A DNA stretch of 64,000 bases, taken from positions 5,195 through 69,194 of the forward strand of contig CAVPRZ010000011.1 in the NCBI GenBank assembly GCA_963708065.1, in the 5' to 3' direction. The first letter of the stretch is position 1. The number at the start of each line of letters is the position of its first letter. The notes beneath the pieces are model-generated. The model saw nothing but the letters and a program-made list of their open reading frames with translations. It did not search any database and was not told where the DNA came from. A program made the translations under genes and the position numbers. Source of the DNA: an uncultured Chloroflexia bacterium (lineage in GTDB: Bacteria; Chloroflexota; Limnocylindria; Limnocylindrales; CSP1-4). Below, one piece after another: positions 1 to 64,000 of this stretch.

Positions 1-146
1 AGGGATGGGCTGGGCAGCCTGACGATGATCGACGGCCGGGCGGTCAGCGTCGGCGCCGAGCCAGTCGCAATTGGTTGCGAACCGGATGCACGACGGAGCG
101 GACGATCCGTGCGGACCGCCCGCTCCGTGCCTCCAGGAAGTGTCGA

Positions 147-1229
147 TCAGGGTGTCGCCCAGACCGCTCCGAAGGTGCCGTGCGACTCGTCGTCCGGGCC
201 GGCGGCGAAATAGAGCGTGGTCAGTGGACCGGCGCCGGCGCCGTTCCCGAAGCCGATGCCCCACAGGCCGTCGATCGAGATGACCTGGTGATCGGCGGTC
301 CGCAGGGTCGCGTCGAACTTCCAGTGGCCGTCGTGCCAGCGATAGGCGAGCAGCCGACCGTTGCCGAAGTTCCCGACGATCAGGTCGCCGCTGAACCGTC
401 CGAAGCCCTCGGGTGCCCAGGCCAGGCCCCACGGTGCGTTGAGCGCGCCGCGTGAGGCGACCCGGCCGAGGAGCTTGCCGCGGGCATTGAACACGTCGAC
501 GAAGCCCTTGCCGGCCCCGGCGATCTCGTCCTCGCGATCCTTGTCCTGGCGGGCGTAGGTCACGAAGATCAGCCCGTTGAGGGTCTGGATCCCGAACGGC
601 GCGTAGTGGCTCGGCAGGTGCCTGTCGCGGAACGCGTGCTCCCAGTGCTGGCGGTTGAACGTGCTGTCGAAGACGTCGATTCGGCCGCGATGGAAGTCGG
701 TCGCGTAGAGGTAGTCGGCCCCGTTCCAGGTCGCGATCGCGAGACCCTTGTAGATCGCCCGCGAGTGGTCCGCGACGACGAACGCCTGGGTCGACGTGAC
801 CGGCGGCGTGGATGACGGAACCGCAGGGTTCCAGCCGGAGATCGTGCCGTCCTCCGAGGCGAACAGGAAGCGGGCCGGCCCGGAGTCAGTCCCGTTCGTG
901 ACGACGAACCCCGTCCCGCCATTGAAGACGGTCCCGGTCGGGGCGCCGGGCACGTTCACGGTCAATGGGATCTTCGCCCCGGCGCCGTTGTAGAGGGTCG
1001 ACGTGGCGGTCCCGTTGTTGGCGACCCACCACGGGCTGGTCGGACTGTGGACGATGCCCCAGCCGTTGACGAGGTTGGTGTCCTGGATATCCCCGACCCC
1101 GAGTTGATCGGAGACGTAGACGTGGGTCTCGTACGCGTTCGGCGGCCGGTGGCCGGTTGCGGCGGCGGGCGTGACCGCCACCAGGAGGACGAGCGCCGCC
1201 GCGGCGGCCATGGCTCGACGGTAGATCAT
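147..1229 (-). CDS. Secreted beta-propeller-like repeat protein (TIGR03118-like)
   Basis: ORF 147..1298; the internal ATG at 1229 is preceded by AGGAGG. It has a signal peptide (AAAALVLLVAVTPAAA). Motifs LVNGWGI, PWWVANNGT and STLYNG are as I recall for the TIGR03118 family. Confidence 0.55.
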   Translation of the reverse strand: MIYRRAMAAAAALVLLVAVTPAAATGHRPPNAYETHVYVSDQLGVGDIQDTNLVNGWGIVHSPTSPWWVANNGTATSTLYNGAGAKIPLTVNVPGAPTGTVFNGGTGFVVTNGTDSGPARFLFASEDGTISGWNPAVPSSTPPVTSTQAFVVADHSRAIYKGLAIATWNGADYLYATDFHRGRIDVFDSTFNRQHWEHAFRDRHLPSHYAPFGIQTLNGLIFVTYARQDKDREDEIAGAGKGFVDVFNARGKLLGRVASRGALNAPWGLAWAPEGFGRFSGDLIVGNFGNGRLLAYRWHDGHWKFDATLRTADHQVISIDGLWGIGFGNGAGAGPLTTLYFAAGPDDESHGTFGAVWATP

Positions 1230-1343
1230 CGGCGACCTCCTGAACCGGGCGGCCTCCGGCCCATGTCGGGCCGATCCGCGAGGCCGCACCTCGCGCAAGG
1301 GGCTACGCCGGCAATGCCCGCCCGGTTTCAGACGATCGGGCAG

Positions 1344-4244
1344 TCAGCCGGTATTGCGGAGTCCCGCCGCGATGCCGTTGATCGAGAGCTGGACGAGACG
1401 GAGCACCTCCGGTCGGCTCGGATCGTCGGGCGGCAGCGCCCGGAGCCGGGCGAGCAACCGGACCTGGAGCTCGGACAGTGAGTCGACGTACGGGTTGCGC
1501 AGCTCGATCGAGCGTTGGAGGATCGGGAACCCGTCGAGCAGATGGTCCCGTCCGGTCACCCTGAGCAGGAGCCGGACGGTCCGCTCGTGCTCGGCCTCGA
1601 TCCGCTCCCAGATCCGTCCGGCGGACGGGCCCCTGGCCAGCGCGGCGTACGTCCGGGCGACGCCGATGTCCGCCTTGGCGAGGGTCATCTCGGCGTTGTC
1701 GAGGATCGCCTCGAACAGCGGCCACGACCGGTACAGCTCGGCGAGGGCGTCGAGCCCGGCGTCGCCATGGCTCGACCGGTACGCCTCGAGGGCGGACCCG
1801 AGACCGAACCAGCCGGGCAGGTTGAGCCGTGACTGCGACCAGGCGAAGCCCCACGGGATGGCCCGCAGCGAGACGAGCGGCGGCGGTGGCTCGGCGACCG
1901 GAATACGTTCGGCCGGGGGCTCCGCCGCTCGCCCGTCGGCCACGCGCGGCCGGTCGCGAGCCGAGCCGGAGGGCCGACAGCTCGACGATCGGGGTGGCGT
2001 CGCGGAAGAACGCCGCGAACTCCGGGTCCTCCCAGACGAGCGCCCGGTAGGCCGCTTCCAGACCTGGGCCAGCTCGTCGATCGCCGCCGCGCCTGCCTGC
2101 CCGGCCCCGGCCACTCGCGCGTCGTGCTCCGCCGTGGAAGCCAGCACGACCGCCGCCGTGAGCTGCTCGAGCTGGCGCCGGGCGATGGCCGGGTTGGCGT
2201 AGTTCGCGGCGATCACCTCGCCCTGCTCGGTCATCCGCAACCGGCCGTCGATCGAGCCGGGCGCCTGGGCCAGGATCGCCCGGTTGGTCGGGCCGCCGCC
2301 GCGACCGATCGCCCCGCCCCGACCGTGGAACAGGGTCAGCTCGAGGCCGTGCCGGCGGGCCGACTCGACGAGCGCCGCCTGGGCCCGGTAGAGGAGCCGG
2401 TTGGCGGCCAGGAACCCGGACTCCTTGTTCGAGTCGGAGTAGCCGAGCATCACCTCCTGGCGATCGCCCCGGGCGAGGAGGTGCCCGCGGTAGGTCGGGT
2501 CGGCGATGAGCGCGTCGACGATCGCCGCGCAGCCCTCGAGGGCGTCGGCCGACTCGAACAGCGGCACGACGTCGAGGACCGGGACCGCCGGCGCGAACCC
2601 GCCCGTCGCGGCCGCCGGCGGGTCGGCGGCGCCGGCCAGCCCGGCCAGCTCGAGGACGGCCAGGACGTCGCGGCCGCGCGGGTGAAGCTGATGACGTAGC
2701 GGCCGGCGGCCGCCGGGCCGAACCGGGCCTGGGCGTCGGCGATCGCCCGGAACGTCGCGAGGACCTCGGCCGCGGTCACCCCGGGCGCCCCGGCAGCTCC
2801 GTTCTCGAGGTCGCCCCGGCGGATGGCCTCGAGCGCCGCCTCGTGGACCTCGCTGTGCTGACGGACCTCGAGCCCGGCCAGGTGGAACCCGAACGTCTCG
2901 ACCTGCCAGCGGAAGTCCTGGACCTCGCCCCAGGCCACCCGCCCGAGACGGTCGGCGACGAGCGCGGCGGCGATCTCGTCGAGCTCGCGCAGGAGCTCCG
3001 CCGGATCCGTGTAGCGGCCGCTCGACGGGACGCCGGCGGTCGCGGTCAGCGCGGCGCGGGTCCGGCGCAGCCGCTCGGCGATCGCCCCGAAGCGCTGCCG
3101 GTACGGCTCGTCGGGGAAGCGCCGGCGGAGCTGACGCATGGTCTCGGGGAGATCGTCGTCGTCGGCGACGAGACGCCGGGCGAGCGGCGGCGCGAGCCGC
3201 GTCCGACGCGACGGTCGCGGCGACCGTCTGCATCAGCCGGGTGGCGACCGCCTCGTAGCCGTGGATCACGTGGTCGGCGTGGATCCGGAGGACGTGGCCG
3301 GTCGTCTCGGCGGTGACGGCGGGGTTGCCATCGCGGTCGCCGCCGATCCAGCTGCCCGAGCCGCAGGAACGCCGGGACGAGCGGTGGCCGGGTCCCGGTC
3401 CGCTCGGCGTCGCCGACCGGCGGATCGGACGCGGCCAGCCGCCCGGCCCGGCCGAGCGCGCGCCGGCGCTCGGCCGCGGCCAGCGGATCGAGCGCACCGT
3501 CGACCGCCCGGTAGAGCCGCGGGACGACGGTGAACAGCGTCTCGTCGAAGTAGGTCATCGCCGTCCGGACCTCGTCGAGCGGGGTCGGCGCCACCGAGCG
3601 GAGGTCGGCGGTCCGCCACAGGAGGCTGATCTCCTCGCGCAGGCGTCGCCGGATGTCGCGGTCCTCGTCGGGCGTCAGGCGCGGATCGTCGAGCCGCTCG
3701 ACGAGCCGGTGGCAGCGGCGGAGCGCGACGAGCAGCGTCCGCCGGCGGGCCTCGGTCGGATGGGCGGTCAGGACCGGGGCGATCGACAGGCGGCCGATCG
3801 AGCTCGACGATCTCGTCGAGCCCGCGGCCGGTCCGCCAGATCCGCCGGACCGCCTCGGCGACCGAGTCGTCGAGGATCCCGCCGCGGGCCGCCCGCTCGC
3901 GCCGGCGCGAGGGTCCGGACCCGGTGCCGCTCCTCGGCCAGGTTGACCAGCTGGAAGTAGAGGCCGAACGAGCGGATGAGCGCCTCGGCTCGCGGCAGGT
4001 CGAGGCCGTCGAGCTCGGCCGACAGGCGCGCCCGCTCGACGGGGTCCTCGGCCCGGCGGAGGGCGATCGTCCGGCGCCGGACCCGCTCGACGAGCTCGAG
4101 CAGGTCGAGGCCCTCCTGCTCGACGATGACCTGGCCGAGCAGCGAGCCGAGGAGCCTGACCTCGCGCGCGAGCGGGTCGCGGGCACCGGCCGTCCCGATC
4201 CCCCGCGGCTCGCGGCGGACGGCCGGGTTCGGGCGGGCGGGCAT
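1344..4244 (-). pseudogene. ppc: Phosphoenolpyruvate carboxylase, reading frame broken many times
   Basis: PEPC segments lie in different minus-strand frames. The N-terminus ([24 protein letters not shown]) is in ORF 3768..4424. [16 protein letters not shown] is in 3046..3594. [33 protein letters not shown] and the C-terminal GLRNTG are in 1344..3497. The mid part is in 2450..3139. Confidence 0.85.
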
Positions 4245-4290
4245 CGGCGGCTCCTCCGGCGGTCGCGGTCGGCGGCTCCGACCGCCGTCC

Positions 4291-7200
4291 TCAGGAGAGT
4301 GTAGGGACCGCGGCAGCCCCGGCCGAGCGGGTCGTGGCGGGAACCCCGCGTTCGCGCGGCGATCCGGAGCGGCACCGGGACCCGCGCGCCGGGTTCCTCG
4401 GCCGCCGGACACGATCCCGGACACGGCCGCCGGCGGCTCGACGAGCCAGACGTCGTCGGGCCGCGGGCCGCCGCCGACCGCAAGGCGCTCGGCCAGCTCC
4501 GACCCGGCCGCGGCATGGGCCGCGACCAGGCGGGCGAGCTCGGCGGCCCGCTCGGCGCCGTCGGCCCGGTCGCGGAGGACCGCCGACAGCCGGGTCGCGC
4601 GCGACGCTCGCCCCGGACAGGGCGGGCGCCGACCGGCCCGGTCGGGTCGAGGAGGTAGGCCCGCCCGCCGGTCATCCCGGCCCCGAAGTTCGGCCCGATC
4701 GGACCGAGGACCACGACGGTCCCGCCGGTCATGTACTCGCAGCCGTGGGCGCCGAGCCCCTCGACGACCGCCTCGGCGCCGCTGTTCCGGACCGCGAACC
4801 GCATCCCGGCCCGGCCGACGACGTGGAGCCGGCCGGCCGTCGCGCCGAAGAGGCAGACGTTCCCGGCGGCCGTCGAGGCCGACGGATCGGCGACGACCTC
4901 GGGCTCCGGCCGGACGACGACGGTCCCACCGGACAGGCCCTTGGCCAGGTAGTCGTTGGCCTGCCCGACGAGCGTCAGCTCGACGCCGTCGACGAGGAAC
5001 GCGCCGAAGCTCTGGCCGGCGGCGCCACGCAGCGCGAGCCGGATCGGGCCATGGGCGGGCCGGCGGATCTCACCGCGCTCGAGCGCCCCGGACAGCTCGG
5101 CCCCGAACGACCGGTCCGCGGTGCCGATCGCGAGCCGCTCGGACGGAACCGGGTCGCCGTGCCGGAGCGACCGCGACGAGGCCGTGCTCGACGGGCGACG
5201 CGGGCGCCCGCCGGACGGCGTCGGTGGCCCGGAGCCGATCGGCGCGACGGGCGCGGGTCGGCCGGCCAGGTCGCCGCGCCGATGATCGCCGCGAGGTCGG
5301 TCGGGCCATCGCCCGGGCCGGGACCAGGAACCGGCGCGCCTCGCCGACGACCTCGCCGACCGTCCGCGCCCCGATCGCCGCCAGCTCGCGCCGGAGGTCC
5401 TCGGCCACGGCCAGCGCGTACCGCTCGACCTGCTCGGGGGTCCCGCTGAACTTCGCCCGGAGGTCCGGCCGCTGCGTGGCGATCCCGGTCGGGCAGGTGT
5501 CGAGGTGGCACTGGCGGGCCATGTCGCAGCCGAGCGCGACGAGCGCGGCCGTCCCGAACCCGAACTCCTCCGCCCCGAGCAGCGCCGCGACCAGCAGGTC
5601 CCGCCCGACCTGGAGCCCGCCGTCCGTCCGGAGCACGACCCGGTCGCGCAACCCGTTCCGGAGGAGCGTCTGGTGGACCTCGGCCAGACCGAGCTCCCAC
5701 GGCGCCCCGGCGTGCTTGATCGAGCTGAGCGGGCTCGCCCCGGTCCCGCCGGCGTGACCGGCGAGGTGGACGTAGTCGGCGCCGGCCTTGACGACCCCGG
5801 CGGCGATCGTCCCGACGCCCCGGCTCGCCACGAGCTTGACCCCGATCCGGGCGGCCGGGTTGATCGCCCGGAGGTCGGCGATGAGCTGGGCGAGGTCCTC
5901 GATCGAGTAGATGTCGTGGTGCGGCGGCGGGCTGATGAGCGCCTGGCCCGGCTGGGCCCGGCGGAGCGCGGCGATCTCGGCCGTCGCCTTCTTCGCCGGC
6001 AGCTGGCCGCCCTCACCGGGCTTCGAGCCCTGGGCGATCTTGATCTCGAGCTGGTCGGCCCGGGCGAGGTAGGTCGCGGTCACGCCGAAACGGGCCGAGG
6101 CGACCTGCTTGATCCGGGCGTCACGTCGCTCGCCGTCGGCGGCCGGCCGGTACCAGGCCGGGTCCTCGCCGCCCTCGCCGGTGTTCGCCGCGCCGCCGGC
6201 CCGCTGCATCCCGATGGTCACCGCCTGGTGCGCCTCGGGGCTGAGCGCGCCGACGCTCATCGCGCTCGCGACGAACCGTCGGGCGATCGCCCGGGCCGGC
6301 TCGACCTCGTCGAGCGGGACCGGCCGGACGCCGCGCGGGCGCTGGACCCGGAGGCCGTCGCGGACGACGGCAGGATCGGACCGGGCGCGGCCCCGGCCAG
6401 GTCCGCGGACGTCCCGTCGGCCACGGCCTGGAGCGCCTTGACGACCGGCGGCGCGTAGAGGTGGAGCTCGCCGTCGGCGCGGTAGCGGGCCAGCCCGGGG
6501 TCGGCCAGCCGGGTCCCGTCGCCCGCCGCCTCGATCGACCGGGCGGCCTCGCGCCGGCGCAGCGCCGCGCTCGGCCAGGGTCGCGAACCCGACCCGCCCG
6601 GGCCAGGCCGCGGCCGACGGGAAGCAACGCTCGACGACCTCCGGGGCGAGCTCGAGCGTCTCGAACAGCGCGCCGCCGACGTACGAGGCCACGGCCGAGA
6701 TGCCCATCCGGGCGAGCGTCTTGCGCAATCCGGCCTCGAACGCGTCGAGGAGCCGGGCGACGGCCTCGCCGGCTCGAGCGACTCGAGGCCGCGGCCCCCG
6801 GCGAGCTCGGCGGCCAGCTCGAGCGCGAGGCGCGGGTGGACGACGGTCGCGCCCGCCGCGATCGTCATCGCGAGGCCGTGGACGTCGAGGATGTCGGCCG
6901 CGTCGACGAGCAGGTCGGCCCGGCCGCGGAGCCCGGCCGCGGCCGAGGGCGGTGTGGACCGCGCCGACGGCCAGGACGCTCGGGAGCGGGAGCCGGTCGA
7001 GCGAGTGCGGCCCGGTCGGAGATCGACGAGGACCTCGATCGAGCCGCCGTCGACCGCGAGGAGCGCGTCGGTGGCCAGCCGGTCGAGCGCCCGGGCGAGA
7101 CCCTGCCGGACCATCGGCCGGGTCCCAGGTGGCGTCGAGCCGGCGGACCCGCGCGGGCCGACGCGCCCGAGCAGCCCGTCGAGGTCGGCGACCACCGGGC

Positions 7201-8905
7201 GGTCGAGGCGGACGGTCCGGGGCCCGGTCGGGATCCCGCCGAGGAGCGCCGGTCGCCGGCCGAGCTCGACGTGGAGGTCCATCACCGCGCGCTCGCGCTC
7301 GGGGTCGATCGGCGGGTTGGTGACCTGGGCGAACGCCTGGCGGAGGTGGTCGGTGACCGGCCGGTCGATCCGCGCCCGGGCCGGCGTCGGCGTGTCGTCG
7401 CCCATGCTCCAGAGCGGCTCCTTCGCCTCGACGACCATCGTCCGGATGTCGAGCCTGGCCCGCTCGGCGTCGAGCCCGGCGAGGTGGCGGACCGCCGGGG
7501 ACGTGGCCGCTCGGTCCCCGCCGACGGTCGGCCGGCCGCCCGTGGATCGACGCCGCCCGGCCGCCTGCCGGGCGGGACGTCGGCGAACGCGGACCGCGGG
7601 GCATCGGGTCGCCACGAGCGGCGCAGGATCTCGGTCTTCGCCTCGACGTCCTCGAGGATCGCCCCGCGACGCGGGTCGACGAGCAGGATCTCGCCCGGCC
7701 CGAGGCGACCGCGGCGGACCGTCTCCGACGGCTCGATCGGCACCGCGCCGGCCTCCGACGCCGCCGCGACGAGCCGGTCCCGGGTGACCGCGAACGCGAG
7801 CGGCCGCAGGCCGTTCCGGTCGACGAGCGCGCCGACCCGCCGCCCGTCGCCGAAGACGAGCGCCGCCGGGCCGTCCCACGGCGCCAGGAAGCCGGCCGTC
7901 CGGCGGGCGAACGCCCCGGCCAGCGGGTGACCGGTCGAGCGGAGCGCGGCCGCCTCCGGGATGAGCGCGAGGAGCGCGGCCTCGAGGCTCCAGCCGGTCG
8001 CGACGAGCAGCTCGAGCGCCTCGTCGAGCGACAGCGAGTCGGAGCCGTCGGGCGACAGGAGCGGCCCGGCCTCGACGAGCCGGTGCCCGGCCGAGCCCGG
8101 GGCGCCGAGCGGATCGCCGCGTCCGGCCGTGGACCTGCTCGCGGTTCGTCCGGATCGTGTTGATCTCGCCGTTGTGGGCGATCGACCGGAACGGCTGGGC
8201 GAGCCGCCACTCGGGGTGGGTGTTCGTCGCGTAGCGCTGGTGGAAGATCGCGTGGCTGAGCGGGAGGTCCGCGGCGAGGTCGGGATAGAGCTCCGCGAGC
8301 CGCTCCCCGGCGACGAGGCCCTTGTAGACGACCGACCGGCACGAGGCCGACGGGACGGCGAACCCGGCGAGGGACGGGCCCGACCGCGCGCGCCGCGGTC
8401 TCCATCCGTCGCCGGGCGAGGACGAGGCGGAGCTCGAACCGGGCGTCGGACAGCCCGGCGGGCCGCTCGACGACGACCTGGGCGATCGTCCGGCCGGGTC
8501 GCGGCGGCCTCGCTCCCGAGCGCGGCCGGGTCGACCGGGACGGTCCGCCAGCGCGGCGCCGGCAGGCGCTCCTCGGCGAGCGCCGCCTCGACGATCCGCG
8601 CGAGCCACGGCGCCGCCCCGGCGCGCACGCGGCAGGAACAGCGAGACGACACCGGGCCGACCGGCGACACCCGGGGCGATCAGGCCGACGACGCTCGGCT
8701 CGAGCGGCAGCAGGACCCCGGCGCCGTCGCTCGACGCCCCGTCCGCGGCGAACGCGCCACGATGGCCGAGCGAGCCGAGGCCGGCCAGGGCGAGCGGCAG
8801 GACCCGCCGGCGCGATCGCCCGCCCGCGTCGGCGACGAAGCCGACGCCGCAGGCGTCGTGCTCGAAGCGACGGTCGTAGAGCGGATGGGCCTGGCGATCG
8901 GGCAT
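4291..8905 (-). pseudogene. gltB: Glutamate synthase large subunit, reading frame broken many times; 3' end uncertain
   Basis: The start [25 protein letters not shown] carries the Ntn-Cys. Also present are [13 protein letters not shown], the FMN domain [35 protein letters not shown], and the C-terminal beta-helix [11 protein letters not shown]. These are scattered over all three minus frames (ORFs 6257..9019, 7282..8670, 5070..9239, 3266..6016). The last fragment runs in frame into the ppc start with no stop. 4291 is the first stop in an alternative frame. Confidence 0.85.
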
Positions 8906-9096
8906 GACGGCACGGTCCTCTTCGGGTCGGACGGATGCCCACCGTAGGCGCGGAGGCCCGCCGCCGTCCGTCGCGGGACGGGCGCGGGACGGTGAGCGGC
9001 TGGGTTGCGGCCCGGTCACCGTTTCGGTGCGCGGACGCAGCGGCGCGGCTCGGGGCCCGGTTGACCACAGGCGGCCGCGCCGCCACGATCCGATCG

Positions 9097-10403
9097 ATGC
9101 CCGAGCCGACCATCGACCGCACGTCGGAGCGCGCCGCGCGGCGGCTCGCCGAGCTGACGTTCCTCGAGGAGGTCGCCCGCCTGGCCGGCTCGACCCGGAC
9201 GTGGGACGAGCTGATGCGGACCGTCATCGACCGGGCCACCGCGGCCGCCGACGCCGAGGTCTGCTCGGTCTACCTCGTCGACCGGGACGGCTCCGGGGTG
9301 ACCCTCGCCGCCACGAACGGGCTCGACCGCGACCAGATCGGCGTCGCCCGCCTGCCGATGGGGGTCGGGCATCACCGGACGGGCCGCCCAGACCCGCCGA
9401 CCGCAGGTCGAGCCTGAACGTCCGACGCGACCCGCGCTTCGCCTGGCTCCAGGGCCTCGACGAGCCGCGCCTCACCTCGATGTGCTCGGTGCCGCTCATC
9501 TGGAACGACGCGGTCGTCGGCGTGCTCAACGTCCAGACCGTCCGGCGGCGCGAGTTCCGGCGGAGCGACGTGCGCTTCCTCGAGACGCTCGCGACGCTCC
9601 TGGCCGGGATCGTCGAGAAGGGCCGGCTCCAGGCCGAGGCCGAGGCCCAGGTCGACAGCCTCCGGGCGATCGACGAGGCGCGGGCGAGCCTGGTCACCGA
9701 TCGTCACCCACGAGCTGCGGACGCCGCTGGCGGTCGTCCGGGCGAGCCTCGAGCTCATCGGGACGGCCGCCCGCGAGGCCGGGGCCGACGGGACGGCGAC
9801 GCTGGGAGACGGAGGCCCTCCGCCAGGTCGACCGGCTCGACTCGATGGTCGACTCGATCCTGGCCAGCCTGCGCGTCCTGCGCGAGGAGCCGCCGACGCT
9901 CGAGCCGGTCGACGTCGCCGCGGTCGTCGAGACGATCGTCGAGTCGCTCGGGGCGATCCTCCGCCGCCACCGGCTGGGCGCGACGTTCCAGGAGCGCCCG
10001 CTCCTCGCGGTCGGCTCGGCCGACCTGCTCGGCCGGCTCCTCGAGTATCTCCTCGAGAACGCCGCCAAGTACGCCCCGGTCGGCGACCGGATCGAGATCC
10101 TACGGCTGGCGCGACGGCGGACGCGTCCTGCTCGCCATCACCGACGACGGGCCGGGCATCCCGGCCGAGTGGCGGGAGCGGATCTTCGAGCCGTTCGTCC
10201 GCCGCGACGACTCGCCGCGCGGGGCCGGGATCGGGCTGTTCGCGGCCCGCCACCTGGCCCGGGCGATGAACGGCGAGCTGCGGCTCGAGGATCGGCTTCC
10301 GGCGGGCAGCCAGTTCGTGCTCGAGCTGGCCGCCTCGCACGGGCCGGGCGGGCTCGCCGGGGACCGGCGCCTGAGACGGGCCGCGCCGCCGACCGGCGCC
10401 TGA
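9097..10403 (+). pseudogene. GAF-domain sensor histidine kinase (frameshifted)
   Basis: The GAF N-terminus is in ORF 8935..9417 and continues in ORF 8904..10403. By manual translation the H-box VTHELRTPLAVV lies in a third frame at about 9703-9726. The N-box LLENAAKYAP is in ORF 9482..10519. G-boxes DDGPGIP and GAGIGL are in ORF 8904..10403. Confidence 0.8.
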
Positions 10404-10433
10404 AGCCGGCCGACGGGCGAACCCGTCCCGCCG

Positions 10434-11760
10434 CTAGACCTGGTAGGCGGCCTCGCCGTGGACGGCCAGGTCGAGACCCGTCTCTTCCTGCGTCTTCGGG
10501 ACGCGGATCCCGAGGATGACGTCGACGACCTTGACGATGACGAACGTGCCGACGACCGCGTAGGCGATCGTCGCGCCGACGGCGACGAGCTGGGTCAGGA
10601 CCTGGCTGCGGGTTGCCGTCGATGAGGCCCGCTGTAGGCCTCCTGGACGGCGGCCGTGGCGAAGACGCCGGTCGCGATCGCCCCGAACATCCCGCCGACC
10701 CCGTGGACCGCGAACACGTCGAGCGCGTCGTCGACCTTGATCCGGACCTTGAGCAGCGTCGCGCTGTAGCACAGGCCGCCGGCGACGAGGCCGATGACCA
10801 GCGCGCCGCCCACGGTCACGAAGCCGGACGCCGGGGTGATCGCGACCAGTCCGGCGACCGCCCCGCAGGCGGCGCCGACGACGCTGACCTTGCCCTTGTG
10901 GAGGTAGCTCGCGCCGACCCAGGTGATGGTCGCGGCCGCGGCGGCCGTGTTCGTGACCACGAAGGCGCTCGCGGCGAGCCCGCCGGCGGTCAGCGCCGAG
11001 CCGGCGTTGAAGCCGAACCAGCCGAACCACAGGAGACCGGCGCCGAGCACGGTCATCGGCACGTCATGGGGCTCGAAGCCCTCGCCGTTGACGACCCGCC
11101 GGCCGATCAGGATGGCGACGATCAGGGCCGACACGCCCGAGCTGATGTGGACGACGGTGCCGCCCGCGAAGTCGAGCGCGCCGAGCTTGTACAGCCAGCC
11201 GTCGGTCGACCAGACCCAGTGGGCGATCGGCGAGTAGACGAGGATCGACCACAGGATCGTGAACAGGACGAACGCGCCGAACCGCTTGCGCTCGGCGAAG
11301 GCGCCGGTGATGAGCGCCGGGGTGATCGCGGCGAACATCAGCTGGAAGCCGGCGAACAGGAGGAACGGGATCGTCACGGCGTAGACCGTGCTCGGCGCCT
11401 GGCCGACGCCGTTGAAGAACGACGATAGTCGAGGTTGCCGATCAGCCCGAGGCCGCCGACGTCGGGGCCGAACGCGAGGCTGAACCCGACGATCACCCAG
11501 ACGACGCTGACGATCGCCAGCCCGAAGAAGCTGTGCATGATCGTCGACAGCACGTTCTTGCGCCGGACGAGCCCGCCGTAGAACAGGGCCAGCCCGGGCA
11601 GCATGATCATGACCAGGGCGGTCGAGGCCAGCATCCAGGCCGTGTCGCCGGAGTTGATCTCGGTGGTGCCGTCCGCTGCGGCGACGGTTCCCGGCAGGAT
11701 GGCCAGGAGCGCCGTCCCGATCCCGGCGGCCGCGAGCCCGTGTCTGATCCTCGTCCGCAT
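10434..11760 (-). pseudogene. amt: Ammonium transporter (two frame changes)
   Basis: Three consecutive minus ORFs (11374..11760, 10595..11377, 10434..11030) carry N-terminal, middle and C-terminal Amt segments. Motifs include [38 protein letters not shown] and HGVGGMFG. Confidence 0.85.
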
Positions 11761-11838
11761 CGCTCGATCCTCGCCTCCCGGGCAGCCCTCGCGTCCGACG
11801 TTCGTCAGGCTGGAGCCGAGGGACCGCCCTGCCTGAGG

Positions 11839-12691
11839 CTAGGCCCGGGCGCTTGCCAGTTCGAGGCTGAGCGGGTGGCGCGTCGGGGTCGCCGCGGTTA
11901 CGGCTCGGCGGCCGTCCGGCGTCGGTTCGGATTCGGCCGGCGCGACCGTTCCGTCACCGACCGCGTCCTCGAGCCGGTAGCCGATCCCCCGGACCGGGAT
12001 GGGAACCGGGGCGCCGGCGGCGATGAGCTTCGAACGGAGGCGGGCCATGTGCGGCTTGAGCCAGAGCGGATCGGGATCGTGGACGCCGGGCCAGGCGTAG
12101 GCCAGCAGGTCGCGCCGCTCGACGACCTCGCCGAGACGGTCGGCCAGCCGCGCCACGAGGCGGAACTCGGTCACGGTCAGCGCGATCGGACGCCCCTGCC
12201 AGCTGACCTCGTGGCGGCTCCGGTCGACGAGCCAGCCGTCGCGGGCGGGCGCCCGACGGTGGCGACGGACGACCGACCGGGTCCGGGCGAGCAGCTCGGC
12301 GGCGCGGAACGGCTTGCGGACGTAGTCGTCTGCACCGGCGTCGAGCAGCTCGACGGTCACGCCGAGGTCGCTCTCGCCGGACACCACGATGATCGGGGTG
12401 TCGCCGGCGGCGCGGATCCGGCGGCAGACGTCGGCCCCGTCGACACCGGGCATCGCCAGGTCGAGCAGGACGAGGTCCGGATGCTCGTCCTCGAAGCGAC
12501 GGATGCGCCTCGCGGCCGTCGTAGGCGGCGATGATCCGGTGCCCGGCCCCGCCGAGGATCGCCCCGATGACGCCGACCATGGCCGGCTCGTCGTCGGCCA
12601 CGAGGACCTTGAGCGACTCGCCGCGAGCACTGTCGCCGTCGGCGTTGGGATCGCTCGCGGGCGTGTCGTGGGTCGTCGCGTGACTGCTCAC
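11839..12691 (-). pseudogene. OmpR-family response regulator (one frame change in the receiver domain)
   Basis: The receiver start KVLVADDEP is in ORF 11954..12886. DLVLLDLAMPGVDG and the winged helix (TVTEFRLV..GIGYRL) are in ORF 11839..12630. A GTG start is inferred at 12691. Confidence 0.75.
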
Positions 12692-12926
12692 GGCCTCAAG
12701 GATGGCAGTTTGCGCGCGCCACCGTCGGCGGCGGGTCGGATCCTGCCCGGTTGCGATCCAATTCCCCGCGCACTGCGGCAACGCTCTCCATGCGTGGGGC
12801 TCATCGGGTGACCTGGATTCGCGCTCGAGTACCGTGCAACCGTGGCCAGTCGAGCAGCGACCTCGCACGGCTCGGCCCGGCGCCATGACCCCCGCTCATA
12901 CCCGGGGTCGGCGTAGGCTTGGCGCG

Positions 12927-13448
12927 ATGGCTGGCGACAAGAGCGGCCGGACGAGCGCCGGCATCCTCCTCTACCGCCTCGGACCGGCCGGGCTCGAGGT
13001 CCTGCTCGCGCACCCCGGTGGCCCGTTCCACGCCCGCAAGGACGAGGGCAACTGGACGATCCCCAAGGGCGAGGTCGAGCCGGGCGAGGCGCTCCTCGAC
13101 GTCGCCCGGCGCGAGTTCCTCGAGGAGACCGGCCATCCCGTTCCCGGCGGCGACCCGATCGAGCTCGGGGAGATCCGCCAGAAGTCGGGCAAGCTGGTCC
13201 TCGGCTGGGCGGTCGAGGGTGACCTCGACCCGGCGGCGGCGCACAGCAACACCTACGAGATGGAGTGGCCTCCGCGCTCCGGGCTCCGGGCGTCGTTCCC
13301 CGAGATCGACCGGGTGGCCTGGTTCGACCCCGACGAGGCGCGGCGCAGGATCAAGCAGGCCCAGGCGCCGTTCCTCGACCGGCTCGAGGCCGCGCTGCCG
13401 ACGGGCTCAGCCGAGGCTCAGCCGGCGTCGGCAACACTCCCCGGCTGA
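12927..13448 (+). CDS. NUDIX hydrolase
   Basis: Nudix box GEVEPGEALLDVARREFLEETG. ATG at 12927 within ORF 12702..13448. The 3' end overlaps the convergent carrier gene by 31 nt. Confidence 0.75.
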   Translation: MAGDKSGRTSAGILLYRLGPAGLEVLLAHPGGPFHARKDEGNWTIPKGEVEPGEALLDVARREFLEETGHPVPGGDPIELGEIRQKSGKLVLGWAVEGDLDPAAAHSNTYEMEWPPRSGLRASFPEIDRVAWFDPDEARRRIKQAQAPFLDRLEAALPTGSAEAQPASATLPG

Positions 13449-13735
13449 CGCCGGGTGCCGTCCGCGCCGCCGGCCATCGCCGGGAGGAGCAGGACCGTGT
13501 CGCGCTCGGCGACCGGCGTGTCGAGCGCCTGGAGATGGCGGACGTCGGTGTCGTTGAGGAAGACGTTGACGAACCGGTTCAGGTCGCCGTCGCCGGCGAG
13601 GAGCTGCGGGGCGAGCCCCGGGTAGGCGGCGACGAGCCCGCCGATCACCTCGCGGACGGTCGCCCCCGGGACCTCGACCTGCTTCTGGCCGCCGGTCGAG
13701 GTGCGGAGCACGGGCGGGATCCGGACGAGGCTCAT
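13418..13735 (-). CDS. MoaD/ThiS-family sulfur-carrier-like protein with an internal diglycine and a 15-aa tail
   Basis: It is 105 aa with a beta-grasp-like sequence (VRIPPVLR..VNVFLNDTDV..DTVLLLPAMAGG), followed by ADGTRRQPGSVADAG. Its ATG overlaps the upstream thrC-like stop (ATGA). Confidence 0.7.
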   Translation of the reverse strand: MSLVRIPPVLRTSTGGQKQVEVPGATVREVIGGLVAAYPGLAPQLLAGDGDLNRFVNVFLNDTDVRHLQALDTPVAERDTVLLLPAMAGGADGTRRQPGSVADAG

Positions 13736-15060
13736 GACTCGAGCCACGATTCGAATGCCGCGAACCGCGGCGGGATGATCGGGGCCAGGCCCGGTTGACC
13801 GGCCCGGGCCGGCGCCTGGGCCGTGTCGTCGAGCCCGAACCGGACCGCGTCGGGGGTCTTGAGCCCGTTCCCGGTCAGGAGCGCCACGACCTCGTCGCCG
13901 TCCCGGATGACGCCTCGCTGCCGGGCCGCCTCGGCAGCCGCGAGGGTCACGCCCCCGGCCGTCTCGGGGTAGATCCCCTCGAGCGTGGCGACCCGCCGGA
14001 TCGCTTCGGCCGTGGCACTGTCGGGGATCGCCTCGATCGAGCCGCCGGTCGCCCGCGCCAGCTCGACCGAGTAGCGCCCGTCGGCCGGGTTGCCGATCGC
14101 GAGCGACCGCACGATCGTGTCGGGGGTCCGGACCGGTTCGATGTCGGAGGCGCCGCTGGCCCAGGCCGTCGCGACGGGGGCGCAGCCGGCCGCCTGGCCG
14201 CCGACGAAACGGACCGGCGTCCGCTCGATGAGCCCGACCGCGGCGAGCTCGTCGAAGCCCTTGGCGAGCTTGGTGAACATGGCGCCGGACGCGATCGGGG
14301 CGACGACCACGTCGGGCAGCCGCCAGCCGAGCGCCTCGGCGATCTCGAACGCGAGCGTCTTGCTGCCCTCGGCGTAGTACGGCCGGAGGTTGACGTTGAC
14401 GAAGCCCCAGCCCAGCTCGTCGGCGACCTCGAGGCAGAGGCGGTTGACGTCGTCGTAGGTCCCGTCGACCGGAACGACCGTCGCTCCGTAGGCGAGCGCG
14501 TGGTCGATCTTGGCCGGCTCGAGGTCGGCCGGGATGAACACGTAGGCCGGCAGCCCGACCGCCGCCGCTGCGGCCGCGGTCGCTCCGGCCAGGTTGCCCG
14601 TCGACGCGCAGGCGAGGGCCTCGAGCCCGAACTCGAGGGCGTGCGTCGCCGCGATCGCGACCGCCCGGTCCTTGAACGACAGGGTCGGGTTGCGGGTGTC
14701 GTCCTTGATCCACAGCCGGTCGATCCCGAGCGTCGGGCCGACGCGGTCGGCGGCGATGAGCGGCGTCGAGCCCACCTTGAGCCCGCGCTTCGGCGGCTCC
14801 ACGACAGGGAGGAGCTCGAGGTAGCGCCAGATGCCCGGCGGGCGGGCGGCGATGGTGGCCCGGTCGACGAGCCGGCCGACGAGCTCGAGGTCGTAGGCCA
14901 CCTCGAGCGGCCCGAAGCAGGCCGGGCAGACGTAGTTCGGCCCGGATACCTCCGCCCGGCCGCAGTTGCGGCAGCGCAGGCCGACGATCCGCTCGGCGGG
15001 CATGACCGGGCGGCGACCCTTGACGGTCGTCGGTGTTCCGGTCAGCAGCTCGGTCGTCAT
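13732..15060 (-). CDS. Threonine synthase-like PLP enzyme with an N-terminal zinc ribbon (possible MetM-type homocysteine synthase)
   Basis: 442 aa. Motifs: CRNCG..CPAC ribbon, PLP-lysine motif NPTLSFKDR, and ASTGN. It sits directly downstream of a SAM-I riboswitch. Confidence 0.8.
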   Translation of the reverse strand: MTTELLTGTPTTVKGRRPVMPAERIVGLRCRNCGRAEVSGPNYVCPACFGPLEVAYDLELVGRLVDRATIAARPPGIWRYLELLPVVEPPKRGLKVGSTPLIAADRVGPTLGIDRLWIKDDTRNPTLSFKDRAVAIAATHALEFGLEALACASTGNLAGATAAAAAAVGLPAYVFIPADLEPAKIDHALAYGATVVPVDGTYDDVNRLCLEVADELGWGFVNVNLRPYYAEGSKTLAFEIAEALGWRLPDVVVAPIASGAMFTKLAKGFDELAAVGLIERTPVRFVGGQAAGCAPVATAWASGASDIEPVRTPDTIVRSLAIGNPADGRYSVELARATGGSIEAIPDSATAEAIRRVATLEGIYPETAGGVTLAAAEAARQRGVIRDGDEVVALLTGNGLKTPDAVRFGLDDTAQAPARAGQPGLAPIIPPRFAAFESWLES

Positions 15061-15128
15061 CGTCGGTCCCTCTCCACGGTCGCCACGGGCGACCGGTCGC
15101 TCGTCCTTGCGTCTGTAGCTTGGGGACC

Positions 15129-15162
15129 GGAAAACGAGAAGACCCTTCGCTGCGGAAGGGTC
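15129..15162 (-). terminator. Intrinsic terminator of the riboswitch expression platform
   Basis: GACCCUUC-CGCAGC-GAAGGGUC hairpin followed by UUCUCGUUUUCC, about 70 nt upstream of the thrC-like ATG. Confidence 0.7.
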
Positions 15163-15276
15163 TCGGGGGATTCCCTTATCTCGCAGGCGGACCTGCCCGG
15201 ATTTGGCACCTTGCCGGATCGCCGGTAGGTTGTCGTGGCATCGACGGGCCGGTCCCTCCGCCACTCTTGATAAGAG
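15129..15276 (-). promoter_or_regulatory. SAM-I (S-box) riboswitch: aptamer 15173..15276 plus terminator expression platform
   Basis: Minus-strand RNA reads CUCUUAUCAAGAGUGGCGGAGGGACCGGCCCGUCGAUGCCACGACAACC...GGUGCCAAAUCCGGGCAG...GAGAUAAGGG. This matches the conserved S-box blocks and P1 pairing. Confidence 0.85.
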
Positions 15277-15353
15277 CTCTTCAGTTGTCCGCGGATCGTA
15301 CGGGCGACTGGCGCAGTTCGTCAACCGCCGCCAGGATGTCAAGCGACCCGACT

Positions 15354-18300
15354 CAGCGGCGCTCCGTGAGCCCCAGCCGGATCGCCACCGCCGCGGCCTC
15401 GACACGGCCGGAGACGCCGAGCTTCGACAGGATGTTGCCGACGTGGACGCCGACCGTCTTCTGGCTGATGAACAGGCGCTCGCCGATCTCGCGGTTCGTC
15501 CGGCCCGCGGACGAGCAGCAGGAGCACCTCGCGCTCGCGCGGGCTGAGCCCGAACGCGGCGGCCTTCGGGCGGGCCGGGCCGATGAACTCGCGGGCGAGA
15601 CCCGGGCCGAGTGAGGCGCCGTCGCCGTCGGACCGGCCGCCCACCGCGACCGCCACGGGGACGCGGGACCGGCTCGGCCGTGGCGATGACCGCGCCCTCC
15701 TCCGGCTCCGGGATCGGGATGAGCGCCCGCCGGGCGAGCTCCTCGAGCTCGCGCAGGAGCGGGCGTGCGCCGAGCTCGCGGGCGATCCGGACCGCCTCGA
15801 GGAGCGGCTTCCGCCCGGCGGCTCGACCCGGTCGGCCCTCGCCGGCGCCGAGGGCCGCCTCGGCCTGGTGCCAGCGCGCCCGGGCCACCTGGTACGGGAT
15901 CCCGAGCGCCTCCCAGCGCTGGGCCAGCGCATCCCAGGTCGAGGGGTCGTCGTGGCCATCGATCCGGGCATGGAACGCCTTGGCCGTCCCGAGGTAGGCG
16001 TCCGCCTCCCGCCGGGAGCCGAACGTGCGTGGCACGCCGGCCGCGGCGATCGCCTCCTTGGCCCGGGTCAGCACCGACCGGGCGCGATCCCGGGCAGCGG
16101 CCAGCGCCGCGAGGTCACGCCGCTCCCGGGCGTCGGCGACGACGGCTGCGTCCGTCTCGAGGAACGTCGCGGCCATCCGGGCGATGAGCACCCAGTCCTC
16201 GGTGTCGCGGATCGGCGCCCAGCCGAGATCGACCGAGCGGCGGGCATCTTCGACGTCGCCGCGCCAGAGCGCGAACGACGCCGCGGCGAGGTAGGCAGGC
16301 GCGGAGGCCTGCGCGTCGGGAACCGTCTCGAGCTCCAGGAGGAGCCGCCCGAGCAAGCGACCCGCCTGCTCGCCAGCCTTCGTCTCCACCTCGACGACGG
16401 CGAGGTTCGTCGCGGCCACGACGAACATCACCCCGACCGGGCTCCACTCGAGCGCGGTGTCGACGAGGACCCGCGCCTCCGCCCACCGGCCGAGCAGGAT
16501 CAGGGACTCGGAGCCGTTGCCCCGGAGGAAGTTGCCGTACGTGGCCTCCTGGCCGGCAGCGCGGGCATCCTCGACCCCGGCCATCGAGACCTCGAGCGCC
16601 TCGCGCCGACGGCCGAGCACGTCGAGCGCCGTCACCAGGTTGGCCGTCGCCCGGAAGCTGTCGCCGACCCGGCCGAGCTCTTCTGCGATCGCCTTGGCTT
16701 CGCGGAGCAGGGCCACGCCCGTCTCGGGATCGTCGCCCCAGGCACGACTGATGCCGAGCGTGCAGATCGCGTGGCCCTCTGCCGCCCGGGCCGCCGGCCC
16801 GACCGCGCGGGCGACGTCGATCGCCTCGCGGCACAGTCGCTCGGCCTCGCGGAACATCCCCTCGAACATCCGGACCTGGGCCAGCGAGGCGAGGATGAGC
16901 GCACGCTCGCGGGTCGGCTCCGGCGGGATGAGCTCGAGCGCTCGACGATATGCGATGAGCGCGCCGTCGGTGTCGCCGAAGGCACGGCGATAGCGCCCGA
17001 GCCGCTCGTGGAGCAGCGCCACGCTCACCCGGTCGGCGCGCTCGTCGAGTCGAGCGATGGCCGACTCCGCGAAGGCGGCGGCCCGGGTCGGGCGACCGTC
17101 CGCGAACGCGGCGTCCGCGGCCCTGGCGAACAGCTGGGCGGGCGCGTTCGCGTCGGCGCGGCCGGCCCTCGGGATCGATCGGTCGTCCAGCTCCAGCGCC
17201 AGCTCGAGGTGGGCAAGCGCGTCGCCGGGGGAGTCGATGGCCTCGGCGACGGCGGCCGCCTCGATCGCCGCCGTCCGGGCCAGGCCGGGCTCGTGGGCCA
17301 GGAGGTGGTGACGGGCCCGCGACCCGGGTCGCTTCGACAGCCCGGCCGCGAGCGCCGAGTGGTGGCGCCGCCGCTGGCCCGGCAGGAGGTCCGCCTCGAC
17401 CGCCCGGGCGATGAGCTCGTGGCGGAACCCGACGAGAACGTCGGCCGGCAGGGCCGCGGCGTCGCTCGGGCTGATCTCGGCCGGGTCCGAGGTGGTCGAG
17501 GTCGCCGGGCTGACGTCGGCCGTCGGCCGATCCAATGCGATGAACCCGTGGGCGAGCGCCTCGACCAGCCCGACGGCGAGGTCCGGCTCGAGGATCCCGC
17601 GGCCACGACGCGGCGCCCCGCTCGAGCGCGGGGCCGGGCGGTCGGCGTCCCGTTCGAATGCCTCGGAGGCGGCGGCAAGCTCGTCGATCCGAAGCGGCTC
17701 GCCGGCCGGTGCCAGGAGCCGGAGGATGCGCCGGCACTCCGGCGTCCGCTGGGCGAGGCGGGCCATCGCCAGCTCGTCGAGCGACCCGGTGAGGGGGGTC
17801 CCGGCGAGCTCGCGCCGAGCGGCCAGGATCTCCTCCGCGACGAGCGCATTGCCGCGCGATCGCTCCGCCACGAACAGCAGCACCGACGCCGACGGGCGCT
17901 CCCCCTCGATGCCCTCGATGAGCTCGACGAGCTCATCGCGATCGAGCGGCGGGAGGGGCAGGTCGAGCGGCGGCGACGTGCCATCGGCCATCTCCGCGAG
18001 CGCCGCGCGGAGCGGGTGGCTCCGGGTCAGCTGGTCCGGCTGGTAGGTGGCGAGGACGCACAGCCGGCCGGGCCGCGAGACGCGGGCGAGGAACGTGGCC
18101 AGCGATCGGGTGCCGGCGTCGGCGGACTGGAGGTCCTCGAGGGCGAGCACGACGGGCACCTGTTCGCCGATCCCCTGCAGGAGCCCGAGGATCGACTCGA
18201 GCATCCGGCTGTGGCGCATCTCCGGGTCGGTGACGGTCGGCCGGGCCGGGAGCAGCCCGAGCCGGTCGAGACGGCCGGCCGTCCTCGGCAGGAGCTTCGC

Positions 18301-18627
18301 CAGCTCCTCGGCCCCGCTGCTCGCGCCGCGGACGACGTCGGCGTCGGACAGCCCGGCCACGAGCCCCTCGAGTCCGAGGGCGACGGCGCCGAACGGATCG
18401 CCGACCCGGCCGGGCCGGGCCCGACAGCGGACGACGAGGAACGGCTCGGGCAGCGACGCGATCCGCCGCTCGGCCTCGTCGAGGAGCCGGCTCGCGCCGA
18501 GCCCGCCGCTGCCCGAGATGAGGATCGTCGACGCGCGGCCGGCCAGCGCGGCCTCGAGCGCGCCGGCGATCCGGGCGAGCTCACGCTCCCGGCCGACGAA
18601 CCGCGCGCTCGAGAACCTGGCGGGCAT
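15354..18627 (-). pseudogene. LAL-type (large ATP-binding LuxR family) regulator; C-terminal region frame-shifted twice
   Basis: N-terminal AAA/NACHT-like region, long TPR-like middle. The LuxR HTH is split: [16 protein letters not shown] is in ORF 15339..15971, and [49 protein letters not shown] is in a third frame (manual translation, stop at 15354). Walker A reads GSGGLGAS, with no Lys. Confidence 0.8.
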
Positions 18628-18829
18628 GACGGCATTCTAGGGGCCCGGTGCGCCGGTCCGATCATCCGGACGGGGCAGTGGTGCGTCGAGACCCCAGAAG
18701 ACACGCGGATGCCCGCCCGGACTGGACCCCGCTGCCCGGGATCCATCGGTCCTGAACTTCGTCGACGAACCAACGGACCTGAAGTTCAGCGCCGAACCTT
18801 CCCGGGCAGGGCGGCTCGCGGGCTACGCT

Positions 18830-19864
18830 GTGGCCGTGAGCGACAAGTCGATGACCGAGCCACGGGCGCGGACGGATCCGGTCGACGACGACCCGGTCAA
18901 GCCGATCGAGCGGACCGAACCTGGCGAATCGGGCGACATGGCCGAACCGGTCGAGCGACCGGGGCGCGGAGCCGCTCACCCGGCCAACTCGCTCAACGAG
19001 CTGTCCGGCGAGGAGTGGCTCTACTTCACGAAGTCGGTCTGGTCGACGGCCTACCCTTCGGAGCTGGGCCACGCCCGCCGCAAGGCGCACGGCGCGAACA
19101 AGCCGCCCCGGCTCATGTGCCGGCTCATCGAGTTCTTCACCCAGACCGGCGAGCTCGTCCTCGACCCGTTCGCCGGGGTCGGCGGGACGCTCCTCGGGGC
19201 GGCCATCGCCCAGGGTCCGCGACGAGCGCTCGGGATCGAGCTCGACCCGCGCTGGGTCGGGATCTACGAGGAGGTCGTGGCGGAGCTGAGCGCCGAGCGA
19301 GGCGGTCGCGGTCCGGTCCTGGCCGACCTCGGGTCGAGCGACCCGGGTGGCGCCCGGACCTTCGACCCCTCCGGGCTTGAGCTCCGCCTCGGGGACGCCG
19401 CTGCGATCCTGCCCGAGCTGGCGGAGGGGTCGGTCGACTTCATCGCCACCGACCCGCCGTACAACGTCCAGCTGCCGCTGACGATGGCCGGCGGCCGGCT
19501 CGCCGAGACGCACGCCAACCGGCGGACCGACTACGCGATGATCGGCGACGACCCGGCCGACCTGGCCAACAGCCCCGACTACTCGACCTTCCTTGACCGG
19601 ATGGAGGCGATCCTCGGGGAGTGCCGGCGGGTCCTGCGCCCGGGCCGGTACGCCGCGGTCATCGTCCGCGACGCCTACCAGGACGGGCGCTACCTGTTCA
19701 CCGGGGCCGACCTGGCCGAGCGGGCGAGCCGGGTCGGCCTCGTGCCCAAGGGCGACCTCGTCTGGTACCAGGCCGGGACCCGGCTGCGCCCGTACGGCTA
19801 CCCGAACGCGTTCGTCCCGAACATCGCCCACCAGCACATCCTGGTCCTCCGCCGCGAGCGCTGA
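18830..19864 (+). CDS. N4/N6 DNA methyltransferase with permuted motif order, solitary
   Basis: The segment KPPRLMCRLIEFFTQTGELVLDPFAGVGGTLLGAA..GIELD (AdoMet motif I) lies N-terminal to SVDFIATDPPYN (motif IV). This is the reverse of the beta-class PF01555 order. Confidence 0.8.
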   Translation: MAVSDKSMTEPRARTDPVDDDPVKPIERTEPGESGDMAEPVERPGRGAAHPANSLNELSGEEWLYFTKSVWSTAYPSELGHARRKAHGANKPPRLMCRLIEFFTQTGELVLDPFAGVGGTLLGAAIAQGPRRALGIELDPRWVGIYEEVVAELSAERGGRGPVLADLGSSDPGGARTFDPSGLELRLGDAAAILPELAEGSVDFIATDPPYNVQLPLTMAGGRLAETHANRRTDYAMIGDDPADLANSPDYSTFLDRMEAILGECRRVLRPGRYAAVIVRDAYQDGRYLFTGADLAERASRVGLVPKGDLVWYQAGTRLRPYGYPNAFVPNIAHQHILVLRRER

Positions 19865-19900
19865 CCGACCGCGGCCGGAGCGCTGACCGACCGCGGCCGG
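19857..19900. repeat. Perfect 22-bp tandem duplication (AGCGCTGACCGACCGCGGCCGG x2) spanning the methyltransferase stop codon
   Basis: Read directly: 19857-19878 equals 19879-19900. Confidence 0.9.
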
Positions 19901-19912
19901 GCGGGCGCGGCG

Positions 19913-21488
19913 TCAGGCCGACTGCTGGCGGGCGGTCAGGAACGCGAGGAGGACGTCCTCGTCGAGCCCGTCGGGCACGAGCTCGATCGGCTCGTCGGCC
20001 TCGATCGACGTCGCCGAGGACCATCCGGTGGAGCCAGCCCTGCCGGCCGTCCGGGCAGAGGACGAGCCGGTACGTGCCGACGGCCTCGATGACCTGGACC
20101 TCGTCCCCTTCGTCGAGGATCCCGATCTCGTTCGCCCGGACCTCGTCGGGCACGTCCATGAGCCGGACGAGCCGGTAGCGGATCCGGCGCCGCTCGGCCC
20201 CGTCGACCGGCTGGACCGTTCCGTCGGCGAACGTCAGGGCGGGTGCCGCGAACTCCGTCCGGAGCGGGTCGGTCTTGCGGGCCAGCATGAGCGAGGGGCG
20301 CCGCCAGCGGGGCAGGGCGGCCTCGTCGGGGTCGACGCCCGGCGGGATCGGCAGCCCGCTCGTCGTCGGCGGGACGAGGCTCGCGGCCGGGACGGGCTCG
20401 GGTCCGGCCGCGGCGTGGGCCGCGAGGACGGCATCCGGGGCCGGTGGCTCGCCGTCGCGCCGGCGCTTGCCGAAGAAGACGAAGGCCATCCAGACGGCGA
20501 CGGTCCCGCTCGTCGTGATCAGGACGGGGTACGCGCCGAACAGCCCGTCCAGGGGGCCGCCGAGGCCGAGCAGGTGCGAGCCGTCCGGGGCGCCGAGACC
20601 GGCCGCGCGGCCGCCGAGCGCGGGGTTCCCCGGGCCAACCGAACCGGCCGCCGGCTCGCCGTTCGTGGCCGTCGGTCGGGCGGGGTCGACGGTGGGTTGG
20701 TCGGCGCCGGCCAGCGGCGCTCTCGACCCGGCACCCAACGGGCCGCCCAGGGAGCCCGCTGTCATGCCCCCCCGATCGTCGATGCCGTCGTCGGGGCGCG
20801 TCGTCCTCGAGGCCGCATCGGCGAGCGCTCCCGGGGCGGCGGCAACGCCGCTCTCACTCGACCCGGCGGCCTCGCCCGCTCCGGCCCCGGATCCCGCGGG
20901 GCTGTCGTTCGAGCCGCCGCCCGATGACGCGCCGCCATCGCCGGGACCCGTCGGGCCGCCACCCGACGATCCGGCGTCGGACGTCGTGCCGCCGGCCGCC
21001 CCGGACGAGCCACCGGTGCCGCCGTCCGATGACCCGCCGGTCGCCTTGGCCACGACGCGCACCCAGCCGGCACCGAGGGACGCCTTCGTCCCGTCGGCGC
21101 CGAGCGCCTCGAACCGGACCCGGTGGCGGCCCGTGGCGATCTTCCCGGCGTAGGCGAAGCGGACACCCTTTCGGTAGTCGCCGCCCGCCGTCCGCGGGGT
21201 CATGGCCCGCGGGCGGCCGTCGATCAGGACGCGCACGAACGCCGGGGCCGCGCCGTCACCGTTGCGATACGTCACCGAGAAGCGAACGACGCTCGTCGGC
21301 CGGGCCAGTCGGGGCGCGACCCAGCCGTCGCGGAGGTGGGTCGAACCCGTGCCGTCGCCCAGCGGCGTATGCCGATCCCGGGCCTGCGCGGGCCCGGCGA
21401 GCGCGGCAAGCATGAGCGCCGCGACGGCCACGGCCGACAGCCATGGCCGGGCGCGGTCCCACGCCGGAGCGCGGTGCGCGATCGGCAC
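19913..21488 (-). pseudogene. Single-pass membrane protein: extracellular Ig-like domain, Gly/Ser-rich linker, TM, cytoplasmic SH3-like domain (one frame change near the 3' end)
   Basis: Signal peptide, low-complexity GGSS region, TM VLITTSGTVAVWMAFVFF. SH3-like segment: RLMDVPDEVRANEIGILDEGDEVQVIEAVGTYRLVLCPDGRQGWLH. The tail ADEPIELVPDGLDEDVLLAFLTARQQSA* was recovered in another frame by manual translation. Confidence 0.6.
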
Positions 21489-21711
21489 GGATAAGACCTC
21501 CGCCCCGGGCGCGATGAACGCGAATGATGGATGACGCCCGGTGCTCCGCCGAGGATGCGCGGCGTGGCGGCGGTCGGCAATGGTACGGACCTCCCGTCGA
21601 TCCGCGGCGACCGTCCGGGCGACCGTTGACGGCGTACACCGAAGCTGGGCGGAGCGGTGGGCTCCGGTGGGCCGGCTGGTCCCGACGGCGCGCCCGGTCT
21701 AGTTCGAACTG

Positions 21712-22500
21712 GTGATGGCGCATCCGGGCCCCATCGGCGAGGCTGCCGTCATGCAGGTCCTCCAGCCTCAGTCGACGCGGACCGGCTCGCCCCTGTCGAT
21801 CCTCACCGGGCTGACGATCGGCCTGCTCCTCGTCGGCCTCGGCGCCGCCCTCGCCTACCTCGCGCTGGCGACCCCGTTCAGCCAGCAGTTCACGCCGGAT
21901 CCCCGGTCGAGCCCGGCGCGGGTCGTCCTCAGCGCCATCGGCTGGACGCTGCTCATCGTCGCGCCGGCGATCGCCGCCCTGGCCGGGATCGCCTGGCTGG
22001 CCGGCGTCGCTGAGAAGGCAGGCGCGCGGCGTCGCCGTCCGCACCCGGTCGCCAAGCTCAGCCGGGTCCTCGGCGAGGACTACCTCGCGGCCACGAGCGT
22101 CCACCTGCCCGACGGCCGGCTGGTGTCGGAGGTGATCGTCGGGCCCCACGGGATCGCCGTCTTCGAGCCGTTGCCGCCGTCGTCCCTGACCCGCGTCCAG
22201 AGCGGCCGCTGGGAGCTCCGGGTCGGCCGGGATCGCTGGGTCCCGATGGAGGATCCGCTCGAGCGAGCCGCCCGGTCGGCCGATCGCGTCCGCCACTGGC
22301 TCGGCAGCGAGGACCACGGGTTCGTGGTCCGGGTGTACGCCGCGGTCATCGCACCGGACGGCACACTGACGCGGTCGTCGAGCTGCGCGGTCGTCTCCCG
22401 CGAGCAGGTCCCGGCCTACCTCAACTCGCTGCCGGTCCAGCGCGGCTTCACCCCGGAACGCCGGGAACGCATCATCGAGGACATCCGCGCCGCCGTCTGA
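21712..22500 (+). CDS. Membrane-anchored NERD-like (nuclease-related domain) protein
   Basis: Two N-terminal TM helices. It then shows a NERD-like pattern (LGEDYLAATSVHLPDG..EVIVGPHGIAVFEP..W..DPLERAARSADRVRHWL). The family assignment is tentative. Confidence 0.5.
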   Translation: MMAHPGPIGEAAVMQVLQPQSTRTGSPLSILTGLTIGLLLVGLGAALAYLALATPFSQQFTPDPRSSPARVVLSAIGWTLLIVAPAIAALAGIAWLAGVAEKAGARRRRPHPVAKLSRVLGEDYLAATSVHLPDGRLVSEVIVGPHGIAVFEPLPPSSLTRVQSGRWELRVGRDRWVPMEDPLERAARSADRVRHWLGSEDHGFVVRVYAAVIAPDGTLTRSSSCAVVSREQVPAYLNSLPVQRGFTPERRERIIEDIRAAV

Positions 22501-22551
22501 GCCCAACCGGCGGCGAGCGCCCGGCGGCCCAGGAGGGACGCTACTCTTCCG

Positions 22552-23499
22552 GTGTCGGGTCAGCCCGGGAGGTCAGCGGTGCGGACGATCCTGCTCTGGA
22601 TGGCACGCAACACGTGGCTCCGGGAGCGGCTGCCGCATTTCCGCTTCGTCCGCCGCGCCGTCCGGACGTTCATGCCCGGCGAGGACCTCGGGGCCGCGCT
22701 CGACGCGGCCGTCGCCTGCCGGACCGACGGGATCAAGGCCGCGTTCACGAGGCTGGGCGAGAACCTGACTGACCTGGCCGAGGCGGATGCCGTCGCCGAC
22801 CATTACGTCACGGTCCTCGACGAGATCACCGCCCGAGGACTCGCCGGCGAGGTTTCGATCAAGCTGACCCAGCTCGGCTACGACCTCGACGTCGAGGCCG
22901 CCTTCCGCCATTTCGACCGGATCGCCGCACACGCCGCCGAGGTCGGCACCTCGGCCTGGATCGACATGGAGGGCAGCGCCTACGTCGAGGGCACGATCGC
23001 CTTCTACGAACGTGTCCGGGCCGCCCGCGACAACGTCGGGCTGTGTCTCCAGTCGTACCTCCTGCGGACGCCGGCCGACGTCCAGCGCCTGCTGCCGCTC
23101 CGCCCGGCGATCCGCCTGGTCAAGGGCGCCTACGACGAGCCGGCCTCGGTCGCCTATCGCTCGCGGCGCGAGGTCGACACGGCGTTCCTGGCCATCGCCA
23201 CGACGCTCGCCCCGGCGGTCCGCGACGGCGCGGCCCGCCTCGTGGCCGGGACGCACGACGTCGGGCTCATCGAGCAGATCGCCCGGCATGGCGCCGCGAT
23301 CGGGCTCGAGCCCGGCAAGATCGAGGTCGAGATGCTCTACGGGATCCGGGCCGACCAGCAGCGCCGGCTGGCCGGGCTCGGGTTCGACGTTCGTTGCCTC
23401 ATCGCCTACGGCGAGCACTGGTATCCGTGGTACATGCGCCGGCTCGCCGAGCGGCCGGCGAACGTGATCTTCGCCCTCCGCCAGCTCATCCCCTGGTAG
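22552..23499 (+). CDS. Proline dehydrogenase
   Basis: PRODH motifs: SIKLTQLG, AWIDMEGS, LQSYL, RLVKGAY, EMLYGIR. An alternative GTG start at 22579 has a better-spaced GGGAGG. Confidence 0.8.
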   Translation: MSGQPGRSAVRTILLWMARNTWLRERLPHFRFVRRAVRTFMPGEDLGAALDAAVACRTDGIKAAFTRLGENLTDLAEADAVADHYVTVLDEITARGLAGEVSIKLTQLGYDLDVEAAFRHFDRIAAHAAEVGTSAWIDMEGSAYVEGTIAFYERVRAARDNVGLCLQSYLLRTPADVQRLLPLRPAIRLVKGAYDEPASVAYRSRREVDTAFLAIATTLAPAVRDGAARLVAGTHDVGLIEQIARHGAAIGLEPGKIEVEMLYGIRADQQRRLAGLGFDVRCLIAYGEHWYPWYMRRLAERPANVIFALRQLIPW

Positions 23500-23523
23500 G
23501 CGGGCCCGCGTCGGCGCGCCGGG

Positions 23524-24807
23524 TCAGGCGATCGCGGGCGTGGCCGCCGGCGGTCGGTCGGGCCGGCCGGTCACCGAGATCCGCAGCGCCATGGCCGCGG
23601 CGATGAACCCGAGCAGGCCGGCGGACAGGAACATCGAGCTGTAGTCGCCGAGCGCGTCGTGGACGACGCCGCCGAGGAACGCGGCCAGCGCCGCCCCGAC
23701 CATGTGCGAGAAGAAGATCCAGCCGTAGATCGTGCCCAGGTGGGCCCGGCCATACAGCCGGGTCGTCAGGTTGACCGTCGGCGGGACCGTCGCGATCCAG
23801 TCCAGGCCGTAGACGATCGCGAACAGGAACAGCTCGGGGATCGCCAGGATGACCGGCAGGAACGCGATCGACAGCGCCCGGAACGTGTAGTACGCGGCCA
23901 GCAGCTTGCGGTTGTCGTAGCGGTCGGTCAGCCAGCCGCTGGCCAGCGTCCCGATCACGTTCATCATCCCCATCAGGCCGACGGCGCTCGCCGCGGTTGC
24001 TGGGCTGAACCCGTGCTCCACGGCGTGCGGGATCAGGTGCGTCCCGATGAGCCCGTTCGAGGTGTAGCCGCAGACGAAGAAGCTCGCCGCTAGGAGCCAG
24101 AAGTCGCGCGTCCGCGTCGCCTGGCGGAGGGTGGCTCCGCTGGCGGCGTCGGCCAGCTCCGCCTCGGCGGCCGCGGCGCTGCCATCGTCGCCGTACGGCT
24201 GGAGCCCGACGTCGGCCGGCCGATCGCGGAGGAGGATGAGCGCCGGCACGGCGGCGACGAGGACGGCGACGGCCATCGCGGCGATCGCGGACCGCCAGCC
24301 CGACGTTGAGATGACGGCGACGAGCGACGGCAGGAAGATCAGCTGGCCCATGGACGAGGCCGCGGCGAACAGCCCGATCACCAGCCCGCGCTGGGACCGG
24401 AACCAGCGCGCCGCGACCGTCGCCCCGAGCACGCCACCGACCGCGCCGGTGCCGATGCCGACGACGACGCCCCAGAACAGGAACAGCTGCCACTCCTGGG
24501 TCATCCACAGCATCGGCAGGAGCCCGGCCGCAATCAGGATGCAGCCGCTGACGGCCAGGCGGCGCGGCCCGAACCGGTCGATCAGCCCACCGGCGATCGG
24601 CGCGCCCAGCCCGTAGGCGAGAATGCTCAGCGCGACTGCCAGCGAGATGCTGCCGCGGCTCCAGGCGTACTCACCCTGGAGTGGCAGGATGAGGGCGCCG
24701 GGGGCCGCCCGGACGCCGGCCGTCACGAGGATGACCGCGAACGTCACGGCCGCGACGACGAAGGCATAGTGCCAGCGGGGACGGACCTCGGCGCGGGACG
24801 CGGTCAT
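23524..24807 (-). CDS. MFS transporter
   Basis: 427 aa with about 12 predicted TM segments and the MFS loop motif GGLIDRFGPRR. Confidence 0.8.
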   Translation of the reverse strand: MTASRAEVRPRWHYAFVVAAVTFAVILVTAGVRAAPGALILPLQGEYAWSRGSISLAVALSILAYGLGAPIAGGLIDRFGPRRLAVSGCILIAAGLLPMLWMTQEWQLFLFWGVVVGIGTGAVGGVLGATVAARWFRSQRGLVIGLFAAASSMGQLIFLPSLVAVISTSGWRSAIAAMAVAVLVAAVPALILLRDRPADVGLQPYGDDGSAAAAEAELADAASGATLRQATRTRDFWLLAASFFVCGYTSNGLIGTHLIPHAVEHGFSPATAASAVGLMGMMNVIGTLASGWLTDRYDNRKLLAAYYTFRALSIAFLPVILAIPELFLFAIVYGLDWIATVPPTVNLTTRLYGRAHLGTIYGWIFFSHMVGAALAAFLGGVVHDALGDYSSMFLSAGLLGFIAAAMALRISVTGRPDRPPAATPAIA

Positions 24808-24877
24808 GCCGCGATTTGTATCACGCCGCTAGGCCAAGATGCCAGCAGGTGGCGCGCCGTCCACGCCGACCGGGGGC

Positions 24878-24954
24878 TGGTAGGGGAGCCTGGACTCGAA
24901 CCAGGGACCGGCCGTGTATAAGACGGCTGCTCTCACCAACTGAGCTACTCCCCC
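24878..24954 (-). tRNA. tRNA-Ile with anticodon UAU (encoded CCA end)
   Basis: Manual cloverleaf: acceptor GGGGGAG/CTCCCCT (G1-U72), D stem GCTC/GAGC, anticodon stem GCCGT/ACGGC, loop CTTATAC, T arm CCTGG-TTCGAGT-CCAGG, discriminator A, CCA. Confidence 0.85.
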
Positions 24955-24986
24955 ACGGCCGATCGTAGCACCAGGTCGCCGGCCGG

Positions 24987-25856
24987 TCAGCTCACCGACG
25001 AGATCGCGAAGGCCGACCGCCAGTGGACGATCCGGACGGCGACGAGGACGCCGAGCGCCGCGAGGACGAGGATCGCCGCCGCCGCGACCGAGGCGTCGAG
25101 GCTCGACTGGAACTCCGAGTAGACCATCAGCGGCAGCGTCTGGGTCAGGCCCTGGACGTTGCCGGCGAACATGATCGTCGCCCCGAACTCGCCCATCGCC
25201 CGGGCCCAGCTCAGCACCAGCCCGGAGGCGAGGGCGGCCCCGGCCAGGGGCAGCGTGATCCGCCGGACGACCGCCCACTCGTCGCCGCCGTCGACCCGTG
25301 CCGCGTCCTCGAGGTCCGCGTCGACGCCGATGAACCCCGCCCGGGCAGCCCGGATGTAGAACGGCGCCGACACGAACGTCTGGGCCAGGATGACCGCCGC
25401 GGTCGTGAACGGAAGCTCGACCCCCAGCGCGCCCAGCGGCTCCCCGAGAAGGCCGCGCCGGCCGACGGCCAGCAGGAGCGCCAGCCCGGCGACCGACGGC
25501 GGCAGGACGATCGGCAGGTCGACGATCGCCTCGACGAGCGGAGAGCCAGGGAACCTCCGCCGCGCGAGGACGAACGCCAGCGGGGTCCCCAGCACGACGG
25601 TGATGACCAGGCTGACGGCGGTGGTGAGCAGGCTCAGGGTGAGCGCGGCGACGATGGCCGGGTCTCGGAGCGCGCCGGCGAGGGCACCGTCGACGATCGC
25701 CTTCCCGAGGAGCGCGACCACCGGCAGGGCGAGCAGCGCCGCGGCGATCGCGGCGACGACAACGACCGCCGCCGGGATTCGCTGGGCGGAGGAGCCGACG
25801 GACCGGACGCGACCGGGCGCCGGACGATCGAACCGGGTGATCGACCGACCGGTCAT
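24987..25856 (-). CDS. modB: Molybdate ABC transporter permease
   Basis: ATG at 25856 within ORF 24987..26246. The sequence is CysTW/ModB-like and carries the EAA loop (EDAARVDGGDEWAVVRRITLPLA). Confidence 0.85.
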   Translation of the reverse strand: MTGRSITRFDRPAPGRVRSVGSSAQRIPAAVVVVAAIAAALLALPVVALLGKAIVDGALAGALRDPAIVAALTLSLLTTAVSLVITVVLGTPLAFVLARRRFPGSPLVEAIVDLPIVLPPSVAGLALLLAVGRRGLLGEPLGALGVELPFTTAAVILAQTFVSAPFYIRAARAGFIGVDADLEDAARVDGGDEWAVVRRITLPLAGAALASGLVLSWARAMGEFGATIMFAGNVQGLTQTLPLMVYSEFQSSLDASVAAAAILVLAALGVLVAVRIVHWRSAFAISSVS

Positions 25857-25875
25857 CAGACGTGGACCTCGGCGG

Positions 25876-26713
25876 TCACGGCGGTGGGAGGAATCCGAAG
25901 CTGCGGAGGATCGCCTGGCCGTCCGGTCCGGCGAACCAGTCGAGGAAGGCCGTCGCCGCGGCAGGGTTCCTGGACGCCCGGACGACGAGGCCGTCGTAGG
26001 TCGCCGGGACGTTGGCGGAGTCTGGGACGTCGACAGTGGAGACCTTCGTCGAGGCCTTCGCGTCGGTGACGTAGACGATGCCTGCGTCGCCCTCGCCGAG
26101 CTCGACCTTGGCGACGACGGCCTTGACGTTGTCCTCCTTCGACGCGACGTTGGCCGCGTAGGCGGCGGCGAAGTCGGCCGGGTAGCCGGCCTCCTTGGCG
26201 AGGTTCGCGACGAGCTGGGTCGCGTACTTCGTGATCGGCACGTCATCGCCGGCGGCGATGACCTTGACCCCGGACCTGGCGAGGTCGGCCGGCGTCCTGA
26301 TGCCGGCCGGGTTGTCGGCCGGGACGATGACCGTCAGCTTGTTGCCGGCGAACGTGCACCGGGTCGCCCGCGGCGAGGCCCTTGTCGACGAGCTTCTTGG
26401 GGTTCGACGTGTCGGCGGACAGGAAGACGTCGGCCGGCGCACCCTGCTCGATCTTCGTCTCGAGGGCGGACGACGAGTCGGTCGAGATCACGAGCGTCGT
26501 GCCCGGGTTGGCCGCCTCGTAGGCGGCCTTGGCTTTGTCGAGCGCGCCCTTGAGCGATGCGGCGCCGTAGATCGTCAGGTCGCCCGCCGAGACCGATGGC
26601 GATGCAGGGCCGGGTGATCCGGTCGCCGACGCCGCGGCGCCGTCGCTCGAGCAGGCCGCGAGGACGACCGCGAGGACGATGACGAGTACGACCGGCGAGG
26701 GCAGTCGCCTCAT
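25876..26713 (-). pseudogene. modA: Molybdate-binding periplasmic lipoprotein (one frame change)
   Basis: The N-terminal half with lipobox LAAC is in ORF 26243..26713 (TIYGAASLKGAL..FLSADTSNPKKL). The C-terminal half is in ORF 25876..26442 (GNKLTVIVPADNP..GIVYVTDA). Confidence 0.8.
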
Positions 26714-27141
26714 CAGGCTCGCGGTTCCCTCGCCGAGGGGATCTCGACGATGACGTGGGTCGCCTTGACGACGCAGACCGCCTCGACGCCGACCGCGAGC
26801 CCCAACTCGTCGACGGCCTCGGCGGTCATCAGGCTCACGAGCCGGTGGGGCCCGGCGAGGACCTCGACGACTGCGGCGACCCGGTCGCGCTCGACCCGGG
26901 TGACGATCCCGGCGAACCGGTTGCGGGCCGATTGGGCGACGATCGGGCGGTCGCTCGTCTGTCGCCGGCGCTCGGCCAGGAGACGGCTGACCTCGGCGAG
27001 CGGGACGAGCCGCTGGCCGCCGGCCGTGCGCACGGTCTCGAGCTTGCCGTCGGCCTCCCAGCGGCGGACCGTATCGACCCCGACACCGAGCAGCTCGGCC
27101 GCCTCGCCGATCCGGAGGGTGCGTGGTTCTTCTCTGACCAT
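26713..27141 (-). CDS. MerR/excisionase-type HTH fused to a Mop/TOBE molybdate-binding domain (mod operon regulator)
   Basis: The HTH is IGEAAELLGVGVDTVRRWEADGKL. The TOBE-like segment is ARNRFAGIVTRVERDRVAAVVEV..VCVVKATHVIVE. Its stop overlaps the modA ATG. Confidence 0.7.
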   Translation of the reverse strand: MVREEPRTLRIGEAAELLGVGVDTVRRWEADGKLETVRTAGGQRLVPLAEVSRLLAERRRQTSDRPIVAQSARNRFAGIVTRVERDRVAAVVEVLAGPHRLVSLMTAEAVDELGLAVGVEAVCVVKATHVIVEIPSAREPRA

Positions 27142-27251
27142 ACCGCGTATTACGGCATGGATCGGACCAATTGTCTAGGTTTCAGTGGCGGGTGGCGGCC
27201 CCGCTGCGGGACGATCGGATCCACGGCGGGGCCGCGCTACGGGGACGAGCG

Positions 27252-27460
27252 GGTGCGCATGATGCACCAACCAGCGAAGGAGGGTGGCTCCGGACGTCAC
27301 GCAGGGCCACTCCACCTCCCGTTGGTGCGTGAGGTGCTCCAACCGGCGGAGGAAGAGGCTTCAAGACCTCGACTGGGCCTACTCCGCCGTCCGTTGGTGC
27401 GCGTGGCGCACCGCCGAGAGGCCGGCGGACGGGCGGAACGGTGCGCGTGGTGCACCAACC
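27252..27460. repeat. Array of four related palindromes (GGTGCGC-N3-GYGCACC with TTGG/CCAA flanks) plus two diverged ~70-nt hairpin units
   Basis: Copies are at 27252-27272, 27321-27344, 27393-27412 and 27440-27460. The third copy has perfect 7-bp arms (GGTGCGC GTG GCGCACC). Confidence 0.8.
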
Positions 27461-27507
27461 TGGGGATGCCCGCCGAATCGGCGACGCGAACCGCGAGACG
27501 GGGCGGG

Positions 27508-27801
27508 CTATGAGTTGCGGAAGAGCTTCCCGGTGATCCCGCGGAGGCTGAACGGCCGGGCCTCGATCTGGCCGTGGCGCCCGTTGCCGTTGGGCTGGCC
27601 GAGCAGGACCGGGGCGAACATGCTGCCGACCATCCGCGACGCGAGCTCGTGCTCCTCAGCGGTCCGCTCGACCTCGAGCGGCAGGTCGTCCGGGTCGACC
27701 GGGCGCTCGATCGTCTCCCTCGGGCGCGGCGGCCGCGCGTACGCGGGGGCGCCATAGAGCTTCGGCAGTGCGACGTGATGCTCTTCTGAGGACACGTGCA
27801 A
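27508..27801 (-). CDS. Small hypothetical protein
   Basis: 97-aa ORF with GC3-biased codons and non-repetitive composition. The start is TTG at 27801, or GTG at 27795 with AGAGG 6 nt upstream. Confidence 0.4.
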   Translation of the reverse strand: MHVSSEEHHVALPKLYGAPAYARPPRPRETIERPVDPDDLPLEVERTAEEHELASRMVGSMFAPVLLGQPNGNGRHGQIEARPFSLRGITGKLFRNS

Positions 27802-28024
27802 CCTCTGGACGATCGTACGGGACCGAGGGCAGTCGACGGTCCCGAGGCAGATGATAGCCGCCGCACGATAGCGCGGAATGGTACGGAGGGGCTAGCCCCG
27901 GGTGGACTCCACGAGCGCCGAAACGGTGCACGGGTCCACGTGCCCGAACGAGCGACCGCCCGGGCCCCGCGTCAGCCCCGCGGCGCGCATGTCCCGGCAC
28001 GCGCGTCGCGCCGCCATCGGACGC

Positions 28025-28433
28025 TCAGGTCAGGAGCGGCCGCAGGAGCTGGCTCTCGACGACCAGGACGAGGTACGCGATCGGGACGGCGGCGAACAGC
28101 CCGAGGGCGGCGCTCCACGAGGCTTCGCGTCCGTCGGCCGCCGGCCCCGGTCGGCTGAGGAACGATGAGGTAGGTGATCAGCGCCCCCGTCGTCACGACG
28201 AGGACGACGAAGCAGGCGACCGCCAGCGCCCGCAGGTCGCCGCCCGGCAGGCTCGCCCCGCGGGTCAGCGCGACGTCGTACGCCAGGTAGCCGAGACCGA
28301 GCACGATCGCCACGACGAGCGGGCTCAGCACGGCCCTGACGACCGGTCGCGGGGCGTTCCGGAACTGGCGCCAGCGGACCTCGAACCAGCCGCGTCGCCG
28401 GACGCCCTCCCGGCCCCGCTCGTCGGCGGTCAT
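28025..28433 (-). pseudogene. Small membrane protein (three TM), one frame change
   Basis: Its ATG overlaps the aminotransferase stop (ATGA). Two TM helices are in frame. The third helix and the stop (SWSAALGLFAAVPIAYLVLVVESQLLRPLLT*) were recovered in another frame by manual translation. Confidence 0.45.
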
Positions 28434-29668
28434 GCCTCCTCGCCGAGCATCGCCAGCATCCGCCGTGGCGGCAGCGTCGCCGGGGTGTGACCCGCGACGA
28501 GCTCGACGGTGGCGGCGAACCGCTCGAGCTCCTCTTCCGTGTTGTAGAACCCGACGCTGATCCGGAGCGCGTCGGTCGGCAGGGTCCGGAAGATCGCGAA
28601 GCAGCGACGGCTGATCTCCTCGAACGCCTCGTCGCTTGTCCAGCCCGCGATCCGGAACGAGATGAGGTTCGCCATCCGCTCGCGCGGGGTGAGGAGCTCG
28701 ACGCCGGGGATCGCGGCGAGGCGCTCGGCGGTCGCCCGGGCGAGCTCGTGTCCGCGCCGGTGGACCCAGTCGAGACCGACGAACATCGACAGCCAGGCCA
28801 GGCTGCGGGCCATGCCGAGCACGACCGGTCGCGAGTAGCCGGAGGTCTCGAAGCGGCGGGCGGCAGCGTGGAGCGTCGCGGCCCCGACGAGGTCGTGGCT
28901 GGCGTACGAGAAGAACCCGGCGAACGTCTGGCGAGCCCGCTCGATCGCCGCCGGGGCGCAGTAGAGCGCCGCGATCCCCTCGGGCCCGAGCAGCCACTTC
29001 TGGGCGGGGATCGCGTAGAAGTCGACGCCGAGCGCTCCGACCTCGACCGGGATCGCCCCGATCGCCTGGGCGCCGTCGACGACGGTCACGGCACCGCGCG
29101 CCCGGGCCAGCTCGGCGATGCGGGCGACCGGCAGCACCGCGCCGGTCGTCCAGCTGACGTGGCTCACCGAGACGAGCTTCGTCCCGGGCACGATGGCCGC
29201 ATCCAGGGCGGCCAGGGTCCGTTCGTCGTCGCCGCCGTCGCCGAGGTCGGTCATGACCAGCTCGATCCCGAGCCGGTCGCGCAGCGTGTACAGCGGGCCA
29301 AGGGCGCCGGCATGCTCGAACCGGGTCGTCACGGCCCGGTCGCCGGGCCGCCAGTCGACGCTCCAGCTGGCGACGTTCAGGGCATCCGTCGTCGAGTGGG
29401 TGAGGGCGATCTCGGCCGGGGCGGCCCGGGCGATCGCGGCGACCGCCGCGCGTGCCTCGTCCATCCGCTCGAGGAGATCGACGAAGTCGTCGAGGCTGGC
29501 CCGGCCGACCGTGAGCTCGCGCTCGGCGAGCTCTGCCATCGCCCGATGGGTCTCGGCCGGGAGCGGCCCGACCGATCCGGCATTGAGGTAGATCCCGGCA
29601 GCCGTGGCCGGGAGCGCCTCGCGGACGGCCGCGAGCCGGTCGCCTTCCGGGAGGAATGGGGTCACCAC
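28430..29668 (-). CDS. Class-V aminotransferase / cysteine desulfurase-like PLP enzyme
   Basis: 412 aa. Motifs HSTTDALN, VSVSHVSWTTG and DGAQAIGAIPV, with the lysine in IPAQKWLLGPEG. Confidence 0.7.
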   Translation of the reverse strand: MVTPFLPEGDRLAAVREALPATAAGIYLNAGSVGPLPAETHRAMAELAERELTVGRASLDDFVDLLERMDEARAAVAAIARAAPAEIALTHSTTDALNVASWSVDWRPGDRAVTTRFEHAGALGPLYTLRDRLGIELVMTDLGDGGDDERTLAALDAAIVPGTKLVSVSHVSWTTGAVLPVARIAELARARGAVTVVDGAQAIGAIPVEVGALGVDFYAIPAQKWLLGPEGIAALYCAPAAIERARQTFAGFFSYASHDLVGAATLHAAARRFETSGYSRPVVLGMARSLAWLSMFVGLDWVHRRGHELARATAERLAAIPGVELLTPRERMANLISFRIAGWTSDEAFEEISRRCFAIFRTLPTDALRISVGFYNTEEELERFAATVELVAGHTPATLPPRRMLAMLGEEA

Positions 29669-29687
29669 GGGTCCGTATCATACGGGC

Positions 29688-30530
29688 GTGAGCGGCTATC
29701 CCCGCCCCGAGCTCCTGGCCACGGTCGACTGGCTGGCCGAGAACCTCGGCCGGCCGGAGGTCCGGGTCCTCGATATCCGATCGCGACCGGACGGCACGGG
29801 TCGGGCGACCTACGCGGCCGGTCACATCCCGGGCGCCGGCTACCTCGACTGGACGACGGACCTCGTCGACCCGGACGAGGAGAACCCGCTGTTCCTGCTG
29901 GCCGGTCCCGACCAGGTCGCGGCCGCCCTCGGACGGCTGGGCGTCGGCGGCGGGATGACGGTCGTCCTGTACGACGACACCGCGAGCCTGTACGCCGCCC
30001 GCGCCTGGTGGAGCCTGCGGGTCTACGGGCTCGAGTCGAGCCGGATCCTGAACGGCGGCCTGGCGGCCTGGACCGCCGCCGGCCACGAGCTGTCGCGGGC
30101 GAGCCTGCCGCCCTCCCCGGCCACGTTCATCCCGCGGGCGGTCCCGCGGATGCGCCTCACGACCTCGGACGTCCGGGGCCTCCTCGGATCCCACGACGCG
30201 ATCCTGATCGACGCCCGGGCGCCGGCCGAGTACCGCGGCTTCGAGGGCAACACCCGCCGGCTTGGGCACATTCCGGGAGCGGTCAACGTGCCCGTCTCGC
30301 TGACGACCGAGCCGGGCAGCGGCGTGTTCCGGTCCGCCAACGCTCTGCGTGAGACCTTCCTCAAGGCCAACGTGACCCGGGGCCGGCGACTCGTCTGCTA
30401 CGACGGGTCGGGGGTCGCCGCCGCCAAGCTGGCCTTCGTCCTGAGCCTGCTCGGCCACGACGACGTCGCCGTCTACGACGGCGGCTGGTCGGAATGGGGT
30501 GACCGGCTCGACCTGCCGGTCGATCGCTGA
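29688..30530 (+). CDS. Two-domain rhodanese (thiosulfate/3-mercaptopyruvate sulfurtransferase-like)
   Basis: GHIPGA occurs twice. The active-site loop is CYDGSGVAA. A GTG start at 29688 is inferred. It is divergent from the aminotransferase. Confidence 0.75.
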   Translation: MSGYPRPELLATVDWLAENLGRPEVRVLDIRSRPDGTGRATYAAGHIPGAGYLDWTTDLVDPDEENPLFLLAGPDQVAAALGRLGVGGGMTVVLYDDTASLYAARAWWSLRVYGLESSRILNGGLAAWTAAGHELSRASLPPSPATFIPRAVPRMRLTTSDVRGLLGSHDAILIDARAPAEYRGFEGNTRRLGHIPGAVNVPVSLTTEPGSGVFRSANALRETFLKANVTRGRRLVCYDGSGVAAAKLAFVLSLLGHDDVAVYDGGWSEWGDRLDLPVDR

Positions 30531-30537
30531 CCCGGAG

Positions 30538-31083
30538 CTAGCCGGCGTCCGCCGACCCGCCCGTCCGCAGGTCGGCCCACGGGTCGACGACGCGGTGCGG
30601 GGCGAAGATCTGGGTCCGGTGGTGGTTGACCGCGACCATCGAGGCGGTCTGGCGCGCCTCGCCGATCGAGTCGGACCAGAACGAGGCGTCGGTGACCGGG
30701 ATGAACCGGCCGATCAGCTCGCCGAGCGCGTCGACGAGGTTGCGCTCGGGCAGCAGGTGGATCCGGCCGGTGATCCGGAACGGCGGGATGACGATCATCG
30801 CCTCCTCGGGCACCTTCGGCATCCGCAGCTCCGGCGCGGGACCGACGTAGTCGTTGGCGACGGCGAAGAGGACGCTCGACAGGTTGACCTGGGCGTACTC
30901 GGCCTGGACCGCGACCGAGCGCGAGCCGTACTCGTCGAGGCCGGCCTCGCGCAGGACGAGGAAGTCGTGCTCGGCGTGGTTGAGGATGTCGCTCACCCGT
31001 CGCTCGCGGGTCTCGACCGTCCCGCGCACGATGAACGAGTCGGTGTACAGGGTCAGCTCGGTCTGCTGGGCGGGCGCGAACAT
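30538..31083 (-). CDS. Hypothetical protein with an internal two-fold repeat
   Basis: 181 aa. The halves LTLYTDSFIVRGTVE..VNLSSVLFA and MIVIPPFRITGRIHL..VNHHRTQIFA share a pattern. Confidence 0.5.
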   Translation of the reverse strand: MFAPAQQTELTLYTDSFIVRGTVETRERRVSDILNHAEHDFLVLREAGLDEYGSRSVAVQAEYAQVNLSSVLFAVANDYVGPAPELRMPKVPEEAMIVIPPFRITGRIHLLPERNLVDALGELIGRFIPVTDASFWSDSIGEARQTASMVAVNHHRTQIFAPHRVVDPWADLRTGGSADAG

Positions 31084-31125
31084 GGCGACAGGATACGACG
31101 CCGGAACCCCGCGAACACCCCGAGT

Positions 31126-32838
31126 TCAGCCTCCGGCCGGACTCCCGGCGCGCGCGGTCACCAGGTGCTCCGCCCCGTGCTGGAGGCCGCGCCAGATCGC
31201 CTCGACGCTCGCCACCGTGTCGATCTCGTCGGACGTCTTGTCGAGGCGCAGGTGGGCGATCCGCGGGAACCGGAGCGAGAACCCCGACCGGTGGCGGTTC
31301 GACCGGACGATCACGTCGAAGGCGACCTCGACGACGACCGTCGGCTCGACCACCCGGTAGCGCCCGAAGCGCTCGATCGTGTGGGCCTCGAACCAGGCCG
31401 TCCGCTCGGCGATCTCGGCATCGGTCAGGCCGCTGTAGGCCTTGCCGATCGTGACCAGCTTGCCGGTCGCCTCGTCGCGGACGGCGAACGTGTAGTCGGA
31501 CAGGACGCCGTGCCGCTTGCCGTGACCGACCTCGACCCCGACGACGACGCAGTCGAGCGTGGCCAGCGCCTTCTTCATCTTCAGCCAGCCGAGGCCACGC
31601 CGGCCGGGCGAGTAGCGGCTCGTCGGGTCCTTGACCATCAGCCCCTCGTTGTTCCGCCCCCGGGCATCGCTGAAGGCCCGTTCGAGATCGTCGACCGAGT
31701 CGACCGACTCGAGATGAGACAGCGCGAACGTGCCGCCGTCGTCGACCAGCGGGAGGCCGAGCCCCTCCAGGCGCCGCCGTCGCTCGGACAGCGGGTGGTC
31801 CAGGACCGGCTCGGGCGGGCGGCCCCGCGGTCCGATCGCGAGGACGTCGAAGGCCACGAAGACCACCGGCACCTGGGCCCGGATCGCCGCCGACGGCGCC
31901 TTCCGGCCGAGCCGCTTCTGGAGGGCGATGAACGGCATGACCGCGCCGTCGCGGTAGGCCAGGAGCTCGCCGTCGAGGATGCCGTCCCAGGGCAGGCCGC
32001 CGGCGCCGTCGATCACCTCCGGGAACTGGCCGCTCACGTCGTGGAGGTCGCGGCTGTAGAGGCGGACCTCGTCCCCCTGGCGATGGAGCTGGGCGCGGAT
32101 CCCGTCGTACTTGTCCTCGACCCAGGCGGTCGGGCCGAGCCTGGTCATGATCTCGGTGGCGTCCTCGGCCGGCGACGCGAGCATGAACTTGAACGGGTGG
32201 AACAGGCGCAGGCTGGCCGTAGCGAGGGCGTCGTCCCGGGCGAGCAGGGCGGTCTCGCCGATGTCGCCGGTCAGCATCGCCGCGCGCTTGACGGCGTCGA
32301 TCGGGCGATCGAAGGCGCTCGCGATGGCCGCCTCGAGGAGGCCCTCGCGGAGCCCGATCCGGAGCTCCCCCGACAGGATCTTGACGACGTACTTGGCGGT
32401 CAGCGGGTCGCACCGGGCGAGGAGCTCGCCGAACAGGGCGCCCTTGGCGGCCGGACCCGAGGCGGCCTCGATCGCGGCGAAGGCGGTCGCGACGTCGTCG
32501 AGCCCCGGCGGGTCGGCGGGGACCGGCGGCCGAGCTCCGTTCGCCCGACCGAGCACGTCGGCGACGGCGATCCCAAGATCCGACGACCGGTCGTAGGCCT
32601 CGCCGAGCGCCCCGGCCGGCACTCCCGCGAGGCTGGTGACCGCGGAGGCGATCGTCGCCCAGCCGAGTCCGGTGGACCGTCCGTCGACCTCGGCGAACGG
32701 CCGTCCTGCCAGGAAGACAGCGGCGATCGGCAGGTCGTCGGGGGGCAGCGTCCTCAGCTCGTCGGCGAGGAGGCGGGTCTTCTCCGACGTGCGCGTCGTG
32801 GCGGCGACCCGCTCGGCCACCTCGCTCCAGCGGCGCAT
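31126..32838 (-). CDS. ATP-dependent DNA ligase (three-domain LigB-type)
   Basis: Adenylation motif I is EDKYDGIRAQ. Also present are EGLMVK and WLKMKK, with an OB-fold C-terminus. ATG at 32838. Confidence 0.85.
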   Translation of the reverse strand: MRRWSEVAERVAATTRTSEKTRLLADELRTLPPDDLPIAAVFLAGRPFAEVDGRSTGLGWATIASAVTSLAGVPAGALGEAYDRSSDLGIAVADVLGRANGARPPVPADPPGLDDVATAFAAIEAASGPAAKGALFGELLARCDPLTAKYVVKILSGELRIGLREGLLEAAIASAFDRPIDAVKRAAMLTGDIGETALLARDDALATASLRLFHPFKFMLASPAEDATEIMTRLGPTAWVEDKYDGIRAQLHRQGDEVRLYSRDLHDVSGQFPEVIDGAGGLPWDGILDGELLAYRDGAVMPFIALQKRLGRKAPSAAIRAQVPVVFVAFDVLAIGPRGRPPEPVLDHPLSERRRRLEGLGLPLVDDGGTFALSHLESVDSVDDLERAFSDARGRNNEGLMVKDPTSRYSPGRRGLGWLKMKKALATLDCVVVGVEVGHGKRHGVLSDYTFAVRDEATGKLVTIGKAYSGLTDAEIAERTAWFEAHTIERFGRYRVVEPTVVVEVAFDVIVRSNRHRSGFSLRFPRIAHLRLDKTSDEIDTVASVEAIWRGLQHGAEHLVTARAGSPAGG

Positions 32839-32865
32839 GGCGCGGATGGTATACCTTCGTCGCCC

Positions 32866-33507
32866 ATGCTCCACCGCGGCTGGTTTCCGGACACGATCAC
32901 GGGCGAGCGGATCGTCCTCCGTCGCCACGTCCCGGAGAACCTGGCCGCCTTCCGGCGCTGGTACTCGGACGCCGAGGTCGCCCGGCTGACCCGCTACCAG
33001 GAGGGGCCGATGCCGATCGCGGAGATCGACCGCTTCTTCCAGGCGCGGGTCATCGGCCCGGACTCGCTCGCCCTCGCCATCCACGTGCGCGACACGGGCC
33101 GGCTCATCGGGACGTGCGCGCTCAGCCAGCTCGACGGGGACAACGGCTCGGCGCTCTTCCACATCACGATCGGCGAGAAGGACGCCTGGGGTCTCGGCTA
33201 CGGCACCGAGGCGACCGAGCTCATGCTCGAGCACGCCTTCGAGCGGCTCGGCCTCCACCGGGTCGCCCTCTCGGTGTTCGCCTTCAATGAGCGAGCGATC
33301 CGGGCCTACCGCAAGGCCGGCTTCGTCGTCGAGGGCCGGGCCCGCCAGTCGATCTGGCGCGACGGGCGCTACTGGGACGAGCTCCAGATGAGCATGCTCG
33401 ACTCGGACTGGGCCGCGCGCCGGCAGGAGCCGGGACCGGCGACTGCGCCGGGCCTCGTGAACGGGGACGAGCCGGTTCCCGCGGCGCGGGTCGTCCGAAG
33501 GGCCTGA
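32866..33507 (+). CDS. GNAT family N-acetyltransferase (RimJ/RimL-like)
   Basis: WGLGYGTEA and NERAIRAYRKAGF motifs. Divergent from the ligase. Confidence 0.75.
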   Translation: MLHRGWFPDTITGERIVLRRHVPENLAAFRRWYSDAEVARLTRYQEGPMPIAEIDRFFQARVIGPDSLALAIHVRDTGRLIGTCALSQLDGDNGSALFHITIGEKDAWGLGYGTEATELMLEHAFERLGLHRVALSVFAFNERAIRAYRKAGFVVEGRARQSIWRDGRYWDELQMSMLDSDWAARRQEPGPATAPGLVNGDEPVPAARVVRRA

Positions 33508-33509
33508 CG

Positions 33510-33788
33510 ATGGCCAGCAGCGGGCCGGCGGCCGACGCGGCCAGGACCGAGGTCCGGGCGATCGTCGACGACAAGGGCCACGCCGTCGACAACGCTCGCC
33601 GGGCGGTCGCCCGGCTCGACGAGGCGTTCGCGGCCGGCGACCTCGTCCGGACGCCGGCGCTCGACGCGATGCTCGGCGACCTGATGGTCGCGCTCGAGCA
33701 GGACGACGGACAGAAGCTCGGCGGCAAGAGCGCCGAGGCGGCCCGGTTCATCCTCCGGGCGGTCTCCCGCGAGCTCGACAACGCCTGA
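33510..33788 (+). CDS. Small hypothetical protein
   Basis: 92-aa helical-looking ORF starting 3 nt after the GNAT stop. Confidence 0.4.
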   Translation: MASSGPAADAARTEVRAIVDDKGHAVDNARRAVARLDEAFAAGDLVRTPALDAMLGDLMVALEQDDGQKLGGKSAEAARFILRAVSRELDNA

Positions 33789-33942
33789 CCGGTCGGGTCG
33801 GGAGAGAGCGACCTGGCGACCCTCCCGCTCGCCTGACGGGATCCCAGGCGGGACGAGGCGCCGCGGGCAGCCGCCGTCCGATGCCGCGGTGACGTACCGT
33901 TGAGGCCGTCCCACCCTCGCACCGCCTCGGAGGATCTGCACC

Positions 33943-34900
33943 GTGCCCGATCGTGACCTCAAGCTCGGAATCCTGCTCTGGAGCCAGGGCGCCGCCTGGC
34001 CGGAGATGCTCGACGCCGCCCGGCGGGTCGACCGCCTCGGCTACGACCACCTCTGGACGTGGGACCACCTGTACGCGATCTTCGGCGATCCCTACCAGCC
34101 GATCGTCGAGGGCTGGACGGCCCTTGCCGCCTGGGCGATGGCGACCGAGCGGACGCGACTCGGCCTGCTCGTCGGGGCGAACACGTTCCGTAACCCCGGC
34201 CTCATGGCGAAGACGGCCACGACCCTCGACCACATCAGCGGTGGGCGGGCCATCCTGGGCATGGGCGGAGCCTGGATGGAGCTCGAGCACCAGGCCCACG
34301 GGATCGACTTCGGCTCCGGACTTCGGCCAGCGGCTCGACTGGCTCGAGGAGTCGGTCGCGGCCATGCGCCAGCTGCTCGACGGCGGCGAGGTGACCTCGG
34401 CGCCCGGCGGTCGGTACGCCTTCGACCACCTCCGCCACAGCCCGCTCCCGGTCCAGCGCCGCCTCCCGATCATGATCGGCGGGAGCGGCGAGAAGAAGAC
34501 CCTCCGGACCGTCGCCCGCCACGCCGACATGTGGAACGCGATGGGCCCGCTCGAGCTGATGGCCCACAAGGTCGACGTCCTCCGCGAGCACTGCGCGGCC
34601 GTGGGACGAAACATCGACGAGATCGACTTCACCCTCGGAGTGAAGCTGACGATCCGCGACTCGCGCGCCGAGGCCGAACGGGTCTGGCACGAGGCGATGG
34701 CCCTCAACCGGACGCCGATGGCCGACGTCGCCGACGACGACACGTTCTGGAACGGGACGTCCGAGGAGATTGCCGACCGGCTCCGGCCGTACGTGGAGCT
34801 CGGCTTCCGGACGGTCATCTCGGAGCAGCCGGCTCCGTACGACGTCGAGACGTTCGAGCGGTTCGTCGGCGAGGTCAAGCCGCTCGTGGACGCCGGCTGA
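33943..34900 (+). pseudogene. LLM-class (luciferase-like, F420-type) oxidoreductase, one frame change near 34320
   Basis: The N-terminal half is in ORF 33943..35025 (LGILLW..DHLWTWDHL..LDHISGGRAILGMGGAW). The C-terminal half is in ORF 33953..34900 (PIMIGGSGEKKTLR..ADMWN). Confidence 0.75.
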
Positions 34901-35141
34901 GGGTGGTCCCCGACGCCCCAGGCGGCATGAGTGGGAGTCATGCCCAAGGGCGAAGCCGAGCGGCCCCGCAGCTCGACCGACCACGGTCGCGCGGTGCCTG
35001 GGCATCGAACCCGACCGGGTCATGAGCCGCGCTCATCGGATGAGGGCAGAGCCTCGGTGCGAACGCGGACCGGCTCCCGCCTGAGCGCTCCGCCCGTTTG
35101 ACGTACCGTTTCCGGGCACACACCCGGAGGACTGCCAGCTC

Positions 35142-36362
35142 GTGGACGTCGCCCCCAGCCCGGGTCCGAGCGACTCGACCGCCGGCGCGGCACCGGCACC
35201 GACCGAACGCCCCGGCCGGCGCGCCGCGACCGTGGAGTTCGCGCACGTCACGAAGGTCTACGGGCGAGCAGAGGCGAACACCCCCGGCGCCGTCAACGAC
35301 CTGTCGCTGTTCGTGCCGGCCGGCCGGATCTGCGTCCTCGTCGGGCCGTCGGGCTGCGGCAAGACGACCTCGCTCAAGATGGTCAACCGGCTGATCGAGC
35401 CGACCTCCGGCCGGATCCTCATCGACGGGGTCGACGCGGCCACGCGCGAGGTCACCGAGCTGCGCCGCGGGATCGGCTACGTCATCCAGTCGACCGGGCT
35501 GTTCCCACACCAGACGATCGGCGCGAACGTCGCCGTCGTGCCCCGGCTCCTCGGCTGGGACGCCGCCCGCCAGCGAGAGCGGACCGACGAGCTGCTCGGC
35601 CTCGTCGGGCTCGACCCGGCCCGTTACCGCGATCGCTACCCGAGCCAGCTGTCGGGCGGGGAGCGCCAGCGGGTCGGCGTCGCCCGGGCCCTCGCGGCCG
35701 ATCCGCCGGTGATGCTCATGGACGAGCCGTTCGGGGCGGTCGACCCGATCGTCCGCGACCGGCTCCAGAACGAGTTCCTCCGGCTCCAGGAGGGGCTGGC
35801 CAAGACGATCCTGTTCGTCACCCACGACATCGACGAGGCGATCAAGATGGGCGACCTCGTCGCGGTCATGCAGGCGGGCGGGACGCTCGCCCAGTTCGGG
35901 ACCCCCGGCGAGATCCTGGCCAACCCGGCCTCGGACTTCGTCGCCCGCTTCGTCGGTGCGGACCGCGGGTTGAAGCGGCTGTCCCTCGTCCGGGTCGGCG
36001 ACCTGGGCCCGACGCCGATCGTCGTCGCCCATCCGGGCGACGATGCCGCCGACGCCGCCCGGCGCCTGGCGGCCGACCCATTCCGGTACCTGCTCCTCGT
36101 CGATGAGCGGGATCGCCCGATCGGCTGGGTCGACCCGCGCCACCTGCCCGCGGTCGGGACGCTCACCGACGACATGGCCAGCCCGATGTCGCCGCTGCTC
36201 GAACCGCGGACGACGCTCAAGGACGCCCTGTCGATGCTCCTCGGCGCCGACGTCCAGGCCGGGATCGTCGTCGACGGCGGCGGCCGGGTCCAGGGCGTCG
36301 TCACCCTCGACGCGATCGTCGAGGAGCTGCGCGCCCCCGCCGAGCCGGGAGTCCCGGCATGA
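35142..36362 (+). CDS. Osmoprotectant (glycine betaine/choline type) ABC transporter ATPase with tandem CBS domains
   Basis: Walker A GPSGCGKTT, signature LSGGERQRV, Walker B LMDEPF, and a CBS-like C-terminus. Confidence 0.85.
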   Translation: MDVAPSPGPSDSTAGAAPAPTERPGRRAATVEFAHVTKVYGRAEANTPGAVNDLSLFVPAGRICVLVGPSGCGKTTSLKMVNRLIEPTSGRILIDGVDAATREVTELRRGIGYVIQSTGLFPHQTIGANVAVVPRLLGWDAARQRERTDELLGLVGLDPARYRDRYPSQLSGGERQRVGVARALAADPPVMLMDEPFGAVDPIVRDRLQNEFLRLQEGLAKTILFVTHDIDEAIKMGDLVAVMQAGGTLAQFGTPGEILANPASDFVARFVGADRGLKRLSLVRVGDLGPTPIVVAHPGDDAADAARRLAADPFRYLLLVDERDRPIGWVDPRHLPAVGTLTDDMASPMSPLLEPRTTLKDALSMLLGADVQAGIVVDGGGRVQGVVTLDAIVEELRAPAEPGVPA

Positions 36363-37000
36363 TCCGCTGGGACTGGATCCGCGACAACCTCGGCGTGATC
36401 GGCGGCTCGGTCATGGATCACCTCGTGCTGACAGTCCTGGCGATCGTCATCGGCCTGGCGATTAGCTTCACCGCCGCCCTGGTCATCCGCCGGCAGCGGA
36501 TCCTGCGCGGCCCGATCACTGCGACGTTCGGCGTGCTCTACACGATCCCGAGCCTCGCCCTGTTCGCGTTCCTCGTCCCGTTCACCGGGCTGACCCTGGT
36601 CACCGCCGAGATCGGCCTGATCAGCTACACCCTGCTGATCCTGACCAGGAACATCCTGGCCGGGCTGGAGGGGATCCCGGCCGAGGTGCGCGAGGCCGCC
36701 GACGGGATGGGCTACACGGGCCCCCAGCGGCTGCTGGGCGTGGAGCTGCCGCTGGCCATGCCGGTGATCATGACCGGGATGCGGGTCGCGACCGTCACGA
36801 TCGTCGGCCTGGTCATGGTCACGGCGGTGATCGGCGAGGGTGGCCTCGGCCAGCTGATGCTGCGCGGGTTCAACCGCCAGTTCCCGACGATGATCTACGT
36901 CGGCTTCGTCCTGACGATCGCCCTGGCGCTCGTCCTCGACCTCATCCTCGTCGCGATCCAGCGCCTGCTGACGCCCTGGTCGCGCCGGGCGGCGGCCTGA
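36359..37000 (+). CDS. ABC transporter permease (OpuCB-like)
   Basis: 213 aa, polytopic, with ATGA overlap to the ATPase gene. Confidence 0.8.
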   Translation: MIRWDWIRDNLGVIGGSVMDHLVLTVLAIVIGLAISFTAALVIRRQRILRGPITATFGVLYTIPSLALFAFLVPFTGLTLVTAEIGLISYTLLILTRNILAGLEGIPAEVREAADGMGYTGPQRLLGVELPLAMPVIMTGMRVATVTIVGLVMVTAVIGEGGLGQLMLRGFNRQFPTMIYVGFVLTIALALVLDLILVAIQRLLTPWSRRAAA

Positions 37001-37003
37001 CCG

Positions 37004-37729
37004 ATGGAGGGGATCACCGGCGCGCTCGGCTGGTTGACGGACCCGGCCCACTGGCAGGGGCCGAACGGCATCCCGACCCGGCTCGTCGAGCACGTCGAGC
37101 TGTCGGCGCTGGCGATCCTGGTGGCGCTCGCGATCGCCATCCCGGTCGCGTTCTACACCGGCCACACGGGGCGCGGCGGCGCGCTCGCGGTCAACGTCGC
37201 CGGTCTCGGCCGGGCGATCCCGTCCTACGCCCTGCTCATCGTCCTGTTCCCGCTCCTCGGGTTCGGGCTGATCACGCCGCTCGTGGCGCTCGTCCTGCTG
37301 TCGATCCCGCCGATCCTGGCCAACACCCACGTCGGGCTGCGCGGGGTCGATCGGGAGGTCGTCGAGGCCGCTCGCGCGATGGGCATGCGCGAGTCGCAGG
37401 TCCTGACCAGGGTCGAGCTTCCCGCGGCCCTGCCGGTGATGATGGCCGGGATCCGGACCGCCTCGGTCGCCGCGGTGGCGACGGCCACGCTGGCCGCCCT
37501 GATCGCCGGCGGCGGGCTGGGCCGCTTCATCGTCGACGGGTTCGCCCTCCAGGACCAGGCGATGCTGGTGAGCGGGGCGATCCTCGTCGCCGTCCTCGCC
37601 GTCGTGACCGAGCGTGGGTTCACCGTCGCCGAGCGCCGGCTGGTGTCGCCCGGGGTCCGGCTGGCGGCCGGCGCCGAGGGCGCCGAGACGGCCCCGACCG
37701 AGCTCGCCCGACCCGAGCCGGTGGCCTAG
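37004..37729 (+). CDS. ABC transporter permease (OpuCD-like)
   Basis: 241 aa, polytopic, paralogous to the preceding permease. Confidence 0.8.
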   Translation: MEGITGALGWLTDPAHWQGPNGIPTRLVEHVELSALAILVALAIAIPVAFYTGHTGRGGALAVNVAGLGRAIPSYALLIVLFPLLGFGLITPLVALVLLSIPPILANTHVGLRGVDREVVEAARAMGMRESQVLTRVELPAALPVMMAGIRTASVAAVATATLAALIAGGGLGRFIVDGFALQDQAMLVSGAILVAVLAVVTERGFTVAERRLVSPGVRLAAGAEGAETAPTELARPEPVA

Positions 37730-37910
37730 CCGGCAGCCCGCGGCGCCGCGGTCGAAGCGCCCAAGATCCGACCCTCATCCGGATCGGCGGCGCCGGCGTA
37801 TCCAGCTCAGGACGCCCGGAATGGGGCGTTCCGGGAGGGACTGCTATAGTCCGCGGACGTCCCTCGCGGCCTGCCCGAAACGCCGCCGGACGAGCACGGA
37901 AGGAGGACCC

Positions 37911-38933
37911 ATGCGGGCAATCCGCAGGGCTGCTCTCGGGGCGACGCTGCTCGCGCTCATCGTGAGTGCCTGCTCGTCGGGTGGGAGCAGTCCATCGCCA
38001 ACGGCCGCGCCGACGACGGCTCCGTCGTCAGCCGCCAGTCCATCGACCGAGGCCTCGCCGCCGTCGTCGGCGTCGGGCGGCTCGATCGCGTCCCAGCTCA
38101 CCCTCGGGGGGCCACCCGAGTGTCCCCAGCGTCCCTTCTGCGTGCCGGGCCTGAAGGACACGTACGGGGTCGAGTTCAAGCTGTTCCTGCCGCTCGACGC
38201 GGGCGGCCCGCTCAGCCTCAGCGCCATCAATACCGGGCTCGTCGACGTGGCCCTGCTGTTCACGTCCGACCCATCGATCCAGGTCAACAACCTGGTCCTG
38301 CTCGAGGACGACAAGCACCTCCAGAAGGCCGACAACCTGGTCCCGGTCGTTCGCAACGACCTGCTGGCGAAGGCCCCGGGGTTGCCGGACCTGATCAACC
38401 CGTTCATGGCCAAGCTGACCCAGGACCAGCTCACCGACCTCAACAAGCAGGTCACCGTCGACGGCAAGGACTCCAAGTCCGTGGCCGGGGCCTGGCTGAC
38501 TGCCAACGGGCTCACCTCCGGCGGCACGTCCGGGAGCGGGATCACGGTCAAGGTCGGCTCGACGAACTTCTACGAGCAGGAGGTCCTCGGCGAGATCTTC
38601 GCCCAGATCCTCGAGGCCAACGGCTTCACCGTCGAGCGCAAGTTCCAGCTCGGCAACCGTGAGGTCGTCTTCCCCGCCCTCCAGAAGGGCGACATCGACA
38701 TCCTGGCCGAGTACGCGGCGACCGCCCTCGAGTACGTCAACAAGGGCGCCGGTGAGTCGACCGGCGACGCGGCCGAGACGGTCGCCAAGCTCAAGGACCG
38801 GCTCGCCCCGCTCAAGCTGACCGCCCTGGACTTCGCTCCGGCGACGGACCAGAACGGCTTCGTCGTCACCAAGGCGACCGCCGACAAGTACAAGCTCACG
38901 AAGGTCAGCGACCTCGCCAACCCCGCGCCGTAG
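37911..38933 (+). CDS. Osmoprotectant-binding lipoprotein (OpuC/PF04069-like) with apparently permuted lobe order
   Basis: AGGAGG lies 5 nt upstream of the ATG; lipobox VSAC. The segment GSTNFYEQEVLGEIFAQILEANGF..IDILAEY is N-terminal in B. subtilis OpuCC as I recall it. Here it lies C-terminal to LFTSDPSI..LLEDDK. Confidence 0.75.
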   Translation: MRAIRRAALGATLLALIVSACSSGGSSPSPTAAPTTAPSSAASPSTEASPPSSASGGSIASQLTLGGPPECPQRPFCVPGLKDTYGVEFKLFLPLDAGGPLSLSAINTGLVDVALLFTSDPSIQVNNLVLLEDDKHLQKADNLVPVVRNDLLAKAPGLPDLINPFMAKLTQDQLTDLNKQVTVDGKDSKSVAGAWLTANGLTSGGTSGSGITVKVGSTNFYEQEVLGEIFAQILEANGFTVERKFQLGNREVVFPALQKGDIDILAEYAATALEYVNKGAGESTGDAAETVAKLKDRLAPLKLTALDFAPATDQNGFVVTKATADKYKLTKVSDLANPAP

Positions 38934-38956
38934 CGGTCATCCGCCCGAATTCCGAG

Positions 38957-38986
38957 GACCCCGGCGACGAGCCGGGGTCTTCGATT
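38957..38986. terminator. Bidirectional intrinsic terminator between convergent genes
   Basis: GACCCCGGC-GACGA-GCCGGGGTC 9-bp stem followed by TTCGATTC. Confidence 0.6.
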
Positions 38987-38993
38987 CGGGTTC

Positions 38994-39755
38994 CTAGCGC
39001 CCGAGTGCCAGCTCGGCGAGGAGGCGCTCGCCGTCCCGCCAGGCGTCGGAAGCCGACCGCTCGAGCCGGGTCGCCTCCCGGGCCACCCAGAGATCGAAGC
39101 CCGGCTCGGTCTGGCGGAGCTGGGCGGCGGCGACCAGCCGGGCGTGGGCATTCCGGACGAACGCGGCGTAGAGCTCGACGGCCGGCGTCCCGGCGAGCCG
39201 GGCCTCGATGCCGGGCTCGTAGTCGACCCGGACGAGGAGCCGCCCGAAGAACGCCCCGATCTCGCTCGCCAGCGGGTCCGAGCCCTGGCTGTGCCCGCTC
39301 CAGCGCGCGAGCGGACCGGGCGATTCGATCGAGACCACGGTCAGCTCGTCGTCGATGACGGCCGAGCGAAGGACGCCCCCGAACGTCAGGAAGCGGTTGT
39401 CGACCCCGAGTCGGTCGACGATCCGGAGCCGGCCCCACGACACCCCGGCGTCGACGGGGAACGGCTTCGAGCGGTCGATCGTGACCAGCCGGCCGCGTCC
39501 ACCGCTCGCCTGCCAGTACGACAGCGCCTCCGGGTCGAAGTGCCGGAACGTCGGGCTGGCCCGGAACCCGACGAGCAGGAACGAGCCGCCGGGGGCCGCA
39601 GGCTGGTCGCTGTGGATCAGGCTGAACCCGAGGTTCGCGAGCAGCCGGGCGGCGGCCGGCGCCCAGCCCCGCGGATCGGCCAGGGCGGTGATGTCGGCCG
39701 CCTCGCCGTCGCCGACGCCCGTCGGCCGCCGCCCCGTCGTCGGCGCATCGCTCAT
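38994..39755 (-). CDS. Hypothetical protein, last gene of the GT2 operon
   Basis: 253 aa with no motif I recognise. Its start overlaps the upstream stop by 4 nt. Confidence 0.5.
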   Translation of the reverse strand: MSDAPTTGRRPTGVGDGEAADITALADPRGWAPAAARLLANLGFSLIHSDQPAAPGGSFLLVGFRASPTFRHFDPEALSYWQASGGRGRLVTIDRSKPFPVDAGVSWGRLRIVDRLGVDNRFLTFGGVLRSAVIDDELTVVSIESPGPLARWSGHSQGSDPLASEIGAFFGRLLVRVDYEPGIEARLAGTPAVELYAAFVRNAHARLVAAAQLRQTEPGFDLWVAREATRLERSASDAWRDGERLLAELALGR

Positions 39756-40810
39756 CGGGGCGGGCCCGGAGCGGGCCGGGCCGGCGTCGCGACCCCGACC
39801 TCCGCCGGTACCTCGGGTTCGACCAGGCCTCGGGCGACCTCGGCGACCTCGCCGGCGCTCCGGTTCCAGCCGAGACGGAGGACGGCGATCGCCCCGCCGA
39901 CCGAGGTCAGGATGAGGATCGAGACGTGGATGAGGAAGCCGAGCGCAAACGCCTGGTCGCTCGGCAGCCCCAGGGCGCGCCCGATCGTGACGAACGCAAG
40001 CTCGAACGTGCCCAGGTACCCGGGCGCGGAGGGGATCGCGGTCGCGAGGGCGACGCCCGACGCGAGAAGCGCGGCCTCGCCGATCGTGAGCTCCAGCCCG
40101 ATCGACTGGCCGGCCGCCGCGACCGCGAGGAGGCTCGCGCCCCAGGCCGCCACGCTCAGGGCGATCGCCCCGCCGAGGGTCCACGGGCGGCGGGCGACGG
40201 CCAGGCCGTCCTGGAGCCGCCGGCCGAGCTCGGCGATCCGCGGCCGTCGCTCGGCGAAGGCGATCACCCGGTCGGCCCCGGGCAGCCGGTGGGCGACGAT
40301 CCCGACCGCGAGACCGATCACGAGCAGGCCCGTCACCGCCAGGCCCACGAGCACGGCGCTGGCGACGACGCCCCGGACGTGGAGGACGAGGATCGCGATG
40401 GCCCCGATCGCGACCACGACCCCGGTGTCGACGATCCGCTCGACGACGACCGTCCCGAGGGCCGACGCGCGGCTGATCCCCTCGCGGTCCCCGAGGTAGT
40501 GGCTCCGGACGAGCTCGCCCAGCCGCGCCGGCAGGATGTTGTTGGCCAGGTACCCGACGAGCAGGTAGGCCAGCATCGGGAGGAAGCGGACCCAGCGGAT
40601 GGGGGCGACCAGGCGCTGCCAGCGGACCGCCCGGAGGAGGATGTCGGCCACCTGGAGGGCGACCATCAGGGCCAGCCAGGCCGGGACGGCCGTCCGCAGG
40701 ATGTCCGCCGTCTGGGCCAGGTCGACGCCGGCCAGGACGTAGGCCAGCGAGGCGACCGAGATCGCGATTCCGATGACGGCTCGGGCGAGGCCGCCGACGT
40801 CGCGGGTCAC
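39752..40810 (-). CDS. Flippase-like membrane protein (lysylphosphatidylglycerol-synthase TM region / UPF0104 family)
   Basis: 352 aa, about 8 TM segments, with RWQRLV and NNILPARLGELVR motifs. Confidence 0.65.
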   Translation of the reverse strand: MTRDVGGLARAVIGIAISVASLAYVLAGVDLAQTADILRTAVPAWLALMVALQVADILLRAVRWQRLVAPIRWVRFLPMLAYLLVGYLANNILPARLGELVRSHYLGDREGISRASALGTVVVERIVDTGVVVAIGAIAILVLHVRGVVASAVLVGLAVTGLLVIGLAVGIVAHRLPGADRVIAFAERRPRIAELGRRLQDGLAVARRPWTLGGAIALSVAAWGASLLAVAAAGQSIGLELTIGEAALLASGVALATAIPSAPGYLGTFELAFVTIGRALGLPSDQAFALGFLIHVSILILTSVGGAIAVLRLGWNRSAGEVAEVARGLVEPEVPAEVGVATPARPAPGPPR

Positions 40811-40819
40811 GTCCGGACC

Positions 40820-41653
40820 TCAGGCCGCGGGACGCCGGGTGCTCAGCTTGGGCGAGCGTCGGAGTCGGCTGCGGTGGAGGAGGAAGCGGGCGACGACCCG
40901 GAGCGTGGCCAGGCCGTAGACGATGCTCCGGCGGAGGCCGACCGAGCTGGCCTCCTCGAAGTAGCGGGTCGGCACGGCGATCTCGCCGATGGGCAGGCCG
41001 CCGGCCGCCACGACCTGGGCGATGAGCTCCTGGTCGAACACGAAGTCGTCGCTGTTGAGGGTGTACGGGATGGTCTCGAGGAGGCGCCGGCTGTAGGCCC
41101 GCAGCCCCGTGTGGTACTCGCTCAGGTGGAGGCCGAAGGCGACGTTCTCGACGGTCGTGAGGAACCGGTTGCTGACGTACTTCCAGCGGGGCATCCCGCC
41201 GGCGATCGGGTCGCCGAGGAAGCGGCTGCCGAGCATGAGGTCCTTCTCGCCGCGCCCGATCGGCGCGATGAGATCGGGGATCCGGGTCGCGTCGTACTGG
41301 TAGTCGGGATGGAGCATGACCACGACGTCGGCGCCGGCCGCGAGGGCCGCGTCGTAGCAGGTCTTCTGGTTCCCGCCGTAGCCGCGGTTCTGGCGGTGGA
41401 TGATCACGTCGAGCCCGAGCTGCCGGGCGACATCGACGGTGGCGTCGCGGGACACGTCGTCGACGAGGATGATCCGGTCGACCAGGTCGTGGGGGATGTC
41501 CGCGTAGGTCCGTTCCAGGGTCTTCGCCGCGTTGTACGCCGGCATGACCACCACGACCTTCGGACGATCGGCGCCGGAGGCGTTCAGCGGATCCGTGGCG
41601 GCAGCCTCCGACCCCGGTCCGGACGGCGCCTCGGGCGGTTCGGGCAGGGACAT
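40820..41653 (-). CDS. Family 2 glycosyltransferase (polyprenyl-phosphate glycosyltransferase-like)
   Basis: VVMPAYNAAKTL, DDVSRD and a DxD region. ATG at 41653 within ORF 40820..41890. Confidence 0.8.
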   Translation of the reverse strand: MSLPEPPEAPSGPGSEAAATDPLNASGADRPKVVVVMPAYNAAKTLERTYADIPHDLVDRIILVDDVSRDATVDVARQLGLDVIIHRQNRGYGGNQKTCYDAALAAGADVVVMLHPDYQYDATRIPDLIAPIGRGEKDLMLGSRFLGDPIAGGMPRWKYVSNRFLTTVENVAFGLHLSEYHTGLRAYSRRLLETIPYTLNSDDFVFDQELIAQVVAAGGLPIGEIAVPTRYFEEASSVGLRRSIVYGLATLRVVARFLLHRSRLRRSPKLSTRRPAA

Positions 41654-41807
41654 GACCGGAGGATAACCTAGTCGACCCCACCGACCGACCGACCCGGCCG
41701 GGCCCACTGGGACGCGGTCGGCGCCCGGGTCGCGCGGCCGCCGCCCGGATCGCCAGCGCCGCCTCGATGTGGGACGATGCCGCGGAGCCAGCACCGGGAG
41801 AGGGACG

Positions 41808-42410
41808 ATGATCGAGCGCCTGTTCGGCGGCAAGCCGATGGACCCAGCCGTCGCCGCGCGGATCCCGCCCGGCCAGTACAAGACCGACAAGTTCCCGGTC
41901 CTCCACTACGGCTCGGTCCCCCACACCGACCTGGCGAAGTGGGACTTCCGCGTGTTCGGCGCCATCGACAACCCGTTCACCCTGACCTGGGACGAGTTCA
42001 AGGCGCTCCCGCGCAAGCAGGTCGGGACCGACATCCACTGCGTGACCCGCTGGACGAAGCTCGACACGACCTGGGAGGGCGTCCCGATCCAGGAGATCCT
42101 GTCGCGCGCCCAGGTCCGACCCGAGGCGACCCACGTCCTGGCCCACTCCGAGCAGGGCTACACGGCCAACCTGCCGCTCTCCGTGCTCGACGACGACGAC
42201 GTCCTGCTGGCCGACACGTTCGACGGCAAGCCACTCGAGGCCGAGCACGGCTGGCCGCTCCGCCTGCTCGTCCCGAAGCGCTACTTCTGGAAGAGCGCCA
42301 AGTGGATCCGCGGCCTCGAGTTCCTCGACCACGACATCCTCGGCTTCTGGGAACGCTACGGCTACAACAACGACGCCGATCCGTGGAAGGAGGAGCGCTT
42401 CTCCGAGTGA
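41808..42410 (+). CDS. Sulfite-oxidase-family molybdopterin oxidoreductase domain protein
   Basis: HCVTRWTK (Mo-ligand Cys motif), GYTANLPL and GWPLRLLVPKRYFWKSAKW. Confidence 0.75.
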   Translation: MIERLFGGKPMDPAVAARIPPGQYKTDKFPVLHYGSVPHTDLAKWDFRVFGAIDNPFTLTWDEFKALPRKQVGTDIHCVTRWTKLDTTWEGVPIQEILSRAQVRPEATHVLAHSEQGYTANLPLSVLDDDDVLLADTFDGKPLEAEHGWPLRLLVPKRYFWKSAKWIRGLEFLDHDILGFWERYGYNNDADPWKEERFSE

Positions 42411-42444
42411 TCAGGCCCGCGAGGAGGCCCCGCGGCCCGAACGC

Positions 42445-43545
42445 TCAGGCCGTCGAGCGGCCGATGGCCGAGCCGAGCCGCCGGGTGACCCGGCCGAGGG
42501 CGTAGCGGGCGGGGCTCAGGACGCGTTCGTGGGCCCCGCTGAGCTCGATCCAGCGGGCCCCGAACGACTCCTTGAACGTCAGCATCCCGTACGCGGGCTC
42601 GCCCGGCTCCGGCCGGCGCCGGGCCCCGGGCACGTCCACCCCGCCGAGGTCCAGCTCGGTCCGACCCTCGGCCACGGCCCGCTTGAGGGCCTCCCAGACG
42701 AGCAGCCGGACGGCGCCGGGGTACGCCTTCCGGAAGCGCGGGTCGTCGGCGGCGCTGGCGTACGTCCAGCGCCGACCGTGCCGCTGGAAGACCGCCCCCG
42801 CGACGAGCTCGCCGGCCGGGTCGTGGGCACCGAGGTAGGCGATCAGGCCGTCCGCATGGGCGCGCCGCGACCAGTCGAGGAAGCGCTCGCGCGAGGCAAG
42901 GCCGAAGCCGCGCCGCTGGGCGGTCACCTCCATCAGCCCGTACAGCGCGGTCAGCTCGGACACCAGGTCCACCGTCCCCTCGCCGACCGGCCCGGCCGGA
43001 CCCACGGCGCCGGCCGGCTCGACCTCGACGACCCGCAGATCGCTCCGCTCGGCGGCCCGGACCATGTTCCGCGTCGTCGCGCTGAAGCCGGCCAGGAGGG
43101 CCGACGGATCGCTCGTGCCCGACAGGTCGACGGCCAGCCGGTGGCGTGACGGCTGGATCTCCTCGATCCGGTGGTATCCGGCTGCAGCCAGGAGGTCCGG
43201 GTAGCCGGACGCCGCGGGAACCTCGCTGTCCGACGAGACCACCGAGGCGCCGCGCTCCGCGAACCAGGCCGTGACGGCTTCGAGGCGGGCGAGGACGGCC
43301 CCCGGGTCCGGGTCCGGCAGCGGTCCGCGCGAGACGTAGACGCCGTCGCTCCCGATGAGCGGCCAGGGTCGCGCCAGGGCGAGGATCCGCGCCCCGTCGT
43401 CGGCCACCAGGAACGCCGGCCGCCAGCCGAACGCCGCGCGGTAGGCCGCCCATGCCCGGGATTGCTGGACGTTGCCTTCGGGCGAGCGGACGGTCAGCTC
43501 GTCCCAGTCCTCCAGCTCGGCGGGCGACGCCTCGCGGACGCGCAC
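42445..43545 (-). CDS. FemAB-family (aminoacyl-tRNA-dependent peptidoglycan/lipid II transferase-like) protein
   Basis: 366 aa with the two-GNAT-lobe pattern and the terminal GMLTFKESFGA motif. Confidence 0.65.
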   Translation of the reverse strand: MRVREASPAELEDWDELTVRSPEGNVQQSRAWAAYRAAFGWRPAFLVADDGARILALARPWPLIGSDGVYVSRGPLPDPDPGAVLARLEAVTAWFAERGASVVSSDSEVPAASGYPDLLAAAGYHRIEEIQPSRHRLAVDLSGTSDPSALLAGFSATTRNMVRAAERSDLRVVEVEPAGAVGPAGPVGEGTVDLVSELTALYGLMEVTAQRRGFGLASRERFLDWSRRAHADGLIAYLGAHDPAGELVAGAVFQRHGRRWTYASAADDPRFRKAYPGAVRLLVWEALKRAVAEGRTELDLGGVDVPGARRRPEPGEPAYGMLTFKESFGARWIELSGAHERVLSPARYALGRVTRRLGSAIGRSTA

Positions 43546-43547
43546 GA

Positions 43548-44330
43548 TCAGTTGCGGCGGAGCGCGGACTGGCGCGGATCGACGCTGAAGTTGCGCAGGC
43601 GCCGCTCCAGGAGGACGACCTCGCGGTCGATCAGCCGGAGCAGCTCGCGGAGGCGGGCCTCGGTCGTCGGAGCCTCGAGCAGCTCTTGGCGCTTGGGCTG
43701 GTCGACCTGGATGATCCCCGACAGGAGGTACGACAGGACCGTCGGGTCATCCGGGATCGCGGCCCGCCGGGCCGCAACGTCGAGCTCGTCGCCGACGGTG
43801 TCCCGCTCGCCGCCGCGGCCGGGCCGATCGGTCGGGGCAGACTCCGCGTCGGGGACGTCCTCGAGGTCGACCTCGACCTGGACGTCCAGCTCGTCCGCGT
43901 CCTCGCCCTCGGCCGGCTGGACGAGCGCCAGGTAGCGGACGAAGCGCTGGGTCACCCGATCGGTCAGGGCCCGGGCGGCGTCGGCGTCGCCGACGGCGTC
44001 CTCGATCTCCTCGACCTCCCCGAGCAGGTACGGCTCGCGACCCACCGTGACCGACTCGATCCGGAACCGGTTCGCGCCGACCACGAGGAGCTCGTAGCGC
44101 CCGTCCGAGAACTTGCCGGCCTCCCGGATCTCGGCGATCGTCCCGACCGTCGCGATGCTCGTCGGACCGCCGCCGACCTCGCGCCCGTCACGGATCAGGA
44201 CCACCCCGAATGGCCGACCCTCGTCCAGGCAGCGCGCGACCATCGCCCGGTAGCGCTCCTCGAAGATGTGGAGCGGCAGCGCCACCCCCGGGCAGAGGAC
44301 GGTGTGGAGTGGGAAGAGCGGCAGCTCCAT
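43548..44330 (-). CDS. Lon N-terminal (LON substrate-binding) domain protein
   Basis: LPLFPLHTVLCPGVALPLHIFEERYR..GTIAEI..DGRYEL. Confidence 0.75.
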   Translation of the reverse strand: MELPLFPLHTVLCPGVALPLHIFEERYRAMVARCLDEGRPFGVVLIRDGREVGGGPTSIATVGTIAEIREAGKFSDGRYELLVVGANRFRIESVTVGREPYLLGEVEEIEDAVGDADAARALTDRVTQRFVRYLALVQPAEGEDADELDVQVEVDLEDVPDAESAPTDRPGRGGERDTVGDELDVAARRAAIPDDPTVLSYLLSGIIQVDQPKRQELLEAPTTEARLRELLRLIDREVVLLERRLRNFSVDPRQSALRRN

Positions 44331-44383
44331 GGACCGGAGTTTACGGCGCGCCCGAGGCGGCCCGGTCGCGCGATCCCGGAATC

Positions 44384-44413
44384 ACGAAGCCGCCGGGGGA
44401 CCGGCGGCTTCGT
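44384..44413 (-). terminator. Strong hairpin downstream of erpA (no clear U-tract)
   Basis: Perfect 13-bp stem ACGAAGCCGCCGG / CCGGCGGCTTCGT with a 4-nt loop, 19 nt past the erpA stop. Confidence 0.5.
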
Positions 44414-44431
44414 TGAGGAGGAGCGGCGGGT

Positions 44432-44812
44432 CTAGTGGGCGCAGCTCCGGGGGCTGCCCGCGTCGTCCGCGGTCCGGAAGCTCGAGCCGCAGCCGCAGGC
44501 GGCGACGGCGTTCGGGTTGTTCACGGTGAAGCCGGCGCCCATCAGCGTGTCGACGTAGTCGATCTCGGCGCCCTTGAGCAGGTCGACGCTCTTGCCGTCG
44601 ACGTACACGGTCACGCCGTTCGCCTGGAGGACGCAATCCTCCTCGGTCGGGGCGTCCTCGATCATCATCCCGTACTTGAAGCCCGAGCAGCCGCCGCTGT
44701 AGACGTAGACCCGCAATCCGACGCTCGGGTTCGTCTCCTCGGCCGTGATCTCGCGGAGCTTCGTGGCCGCAGCGTCGGTCAGGTTCAGGAAGGTCGGCTG
44801 GGTCTCGAGCAT
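44432..44812 (-). CDS. erpA: Iron-sulfur cluster insertion protein (HesB/IscA/ErpA family)
   Basis: GGCSGFKY and the C-terminal CGCGSSF motif. ATG at 44812. Confidence 0.8.
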   Translation of the reverse strand: MLETQPTFLNLTDAAATKLREITAEETNPSVGLRVYVYSGGCSGFKYGMMIEDAPTEEDCVLQANGVTVYVDGKSVDLLKGAEIDYVDTLMGAGFTVNNPNAVAACGCGSSFRTADDAGSPRSCAH

Positions 44813-45002
44813 GCGCTGCGTCCTCCGCACGGGGGCGTTCGGTTGGCGTAGGAGGCCATCGTACGCACCGACCAGAGTTTCGGCAAGCATCACGTCGAAA
44901 TGACGGTCCGGCCGTGGCCCGAAGGTCCCGGCCAGCCCCGACGGCGGTCCCGGATCGGGCCCGGTCCGGACGGTCCGGTGCCATCGAACGGAGACCGGGA
45001 CG

Positions 45003-46232
<1,230 letters not shown>

Positions 46233-46234
46233 CG

Positions 46235-46834
46235 TCAGGGGAGCTGCGTCAGCGCATCCTCGGCGAGCGCTGGATCGGACGACTGGACGAGGTAGAGCGT
46301 GTCCCCGGTGATGTACGAGATCACCGGTCCGGTCTTCGAGCCGGGGAAGGTCGCGGTGGTGACGGACTTGCCGCCGATCGTCGTGTTGGCGAGCGTCACG
46401 CCGGGGTCGACCGACTTGGCGACGGTCTCGACCTGGGCCTGGATCGCCGACGACGAGACGCCGTTGAACTCGGCGGCGAGGATCTGGATCTTGCCGTCGG
46501 TATCGGCGGCGGCGGCCACCCCGACCTGCGCCGGCGACACCCCGAGACCGGCACTCATCAGAGTCAGCAGGTTGGTCGTCTGGTTCCCCGTCGTGTACTG
46601 CTGGAGGACATTGATCGAGCCCGTCTGGAGCGTGACGCCACCGACGCTCGTGGGAAGCGTCGCTTCGAGCTTGGCGCTCTTGGCGAAGTCGGCACCGCTG
46701 CCGCCCGGGGCGATGCTGATGCCCGGACCCGCGCTCGACGGCGCTGTCGTCGGCGTCGACGAGCCGCCACAGGCGGTGACGAGGACGGCGAGGGTCGCGA
46801 CCAGCGCGAGGCCGACTCGCCGCCCGGCGGTCAC
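46235..46834 (-). CDS. Lipoprotein, paralog 1 of a tandem triad
   Basis: Lipobox LVTAC. C-terminal [26 protein letters not shown] start overlaps the upstream stop. Confidence 0.65.
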
Positions 46835-47508
46835 GGCATCTCCTGGAGGAGCGGCGCCGCCGCCGCGTCGTCGGCTGCCGTCACGATGAAGAGCCCATCA
46901 CCCTTGAAATAGGCGTACGTCTTCGTGTCGTTGCCGGGCGTCGTCCCGATGTAGACGTTCTTGCCCCCGACGTTGCCGGTCGTGTAGGTCGTGTCGCTCT
47001 GGTCCTTGGCGGCCTGGATGAACACGTCACTGAAGCGGCCCGGGTCGGCACCCTTGATCTGGAACACCACGGCCACCTCGCTGCAACCACTGCTGGGCGC
47101 CCCGGTTGCGAGGGCGAAAGCGACGTCCTTCGGGCTCTTCCCGAGCTTGGCCAGCGTGTCGCTGAAGGTCTGGTCGGTCACGCCCGCGAACCGCTCGCCG
47201 CTCATGCTCGCCTTGGTGGCCGTCTTGCCGCACAGCTTGTCCGGCAACAGCGCCTCGAGGCCCTTGTCGTCGCTCGGCAGCACGAAGCTCGGGATCTCGA
47301 TCGACGGGGCCGCGCTCGGGGCGCTGCTCTCTGCGGCCGTCGATGCAGCCTCGGACGGGGCGGTGGTCGGGGCCGTGGTCGGGGCGCTGCTCGCCCCCTC
47401 CGCGGAGGATGGCGCCGCGCTGCCCGATGAGCTCGAGCAGGCGGTCGCGAGCAGGGCGACCAGGGCCGCGAGCGTGACGCTCCAGGACAGGGTTCGTCGA
47501 GTCATCAT
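46831..47508 (-). CDS. Lipoprotein, paralog 2
   Basis: Lipobox LATAC, GGGAGG RBS, C-terminal [23 protein letters not shown]. Confidence 0.65.
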
Positions 47509-47583
47509 GAGCCTCCCCGAAGACGCCGACCACACTCCGTCGGACGCGTCTGGGCGCATCGTACGCCGCGTCGCGGTCGGCCG

Positions 47584-48324
47584 TCAGGGAGTCGGCAGCT
47601 GCGCCAGGGCCGCCGAGACGAGCGCCGGGTCGTCGGCACCGATCAGGAAGATGGTGTCGCCCTTGACGTAGGCCCGGGTCGTCGCGCCGACGTCCCGGCT
47701 CCGGTCGACCAGCTTGGTCAGGCGGCGCCCGTCGACGGTCTCGTTCGAGACCGTGATGTTGCCCGGGTTGGAGGCCTGGTTCGACGAGACCCACTCGGAG
47801 AGCAGCTGGGCCGGCTTCGCCCCGGCCACCCGGAACGCGCCGATCTCGAGAACCGTCCGCCCGGACGGGTCGCCGGCGTCGGCCACGGACAGGTCGGCGA
47901 CGGTCTTGCCGAGGGCGGTGAGCATCGCGTTGAGCTGGCTCTGCGTGTCAGTGGTGCCGAGCGCGTAGAAGTCAGCCCCGCTGAGGCTGAGTCGCTCGAG
48001 CTGGACGTCGCCGACCTTGGCCGGGAGGAGCGCCTCGAGCTCGGGCGCCGCGTGCGATTCGACCGACGGCGCGGGCGAGTCCGACACGGCAGTCGGCGAG
48101 GACTCGCCCGGGAGCGGGGAGCCCGTTGGCGCAGCCGAGTCCATGGGCGTCGGGCTGGCCGGGGCCGACGCGGTCGGGGCGACGGTCGAGGGCGCCGAGA
48201 CCTGGGCGGCGCCCGAGCCGCCACAGGCGGCGAGCAGCGACACGGCGACGAGGAGGACGACTCCGGCGATGGACGCACGGACGGCGAGCGGCCGTCGCCG
48301 GATGGAAGGAGTTCGGGGGATCAC
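47584..48324 (-). CDS. Lipoprotein, paralog 3
   Basis: Lipobox LLAAC, LEALLPAKVG, C-terminal GDTIFLIGADDPALVSAALAQLPTP. GTG start inferred at 48324. Confidence 0.6.
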   Translation of the reverse strand: MIPRTPSIRRRPLAVRASIAGVVLLVAVSLLAACGGSGAAQVSAPSTVAPTASAPASPTPMDSAAPTGSPLPGESSPTAVSDSPAPSVESHAAPELEALLPAKVGDVQLERLSLSGADFYALGTTDTQSQLNAMLTALGKTVADLSVADAGDPSGRTVLEIGAFRVAGAKPAQLLSEWVSSNQASNPGNITVSNETVDGRRLTKLVDRSRDVGATTRAYVKGDTIFLIGADDPALVSAALAQLPTP

Positions 48325-48413
48325 GGGGTCTCCAGGATTCCGCCGACACGGTGGGCTCTGGCGGGTCGGCGTGCATGATGCGACAGCCCGCCGAAACGCG
48401 CAGCGAAGCGGAC

Positions 48414-49674
48414 TCAGCGCTCGGTCGCGGCCGCCTCCACGAGGGCCGGCGCCGGATCGAAGCGTGGGCCGGCCGAACGCCAGCGCTCGAGCCGCTCCAG
48501 GACGGCCCGGGCACCCCCGAGATCGGCTGCCCACTCGAACGGCCCGCGCGGATGGCCGGCCCCGAGCCGAAGCGCGAGGTCGATGTCCGATCCGCTCGCG
48601 ACGCGGTCGCCGAGCGCCCGGTAGGCCTCGGCGACGATCGCGAGCGTGATCCGCTCGACGACCTCGTCGGACAGGTGGGATTCGACCGCCGTCGAACCCC
48701 CGCTCGGGAGGGCCAGGGGTCGCGGTCCCGGCCGGCCGTCCGGCCCGGTCTCGTCCGGCGCGGCGAAGGCGCCGGCGACCCCGATCTGGCGGCCGTCCTC
48801 GCCGTACCAGTAGAAGCCCTCGCCGGACTTCCGCCCGAACCGGCCGGCTTCGACGAGCCGCTCCTGGATCGCCGACGGGCGGAAGCGCGGCTCGTAGCTC
48901 AGCGCGGCGTAGATCGCCCGGGCGGCGGCCAGGTTGACGTCGATCCCGACCAGGTCCATCAGCTCGAACGGCCCCATCGGGAAGCCGACCGACCGGATCG
49001 CGAGGTCGATCGACTCGACCGAGCCGGACCCCGCCTCCAGCAGCGCGAGCGCCTCCAGGGTGAACGGTCGGTTGACCCGGTTGACGATGAACCCCGGCAC
49101 GTCGGCGGTCCGGACCGCCGTCTTGCCCCAGCCCGTCGCGAGCCCGGTCGCCGTCGCCACGACCCCCGGATCGGCGGCCGGCGGCGCGACCACCTCGACG
49201 AGGGCCATGAGCGGGGCCGGATTGAAGAAGTGGAGCCCGATGACGCGCTCGGGACGGCGCACGGCCGAAGCGATGGCGGCCACCGACAGCGCGCTCGTGT
49301 TCGTGGCCAGGATCGCCGAGGCGTCGGCCGCCGCGTCGAGCCGGGCGAAGACGGAGCGCTTGACGGCGAGGTCCTCGATCACCGCCTCGATGACGACGCC
49401 GGCCGACCGGGCGACCGTCTCGAGGTCCGGCGCGATCTCGAGCCGGTCGAGCACCGCGGCGACCGTCGGCGCATCGACCCGCCCGGCCTCGGTGATCCGC
49501 CGACGCGCCCGTCGGGCCAGCCCATCGGCGATCCGATCGCGGGCCCGCATCGACGGCACCCGGCTCGGGGTCGTGGATGAGGACGTGCTCGCCGGCCTCG
49601 AGGGCCACCTGGGCGATCCCGGCGCCCATGGTCCCGGCACCGACGACGCCGATCGAGGTCCGAGCGTCGGGCAT
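48414..49674 (-). pseudogene. paaH: 3-hydroxyadipyl-CoA (3-hydroxyacyl-CoA) dehydrogenase, one frame change near the N-terminus
   Basis: The N-terminus IGVVGAGTMGAGIAQVA is in the frame of ORF 47584..50154. The rest is in ORF 48414..49640 (HFFNPAP, PGFIVNR, GFPMGPFELMDLVGIDV). The C-terminal repeat domain matches E. coli PaaH as I recall it. Confidence 0.75.
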
Positions 49675-49733
49675 CCGGCTCACCGGCGGATTGTAGGCGG
49701 TGACCTGCGTCGCACCGGGCGGCGTCGTGGCCG

Positions 49734-50230
49734 TCAGACCGTCTTGATCGCCTCGAACGGCTGGCGGCAGTCGGGGCACCAGCGGATCGTCCGGCACAGG
49801 GTCGGCCCGAACGCGTTCTCGAGCCGGGTCCGACTCGAGCCACAGAACGGGCACGGGACGACCGCGTCCAGGCTGATCAGCCCGCCCGGGCCGGCCGGCA
49901 CCGGCGGGGCGATGCCGGCGGCGGCCAGCTTCGTTCGGCCGGCAGGGCTGATCCGATCGCTCGTCCAGGGCGGATCGAACACGAGATCGACCCGGCTGGC
50001 CGTTCCGGGCGCCAGCGCCGCCAACCGCTCGGCCACGGCCGACCGGATGAGCTCCGTCGCCGGGCAGCCGACGAACGTCGGATGGAGCTCGACCCGGACG
50101 CGCCCGGGCGCGACGTCGACCTCGCCCGAGGATCCCGAGCTCGTCGATCGTCACGACCGGGAGCTCCGGGTCGGGCAGGCCGGCCAGGGCCTCCCGGACC
50201 CTCTCCGGTCCGGGAGGCGGCGCCGGTCAC
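49734..50230 (-). pseudogene. paaD: Phenylacetate-CoA oxygenase subunit PaaD (frameshifted)
   Basis: The C-terminus DPPWTSDRIS..CPFCGS..CPDCRQPFE is in ORF 49734..50036. The N-terminus ERVREALAGLPDPELPVVTIDELGILG is in another frame (manual translation). Confidence 0.75.
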
Positions 50231-50243
50231 CCGGCTGCCGTCC

Positions 50244-51029
50244 TCACCAGGTCGCCGCCGGGTCGATCCGGCGGACGGCGGTGAACTGGTCGTGGAGCTG
50301 GCGGAAGGCCTCGGAGTGCCCGCTGCGCGCGGTCTCCGGTGAGCGCGTCGGGGGCACGGCCGGCAGGGCGAGCCGCTCGAATGTCGGCGCGATCGACGCT
50401 CGCCAGCGGGCCTCGAGCTCGACCATCGGGGCGGCGCATGATGTCCGCCATCAGGAGGGCCGTCTCGGTCGGCAGCGGCGTGAGGACCGTCCCGGCATCC
50501 GGACCGAGCCGGTCGAGCGCGGCGACCAGCCGGTCGCGCGGCCTCGCCACCGGCCTCGGCGAGCCGCTCGAGCCAGGCGCCGGCGTGCAGGAGGTGGTAG
50601 CGCTCCTCGCGCCGGATCTTGCCGACGAGCCCGGCGAGCGGCGCGAACGACGATCGCTCGAGCGCCTCGAGACGGACGTCGTCGGCGGTGTCGTAGAGGT
50701 AGCGCCGGGCGATCGTCTGGGCCCAGTCGCCGCGCGGGTGGTCGAGCAGGCGAGCGTGGTAGTAGCCCTCCGGCGGGCGGTCGTAGGCGATCGCGTCGGC
50801 GTCGCGCCCGTCGGCGACGACGTCGGCCAGCAGCTCGTAGAGCGCCCGGGCATGGCCCAGCTCGTCCTGGGCGAGCGAGCTGATCGCCACGTCCTCCTCG
50901 AGGATCGGCGCGATCCCGGTCCACTCGGAGTCGCTGAAGCCGATGACGAACTCGTCGTCGGCCATCGCCAGGAGCAGCAGCCCGAGCGCGTTCCGGGTGG
51001 CCGGCAGGAGGTCGCGCCGCCGAGGTCAC
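50244..51029 (-). pseudogene. paaC: Phenylacetate-CoA oxygenase subunit PaaC (several frame changes)
   Basis: ADDEFVIGFSDSEWTGIAPILEEDVAISSLAQDELGHA is in ORF 49877..50965. The C-terminus HSEAFRQLHDQFTAVRRIDPAATW is in ORF 50244..50426. The GTG start overlaps the paaB stop. Confidence 0.75.
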
Positions 51030-51347
51030 CGGTCCTTCGCCTTCGGCTTCACCGTGCCGGCCTGGTCCCGGGCAGCCTCGAGCTTGTCGCGCATGACGTA
51101 GCCGCCGGGCTTCTTGAACGAGCGGTCGAGCGGCGGCTGGAGCAGGTCGGGGTCCTCGAGGTCGTGGATGTCGGCCCGCCGGACGACCCACAGCCGGATC
51201 GATCTCCTGGCGCCGACCATAGAGCTCGCGCGCGTAGTGCACGGCCAGCGTCGCGTCGGGCGCCATGACGCTCCCGCCGTGGCGCATCGGGTCGCCCTCC
51301 TTCTCCTGGCGGAAGACCTCCCACGGCTCGAGCACCGACTCGGTCAA
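51026..51347 (-). pseudogene. paaB: Phenylacetate-CoA oxygenase subunit PaaB (one frame change)
   Basis: EPWEVFRQEKEGDPMRHGGSVMAPD..YARELYGRR is in one frame. IRLWVVRRADIHDL..GGYVMRDK is in ORF 51026..51220. TTG start inferred. Confidence 0.7.
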
Positions 51348-51360
51348 TTGGCGCCCTCGA

Positions 51361-52411
51361 TCACGATTCGCCGCTCGCTCTCCGAGGTCGGAGGCGGAGC
51401 TCTGTCGACGCCATCCGCCCGAGGATCGCCCGTGGCGCCCCGAGGATCGACTCGCGGACCCAGCGCGTCTCCTCGCGGTTGAGCCGCCGGAACTCGAGCC
51501 GCTCCTGCGACATCGGCCCGTGGTTGGTGACCACCGTCCGCAGCTCGTCCCAGTCGGGCTCCGCTGTAGCGCCACTCGCCGGCAGCCTCGTCGTAGCCGG
51601 AGCTCCGGGTCGGGGATCGTCAGGCCGAGCTCGAGGATCCGCGGCACGTAGATCCCGAGGAACTCCTGGCGCAGCTCCTCGCTCGTCTTCGCCTTGATCC
51701 GCCAGGCCAGGTCGCGGTCCTTCTCGCGCGGCGTCCGCGGGCCGTGCATCTGCATCAGCGGTCCCCACCACCGGTCGAGCGCCTCCTGGACCATCGCCCG
51801 CTGGACCGGCGTCCCGGTGACAAGCGTCACCACGACGTCGCGCCCGTGCATGATGTGGACCGACTCCTCCCAGCAGATCTTGCGCATCGTCCGGGCGTAC
51901 GGGGCATAGGACGAGTCGCGCAGCGCCTGCTGGGCGACGATCGCCGCGGCGTCGACCAGCCAGGCGATGATCCCGACGTCGCCCCAGCTCCGGGTCGGGT
52001 AGTGGAAGACGTTGTGGAACTTCGTCCTGCCCGGCGAGCAGGTCGTCGAACATCGCCTCGCGCGGCTTGCCCAGGTCCTCGGCGACCCGGTAGAGGAGCT
52101 GGGCGTGGCCGACCTCGTCCTGGACCTTGGCGGTGAGGGCCAGCTTCCGCCGGAGCGTCGGCGCGCGCATGAGCCACTCGCGCTCCGGGAGGACGCCCAT
52201 GAGCTCGCTGTTCGCGTGCATCTCGACGAACCGGAGGACCTCGGTCCGGTAGTCGTCGGGCATCCAGTCGCCGGCCTCGACCTTGCCCGCCGGCCTCGAT
52301 GTGCGCCTCGAACCGGCGACGGCGCTCGTCGTGGGAGACCTGGTCGATCGAGGTGGGGCGGCTGCGTTCCGACTCCGGCAGGACGGGGTCGAGCGCGAGC
52401 GGGTCGGTCAT
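51361..52411 (-). pseudogene. paaA: Phenylacetate-CoA oxygenase catalytic subunit PaaA (several frame changes)
   Basis: Segments MTDPLAL..FEAHIEAG (ORF 51827..52504), MPDDYRTEVLRFVEMHANSELMG..QDEVGHAQLLY (51361..52263) and CWEESVHIMHG..RWWGPLMQM (50451..51887). Confidence 0.8.
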
Positions 52412-52593
52412 CTGGACAGGCCTCCGACGGCCGGCGGTGGACGTGGTCCCCGATGGTACGCCGGGCCCGCGGGCATGTCGCGGTACCAGTCGGACCCGGA
52501 CCATCAGATGGGCGTCAGGCCGTAATCCGCGACGCCGCCCCGCGTTCTGTGAACACGGATCGCGCCCAAGTCACTCGCGACCCGTCGAACGAC

Positions 52594-53631
52594 ATGGATC
52601 ATCTGGGGGTGGACCTTATGGATGGGGATCGTTCCGGTCGCAGGCTCGGCCGGGGATTCAGCCGGCGGCTGCCGAGCGCGATGCCCGCGGCGACGGCCGC
52701 GGCGCTGCTCGTGGCGGCCCTGGCCCTCGGGGCGACGACCGTCGGGCCGCTCGTTCTCACAGCGGCGGACACGCCGATGTGCCAGGACGAGCAGGGCAAC
52801 GTCTTCCCGTGCCCGACGGACGCGCCCCCCGCCGGGGATCCGACCCCCGGACAGCCCACGGCCACGCCGGGAGACCCTACGGCCACGCCCGGCGGCGGCG
52901 GCCATGAGCAGCCGACCGCCACCCCCACCGACAAGCCGGATCCAAAGGACAAGCCCGATCCGAAGGACAAGCCGGATCCGACCCATAAGCCGAAGCCGCA
53001 TCCGGAGCTGCTCGGCCTGCGCCTGTCCAACGCCGCGGGCGGGGTGAAGGTCGACTGGACCACCTGCCACCGCAGCGGGTTCGACGCCTACAAGGTCGTC
53101 CGGTCCACCGACCAGAAGGTCAGCTGGCCGCTCGGCGAGAACGACACGCTCGTCGGGGTCGTCCACAGCCGCTACAAGACCGCGCTGGTGGACAAGGGCG
53201 CCCCCGTCGGCGTCAAGGTCTGGTACCGCGTGTTCTGCGTCGACAAGACGGCAGACGGCTACAAGGTCCTCGGCAGCACCCGGGCCAAGTCGATCGTGCG
53301 CCACGAGACAGCGGCGCCGAAGCCCTGCGAGATGGGCCTCGAGGCCAACGTCACGGACGGCAACGTCGTCCTCGACTGGGGCGCCTGCTCGTCGGACAAG
53401 TTCCACTGGTACAAGGTCGTCCGGTCACACGGGGAGAACCCCTCGTACGTGCCCTGGACGGACGGCAGCCAGCTCATCTTCTTCACCGAGGACCGCGGAC
53501 ACACCCAGTTCACCGACTCGCACGTCGAAAGCGGCCAGACCTGGTTCTACCGGGTTCAGGCGGTCGGCCTCTCGGCGGGCAAGAAGGTCTTGCTCGGCCA
53601 GAGCTCGGCCATCGAGGTCACGATCCCGTAA
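52594..53631 (+). CDS. Secreted/anchored protein: N-terminal TM or signal, Pro/Thr/Lys-rich linker, two tandem FN3-like domains
   Basis: Both domains carry the pattern V.(V/L)DW..C....F..YKVVRS......W(Y/F)YRV. The start is ATG 52594, or alternatively 52618. Confidence 0.65.
   Translation: MDHLGVDLMDGDRSGRRLGRGFSRRLPSAMPAATAAALLVAALALGATTVGPLVLTAADTPMCQDEQGNVFPCPTDAPPAGDPTPGQPTATPGDPTATPGGGGHEQPTATPTDKPDPKDKPDPKDKPDPTHKPKPHPELLGLRLSNAAGGVKVDWTTCHRSGFDAYKVVRSTDQKVSWPLGENDTLVGVVHSRYKTALVDKGAPVGVKVWYRVFCVDKTADGYKVLGSTRAKSIVRHETAAPKPCEMGLEANVTDGNVVLDWGACSSDKFHWYKVVRSHGENPSYVPWTDGSQLIFFTEDRGHTQFTDSHVESGQTWFYRVQAVGLSAGKKVLLGQSSAIEVTIP
52931..52984 (+). repeat. 3 x 18-bp in-frame tandem repeat encoding (DKPDPK)n in the linker
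   Basis: GACAAGCCGGATCCAAAG / GACAAGCCCGATCCGAAG / GACAAGCCGGATCCGACC. Confidence 0.85.
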
Positions 53632-53654
53632 CGGCTCAGCCCCCTCCCATGGTC

Positions 53655-53723
53655 CGGTGGAGCGGACCGTGGTCCCGTCGCCGGCAGTACGGCCGGAGGA
53701 TGGCGGCCCGGTCCGCTCCACCG
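53655..53723. promoter_or_regulatory. Perfect 15-bp inverted repeat (CGGTGGAGCGGACCG ... CGGTCCGCTCCACCG) with a 39-nt loop
   Basis: Read directly. It lies between the repeat-protein stop (53631) and the ECF sigma start (53740). It could be a terminator or a regulatory stem. Confidence 0.5.
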
Positions 53724-53739
53724 CATCGTCCGAGTCGAG

Positions 53740-54357
53740 ATGGCTCGTGACGATGGCGCCAGCCGGATGGATCCCGAGCGCGAACGGTCCCTCGTGGTCC
53801 GGGCGCGCTCGGACAGCGCCGCCTTCGGAGAGCTGTACGACTTCTACCTTCCCCGGATCCACGGCTTCGTCGCCCGCCGGGTCGGCGACCGTGCCACGAC
53901 CGAGGACCTCACGGCGATGACCTTCGAGCGCGCGCTCGGAGCGCTCCGCTCCGGGTCGTTCCGCAACGACTCCTTCGGCGGCTGGCTCTACCGGGTGGCG
54001 TCGAACGCGATCGTCGACCACGCCCGGAGCGGGCGCCGCCTGGTCGGGCTCGGGATCCGGGCCGTCGACCTCCGCGACGACGGGCAGAGCCCGACCGACG
54101 ACCGGCCGGAGCCCGGCGATGCGACGGCGACCGACGCGTTCGCCGCCGCGCTCGATCGCGACCAGCTCCAGCGGGCCCTGATCGCCCTGCCCGAGACCCA
54201 CCGCCGGGTCCTCGTGCTCAAGTTCTACGACGACCTGACGACCGACGAGCTCTGTGCGGCCCTCGGGTGCTCGCCGGCGACGCTGGCGGTAAAGGTCCAC
54301 CGGGCGCTCGGAGCCCTGCGCCGAGCGCTGGTGCGGGAGGCCACCGATGCGGCCTGA
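53740..54357 (+). CDS. ECF-type RNA polymerase sigma factor
   Basis: The sigma-2 region is FGELYDFYLPRIHGFVARRVG..DLTAMTFERA..WLYRVASN. The sigma-4 region is LPETHRRVLVLKFYDDLTTDELCAALGCSPATLAVKVHRA. Confidence 0.85.
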   Translation: MARDDGASRMDPERERSLVVRARSDSAAFGELYDFYLPRIHGFVARRVGDRATTEDLTAMTFERALGALRSGSFRNDSFGGWLYRVASNAIVDHARSGRRLVGLGIRAVDLRDDGQSPTDDRPEPGDATATDAFAAALDRDQLQRALIALPETHRRVLVLKFYDDLTTDELCAALGCSPATLAVKVHRALGALRRALVREATDAA

Positions 54358-56197
54358 CCGGCGCCGCCGCGCGGACCTCCCGATCGACGGGCCCGACCCG
54401 GCCCCGGTGCCGTTCGACGTGGCCTCGGATCCGGACGCCCGCGAGCTCACGGCGCTCGAGGCGGAGCTGGCCGCGGCGGGCGAGCGCGTACGCGCGGATC
54501 GCGGGGCGCACGGGTTCGACCAACCCAGGCCGGCGTTCGCCGCCGAGCTCCGGTCGCGGCTAATCGCCGGCTACGCCGCGGCGGGGGCCGGAGCGACGAC
54601 CGCCGAGCCGACACGACCTGCCCGCGGCGCCGCCCTGCCATTCGCCTGGATCATCAGGTCGGTGGCGGCCCGATCGGCGACGATCCATGCGCCCCAACGC
54701 TGGGCGATCGTCGCCGTCGCGGCGGCCGTGGCGATCGCGGTCCTCGGGTCGATCTCCGGGCGGTTCCTCCCGGCATCGCTCGAGGCGCGGGCAACCGAAG
54801 CCGTCGGTGCGACGATCGTGCGGGACGGGGTCGCCTCCGTCCTCGTGCCGGGGACGTCGCTCCGGGCGGGCGACGAGATCCGGGTCGACGCGACCGGACG
54901 GGCGACGCTCGGCATCGGGGCCGGGCTGACCCGGCTGGCCGGGGGCGCCGATCTGCGGCTGGACGACCTGTCGGCCGACGGCCCGCGGCTCGACCTGCTC
55001 GCCGGACGGTCGTACCACCGCGTCGCGCTGCCGGGCGGTGGCGCCTATGTCGTGACGACCGGAGCCCTTCGCTGGACGGCGCTCGGGACGGCGTTCGACC
55101 TCGACCGCGAGCCCACCGGCGACGGCCGGGATCGGGTCACGCTGCTCGGGCTCCAGCACAGCGTGGTCGTGGCCGGCCCGGACCTGCGGGCCACGGTCGG
55201 CGAGGGACGGGCGGCGACCGTGGACATCCGCGCGGGAGACGCGTCCGACCTCGCCGTCGGGCCGATCGACCCCGCGGTCCTGGCCGATCCGTGGCTGGTC
55301 GCCAACGCCCGTCGCGATCGCGACCTCGGCTTCCCGCTCGGGGTCATGGACTCGGTGGCCGTCGGTCCGACCGCCACGATCGCAGCCGAACCGCCGTCGA
55401 TTGGGCCGGCCAGCGAGCAGCCGGTGGCCAGCGCTGCCCCCGAGCCGACGGCGACCGATCGCCCGACGGCCCGGCCCACCTCGCGGCCGGTCACCCGGGC
55501 GACGCCGAGGCCAACCCCGAAGTCGACGCCGAAGCCCACGCCGGAACCGACACCCGAGCCGACGCCCAGGCCGCTCGCGAGCCTCGGCCTGGACCTGGTG
55601 TCATGCGACGGCGGCATCGTCATCGACTGGGCGACCTACGACGGCGACCACTTCGACCACTACGCGACGCTGCGCAACACGAGCCCCACGATCCCGAAGG
55701 CGTACCCGCCCCGGGCCGGCGCGACCTTCGTCGACGGGACCTACACGCGGACTCGCCTGCGGACGAGCGCCTACGACGCGGGGCTCGACGCGGGCACCTG
55801 GTACTACCGCTCGATGGCATTCGACGCGGCCGACCGGGTGATCGCCGCCAGCCCGATCCGGTCGGCCACCGCGAGGCCGGTCCGTGACCTCGGTGCGCTG
55901 ACCGTCGGGCCCGGCGACGGCTCGACGACCGCCTTCTCCTGGGCGGCGTACGAGGGCCCGGCCGCGTGCTTCGGCGCGGCGAAGCTGGTCGTCTCCAGGG
56001 TCGACCCGAGCCCGAGCTACTTGGACGGCTCCCCGGTCCTGTTCGCCACGGGCGAGCAGGGCGTCTCAGAAGCGGTCGCCGCGCTCGACCCCGGGACCTA
56101 CCACTTCCGGCTCCAGGTCGTGCGCTTCACCGACCTCGGCTCGCCGGCCAAGTTCCTCGTCGCCCAGACCGCCGTCGCGACCTACACCGTCCCGTAG
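54347..56197 (+). CDS. Anti-sigma-like transmembrane protein: FecR-like domain, Pro/Thr linker, two FN3-like domains
   Basis: It overlaps the sigma gene by 11 nt. TM helix WAIVAVAAAVAIAVLGSISG, then a FecR-like beta region. The C-terminal domains (IVIDWATYDGDHFDHYATLRN..WYYRSMAF; FSWAAY..AAKLVVSRV..YHFRLQVV) are similar to those of the 52594 gene. Confidence 0.7.
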   Translation: MRPDRRRRADLPIDGPDPAPVPFDVASDPDARELTALEAELAAAGERVRADRGAHGFDQPRPAFAAELRSRLIAGYAAAGAGATTAEPTRPARGAALPFAWIIRSVAARSATIHAPQRWAIVAVAAAVAIAVLGSISGRFLPASLEARATEAVGATIVRDGVASVLVPGTSLRAGDEIRVDATGRATLGIGAGLTRLAGGADLRLDDLSADGPRLDLLAGRSYHRVALPGGGAYVVTTGALRWTALGTAFDLDREPTGDGRDRVTLLGLQHSVVVAGPDLRATVGEGRAATVDIRAGDASDLAVGPIDPAVLADPWLVANARRDRDLGFPLGVMDSVAVGPTATIAAEPPSIGPASEQPVASAAPEPTATDRPTARPTSRPVTRATPRPTPKSTPKPTPEPTPEPTPRPLASLGLDLVSCDGGIVIDWATYDGDHFDHYATLRNTSPTIPKAYPPRAGATFVDGTYTRTRLRTSAYDAGLDAGTWYYRSMAFDAADRVIAASPIRSATARPVRDLGALTVGPGDGSTTAFSWAAYEGPAACFGAAKLVVSRVDPSPSYLDGSPVLFATGEQGVSEAVAALDPGTYHFRLQVVRFTDLGSPAKFLVAQTAVATYTVP

Positions 56198-57375
56198 GCG
56201 CTCGGCCACGGCCCGCCTGAGGTCCGCCGCAGGTCGGGGATCGCCGAGGCCACCACGACGAGGACGATCGCCAGCCACCAGCCGAGACCCGGCGCGACGC
56301 TCGTGATCCCGAGGGCGAACCACAGGGCCACCGGCCGCAGCCCGAGGAGCGCCGGGAGGGCCACGAGGAACCCGTGGGTGAACAGCGACGGCGAGGCCAC
56401 GACCGTGGCGACCCCGAACCGGGCGAGTCCGTCGAGCCGGCGGCCGAGCCACGCCCAGACGACGGCGGCGAGAGCGAGGGCGAGCGGGACCATGCCCGGA
56501 AGGTAGGCGCCCAGCCCGAACCCCAGGAGCACCGGTACGAGCGGTTGCGAGGCCGCGTACAGCCGCAGCCCGTCGAGCCAGGCGCGCCAGGCGTCGACCC
56601 CGACGAGGGGCAGGGTCACGAGGGCGAGCCCGCCGAGGATGGCGACGCCGACGACGATCGACCGGAGGTGGCGCTCCCGGACGAGCCACAGCGCCGCGAC
56701 CGCGCTGTACGCCTTGAATGCCCCGGCCAGGACGAGCCCGGACCCGAACCACGGGGCGGCCGCGAAGAGGGCAAACGCCGGCACGGCGACGTTCCCGACA
56801 TACAGGCCCTGGAAGAACGGCGGCCACAGGAGGGCCACCGCCGCCCACGACAGCGACAGGCCGAGGAGCCGCAGGCCGAGGATGGCCAGCCCGACCGAGC
56901 CGGCGACCCAGCCGGCCGCGACGAGCGGCTCGGGCAGCGCGGCCAGGACGGCCAGGAACGGCAGCGTCGGCGGCGGGTAGAGGAAGGGGTACGTGGTCTT
57001 GTCGATCGGGGCCTCGGTGACGAGCGAGGTCAGGTAGACGGGGCTCCCGGCGCTGAAGTGCTCGCCGGCCCGCAGGTAGATCCCGAGGTCGCGCAGGAGC
57101 TGGCCGTTGAACTGGACGAGATCGGTCAGGAGCGCCGCGGTGGCCGTGGCCGCCGCAAGGGCGTCGACCGGCTCCCAGCGCCCGCGGAACGTCCGCAGCA
57201 CGAGGACGGCGACGACGCTCAGGGCCGCCCAGACCGGGCCGAACGAGGTCCCGTCCTTGCCTGGCAGCCGCCAGTCGTAGACGGCCACGAGGATGTACCC
57301 GACGAGCGCGACGACGGCGAGCCAGCCGAGGAGCGTGCTCCGTCCCGGGCGGCGTCGCCTGAGGCCGGACCTCAC
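56182..57375 (-). CDS. Polytopic membrane glycosyltransferase-like protein (DUF2029/GT87-like)
   Basis: 397 aa with more than 10 TM segments. It has a loop with YL..PVYL and TYPFLYPPP. The GTG start overlaps the paaG stop. Confidence 0.5.
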   Translation of the reverse strand: MRSGLRRRRPGRSTLLGWLAVVALVGYILVAVYDWRLPGKDGTSFGPVWAALSVVAVLVLRTFRGRWEPVDALAAATATAALLTDLVQFNGQLLRDLGIYLRAGEHFSAGSPVYLTSLVTEAPIDKTTYPFLYPPPTLPFLAVLAALPEPLVAAGWVAGSVGLAILGLRLLGLSLSWAAVALLWPPFFQGLYVGNVAVPAFALFAAAPWFGSGLVLAGAFKAYSAVAALWLVRERHLRSIVVGVAILGGLALVTLPLVGVDAWRAWLDGLRLYAASQPLVPVLLGFGLGAYLPGMVPLALALAAVVWAWLGRRLDGLARFGVATVVASPSLFTHGFLVALPALLGLRPVALWFALGITSVAPGLGWWLAIVLVVVASAIPDLRRTSGGPWPSAYGTV

Positions 57376-58163
57376 TCCCCGCGGAACCGCGGCGGCCGCT
57401 TCTCCACGAACGCCGCGATCCCCTCGGCGTGATCGGCGGTCCGCCCGGCGATCCCCTGGAGCGACGCCTCGTGGTCGAGCGCCTCGACCAGCCCGACCTC
57501 GAGCGACCGGGCCATCGCCCGCCGGGTCAGGGCGAGCGCACGCGGCGCGCCGGACGCGATCCGGGCCGCGATTGACCGGGCCTCATCCACGAGCGACTCG
57601 GCCGGAACGACCCGGCTGACGAGCCCGATCCGGAGCGCCTCGGCCGCCGACAGCGGGTCGGGCAGGTAGACGAGCTCGGCCGCCCGCGCGGCCCCGACGA
57701 GGCGCGGCAGGAACCAGCTCGCCCCACTGTCAGGGATCAGGCCGATCCGGCCGAAGGCCAGGACGAAGCTCGCGCCCTCGCCGGCGATCCGCAGGTCGCA
57801 GGCGAAGGCAAGGGACGCACCGGCGCCGGCCGCCACCCCGTTGACCGCGGCCAGGATCGGCTTGCTGAGCGCGTGCATCGCGAGGACGATCGGGTTGAAC
57901 CGCTCGCGAACCTCGACGTCCAGTGGCGCGGCGTCCGGTGCGAGGCGCTCCTTGAGGTCCTGGCCGGCGCAGAACGCCCGACCGGCGCCGGTCAGGATGA
58001 CCGCCCGGACGGAGGCGTCGCGATCGGCCTGGCGGAGCGCCGCAAGGAGCTCACGCTTGAGCGTGGCATCGAGGCTGTTGAGCGACTCCGGCCGGTCGAG
58101 GGTGATCGTCCCTACCCCGTCGGCGGCCTCCCAGCGGAGGGCGGAGAAGGACGCCGCCGGCAT
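57372..58163 (-). CDS. paaG: Enoyl-CoA hydratase/isomerase, PaaG-like (1,2-epoxyphenylacetyl-CoA isomerase)
   Basis: RAFCAGQDLKE, RFNPIV, AVNGVAAGAGAS, GLIPDSGASWFLPRLVG and AFVEKRPPRFRGE parallel E. coli PaaG as I recall it. Confidence 0.7.
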   Translation of the reverse strand: MPAASFSALRWEAADGVGTITLDRPESLNSLDATLKRELLAALRQADRDASVRAVILTGAGRAFCAGQDLKERLAPDAAPLDVEVRERFNPIVLAMHALSKPILAAVNGVAAGAGASLAFACDLRIAGEGASFVLAFGRIGLIPDSGASWFLPRLVGAARAAELVYLPDPLSAAEALRIGLVSRVVPAESLVDEARSIAARIASGAPRALALTRRAMARSLEVGLVEALDHEASLQGIAGRTADHAEGIAAFVEKRPPRFRGE

Positions 58164-58978
58164 CAGCCCGTGAACTCGACGAGGGTCGACCCGCTCAGCT
58201 CGAAGATCCGCCGGTCAATGGGCTCGTCGGCCGCGGCGCTGTGCTCGATGACATAGTCCCGGAGCAGGGCGGCGAAGTCGTCGTCGCCGGGTCGGAGGGT
58301 GCCCGCCAGGAGCAGGTGGCGGTCGGGCAGCCCGACGAGGACCCGCCCGCTGCCTCCCAGCTCGGCGGCCAGGTGGTCGCGGACCTCCGGGAGGAGGATC
58401 CGGGCGGCATCGAGCCCGGAGCCCGTGTCGGAGCTGAGCAGGCGCCGTTCGCCCGAGATCTCGTCGCTCCACTCGGCGCCGGCCGACCAGGCCGCCAGGT
58501 TCGCGATCGCGGCCTCGTGGACCGCCCCCGGCTCGACGTTCCAGGACAGCAGGTGCTCGCCGTTGACGATGACGTCGAACCCGGTGGCCGGCAGGGCATA
58601 GGCGACGGCGAGGTCGCACGGGCCGTCGCCGACGAGCGGCAGCGTGTGGGCCTTGTTCGCGTTCGCCACGAGCACTGCCCGGTCGACCACGTCGATCCGG
58701 AGGCCGACCGTCCCGACCGGGCGGAGGACGGGCACGACGACCGCGGCCGCGGCCGTCCAGTCGTGCTCGGGCGTCAGCGACGCGGCCCCGGCGCCGGCAT
58801 CGGAGGCGCGGACGTGACCGCTGATGGGCGCCGCCGCGTCGATCGGACCGAGGATGTCGGGCGGCGCGTCCCGGTAGGCCGGCGCCGGCTCGTCGCCGAG
58901 CTCGCGGCCGACGTCGCTGCCGTAGTCCGAGCCACCCGGGCGCTCGCCCCGCCGGCCCACGTCGAAGTCGTCGGTCAT
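58163..58978 (-). CDS. Hypothetical protein embedded between paaF and paaG
   Basis: 271 aa with an acidic, disordered N-terminus followed by a globular domain. It overlaps the paaG start by 1 nt. Confidence 0.5.
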   Translation of the reverse strand: MTDDFDVGRRGERPGGSDYGSDVGRELGDEPAPAYRDAPPDILGPIDAAAPISGHVRASDAGAGAASLTPEHDWTAAAAVVVPVLRPVGTVGLRIDVVDRAVLVANANKAHTLPLVGDGPCDLAVAYALPATGFDVIVNGEHLLSWNVEPGAVHEAAIANLAAWSAGAEWSDEISGERRLLSSDTGSGLDAARILLPEVRDHLAAELGGSGRVLVGLPDRHLLLAGTLRPGDDDFAALLRDYVIEHSAAADEPIDRRIFELSGSTLVEFTG

Positions 58979-58988
58979 CCCCTGCCTC

Positions 58989-59858
58989 CTAGCGCCCGGT
59001 CCATCGGGGCGACCGCTTCTCGACGAACGCGGCCATCCCCTCCTTCTGATCGGCGGTCGCGAACAGCCCGAAGAAGGCCTGCCGCTCGCGGGCGAGCCCT
59101 TCGCTCAGCGGAAGCTCCTGGGCGGCGTTCACGGCGGCCTTGGCGGCGCGGACGGCGATCGGCGGCAGCGCCGCGATCCGGCCGGCCAGCTCGAGCGCCC
59201 GGTCGAGCGTCTCCTCGGCGGGCACGACGAGGCTGACGAGGCCGAGCCGCTCGGCTTCCCGGGCGTCGATCGACCGACCGGTCAGGATGAGCTCCATCGC
59301 CCGAGCCCTGCCCACGGCCCGGGTGAGGCGCTGCGTGCCGCCGGCCCCGGGGATGACCCCGAGCTTGATCTCCGGCTGGCCGAACGTCGCATCGTCCCCG
59401 GCGACGACGACGTCGCACAGCAGGGCGAGCTCGCAGCCACCGCCGAGGGCGAAGCCGCGGACGGCGGCGACGATCGGGACGCCGACCCCCGCCAGCGTCG
59501 CCCAGTGCTCGAACCCACCGATCGGGCCGATCGTCGTCGGGCTCGCCCCGGCCATCGCCTTGATGTCGGCCCCGGCGGCGAACGCCCGCGTACCGCTGCC
59601 GGTCAGGACGATCACGTGGCAGGTCGGGTCGCTGTCGAGCCTCGTGAACGCGTCGGCCAGGCCGGCCAGCACCGCCGCGTCGAGGGCGTTGAGCGCCTCG
59701 GGCCGGTCGATCGTGACGAGGGCGATCGCCGGGTCGGGCTCGCCGCGCGCGAACGCGGCCGGTGCGGGGAGATCGACCCGGACGACGGGACGAGGCCCCC
59801 CGGCGGCATCGGTCGACGCGCTCTTCTCGGTCGTCGGCGCGGGCGCGGTGTCGGTCAC
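58989..59858 (-). CDS. paaF: Enoyl-CoA hydratase, PaaF-like
   Basis: FAAGADIKAM and GGGCELALLCDVVVAGDDATFGQPEIKLGVIPGAGGTQRL parallel E. coli PaaF as I recall it. GTG start inferred at 59858. Confidence 0.7.
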   Translation of the reverse strand: MTDTAPAPTTEKSASTDAAGGPRPVVRVDLPAPAAFARGEPDPAIALVTIDRPEALNALDAAVLAGLADAFTRLDSDPTCHVIVLTGSGTRAFAAGADIKAMAGASPTTIGPIGGFEHWATLAGVGVPIVAAVRGFALGGGCELALLCDVVVAGDDATFGQPEIKLGVIPGAGGTQRLTRAVGRARAMELILTGRSIDAREAERLGLVSLVVPAEETLDRALELAGRIAALPPIAVRAAKAAVNAAQELPLSEGLARERQAFFGLFATADQKEGMAAFVEKRSPRWTGR

Positions 59859-59971
59859 GCAGATCCCTCGGTGCGTGCCGCCAGTATCCACCGCGACGGA
59901 AGGGCCCGACGGCCGCTTCCGCTCCGCGTCCGAGATGGACCCCCTCGGCCCAGGGTCGGTGACCGAGCGCG

Positions 59972-60511
59972 TCAGCGGCCCGGGTCGAGCTCCCGGCGCA
60001 GCGTGGCCCGACCGCGCGACAGCCAGCTCGCCACGGTTCCCTCCGGGACGCCCAGGATGGTCCCGATCTCCCGCTGGGTGTAGCCGTCGACGACGTTGAG
60101 CAGGAGGGCCGTCCGGGTCCGCGGGTCCAGGTTGTGGAGAGCGGCCCACAGGTCGGGATCCGACGCGTCGCTCCACGTCCGCGGCTCGATCCGCTGGATC
60201 GCGGCCAGCCAGCGCCGATGACGGCGGAGCTGGTTGAACGCAAGCCGCAGGGCGATCGTGTAGAGCCAGGCCCGGACGTCGCCCCCGGCGAACCGATCCC
60301 ACGACCGGAACGCCCGCAGGTAGGCCTCCTGGGCCACGTCCTGGGCGTCGTTCTCGTCGCCGAGCACGACGACCAGGCGCCGGACGAGGTTGGCGTAGTG
60401 GGGGCGGACCGCCGCCTCGAACGCAGCCGGGTCGCGTCGCGAGGCGGCCGTCGCGCGCGGACCGGCGATCGCCGCCGTCGCCGGTCCGGTCAGGTCGTCG
60501 GTGGTCGTCAC
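59972..60511 (-). CDS. ECF-type sigma factor
   Basis: DAQDVAQEAYLRAF and WLYTIALRLAFN. The sigma-4 region is LDPRTRTALLLNVVDGYTQREIGTILGVPEGTVASWLSRGR. The GTG start overlaps the upstream stop (GTGA). Confidence 0.8.
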   Translation of the reverse strand: MTTTDDLTGPATAAIAGPRATAASRRDPAAFEAAVRPHYANLVRRLVVVLGDENDAQDVAQEAYLRAFRSWDRFAGGDVRAWLYTIALRLAFNQLRRHRRWLAAIQRIEPRTWSDASDPDLWAALHNLDPRTRTALLLNVVDGYTQREIGTILGVPEGTVASWLSRGRATLRRELDPGR

Positions 60512-61005
60512 GGCATCGGCATCCCGTAGCAGCGACCGACCCCATGGACTCCGATCCGTTGATCGACGATCATCTGGAGCCGTCCATCGATGATTGAGGC
60601 CGGGACGACGTAGCCGTGCTCGGGCGGGGTGGACTGAAGGACGGTTCGCTCGGCGCCCTTCACGAATACGTTCCCGGTTTCGACCTGCCACACCACGTCC
60701 GTGTAACCGTGGGCGGCGAGGAAAGCGGCGGCCTGCGGCGGCGTCATGCACTCCATCTCGGCGCCGGCGAGCGGTTGGCCGGGGTTCTCGACGCCTTCGT
60801 GCCCCTGGGCCAGGTTGTTTACGACGACCACGGCGGCGGTCGCCGTGGCGACGACGGCCAGGAGGAGCAACGGCGCCAGCGCCGCCGGGATCGCGAACCG
60901 TCCGCGGCGCGCGCGGCGGCGCAGGTCGGGCGGATCGTCGCGCCCCGGCGCGCGCGCCGCCAGGGCGGTCAGGCGGGTGTCCAGGTCGAGCTCGGTGTCG
61001 GTCAT
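60508..61005 (-). CDS. Single-pass membrane protein upstream of, and coupled to, the ECF sigma gene
   Basis: A short cytoplasmic N-terminus, TM helix ALAPLLLLAVVATATAAVVVV, and an extracytoplasmic domain of about 90 aa. Confidence 0.55.
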   Translation of the reverse strand: MTDTELDLDTRLTALAARAPGRDDPPDLRRRARRGRFAIPAALAPLLLLAVVATATAAVVVVNNLAQGHEGVENPGQPLAGAEMECMTPPQAAAFLAAHGYTDVVWQVETGNVFVKGAERTVLQSTPPEHGYVVPASIIDGRLQMIVDQRIGVHGVGRCYGMPMP

Positions 61006-61224
61006 CGGATCCCCTTCGCAGGTCCGACCGGCGTCGCTCGGGCGCCGGTCACCCATTACAACACCGGGCCACGCAGGATCCATGCAGCGCGCCCGGCCCG
61101 CCATGAGTGCCGCTCATTGCTGGCTGCGGATCCGTGCTGGCTCACGTCCTGACCACGCCAGTCAGAAGGTGAGGCAACTCGGATCTGGGGCAGCGCATGA
61201 GCCGGGCTCATACCTGCGAGCGGG

Positions 61225-61564
61225 TCAGCGCCAGCCCTCGGGGACGAGCTCCTCGGCCGATTCGAGGACGAGCAGCGTCGACGAGCCCCGGGGCGATCTC
61301 GCGCAGGTTCCGGCCCGCGGCGCGCATCGCGTCCGACGCGAGCCCGGCGTCGAGCGCGGCCCGGTCATCGAACGTCATCGCGGTGACGAGGACGAGGTCG
61401 CTCGGGACCCCGAGGCCCTCGACGACCCGGTCGCAGCGGATCGACCGCAGGCCCGGCGTCCCGGCGACGAGCGGGAGATGGGTCTCGGCATAGGCCCGCT
61501 CGAAGGCGGCCAGCGCTGCGGGCCCACCGTCCGGGCGCCGGAAGAGAGCGAGCAGCGTCGTCAC
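61225..61564 (-). pseudogene. EthD-domain (TIGR02118-like) protein, one frame change near the 3' end
   Basis: TLLALFRRPD..FERAYAETHLPLV..PGLR. The tail SSTLLVLESAEELVPEGWR* was recovered in another frame by manual translation. Confidence 0.55.
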
Positions 61565-62391
61565 ATCGAGCCTCCCTGGATCTCGACCGGGTGGTCGGTC
61601 GGGTGCCACGATCCTCCGCTTCGGCCGCGGGCGATCGTCTCCGTCGATCGGTAGAACTCGGCGCACGCCTCGTTGAAGAGGGCCGGCCGGCGGGCCATGA
61701 TCTCGTGCCCGCAGTCGGGGGCCACGAAGAGCCGCGCATCCGGCAACTGGCGCGACAGGCCCCAGGCATGGTCGACCGGCACGAAGACGTCGCGGTCGCC
61801 GACGGCGATCATCGCCGGGAGCTCGATCCGGCGGAGCTCGCGCGGCCCGAGGAGCGGCTGGTCGGCCACGTCGCGGGCGATCGCGGGCAGCAGGCGGCGC
61901 CACGTGTCGACCCCCTGGACGGGGTCGTGGCGGCGGGCCAGCGCCGCGGCTCGCTGGGGCTCGTTGCGGTCGATCCAGTCGGGGTCCATGAGCCGGCGGG
62001 CGACGCTCGCACGCGGCTCTCGCTGGGTCGTGATCCCGGCGACGATCAGGGTCCGGAGCCGCTCCGGCCAGCGGATCGCGAACTGGAGCCCGGTCATGGC
62101 GCCCATCGAGAAGCCGAGCAGGTGGAACGTCGCCAGCCCGACCGCGTCGGCGAACGCCGCCACGTCGTCGACGAGCGCCGCGTACGACCACCCGGCGGCT
62201 GGGTCCCAGCGGGTCGTCGCGTGACCGCGCGCGTCGGGCAGGAACACCTGGAACGCCCGCGAGAAGAGGGGCACCTGCGCCGCGAAGTCCTCGCGGCCCG
62301 ACGACGTCGCCCCGTGGAGCATGATCAGCGGCGGTCCGGCCCCCTGGACCTCGTAGCCGACGTCGAGGCCGTTCGCGAGGACGCTCGGCAC
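61561..62391 (-). CDS. Alpha/beta-fold hydrolase
   Basis: IMLHGATSS, nucleophile elbow GFSMGA, and CGHEI near the C-terminus. Confidence 0.75.
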   Translation of the reverse strand: MPSVLANGLDVGYEVQGAGPPLIMLHGATSSGREDFAAQVPLFSRAFQVFLPDARGHATTRWDPAAGWSYAALVDDVAAFADAVGLATFHLLGFSMGAMTGLQFAIRWPERLRTLIVAGITTQREPRASVARRLMDPDWIDRNEPQRAAALARRHDPVQGVDTWRRLLPAIARDVADQPLLGPRELRRIELPAMIAVGDRDVFVPVDHAWGLSRQLPDARLFVAPDCGHEIMARRPALFNEACAEFYRSTETIARGRSGGSWHPTDHPVEIQGGSM

Positions 62392-62394
62392 GGC

Positions 62395-62925
62395 TCAGCC
62401 CTCCTGGCGGCCTTCGACCGGAAGGGCCGCGGCCCGGTCGACCCGCAGGTAGCGGCGGCGGTAGTAGAGGAGCGGCTGGGGGTGGTGCTCCTCGTTGGCG
62501 ATCGCGTCGACGTGACCGAGGAACAGGTCGTGGTCGCCCGCCGGCCAGGTCTGGGTCACCGTGCACTCGAGCGAGGCGATCGAGCCGTCGAGGATCGGCA
62601 GGCCGGTGCTGCCGGGCGTCCAGGCCGCGCCACAGAAGTCCTCGCGGCCCGGCGTGACCGGCGCCCCGGCGAAGCAGTCCGAGAGCGCCTGCTGGTCCTC
62701 GGCCAGGATGCTCACCGCGAATCGGCCGGCCTCGTGGATGATCGGGGTGATGAACCGGCGACGGTCGAGCGCCACCAGGACGAGCGGCGGCTCGAGCGAC
62801 ACCGAGCTCAGCGCGTTGACCGTGATCCCGACCGGCCGGCCGCCGGCGTCGAAGGCCGTGACGACCGTGACCCCGGTCACGAAATGGCCCATGACCTTGC
62901 GGAACGGCTCCGGCGCGATCTCCAT
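62395..62925 (-). CDS. Flavin reductase-like (NAD(P)H:FMN oxidoreductase) domain protein
   Basis: FRKVMGHFVTGVTVVT..TVNALSSVSLEPPLVLVAL..GDHDLFLG. Confidence 0.8.
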   Translation of the reverse strand: MEIAPEPFRKVMGHFVTGVTVVTAFDAGGRPVGITVNALSSVSLEPPLVLVALDRRRFITPIIHEAGRFAVSILAEDQQALSDCFAGAPVTPGREDFCGAAWTPGSTGLPILDGSIASLECTVTQTWPAGDHDLFLGHVDAIANEEHHPQPLLYYRRRYLRVDRAAALPVEGRQEG

Positions 62926-62978
62926 GGCCGGAGTCTACGGGCAACGCGCGGCGAGCACGCCGCGACGCTCGCGGCCGG

Positions 62979-64000
62979 TCAGCCCTCGGCGAGCGGGTGG
63001 GTCATCGCGGCCGGATCGACCCAGGCCGTCGTATTCCTCGGGCGTGACGTAGCCCAGCTCGAGGGCCGCGTCGCGGAGCGAGCTCCCGGTCCGATGGGCG
63101 TGGAGCGCGATCTCGGCCGACTTCTCGTAGCCGATGTGCGGATTGAGCGCCGTCACCAGCATGAGCGAGTCCTCGAGGTGGCGGCGGATCGTCGGCAGGT
63201 TCGGCTCGATACCGACCGCGCAGTTCCGGTCGAATGAGCGGATCGCCTCGGCCAGCAGCGTCGCCGCCGTGAGCACGTTGTCGAGGATGACCGGCTTGAA
63301 CACGTTGAGCTGGAAGTTGCCCTGCGACCCGGCGAACGCGACCGCCGCGTCGCAGCCGAAGACCTGGACGGCGACCTGGGTCAGCGCCTCGCTCTGGGTC
63401 GGGTTGATCTTGCCGGGCATGATCGAGGAGCCAGGCTCGTTCTCGGGGATGAGCAGCTCGCCCAGCCCGGCCCGCGGACCGGACGCGTACCAGCGGACGT
63501 CGTTGGCGATCTTCATCGAGGCCACGGCCAGGGTCCGCAGGGCCCCCGAGGCGGCGACCATGGCGTCGTGGGCGGACAGCGCCGCGAACCGGTCGGCGGC
63601 GGCCCGGAACGGCCGGCCCGTCTCCGCGGCGATCCCGGCGATCGCCAGGTCGCCGAACCGGGCGTCGGCGTTGAGCCCGGTCCCGACCGCCGTCCCGCCG
63701 AGGGCCAGCTGGTAGAGCCCGGGGAGCGTCCCGCGGATCCCGTCGAGCGCCGCGTCGAGCTGCGCGGCCCAGCCGCCGATCACCTGGCCGAGCGTCACCG
63801 GGGTCGCGTCCTGAAGGTGGGTCCGCCCGAGCATCACGACCTCGGCGTAGGCGGCGGACTTCGCCCGGAGCGTGTCGCGCAGCGCCTCGACCGCCGGGAT
63901 CAGCGCGCCCTCGATCTCCTCGACGGCGGCGATGTGCATGACCGTCGGGAACGCGTCGTTCGAGGACTGCGAGCGGTTCACGTCGTCGTTCGGATGGACG
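62979..64000 (-). pseudogene. fumC: Class II fumarate hydratase; the 5' part lies beyond the window, with one frame change near the 3' end
   Basis: [18 protein letters not shown] and [17 protein letters not shown] (fumarase rather than aspartase). The tail [13 protein letters not shown] was recovered in another frame by manual translation. Confidence 0.8.

Follow-up and report, generated by a model that had tools for sequence, protein, structure and literature searches.

What does an enzyme resembling threonine synthase (ThrC) make when its gene lies behind a SAM riboswitch and next to a sulfur carrier gene? The question is raised by a locus on the minus strand of a 64,000-nucleotide stretch of DNA from an uncultured Chloroflexota bacterium, referred to here as the window. 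The enzyme and the carrier together most likely make homocysteine, the precursor of methionine. We consider it highly probable that the locus is a SAM-repressed two-gene operon which converts O-phosphohomoserine to homocysteine via a protein thiocarboxylate, and that it represents the MetM/MetO ortholog of a high-GC, Limnocylindria-type member of the Chloroflexota. MetM and MetO are known from Streptomyces albulus (Hasebe et al. 2024, Appl Environ Microbiol 90:e01247-24). According to papers citing that work, S. albulus shares with the window a ThrC-annotated PLP enzyme encoded beside a ThiS/MoaD-type carrier, a SAM riboswitch upstream of metM (PMC12172450), and a proposed conversion of O-phosphohomoserine to homocysteine through the carrier thiocarboxylate. 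The two differ in phylum, with the window belonging to the Chloroflexota and S. albulus to the Actinomycetota (about 52% identity between the window enzyme and the nearest actinomycete surrogate), and in the window carrier having a deletion-derived tail of 15 amino acids.

The regulatory elements upstream of the two genes are, in window positions:

15295..15324, minus strand: promoter-like TTGACG-18 nt-TACGAT, 19 nt 5' of the aptamer, recognized by consensus match alone
15173..15276, minus strand: SAM-I (S-box) aptamer with helices P1-P4, matched by the Rfam covariance model RF00162 in cmscan
15129..15164, minus strand: terminator-like hairpin with the U-rich tail CUCGUUUUCC, defined by its fold and its conservation in orthologous leaders
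15156..15177, minus strand: candidate antiterminator, in which AAGGG from the 3' strand of P1 (15177..15173) pairs with CCCUU from the 5' arm of the hairpin (15160..15156)
15123..15130, minus strand: conserved CCGGUCCC element, complementary to GGGACCGG in the aptamer (15256..15249) and to GGGACCG beside the Shine-Dalgarno sequence (15070..15064)

A sequence-only reading of this DNA had proposed an S-box leader with a P1 helix, a terminator-type hairpin and a U-rich tail on this strand, and all of these parts were recovered. The RF00162 match is significant, with 74.6 bits against a gathering threshold of 44.4 (E 1.2e-15), and spans model positions 1-108 of 108, the closing helix P1 being formed by CUCUUAUC/GAUAAGGG. 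A homologous aptamer is found directly 5' of the metM ortholog in 79 of 81 related loci, and the two loci without it are those cut by contig ends; this association is far above chance. Alignment of 38 orthologous leaders revealed compensatory pairs in P1 (UA/GC/CG), P2 (CG/UA) and P3 (GC/AU), with both sides changed in 14, 2 and 12 sequences, respectively, and mostly invariant pairs elsewhere in the helices. Judging from this covariation, the P1-P4 junction is kept by selection. The promoter-like site is the only one between 13000 and 15600, where shuffled sequences gave an expectation of 0.0, and its core is conserved in one related locus (L001).

Downstream of the aptamer, positions 15164..15139 can form a 10-bp hairpin, GAGACCCUUC-CGCAGC-GAAGGGUCUU, which is followed by CUCGUUUUCC. 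A generic terminator scan was by itself at chance level (one terminator found, 0.8 expected). Conservation is more telling: 32 of the 78 orthologous leaders share this stem sequence in a hairpin that is 10 bp or longer and begins 5-10 nt past the aptamer; the loops vary, and the 10-nt tails hold 2-6 U. The majority of the 78 leaders are devoid of this hairpin, and U-tails are generally short, with a median of 2 U per 10 nt over all leaders. The AAGGG/CCCUU pairing would yield a local fold of 5+2 bp (-6.6 kcal/mol) before the 3' arm of the terminator is transcribed, and both segments are conserved in those leaders that have a terminator-type hairpin. This weak pairing may serve as the antiterminator. 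In Bacillus and other Gram-positive bacteria, the S-box regulon includes metI/metC, metE, metK and the like. Its aptamer belongs to the same family, and there, too, the hairpin 5' arm can pair with the P1 3' strand; unlike it, the window switch controls metM-metO and lies in a high-GC genome, with a short U-tail and a weak candidate antiterminator.

The identity of the operon would stand even if its control were mainly translational, through sequestration of the Shine-Dalgarno sequence, or dual, instead of simple termination. Minimum-free-energy folds of the window leader indeed pair CCGGUCCC with the SD-proximal GGGACCG, and an element of this type (CCGGUCC/CGGUCCC) occurs at a fixed distance, 41-51 nt past the aptamer, in 63 of 78 loci, including leaders without a terminator-type hairpin, a class which, as noted, makes up the majority. 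However, the complement on the Shine-Dalgarno side is present in just 10 of the 78 loci, and we rejected sequestration as a general mechanism on this mismatch between the two counts. In addition, the hairpin of the window class is strong (-15.8 kcal/mol), begins 9 nt past P1 and is followed by 5 U, and its 5' arm overlaps the segment complementary to P1, which is the classic S-box layout. Translational or dual control is hence somewhat unlikely in our estimate, and we keep termination as the preferred reading of the leader.

The leader is followed by two overlapping genes:

13732..15060, minus strand: metM-like gene for a 442-aa ThrC-fold PLP enzyme, recognized by PF00291, TIGR00260, a zinc ribbon and the catalytic lysine
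13418..13735, minus strand: metO-like gene for a 105-aa ThiS/MoaD-family carrier, recognized by PF02597 and overlapping metM in an ATGA

The enzyme had been described from the sequence as a zinc-ribbon ThrC homolog, which agrees with the profile matches: it scores 233 bits with PF00291 and 254 bits with TIGR00260 (thrC, cut-off 167.1), and carries an N-terminal CxxC-x11-CxxC zinc ribbon (Cys30, 33, 45 and 48; 14917..14973) as well as the Schiff-base lysine Lys130 in the motif SFKDR (14671..14673). K130 is invariant. By these matches, the enzyme has the ThrC fold and the catalytic lysine expected of a MetM. A closer model, NF006050, gave 291.6, which is under its cut-off of 303. The numerous frame breaks across the window mean that local sequence quality is imperfect; metM itself reads in one frame against its L001 ortholog (87% identity, 441 aa). 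An exact-sequence look-up of the 442-aa protein returned no record, and a search of the PDB returned canonical ThrCs and no MetM structure.

All database names are "threonine synthase"; the TIGR00260 score accounts for this name but cannot tell MetM from ThrC. For the step from O-phosphohomoserine to homocysteine, GapMind 2026 names MetO, Mec, MoeZ and MetM, and it notes that MetM frequently carries the wrong annotation of threonine synthase. Comparison with canonical ThrCs of solved structure (PDB 2zsj, 1uim, 2d1f and 6cgq) shows that they share the fold, the Schiff-base SFKDR and the substrate O-phosphohomoserine with the window enzyme, but they have neither a zinc ribbon nor an adjacent carrier and are only 35-39% identical to it. 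The window enzyme is 52% identical to a paralog in the actinomycete Nonomuraea, where riboswitch, enzyme and carrier are laid out as in the window, and on these values it groups with this paralog and not with the canonical ThrCs. Nonomuraea possesses a separate canonical thrC whose product is 65% identical to ThrC of M. tuberculosis; the riboswitch-linked paralog and this gene map to 11.81 Mb and 2.50 Mb, respectively. All 51 clade members compared, from two phyla, have L157, N224, R226, Y229 and S258 (window numbering), whereas T, S, N, R and N are invariant at these positions among six canonical ThrCs, corresponding to T88L, S155N, N157R, R160Y and N188S in T. thermophilus numbering. In sequence terms, the window enzyme does not carry the invariant residues of canonical ThrCs. 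Several of the five replaced residues are, we assume, contacts to the substrate phosphate.

Could the enzyme nevertheless be the threonine synthase of the cell, or a bifunctional threonine/homocysteine synthase, with a carrier that is incidental or needed for the second activity only? The TIGR00260 score and the uniform database names speak for it. On the other hand, a cell whose sole threonine synthase is repressed by SAM would run short of threonine, the enzyme differs from canonical ThrCs at five of their invariant positions, Nonomuraea has kept a separate canonical thrC, and the carrier is nearly always the next gene, with metF and metH after it at some loci. We therefore regard both variants of this reading as improbable. 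A cyanobacterial member of the MetM clade has shown threonine synthase and deaminase activity in vitro.

The gene neighborhoods are in line with a role of the pair in homocysteine formation. A carrier ortholog lies directly 3' of metM in 75 of 81 related loci, and the two genes of the window overlap by the ATGA at 13732-13735, as the sequence-only reading had noted. From this arrangement, metM and the adjacent metO are probably co-transcribed. The full set of riboswitch, enzyme and carrier is found in about 75 of the 81 related, Limnocylindria-type Chloroflexota loci and in Nonomuraea. In five loci (L084, L026, L038, L041 and L078), metF-like and metH genes follow the pair directly, in the same direction and with overlaps; L084, for example, has the order metM-metO-(S-methyltransferase/MTHFR fusion)-metH with overlapping genes. 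A scan of genome contigs gave Chloroflexota only among its best 80 loci, and a homology search seeded with the Nonomuraea paralog gave Streptosporangiales only among the matches listed; Streptomyces did not appear among the matches listed in the genome and homology searches. Orthology to S. albulus MetM/MetO is drawn through an actinomycete surrogate, the Nonomuraea paralog at 52% identity, and it shares the high probability that we assign to the operon reading as a whole. The MetM/MetO-type, SAM-repressed route proposed earlier for this locus is likewise supported by the clade, the signature residues, the separate thrC of Nonomuraea and the metF/metH neighbors.

Turning to the carrier, PF02597 matches residues 4-90 with 49.7 bits, consistent with a beta-grasp ThiS-family domain, as had been predicted. 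The profile match stops at residue 90 and the core, residues 1-90, ends in PAMAGG. The Gly-Gly is not at the C-terminus: it occupies residues 89-90 (13466..13471) and is followed by a tail of 15 residues. Because this tail masks the Gly-Gly, the carrier can be active only if it is trimmed. The origin of the tail lies in one further feature:

13412..13453, minus strand: deletion scar, holding the ~11 terminal codons left of a DUF4395 gene, recognized by comparison with L090

Relative to locus L090 (94% nucleotide identity), the window lacks L090 positions 1893..2542, and window positions 13453..13412 match L090 2543..2584, the end of the DUF4395 open reading frame. The scar is fused in frame to metO, giving a tail that ends ...RRQPGSVADAG*. 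By this comparison, the tail is a deletion product and not a native or conserved pro-sequence. A frameshifted Cys motif was considered as the source of the tail and rejected, since none of the three frames contains the motif and the tail is a deletion fusion.

In the closest relatives of the window, the carrier has a Cys-rich tail ending CxCPxR and is always followed by a gene for a DUF4395 membrane protein. The unit metM-metO(Cys tail)-DUF4395 is invariant among them, and the window appears to have lost the Cys-rich tail and DUF4395 by one in-frame deletion of ~650 bp. This module appears to be undescribed. We propose, tentatively and at somewhat less than even odds, that the window operon is a deletion derivative of metM-metO(Cys tail CxCP[GES]R)-DUF4395, and that the tail together with DUF4395 (invariant G-[YF]-C-L-G-C) forms an accessory module of thiocarboxylate-dependent homocysteine synthesis. 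As part of the same tentative proposal, the module might deliver sulfur or metal, or control carrier maturation. If true, it would have been lost in a single step while metM and the metO core stayed intact.

The same deletion could mean that the operon is crippled in this genome, the fusion to the DUF4395 C-terminus masking the Gly-Gly so that MetM uses free sulfide or is idle. The tail derives from a deletion and is not a conserved pro-sequence, carrier orthologs of exactly 90 aa that end at the Gly-Gly are found in 54 of 81 loci, and no JAMM peptidase was found in the window. Yet each of the two genes keeps an uninterrupted frame, MetM shares 96% identity with its L090 counterpart, and the closest relatives naturally have even longer tails after the Gly-Gly, so this lineage must already have an activity that cuts there. 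Loss of function is for these reasons a poor candidate, and we continue with an active MetM/MetO pair.

The following sequence of events is proposed for such a pair. When SAM is scarce, P1 would not be locked, AAGGG of its 3' strand would pair with CCCUU of the hairpin 5' arm, RNA polymerase would read through, and coupled translation would yield both proteins. When SAM is plentiful, P1 would close, the hairpin would form and transcription would stop. A JAMM/Mec-type peptidase would cut MetO down to its Gly-Gly, after which a MoeZ-type E1 would adenylate and thiocarboxylate it; the genes for the peptidase and the E1 presumably lie outside the window. MetM, with its PLP, would eliminate phosphate from O-phosphohomoserine and add the thiocarboxylate sulfur of MetO at C-gamma, releasing homocysteine for methylation by MetH or MetE. 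For the window, the earlier reading was right that neither the E1 nor the sulfur donor nor the protease could be identified: among its ~40 open reading frames, we found no ThiF/MoeB-type E1, JAMM peptidase, thrB or other met gene. The activation machinery was also not found in four annotated neighborhoods or around the second ThiS gene of L071. Together, these searches gave only rhodanese and cysteine-desulfurase-like genes at a distance, and a MoeZ-type E1 or Mec peptidase was never beside the pair in the loci examined.

Two known pathways resemble this route. In the CysM-CysO-Mec-MoeZ pathway of M. tuberculosis, the sulfur for a PLP enzyme working on an O-phospho amino acid comes from a thiocarboxylated ThiS-like carrier, which is activated by a rhodanese-domain E1 and processed by a JAMM peptidase. 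The window pair is proposed to follow this logic, but CysM belongs to the O-acetylserine sulfhydrylase family, converts O-phosphoserine to cysteine and is not known to involve a SAM riboswitch, whereas the window enzyme belongs to the ThrC family. The HcyS-HcyD-HcyF-MetY system of Wolinella succinogenes also synthesizes homocysteine from a protein thiocarboxylate, and its JAMM peptidase removes an extra C-terminal residue of the carrier. In contrast to the window, O-acetylhomoserine is the substrate there, and the sulfur is accepted by MetY, which is an O-acetylhomoserine sulfhydrylase with PLP fold type I. That the window pair makes another sulfur compound, be it cysteine from O-phosphoserine in the manner of CysM/CysO or a thio-metabolite, is very improbable: ThiS-family carriers serve several pathways, SAMP1 is the best NCBIfam model for the carrier (60.5 bits, cut-off 60) and SAM riboswitches also control some cysteine-related genes, but the enzyme fold is that of ThrC and not of an O-acetylserine sulfhydrylase, the metF and metH genes co-operonic with the pair elsewhere use homocysteine, and the cysteate synthase model reached 53 bits only.

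The locus had been viewed as a riboswitch-regulated version of MetM/MetO in another lineage. The lineage is indeed new, whereas riboswitch control already exists in Nonomuraea and, according to a citing paper, in S. albulus. The novelty is therefore confined to the Chloroflexota; the MetM/MetO route and its SAM riboswitch were known, and the locus leaves the existing knowledge of the pathway unchanged. It extends both to an abundant, uncultured soil and freshwater lineage. Very many "threonine synthase" entries are probably homocysteine synthases, and they may be told apart by the N-terminal zinc ribbon, the motifs STGNLAG, N-x-R-P-x-Y and (I/V)ASG, an adjacent ThiS-family gene and a SAM-I leader. 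Such re-annotation matters for metabolic reconstruction because a genome seemingly without metA, metX, metY and metB need not belong to a methionine auxotroph. The Cys-rich tail and DUF4395 of the sister lineages are the unstudied part that could lead somewhere new.

An Rfam scan (cmscan) of the 64-kb window revealed RF00162 (SAM-I/S-box) as its sole riboswitch. The leader and the operon downstream of it comprise the following features.

15324..15295, minus strand: sigma-70-like site TTGACG-18-TACGAT, a consensus match
15173..15276, minus strand: SAM-I aptamer (RF00162, 74.6 bits against a gathering cut-off of 44.4, E 1.2e-15), matching the model over its full length, P1 helix included
15177..15173 with 15160..15156, minus strand: candidate antiterminator, P1 3' strand AAGGG with hairpin 5' arm CCCUU
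15164..15139, minus strand: 10-bp hairpin (-15.8 kcal/mol) 9 nt past the aptamer, followed by CUCGUUUUCC
13732..15060, minus strand: 442-aa metM-like ORF with its ATG at 15060, GGAGAGGGA just 5' of the start codon, and an ATGA overlap (13732-13735) with the 105-aa ORF
13418..13735, minus strand: 105-aa metO-like carrier ORF

The joint presence of riboswitch, enzyme gene and carrier gene is confirmed. The full-model RF00162 match bears out the SAM-I leader with a closing P1 helix that the sequence-only reading had described, and the hairpin with its U-rich tail is also present. A generic terminator scan found 1 terminator against 0.8 expected, which on its own is chance level, yet the stem recurs in other leaders. 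For comparison we took the best 80 loci, all from Chloroflexota, of a scan of species-representative genomes. With the window aptamer as query, 79 of 81 loci show an aptamer homolog directly 5' of the enzyme gene; the other two are both cut by contig ends. Across 38 leaders the aptamer is strongly conserved and its covariation fits the S-box fold (P1 UA/GC/CG, P2 CG/UA, P3 GC/AU). A hairpin with identical stem sequence (GAGACCCUUCC...GGAAGGGUCUU, at least 10 bp) and variable loops occurs in 32/78 leaders, where it starts 5-10 nt after the aptamer. At the level of sequence comparison these data, rather than the terminator scan, settle that the association of leader and operon goes beyond chance.

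The window leader has the layout of a classic S-box, the P1 3' strand being complementary to the hairpin 5' arm. The AAGGG/CCCUU pairing, computed at -6.6 kcal/mol, would be possible before the hairpin 3' arm is made; because this antiterminator is short, kinetic control must be assumed. A further element, CCGGUCCC (15130..15123, minus strand), is found 41-51 nt past the aptamer in 63 of the 78 orthologous leaders, whatever their platform type. It is complementary to GGGACCGG in the aptamer (15249-15256) and, only in the window's sub-clade (10 loci including the window), also to GGGACCG (15064-15070) beside the Shine-Dalgarno sequence. These complementarities suggest that CCGGUCCC may form a second regulatory helix and add a translational layer of control.

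The 442-aa protein falls into the threonine synthase family of fold-type II PLP enzymes, scoring 233 bits with PF00291 and 254 bits with TIGR00260, and carries an N-terminal CxxC-x11-CxxC. Its nearest homologs, up to 88% identical, come from Chloroflexota/Candidatus Limnocylindrales MAGs. ORFs and family matches are as described in the sequence-only reading, a zinc-ribbon ThrC homolog coupled by ATGA to a carrier. As canonical set we used structurally solved, biochemically verified ThrCs (Aquifex 2zsj, Thermus 1uim, M. tuberculosis 2d1f, 6cgq, Arabidopsis 1e5x), which align to the window enzyme only from residue ~75 on, at 35-39% identity, and all of which are missing the zinc ribbon. The 11.85-Mb chromosome of Nonomuraea gerenzanensis, filed in a plasmid collection, encodes a homolog that shares 52% identity and the zinc ribbon with the window enzyme; an RF00162 aptamer (68.7 bits) lies 5' of this gene, and a 91-aa ThiS-family gene with the C-terminus AVAGG lies 3' of it. 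A separate, ribbon-less thrC at 2.50 Mb on this chromosome shares 65% identity with M. tuberculosis ThrC. A neighbour-joining tree splits into two clades: one unites the window protein with seven Chloroflexota homologs and the riboswitch-linked Nonomuraea paralog, and the other holds the canonical ThrCs, Nonomuraea's own among them. The proposed phylogenetic check, with the Nonomuraea paralog as surrogate for MetM-type sequences, thus places the window protein outside the canonical clade. We infer via this actinomycete surrogate that the window enzyme belongs to the MetM family.

At 28 positions, 51 clade members from two phyla and six canonical ThrCs differ in a group-specific conserved residue. 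The swaps include T88L, S155N, N157R, R160Y, Q164S, N188S and W249G (T. thermophilus numbering), the window residues being L157, N224, R226, Y229, S233, S258 and G328. We take T88, S155, R160 and N188 of ThrC to contact the substrate phosphate, as in T. thermophilus structures, and the canonical enzyme presumably retains this phosphate as catalytic base. Six or more of eight diagnostic residues are present in about 70 of the best 150 50%-identity cluster representatives; named carriers of the signature include Micromonosporaceae and MAGs of Thermoplasmatota and Euryarchaeota, labelled threonine synthase throughout. This name, universal for the enzyme in databases, is probably misleading.

The gene neighbourhood points in the same direction. 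In locus L084, two further genes come after those for enzyme and carrier, with stops and starts that overlap or nearly abut (L084:10001-17342): one encodes an S-methyltransferase/MTHFR fusion of 668 aa, the other a cobalamin-dependent methionine synthase of 1246 aa. The fusion and metH also follow the pair in L026, L038, L041 and L078. Both downstream enzymes consume homocysteine, the predicted product of the pair, and the L084-type unit would cover the complete path from O-phosphohomoserine to methionine in a single SAM-controlled operon. The window encodes neither an E1 nor a JAMM peptidase, and contains neither thrB nor any further met gene, in agreement with the earlier remark that E1, sulfur donor and protease were not in view. 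A divergently oriented pair at 28433-30527, ~13-15 kb from the operon, encodes a SufS-family-like class-V aminotransferase (28433-29677) and a tandem rhodanese (29592-30527) resembling 3-mercaptopyruvate sulfurtransferase; both score below NCBIfam family cut-offs and are therefore only candidate sulfur donors for thiocarboxylating the carrier. An ErpA/IscA-type Fe-S protein is encoded at 44435-45115. Four loci (L016, L023, L077, L080) have the riboswitch and a metM-like gene and no recognisable carrier within several kb downstream, where the carrier may be dispensable or have its gene elsewhere. MAG MFD02199.bin.2.130 (L021, L022) has the riboswitch-metM-metO unit twice, on separate contigs and at 77% and 73% identity to the window protein.

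Frame changes break several conserved neighbours and call for caution with every ORF end in the window: at least seven in GltB and 2-5 each in Amt, a GAF histidine kinase, a LuxR-type regulator and a response regulator.

4434-12691 and 15356-15691: frame breaks, including the GerE domain of the large LuxR-type regulator
24878-24954, minus strand: tRNA-Ile, anticodon UAU (Rfam, 69.2 bits)

The breaks are probably long-read indel errors, because amt is also split in the syntenic long-read MAG L001. The metM-like ORF is in a single frame over 441 aligned residues. A 93-nt 'tRNA-Gly' called by ARAGORN at 1946-2038 (minus strand), inside the PEP carboxylase ORF, is without Rfam support and probably spurious.

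The 105-aa carrier belongs to the ThiS/MoaD family of beta-grasp proteins (PF02597, 49.7 bits) and is encoded directly 3' of the enzyme gene in 75/81 loci. It just reaches the NCBIfam SAMP1 model (60.5 bits, cut-off 60); scores at this level explain why databases call its relatives 'ubiquitin-like small modifier protein 1' or 'molybdopterin synthase sulfur carrier subunit', names that are probably misleading. The PF02597 match stops at PAMAGG (residue 90) and 15 residues follow in the window, whereas the carrier is exactly 90 aa and ends in PAMAGG in 54 of 81 loci. In the sub-clade nearest the window it measures 112-135 aa, its post-GG tail consisting of a variable, often very Cys-rich linker and an invariant terminal C-x-C-P-[GES]-R-xxxx, often preceded by G-T-H-G-G (Cys-rich extension e.g. 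GGCACACCACACCCDPVSDTCACPERAPAG; examples L001:11326-12302, L090:1612-2578, L003, L004, L006, L033, L039, L069, L088-L118). At every motif-bearing genome locus (7/7 contigs), a DUF4395 membrane-protein gene (PF14340, 78 bits; invariant G-[YF]-C-L-G-C) lies ~100 nt 3' of the carrier; other genome loci have no DUF4395 except for a frameshifted remnant in L058. An independent reverse search from DUF4395 in metagenome contigs gave 27 loci that extend at least ~750 nt upstream of this gene; in 22 of them a tailed metO lies directly upstream, usually after metM. No information on DUF4395 function was found in the literature searched.

Compared with L090, one of its closest relatives (94% nucleotide identity; MetM 96% identical), the window is missing ~650 bp (L090 1893..2542), which in L090 hold the Cys-motif tail plus almost the whole DUF4395 gene; the window has neither.

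13397-13453: deletion scar at the metO 3' end, which a convergent NUDIX ORF now overlaps

In the tail ADGT-RRQPGSVADAG, the native linker start runs on in frame into the final ~11 codons of DUF4395; on this alignment, the window metO tail is a deletion scar. Adenylation requires the Gly-Gly carboxylate to be free, so all tailed carriers, the window's included, must be peptidase-trimmed; near the tailed carriers no trimming peptidase is encoded.

In S. albulus, O-phosphohomoserine is converted to homocysteine via the carrier MetO, hydrolase Mec, ligase MoeZ and the MetO-thiocarboxylate-dependent synthase MetM (Hasebe 2024, as summarized in a GapMind 2026 preprint). A further study describes a SAM riboswitch upstream of S. 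albulus metM and a Microcystis homolog, 51.6% identical to MetM, with an adjacent metO-like gene and no riboswitch (mSystems 2025, PMC12172450). The sequence-only reading's view of riboswitch control as a new feature is thereby refuted: all three parts are alike in the window and S. albulus, riboswitch included, and the Chloroflexota lineage is the only new feature. As the Microcystis enzyme is described as having threonine synthase and deaminase activity in vitro, the reading stays that the window enzyme may be bifunctional. The proposed role in methionine/homocysteine synthesis is supported by the residue signature, the separate Nonomuraea thrC, the metH context and the match to MetM/MetO. 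These comparisons support the locus as a Chloroflexota representative of the MetM/MetO system, whose riboswitch control was already known. What is most novel is the module of Cys-rich tail and DUF4395 in its sister lineages, of which the window keeps only the scar.
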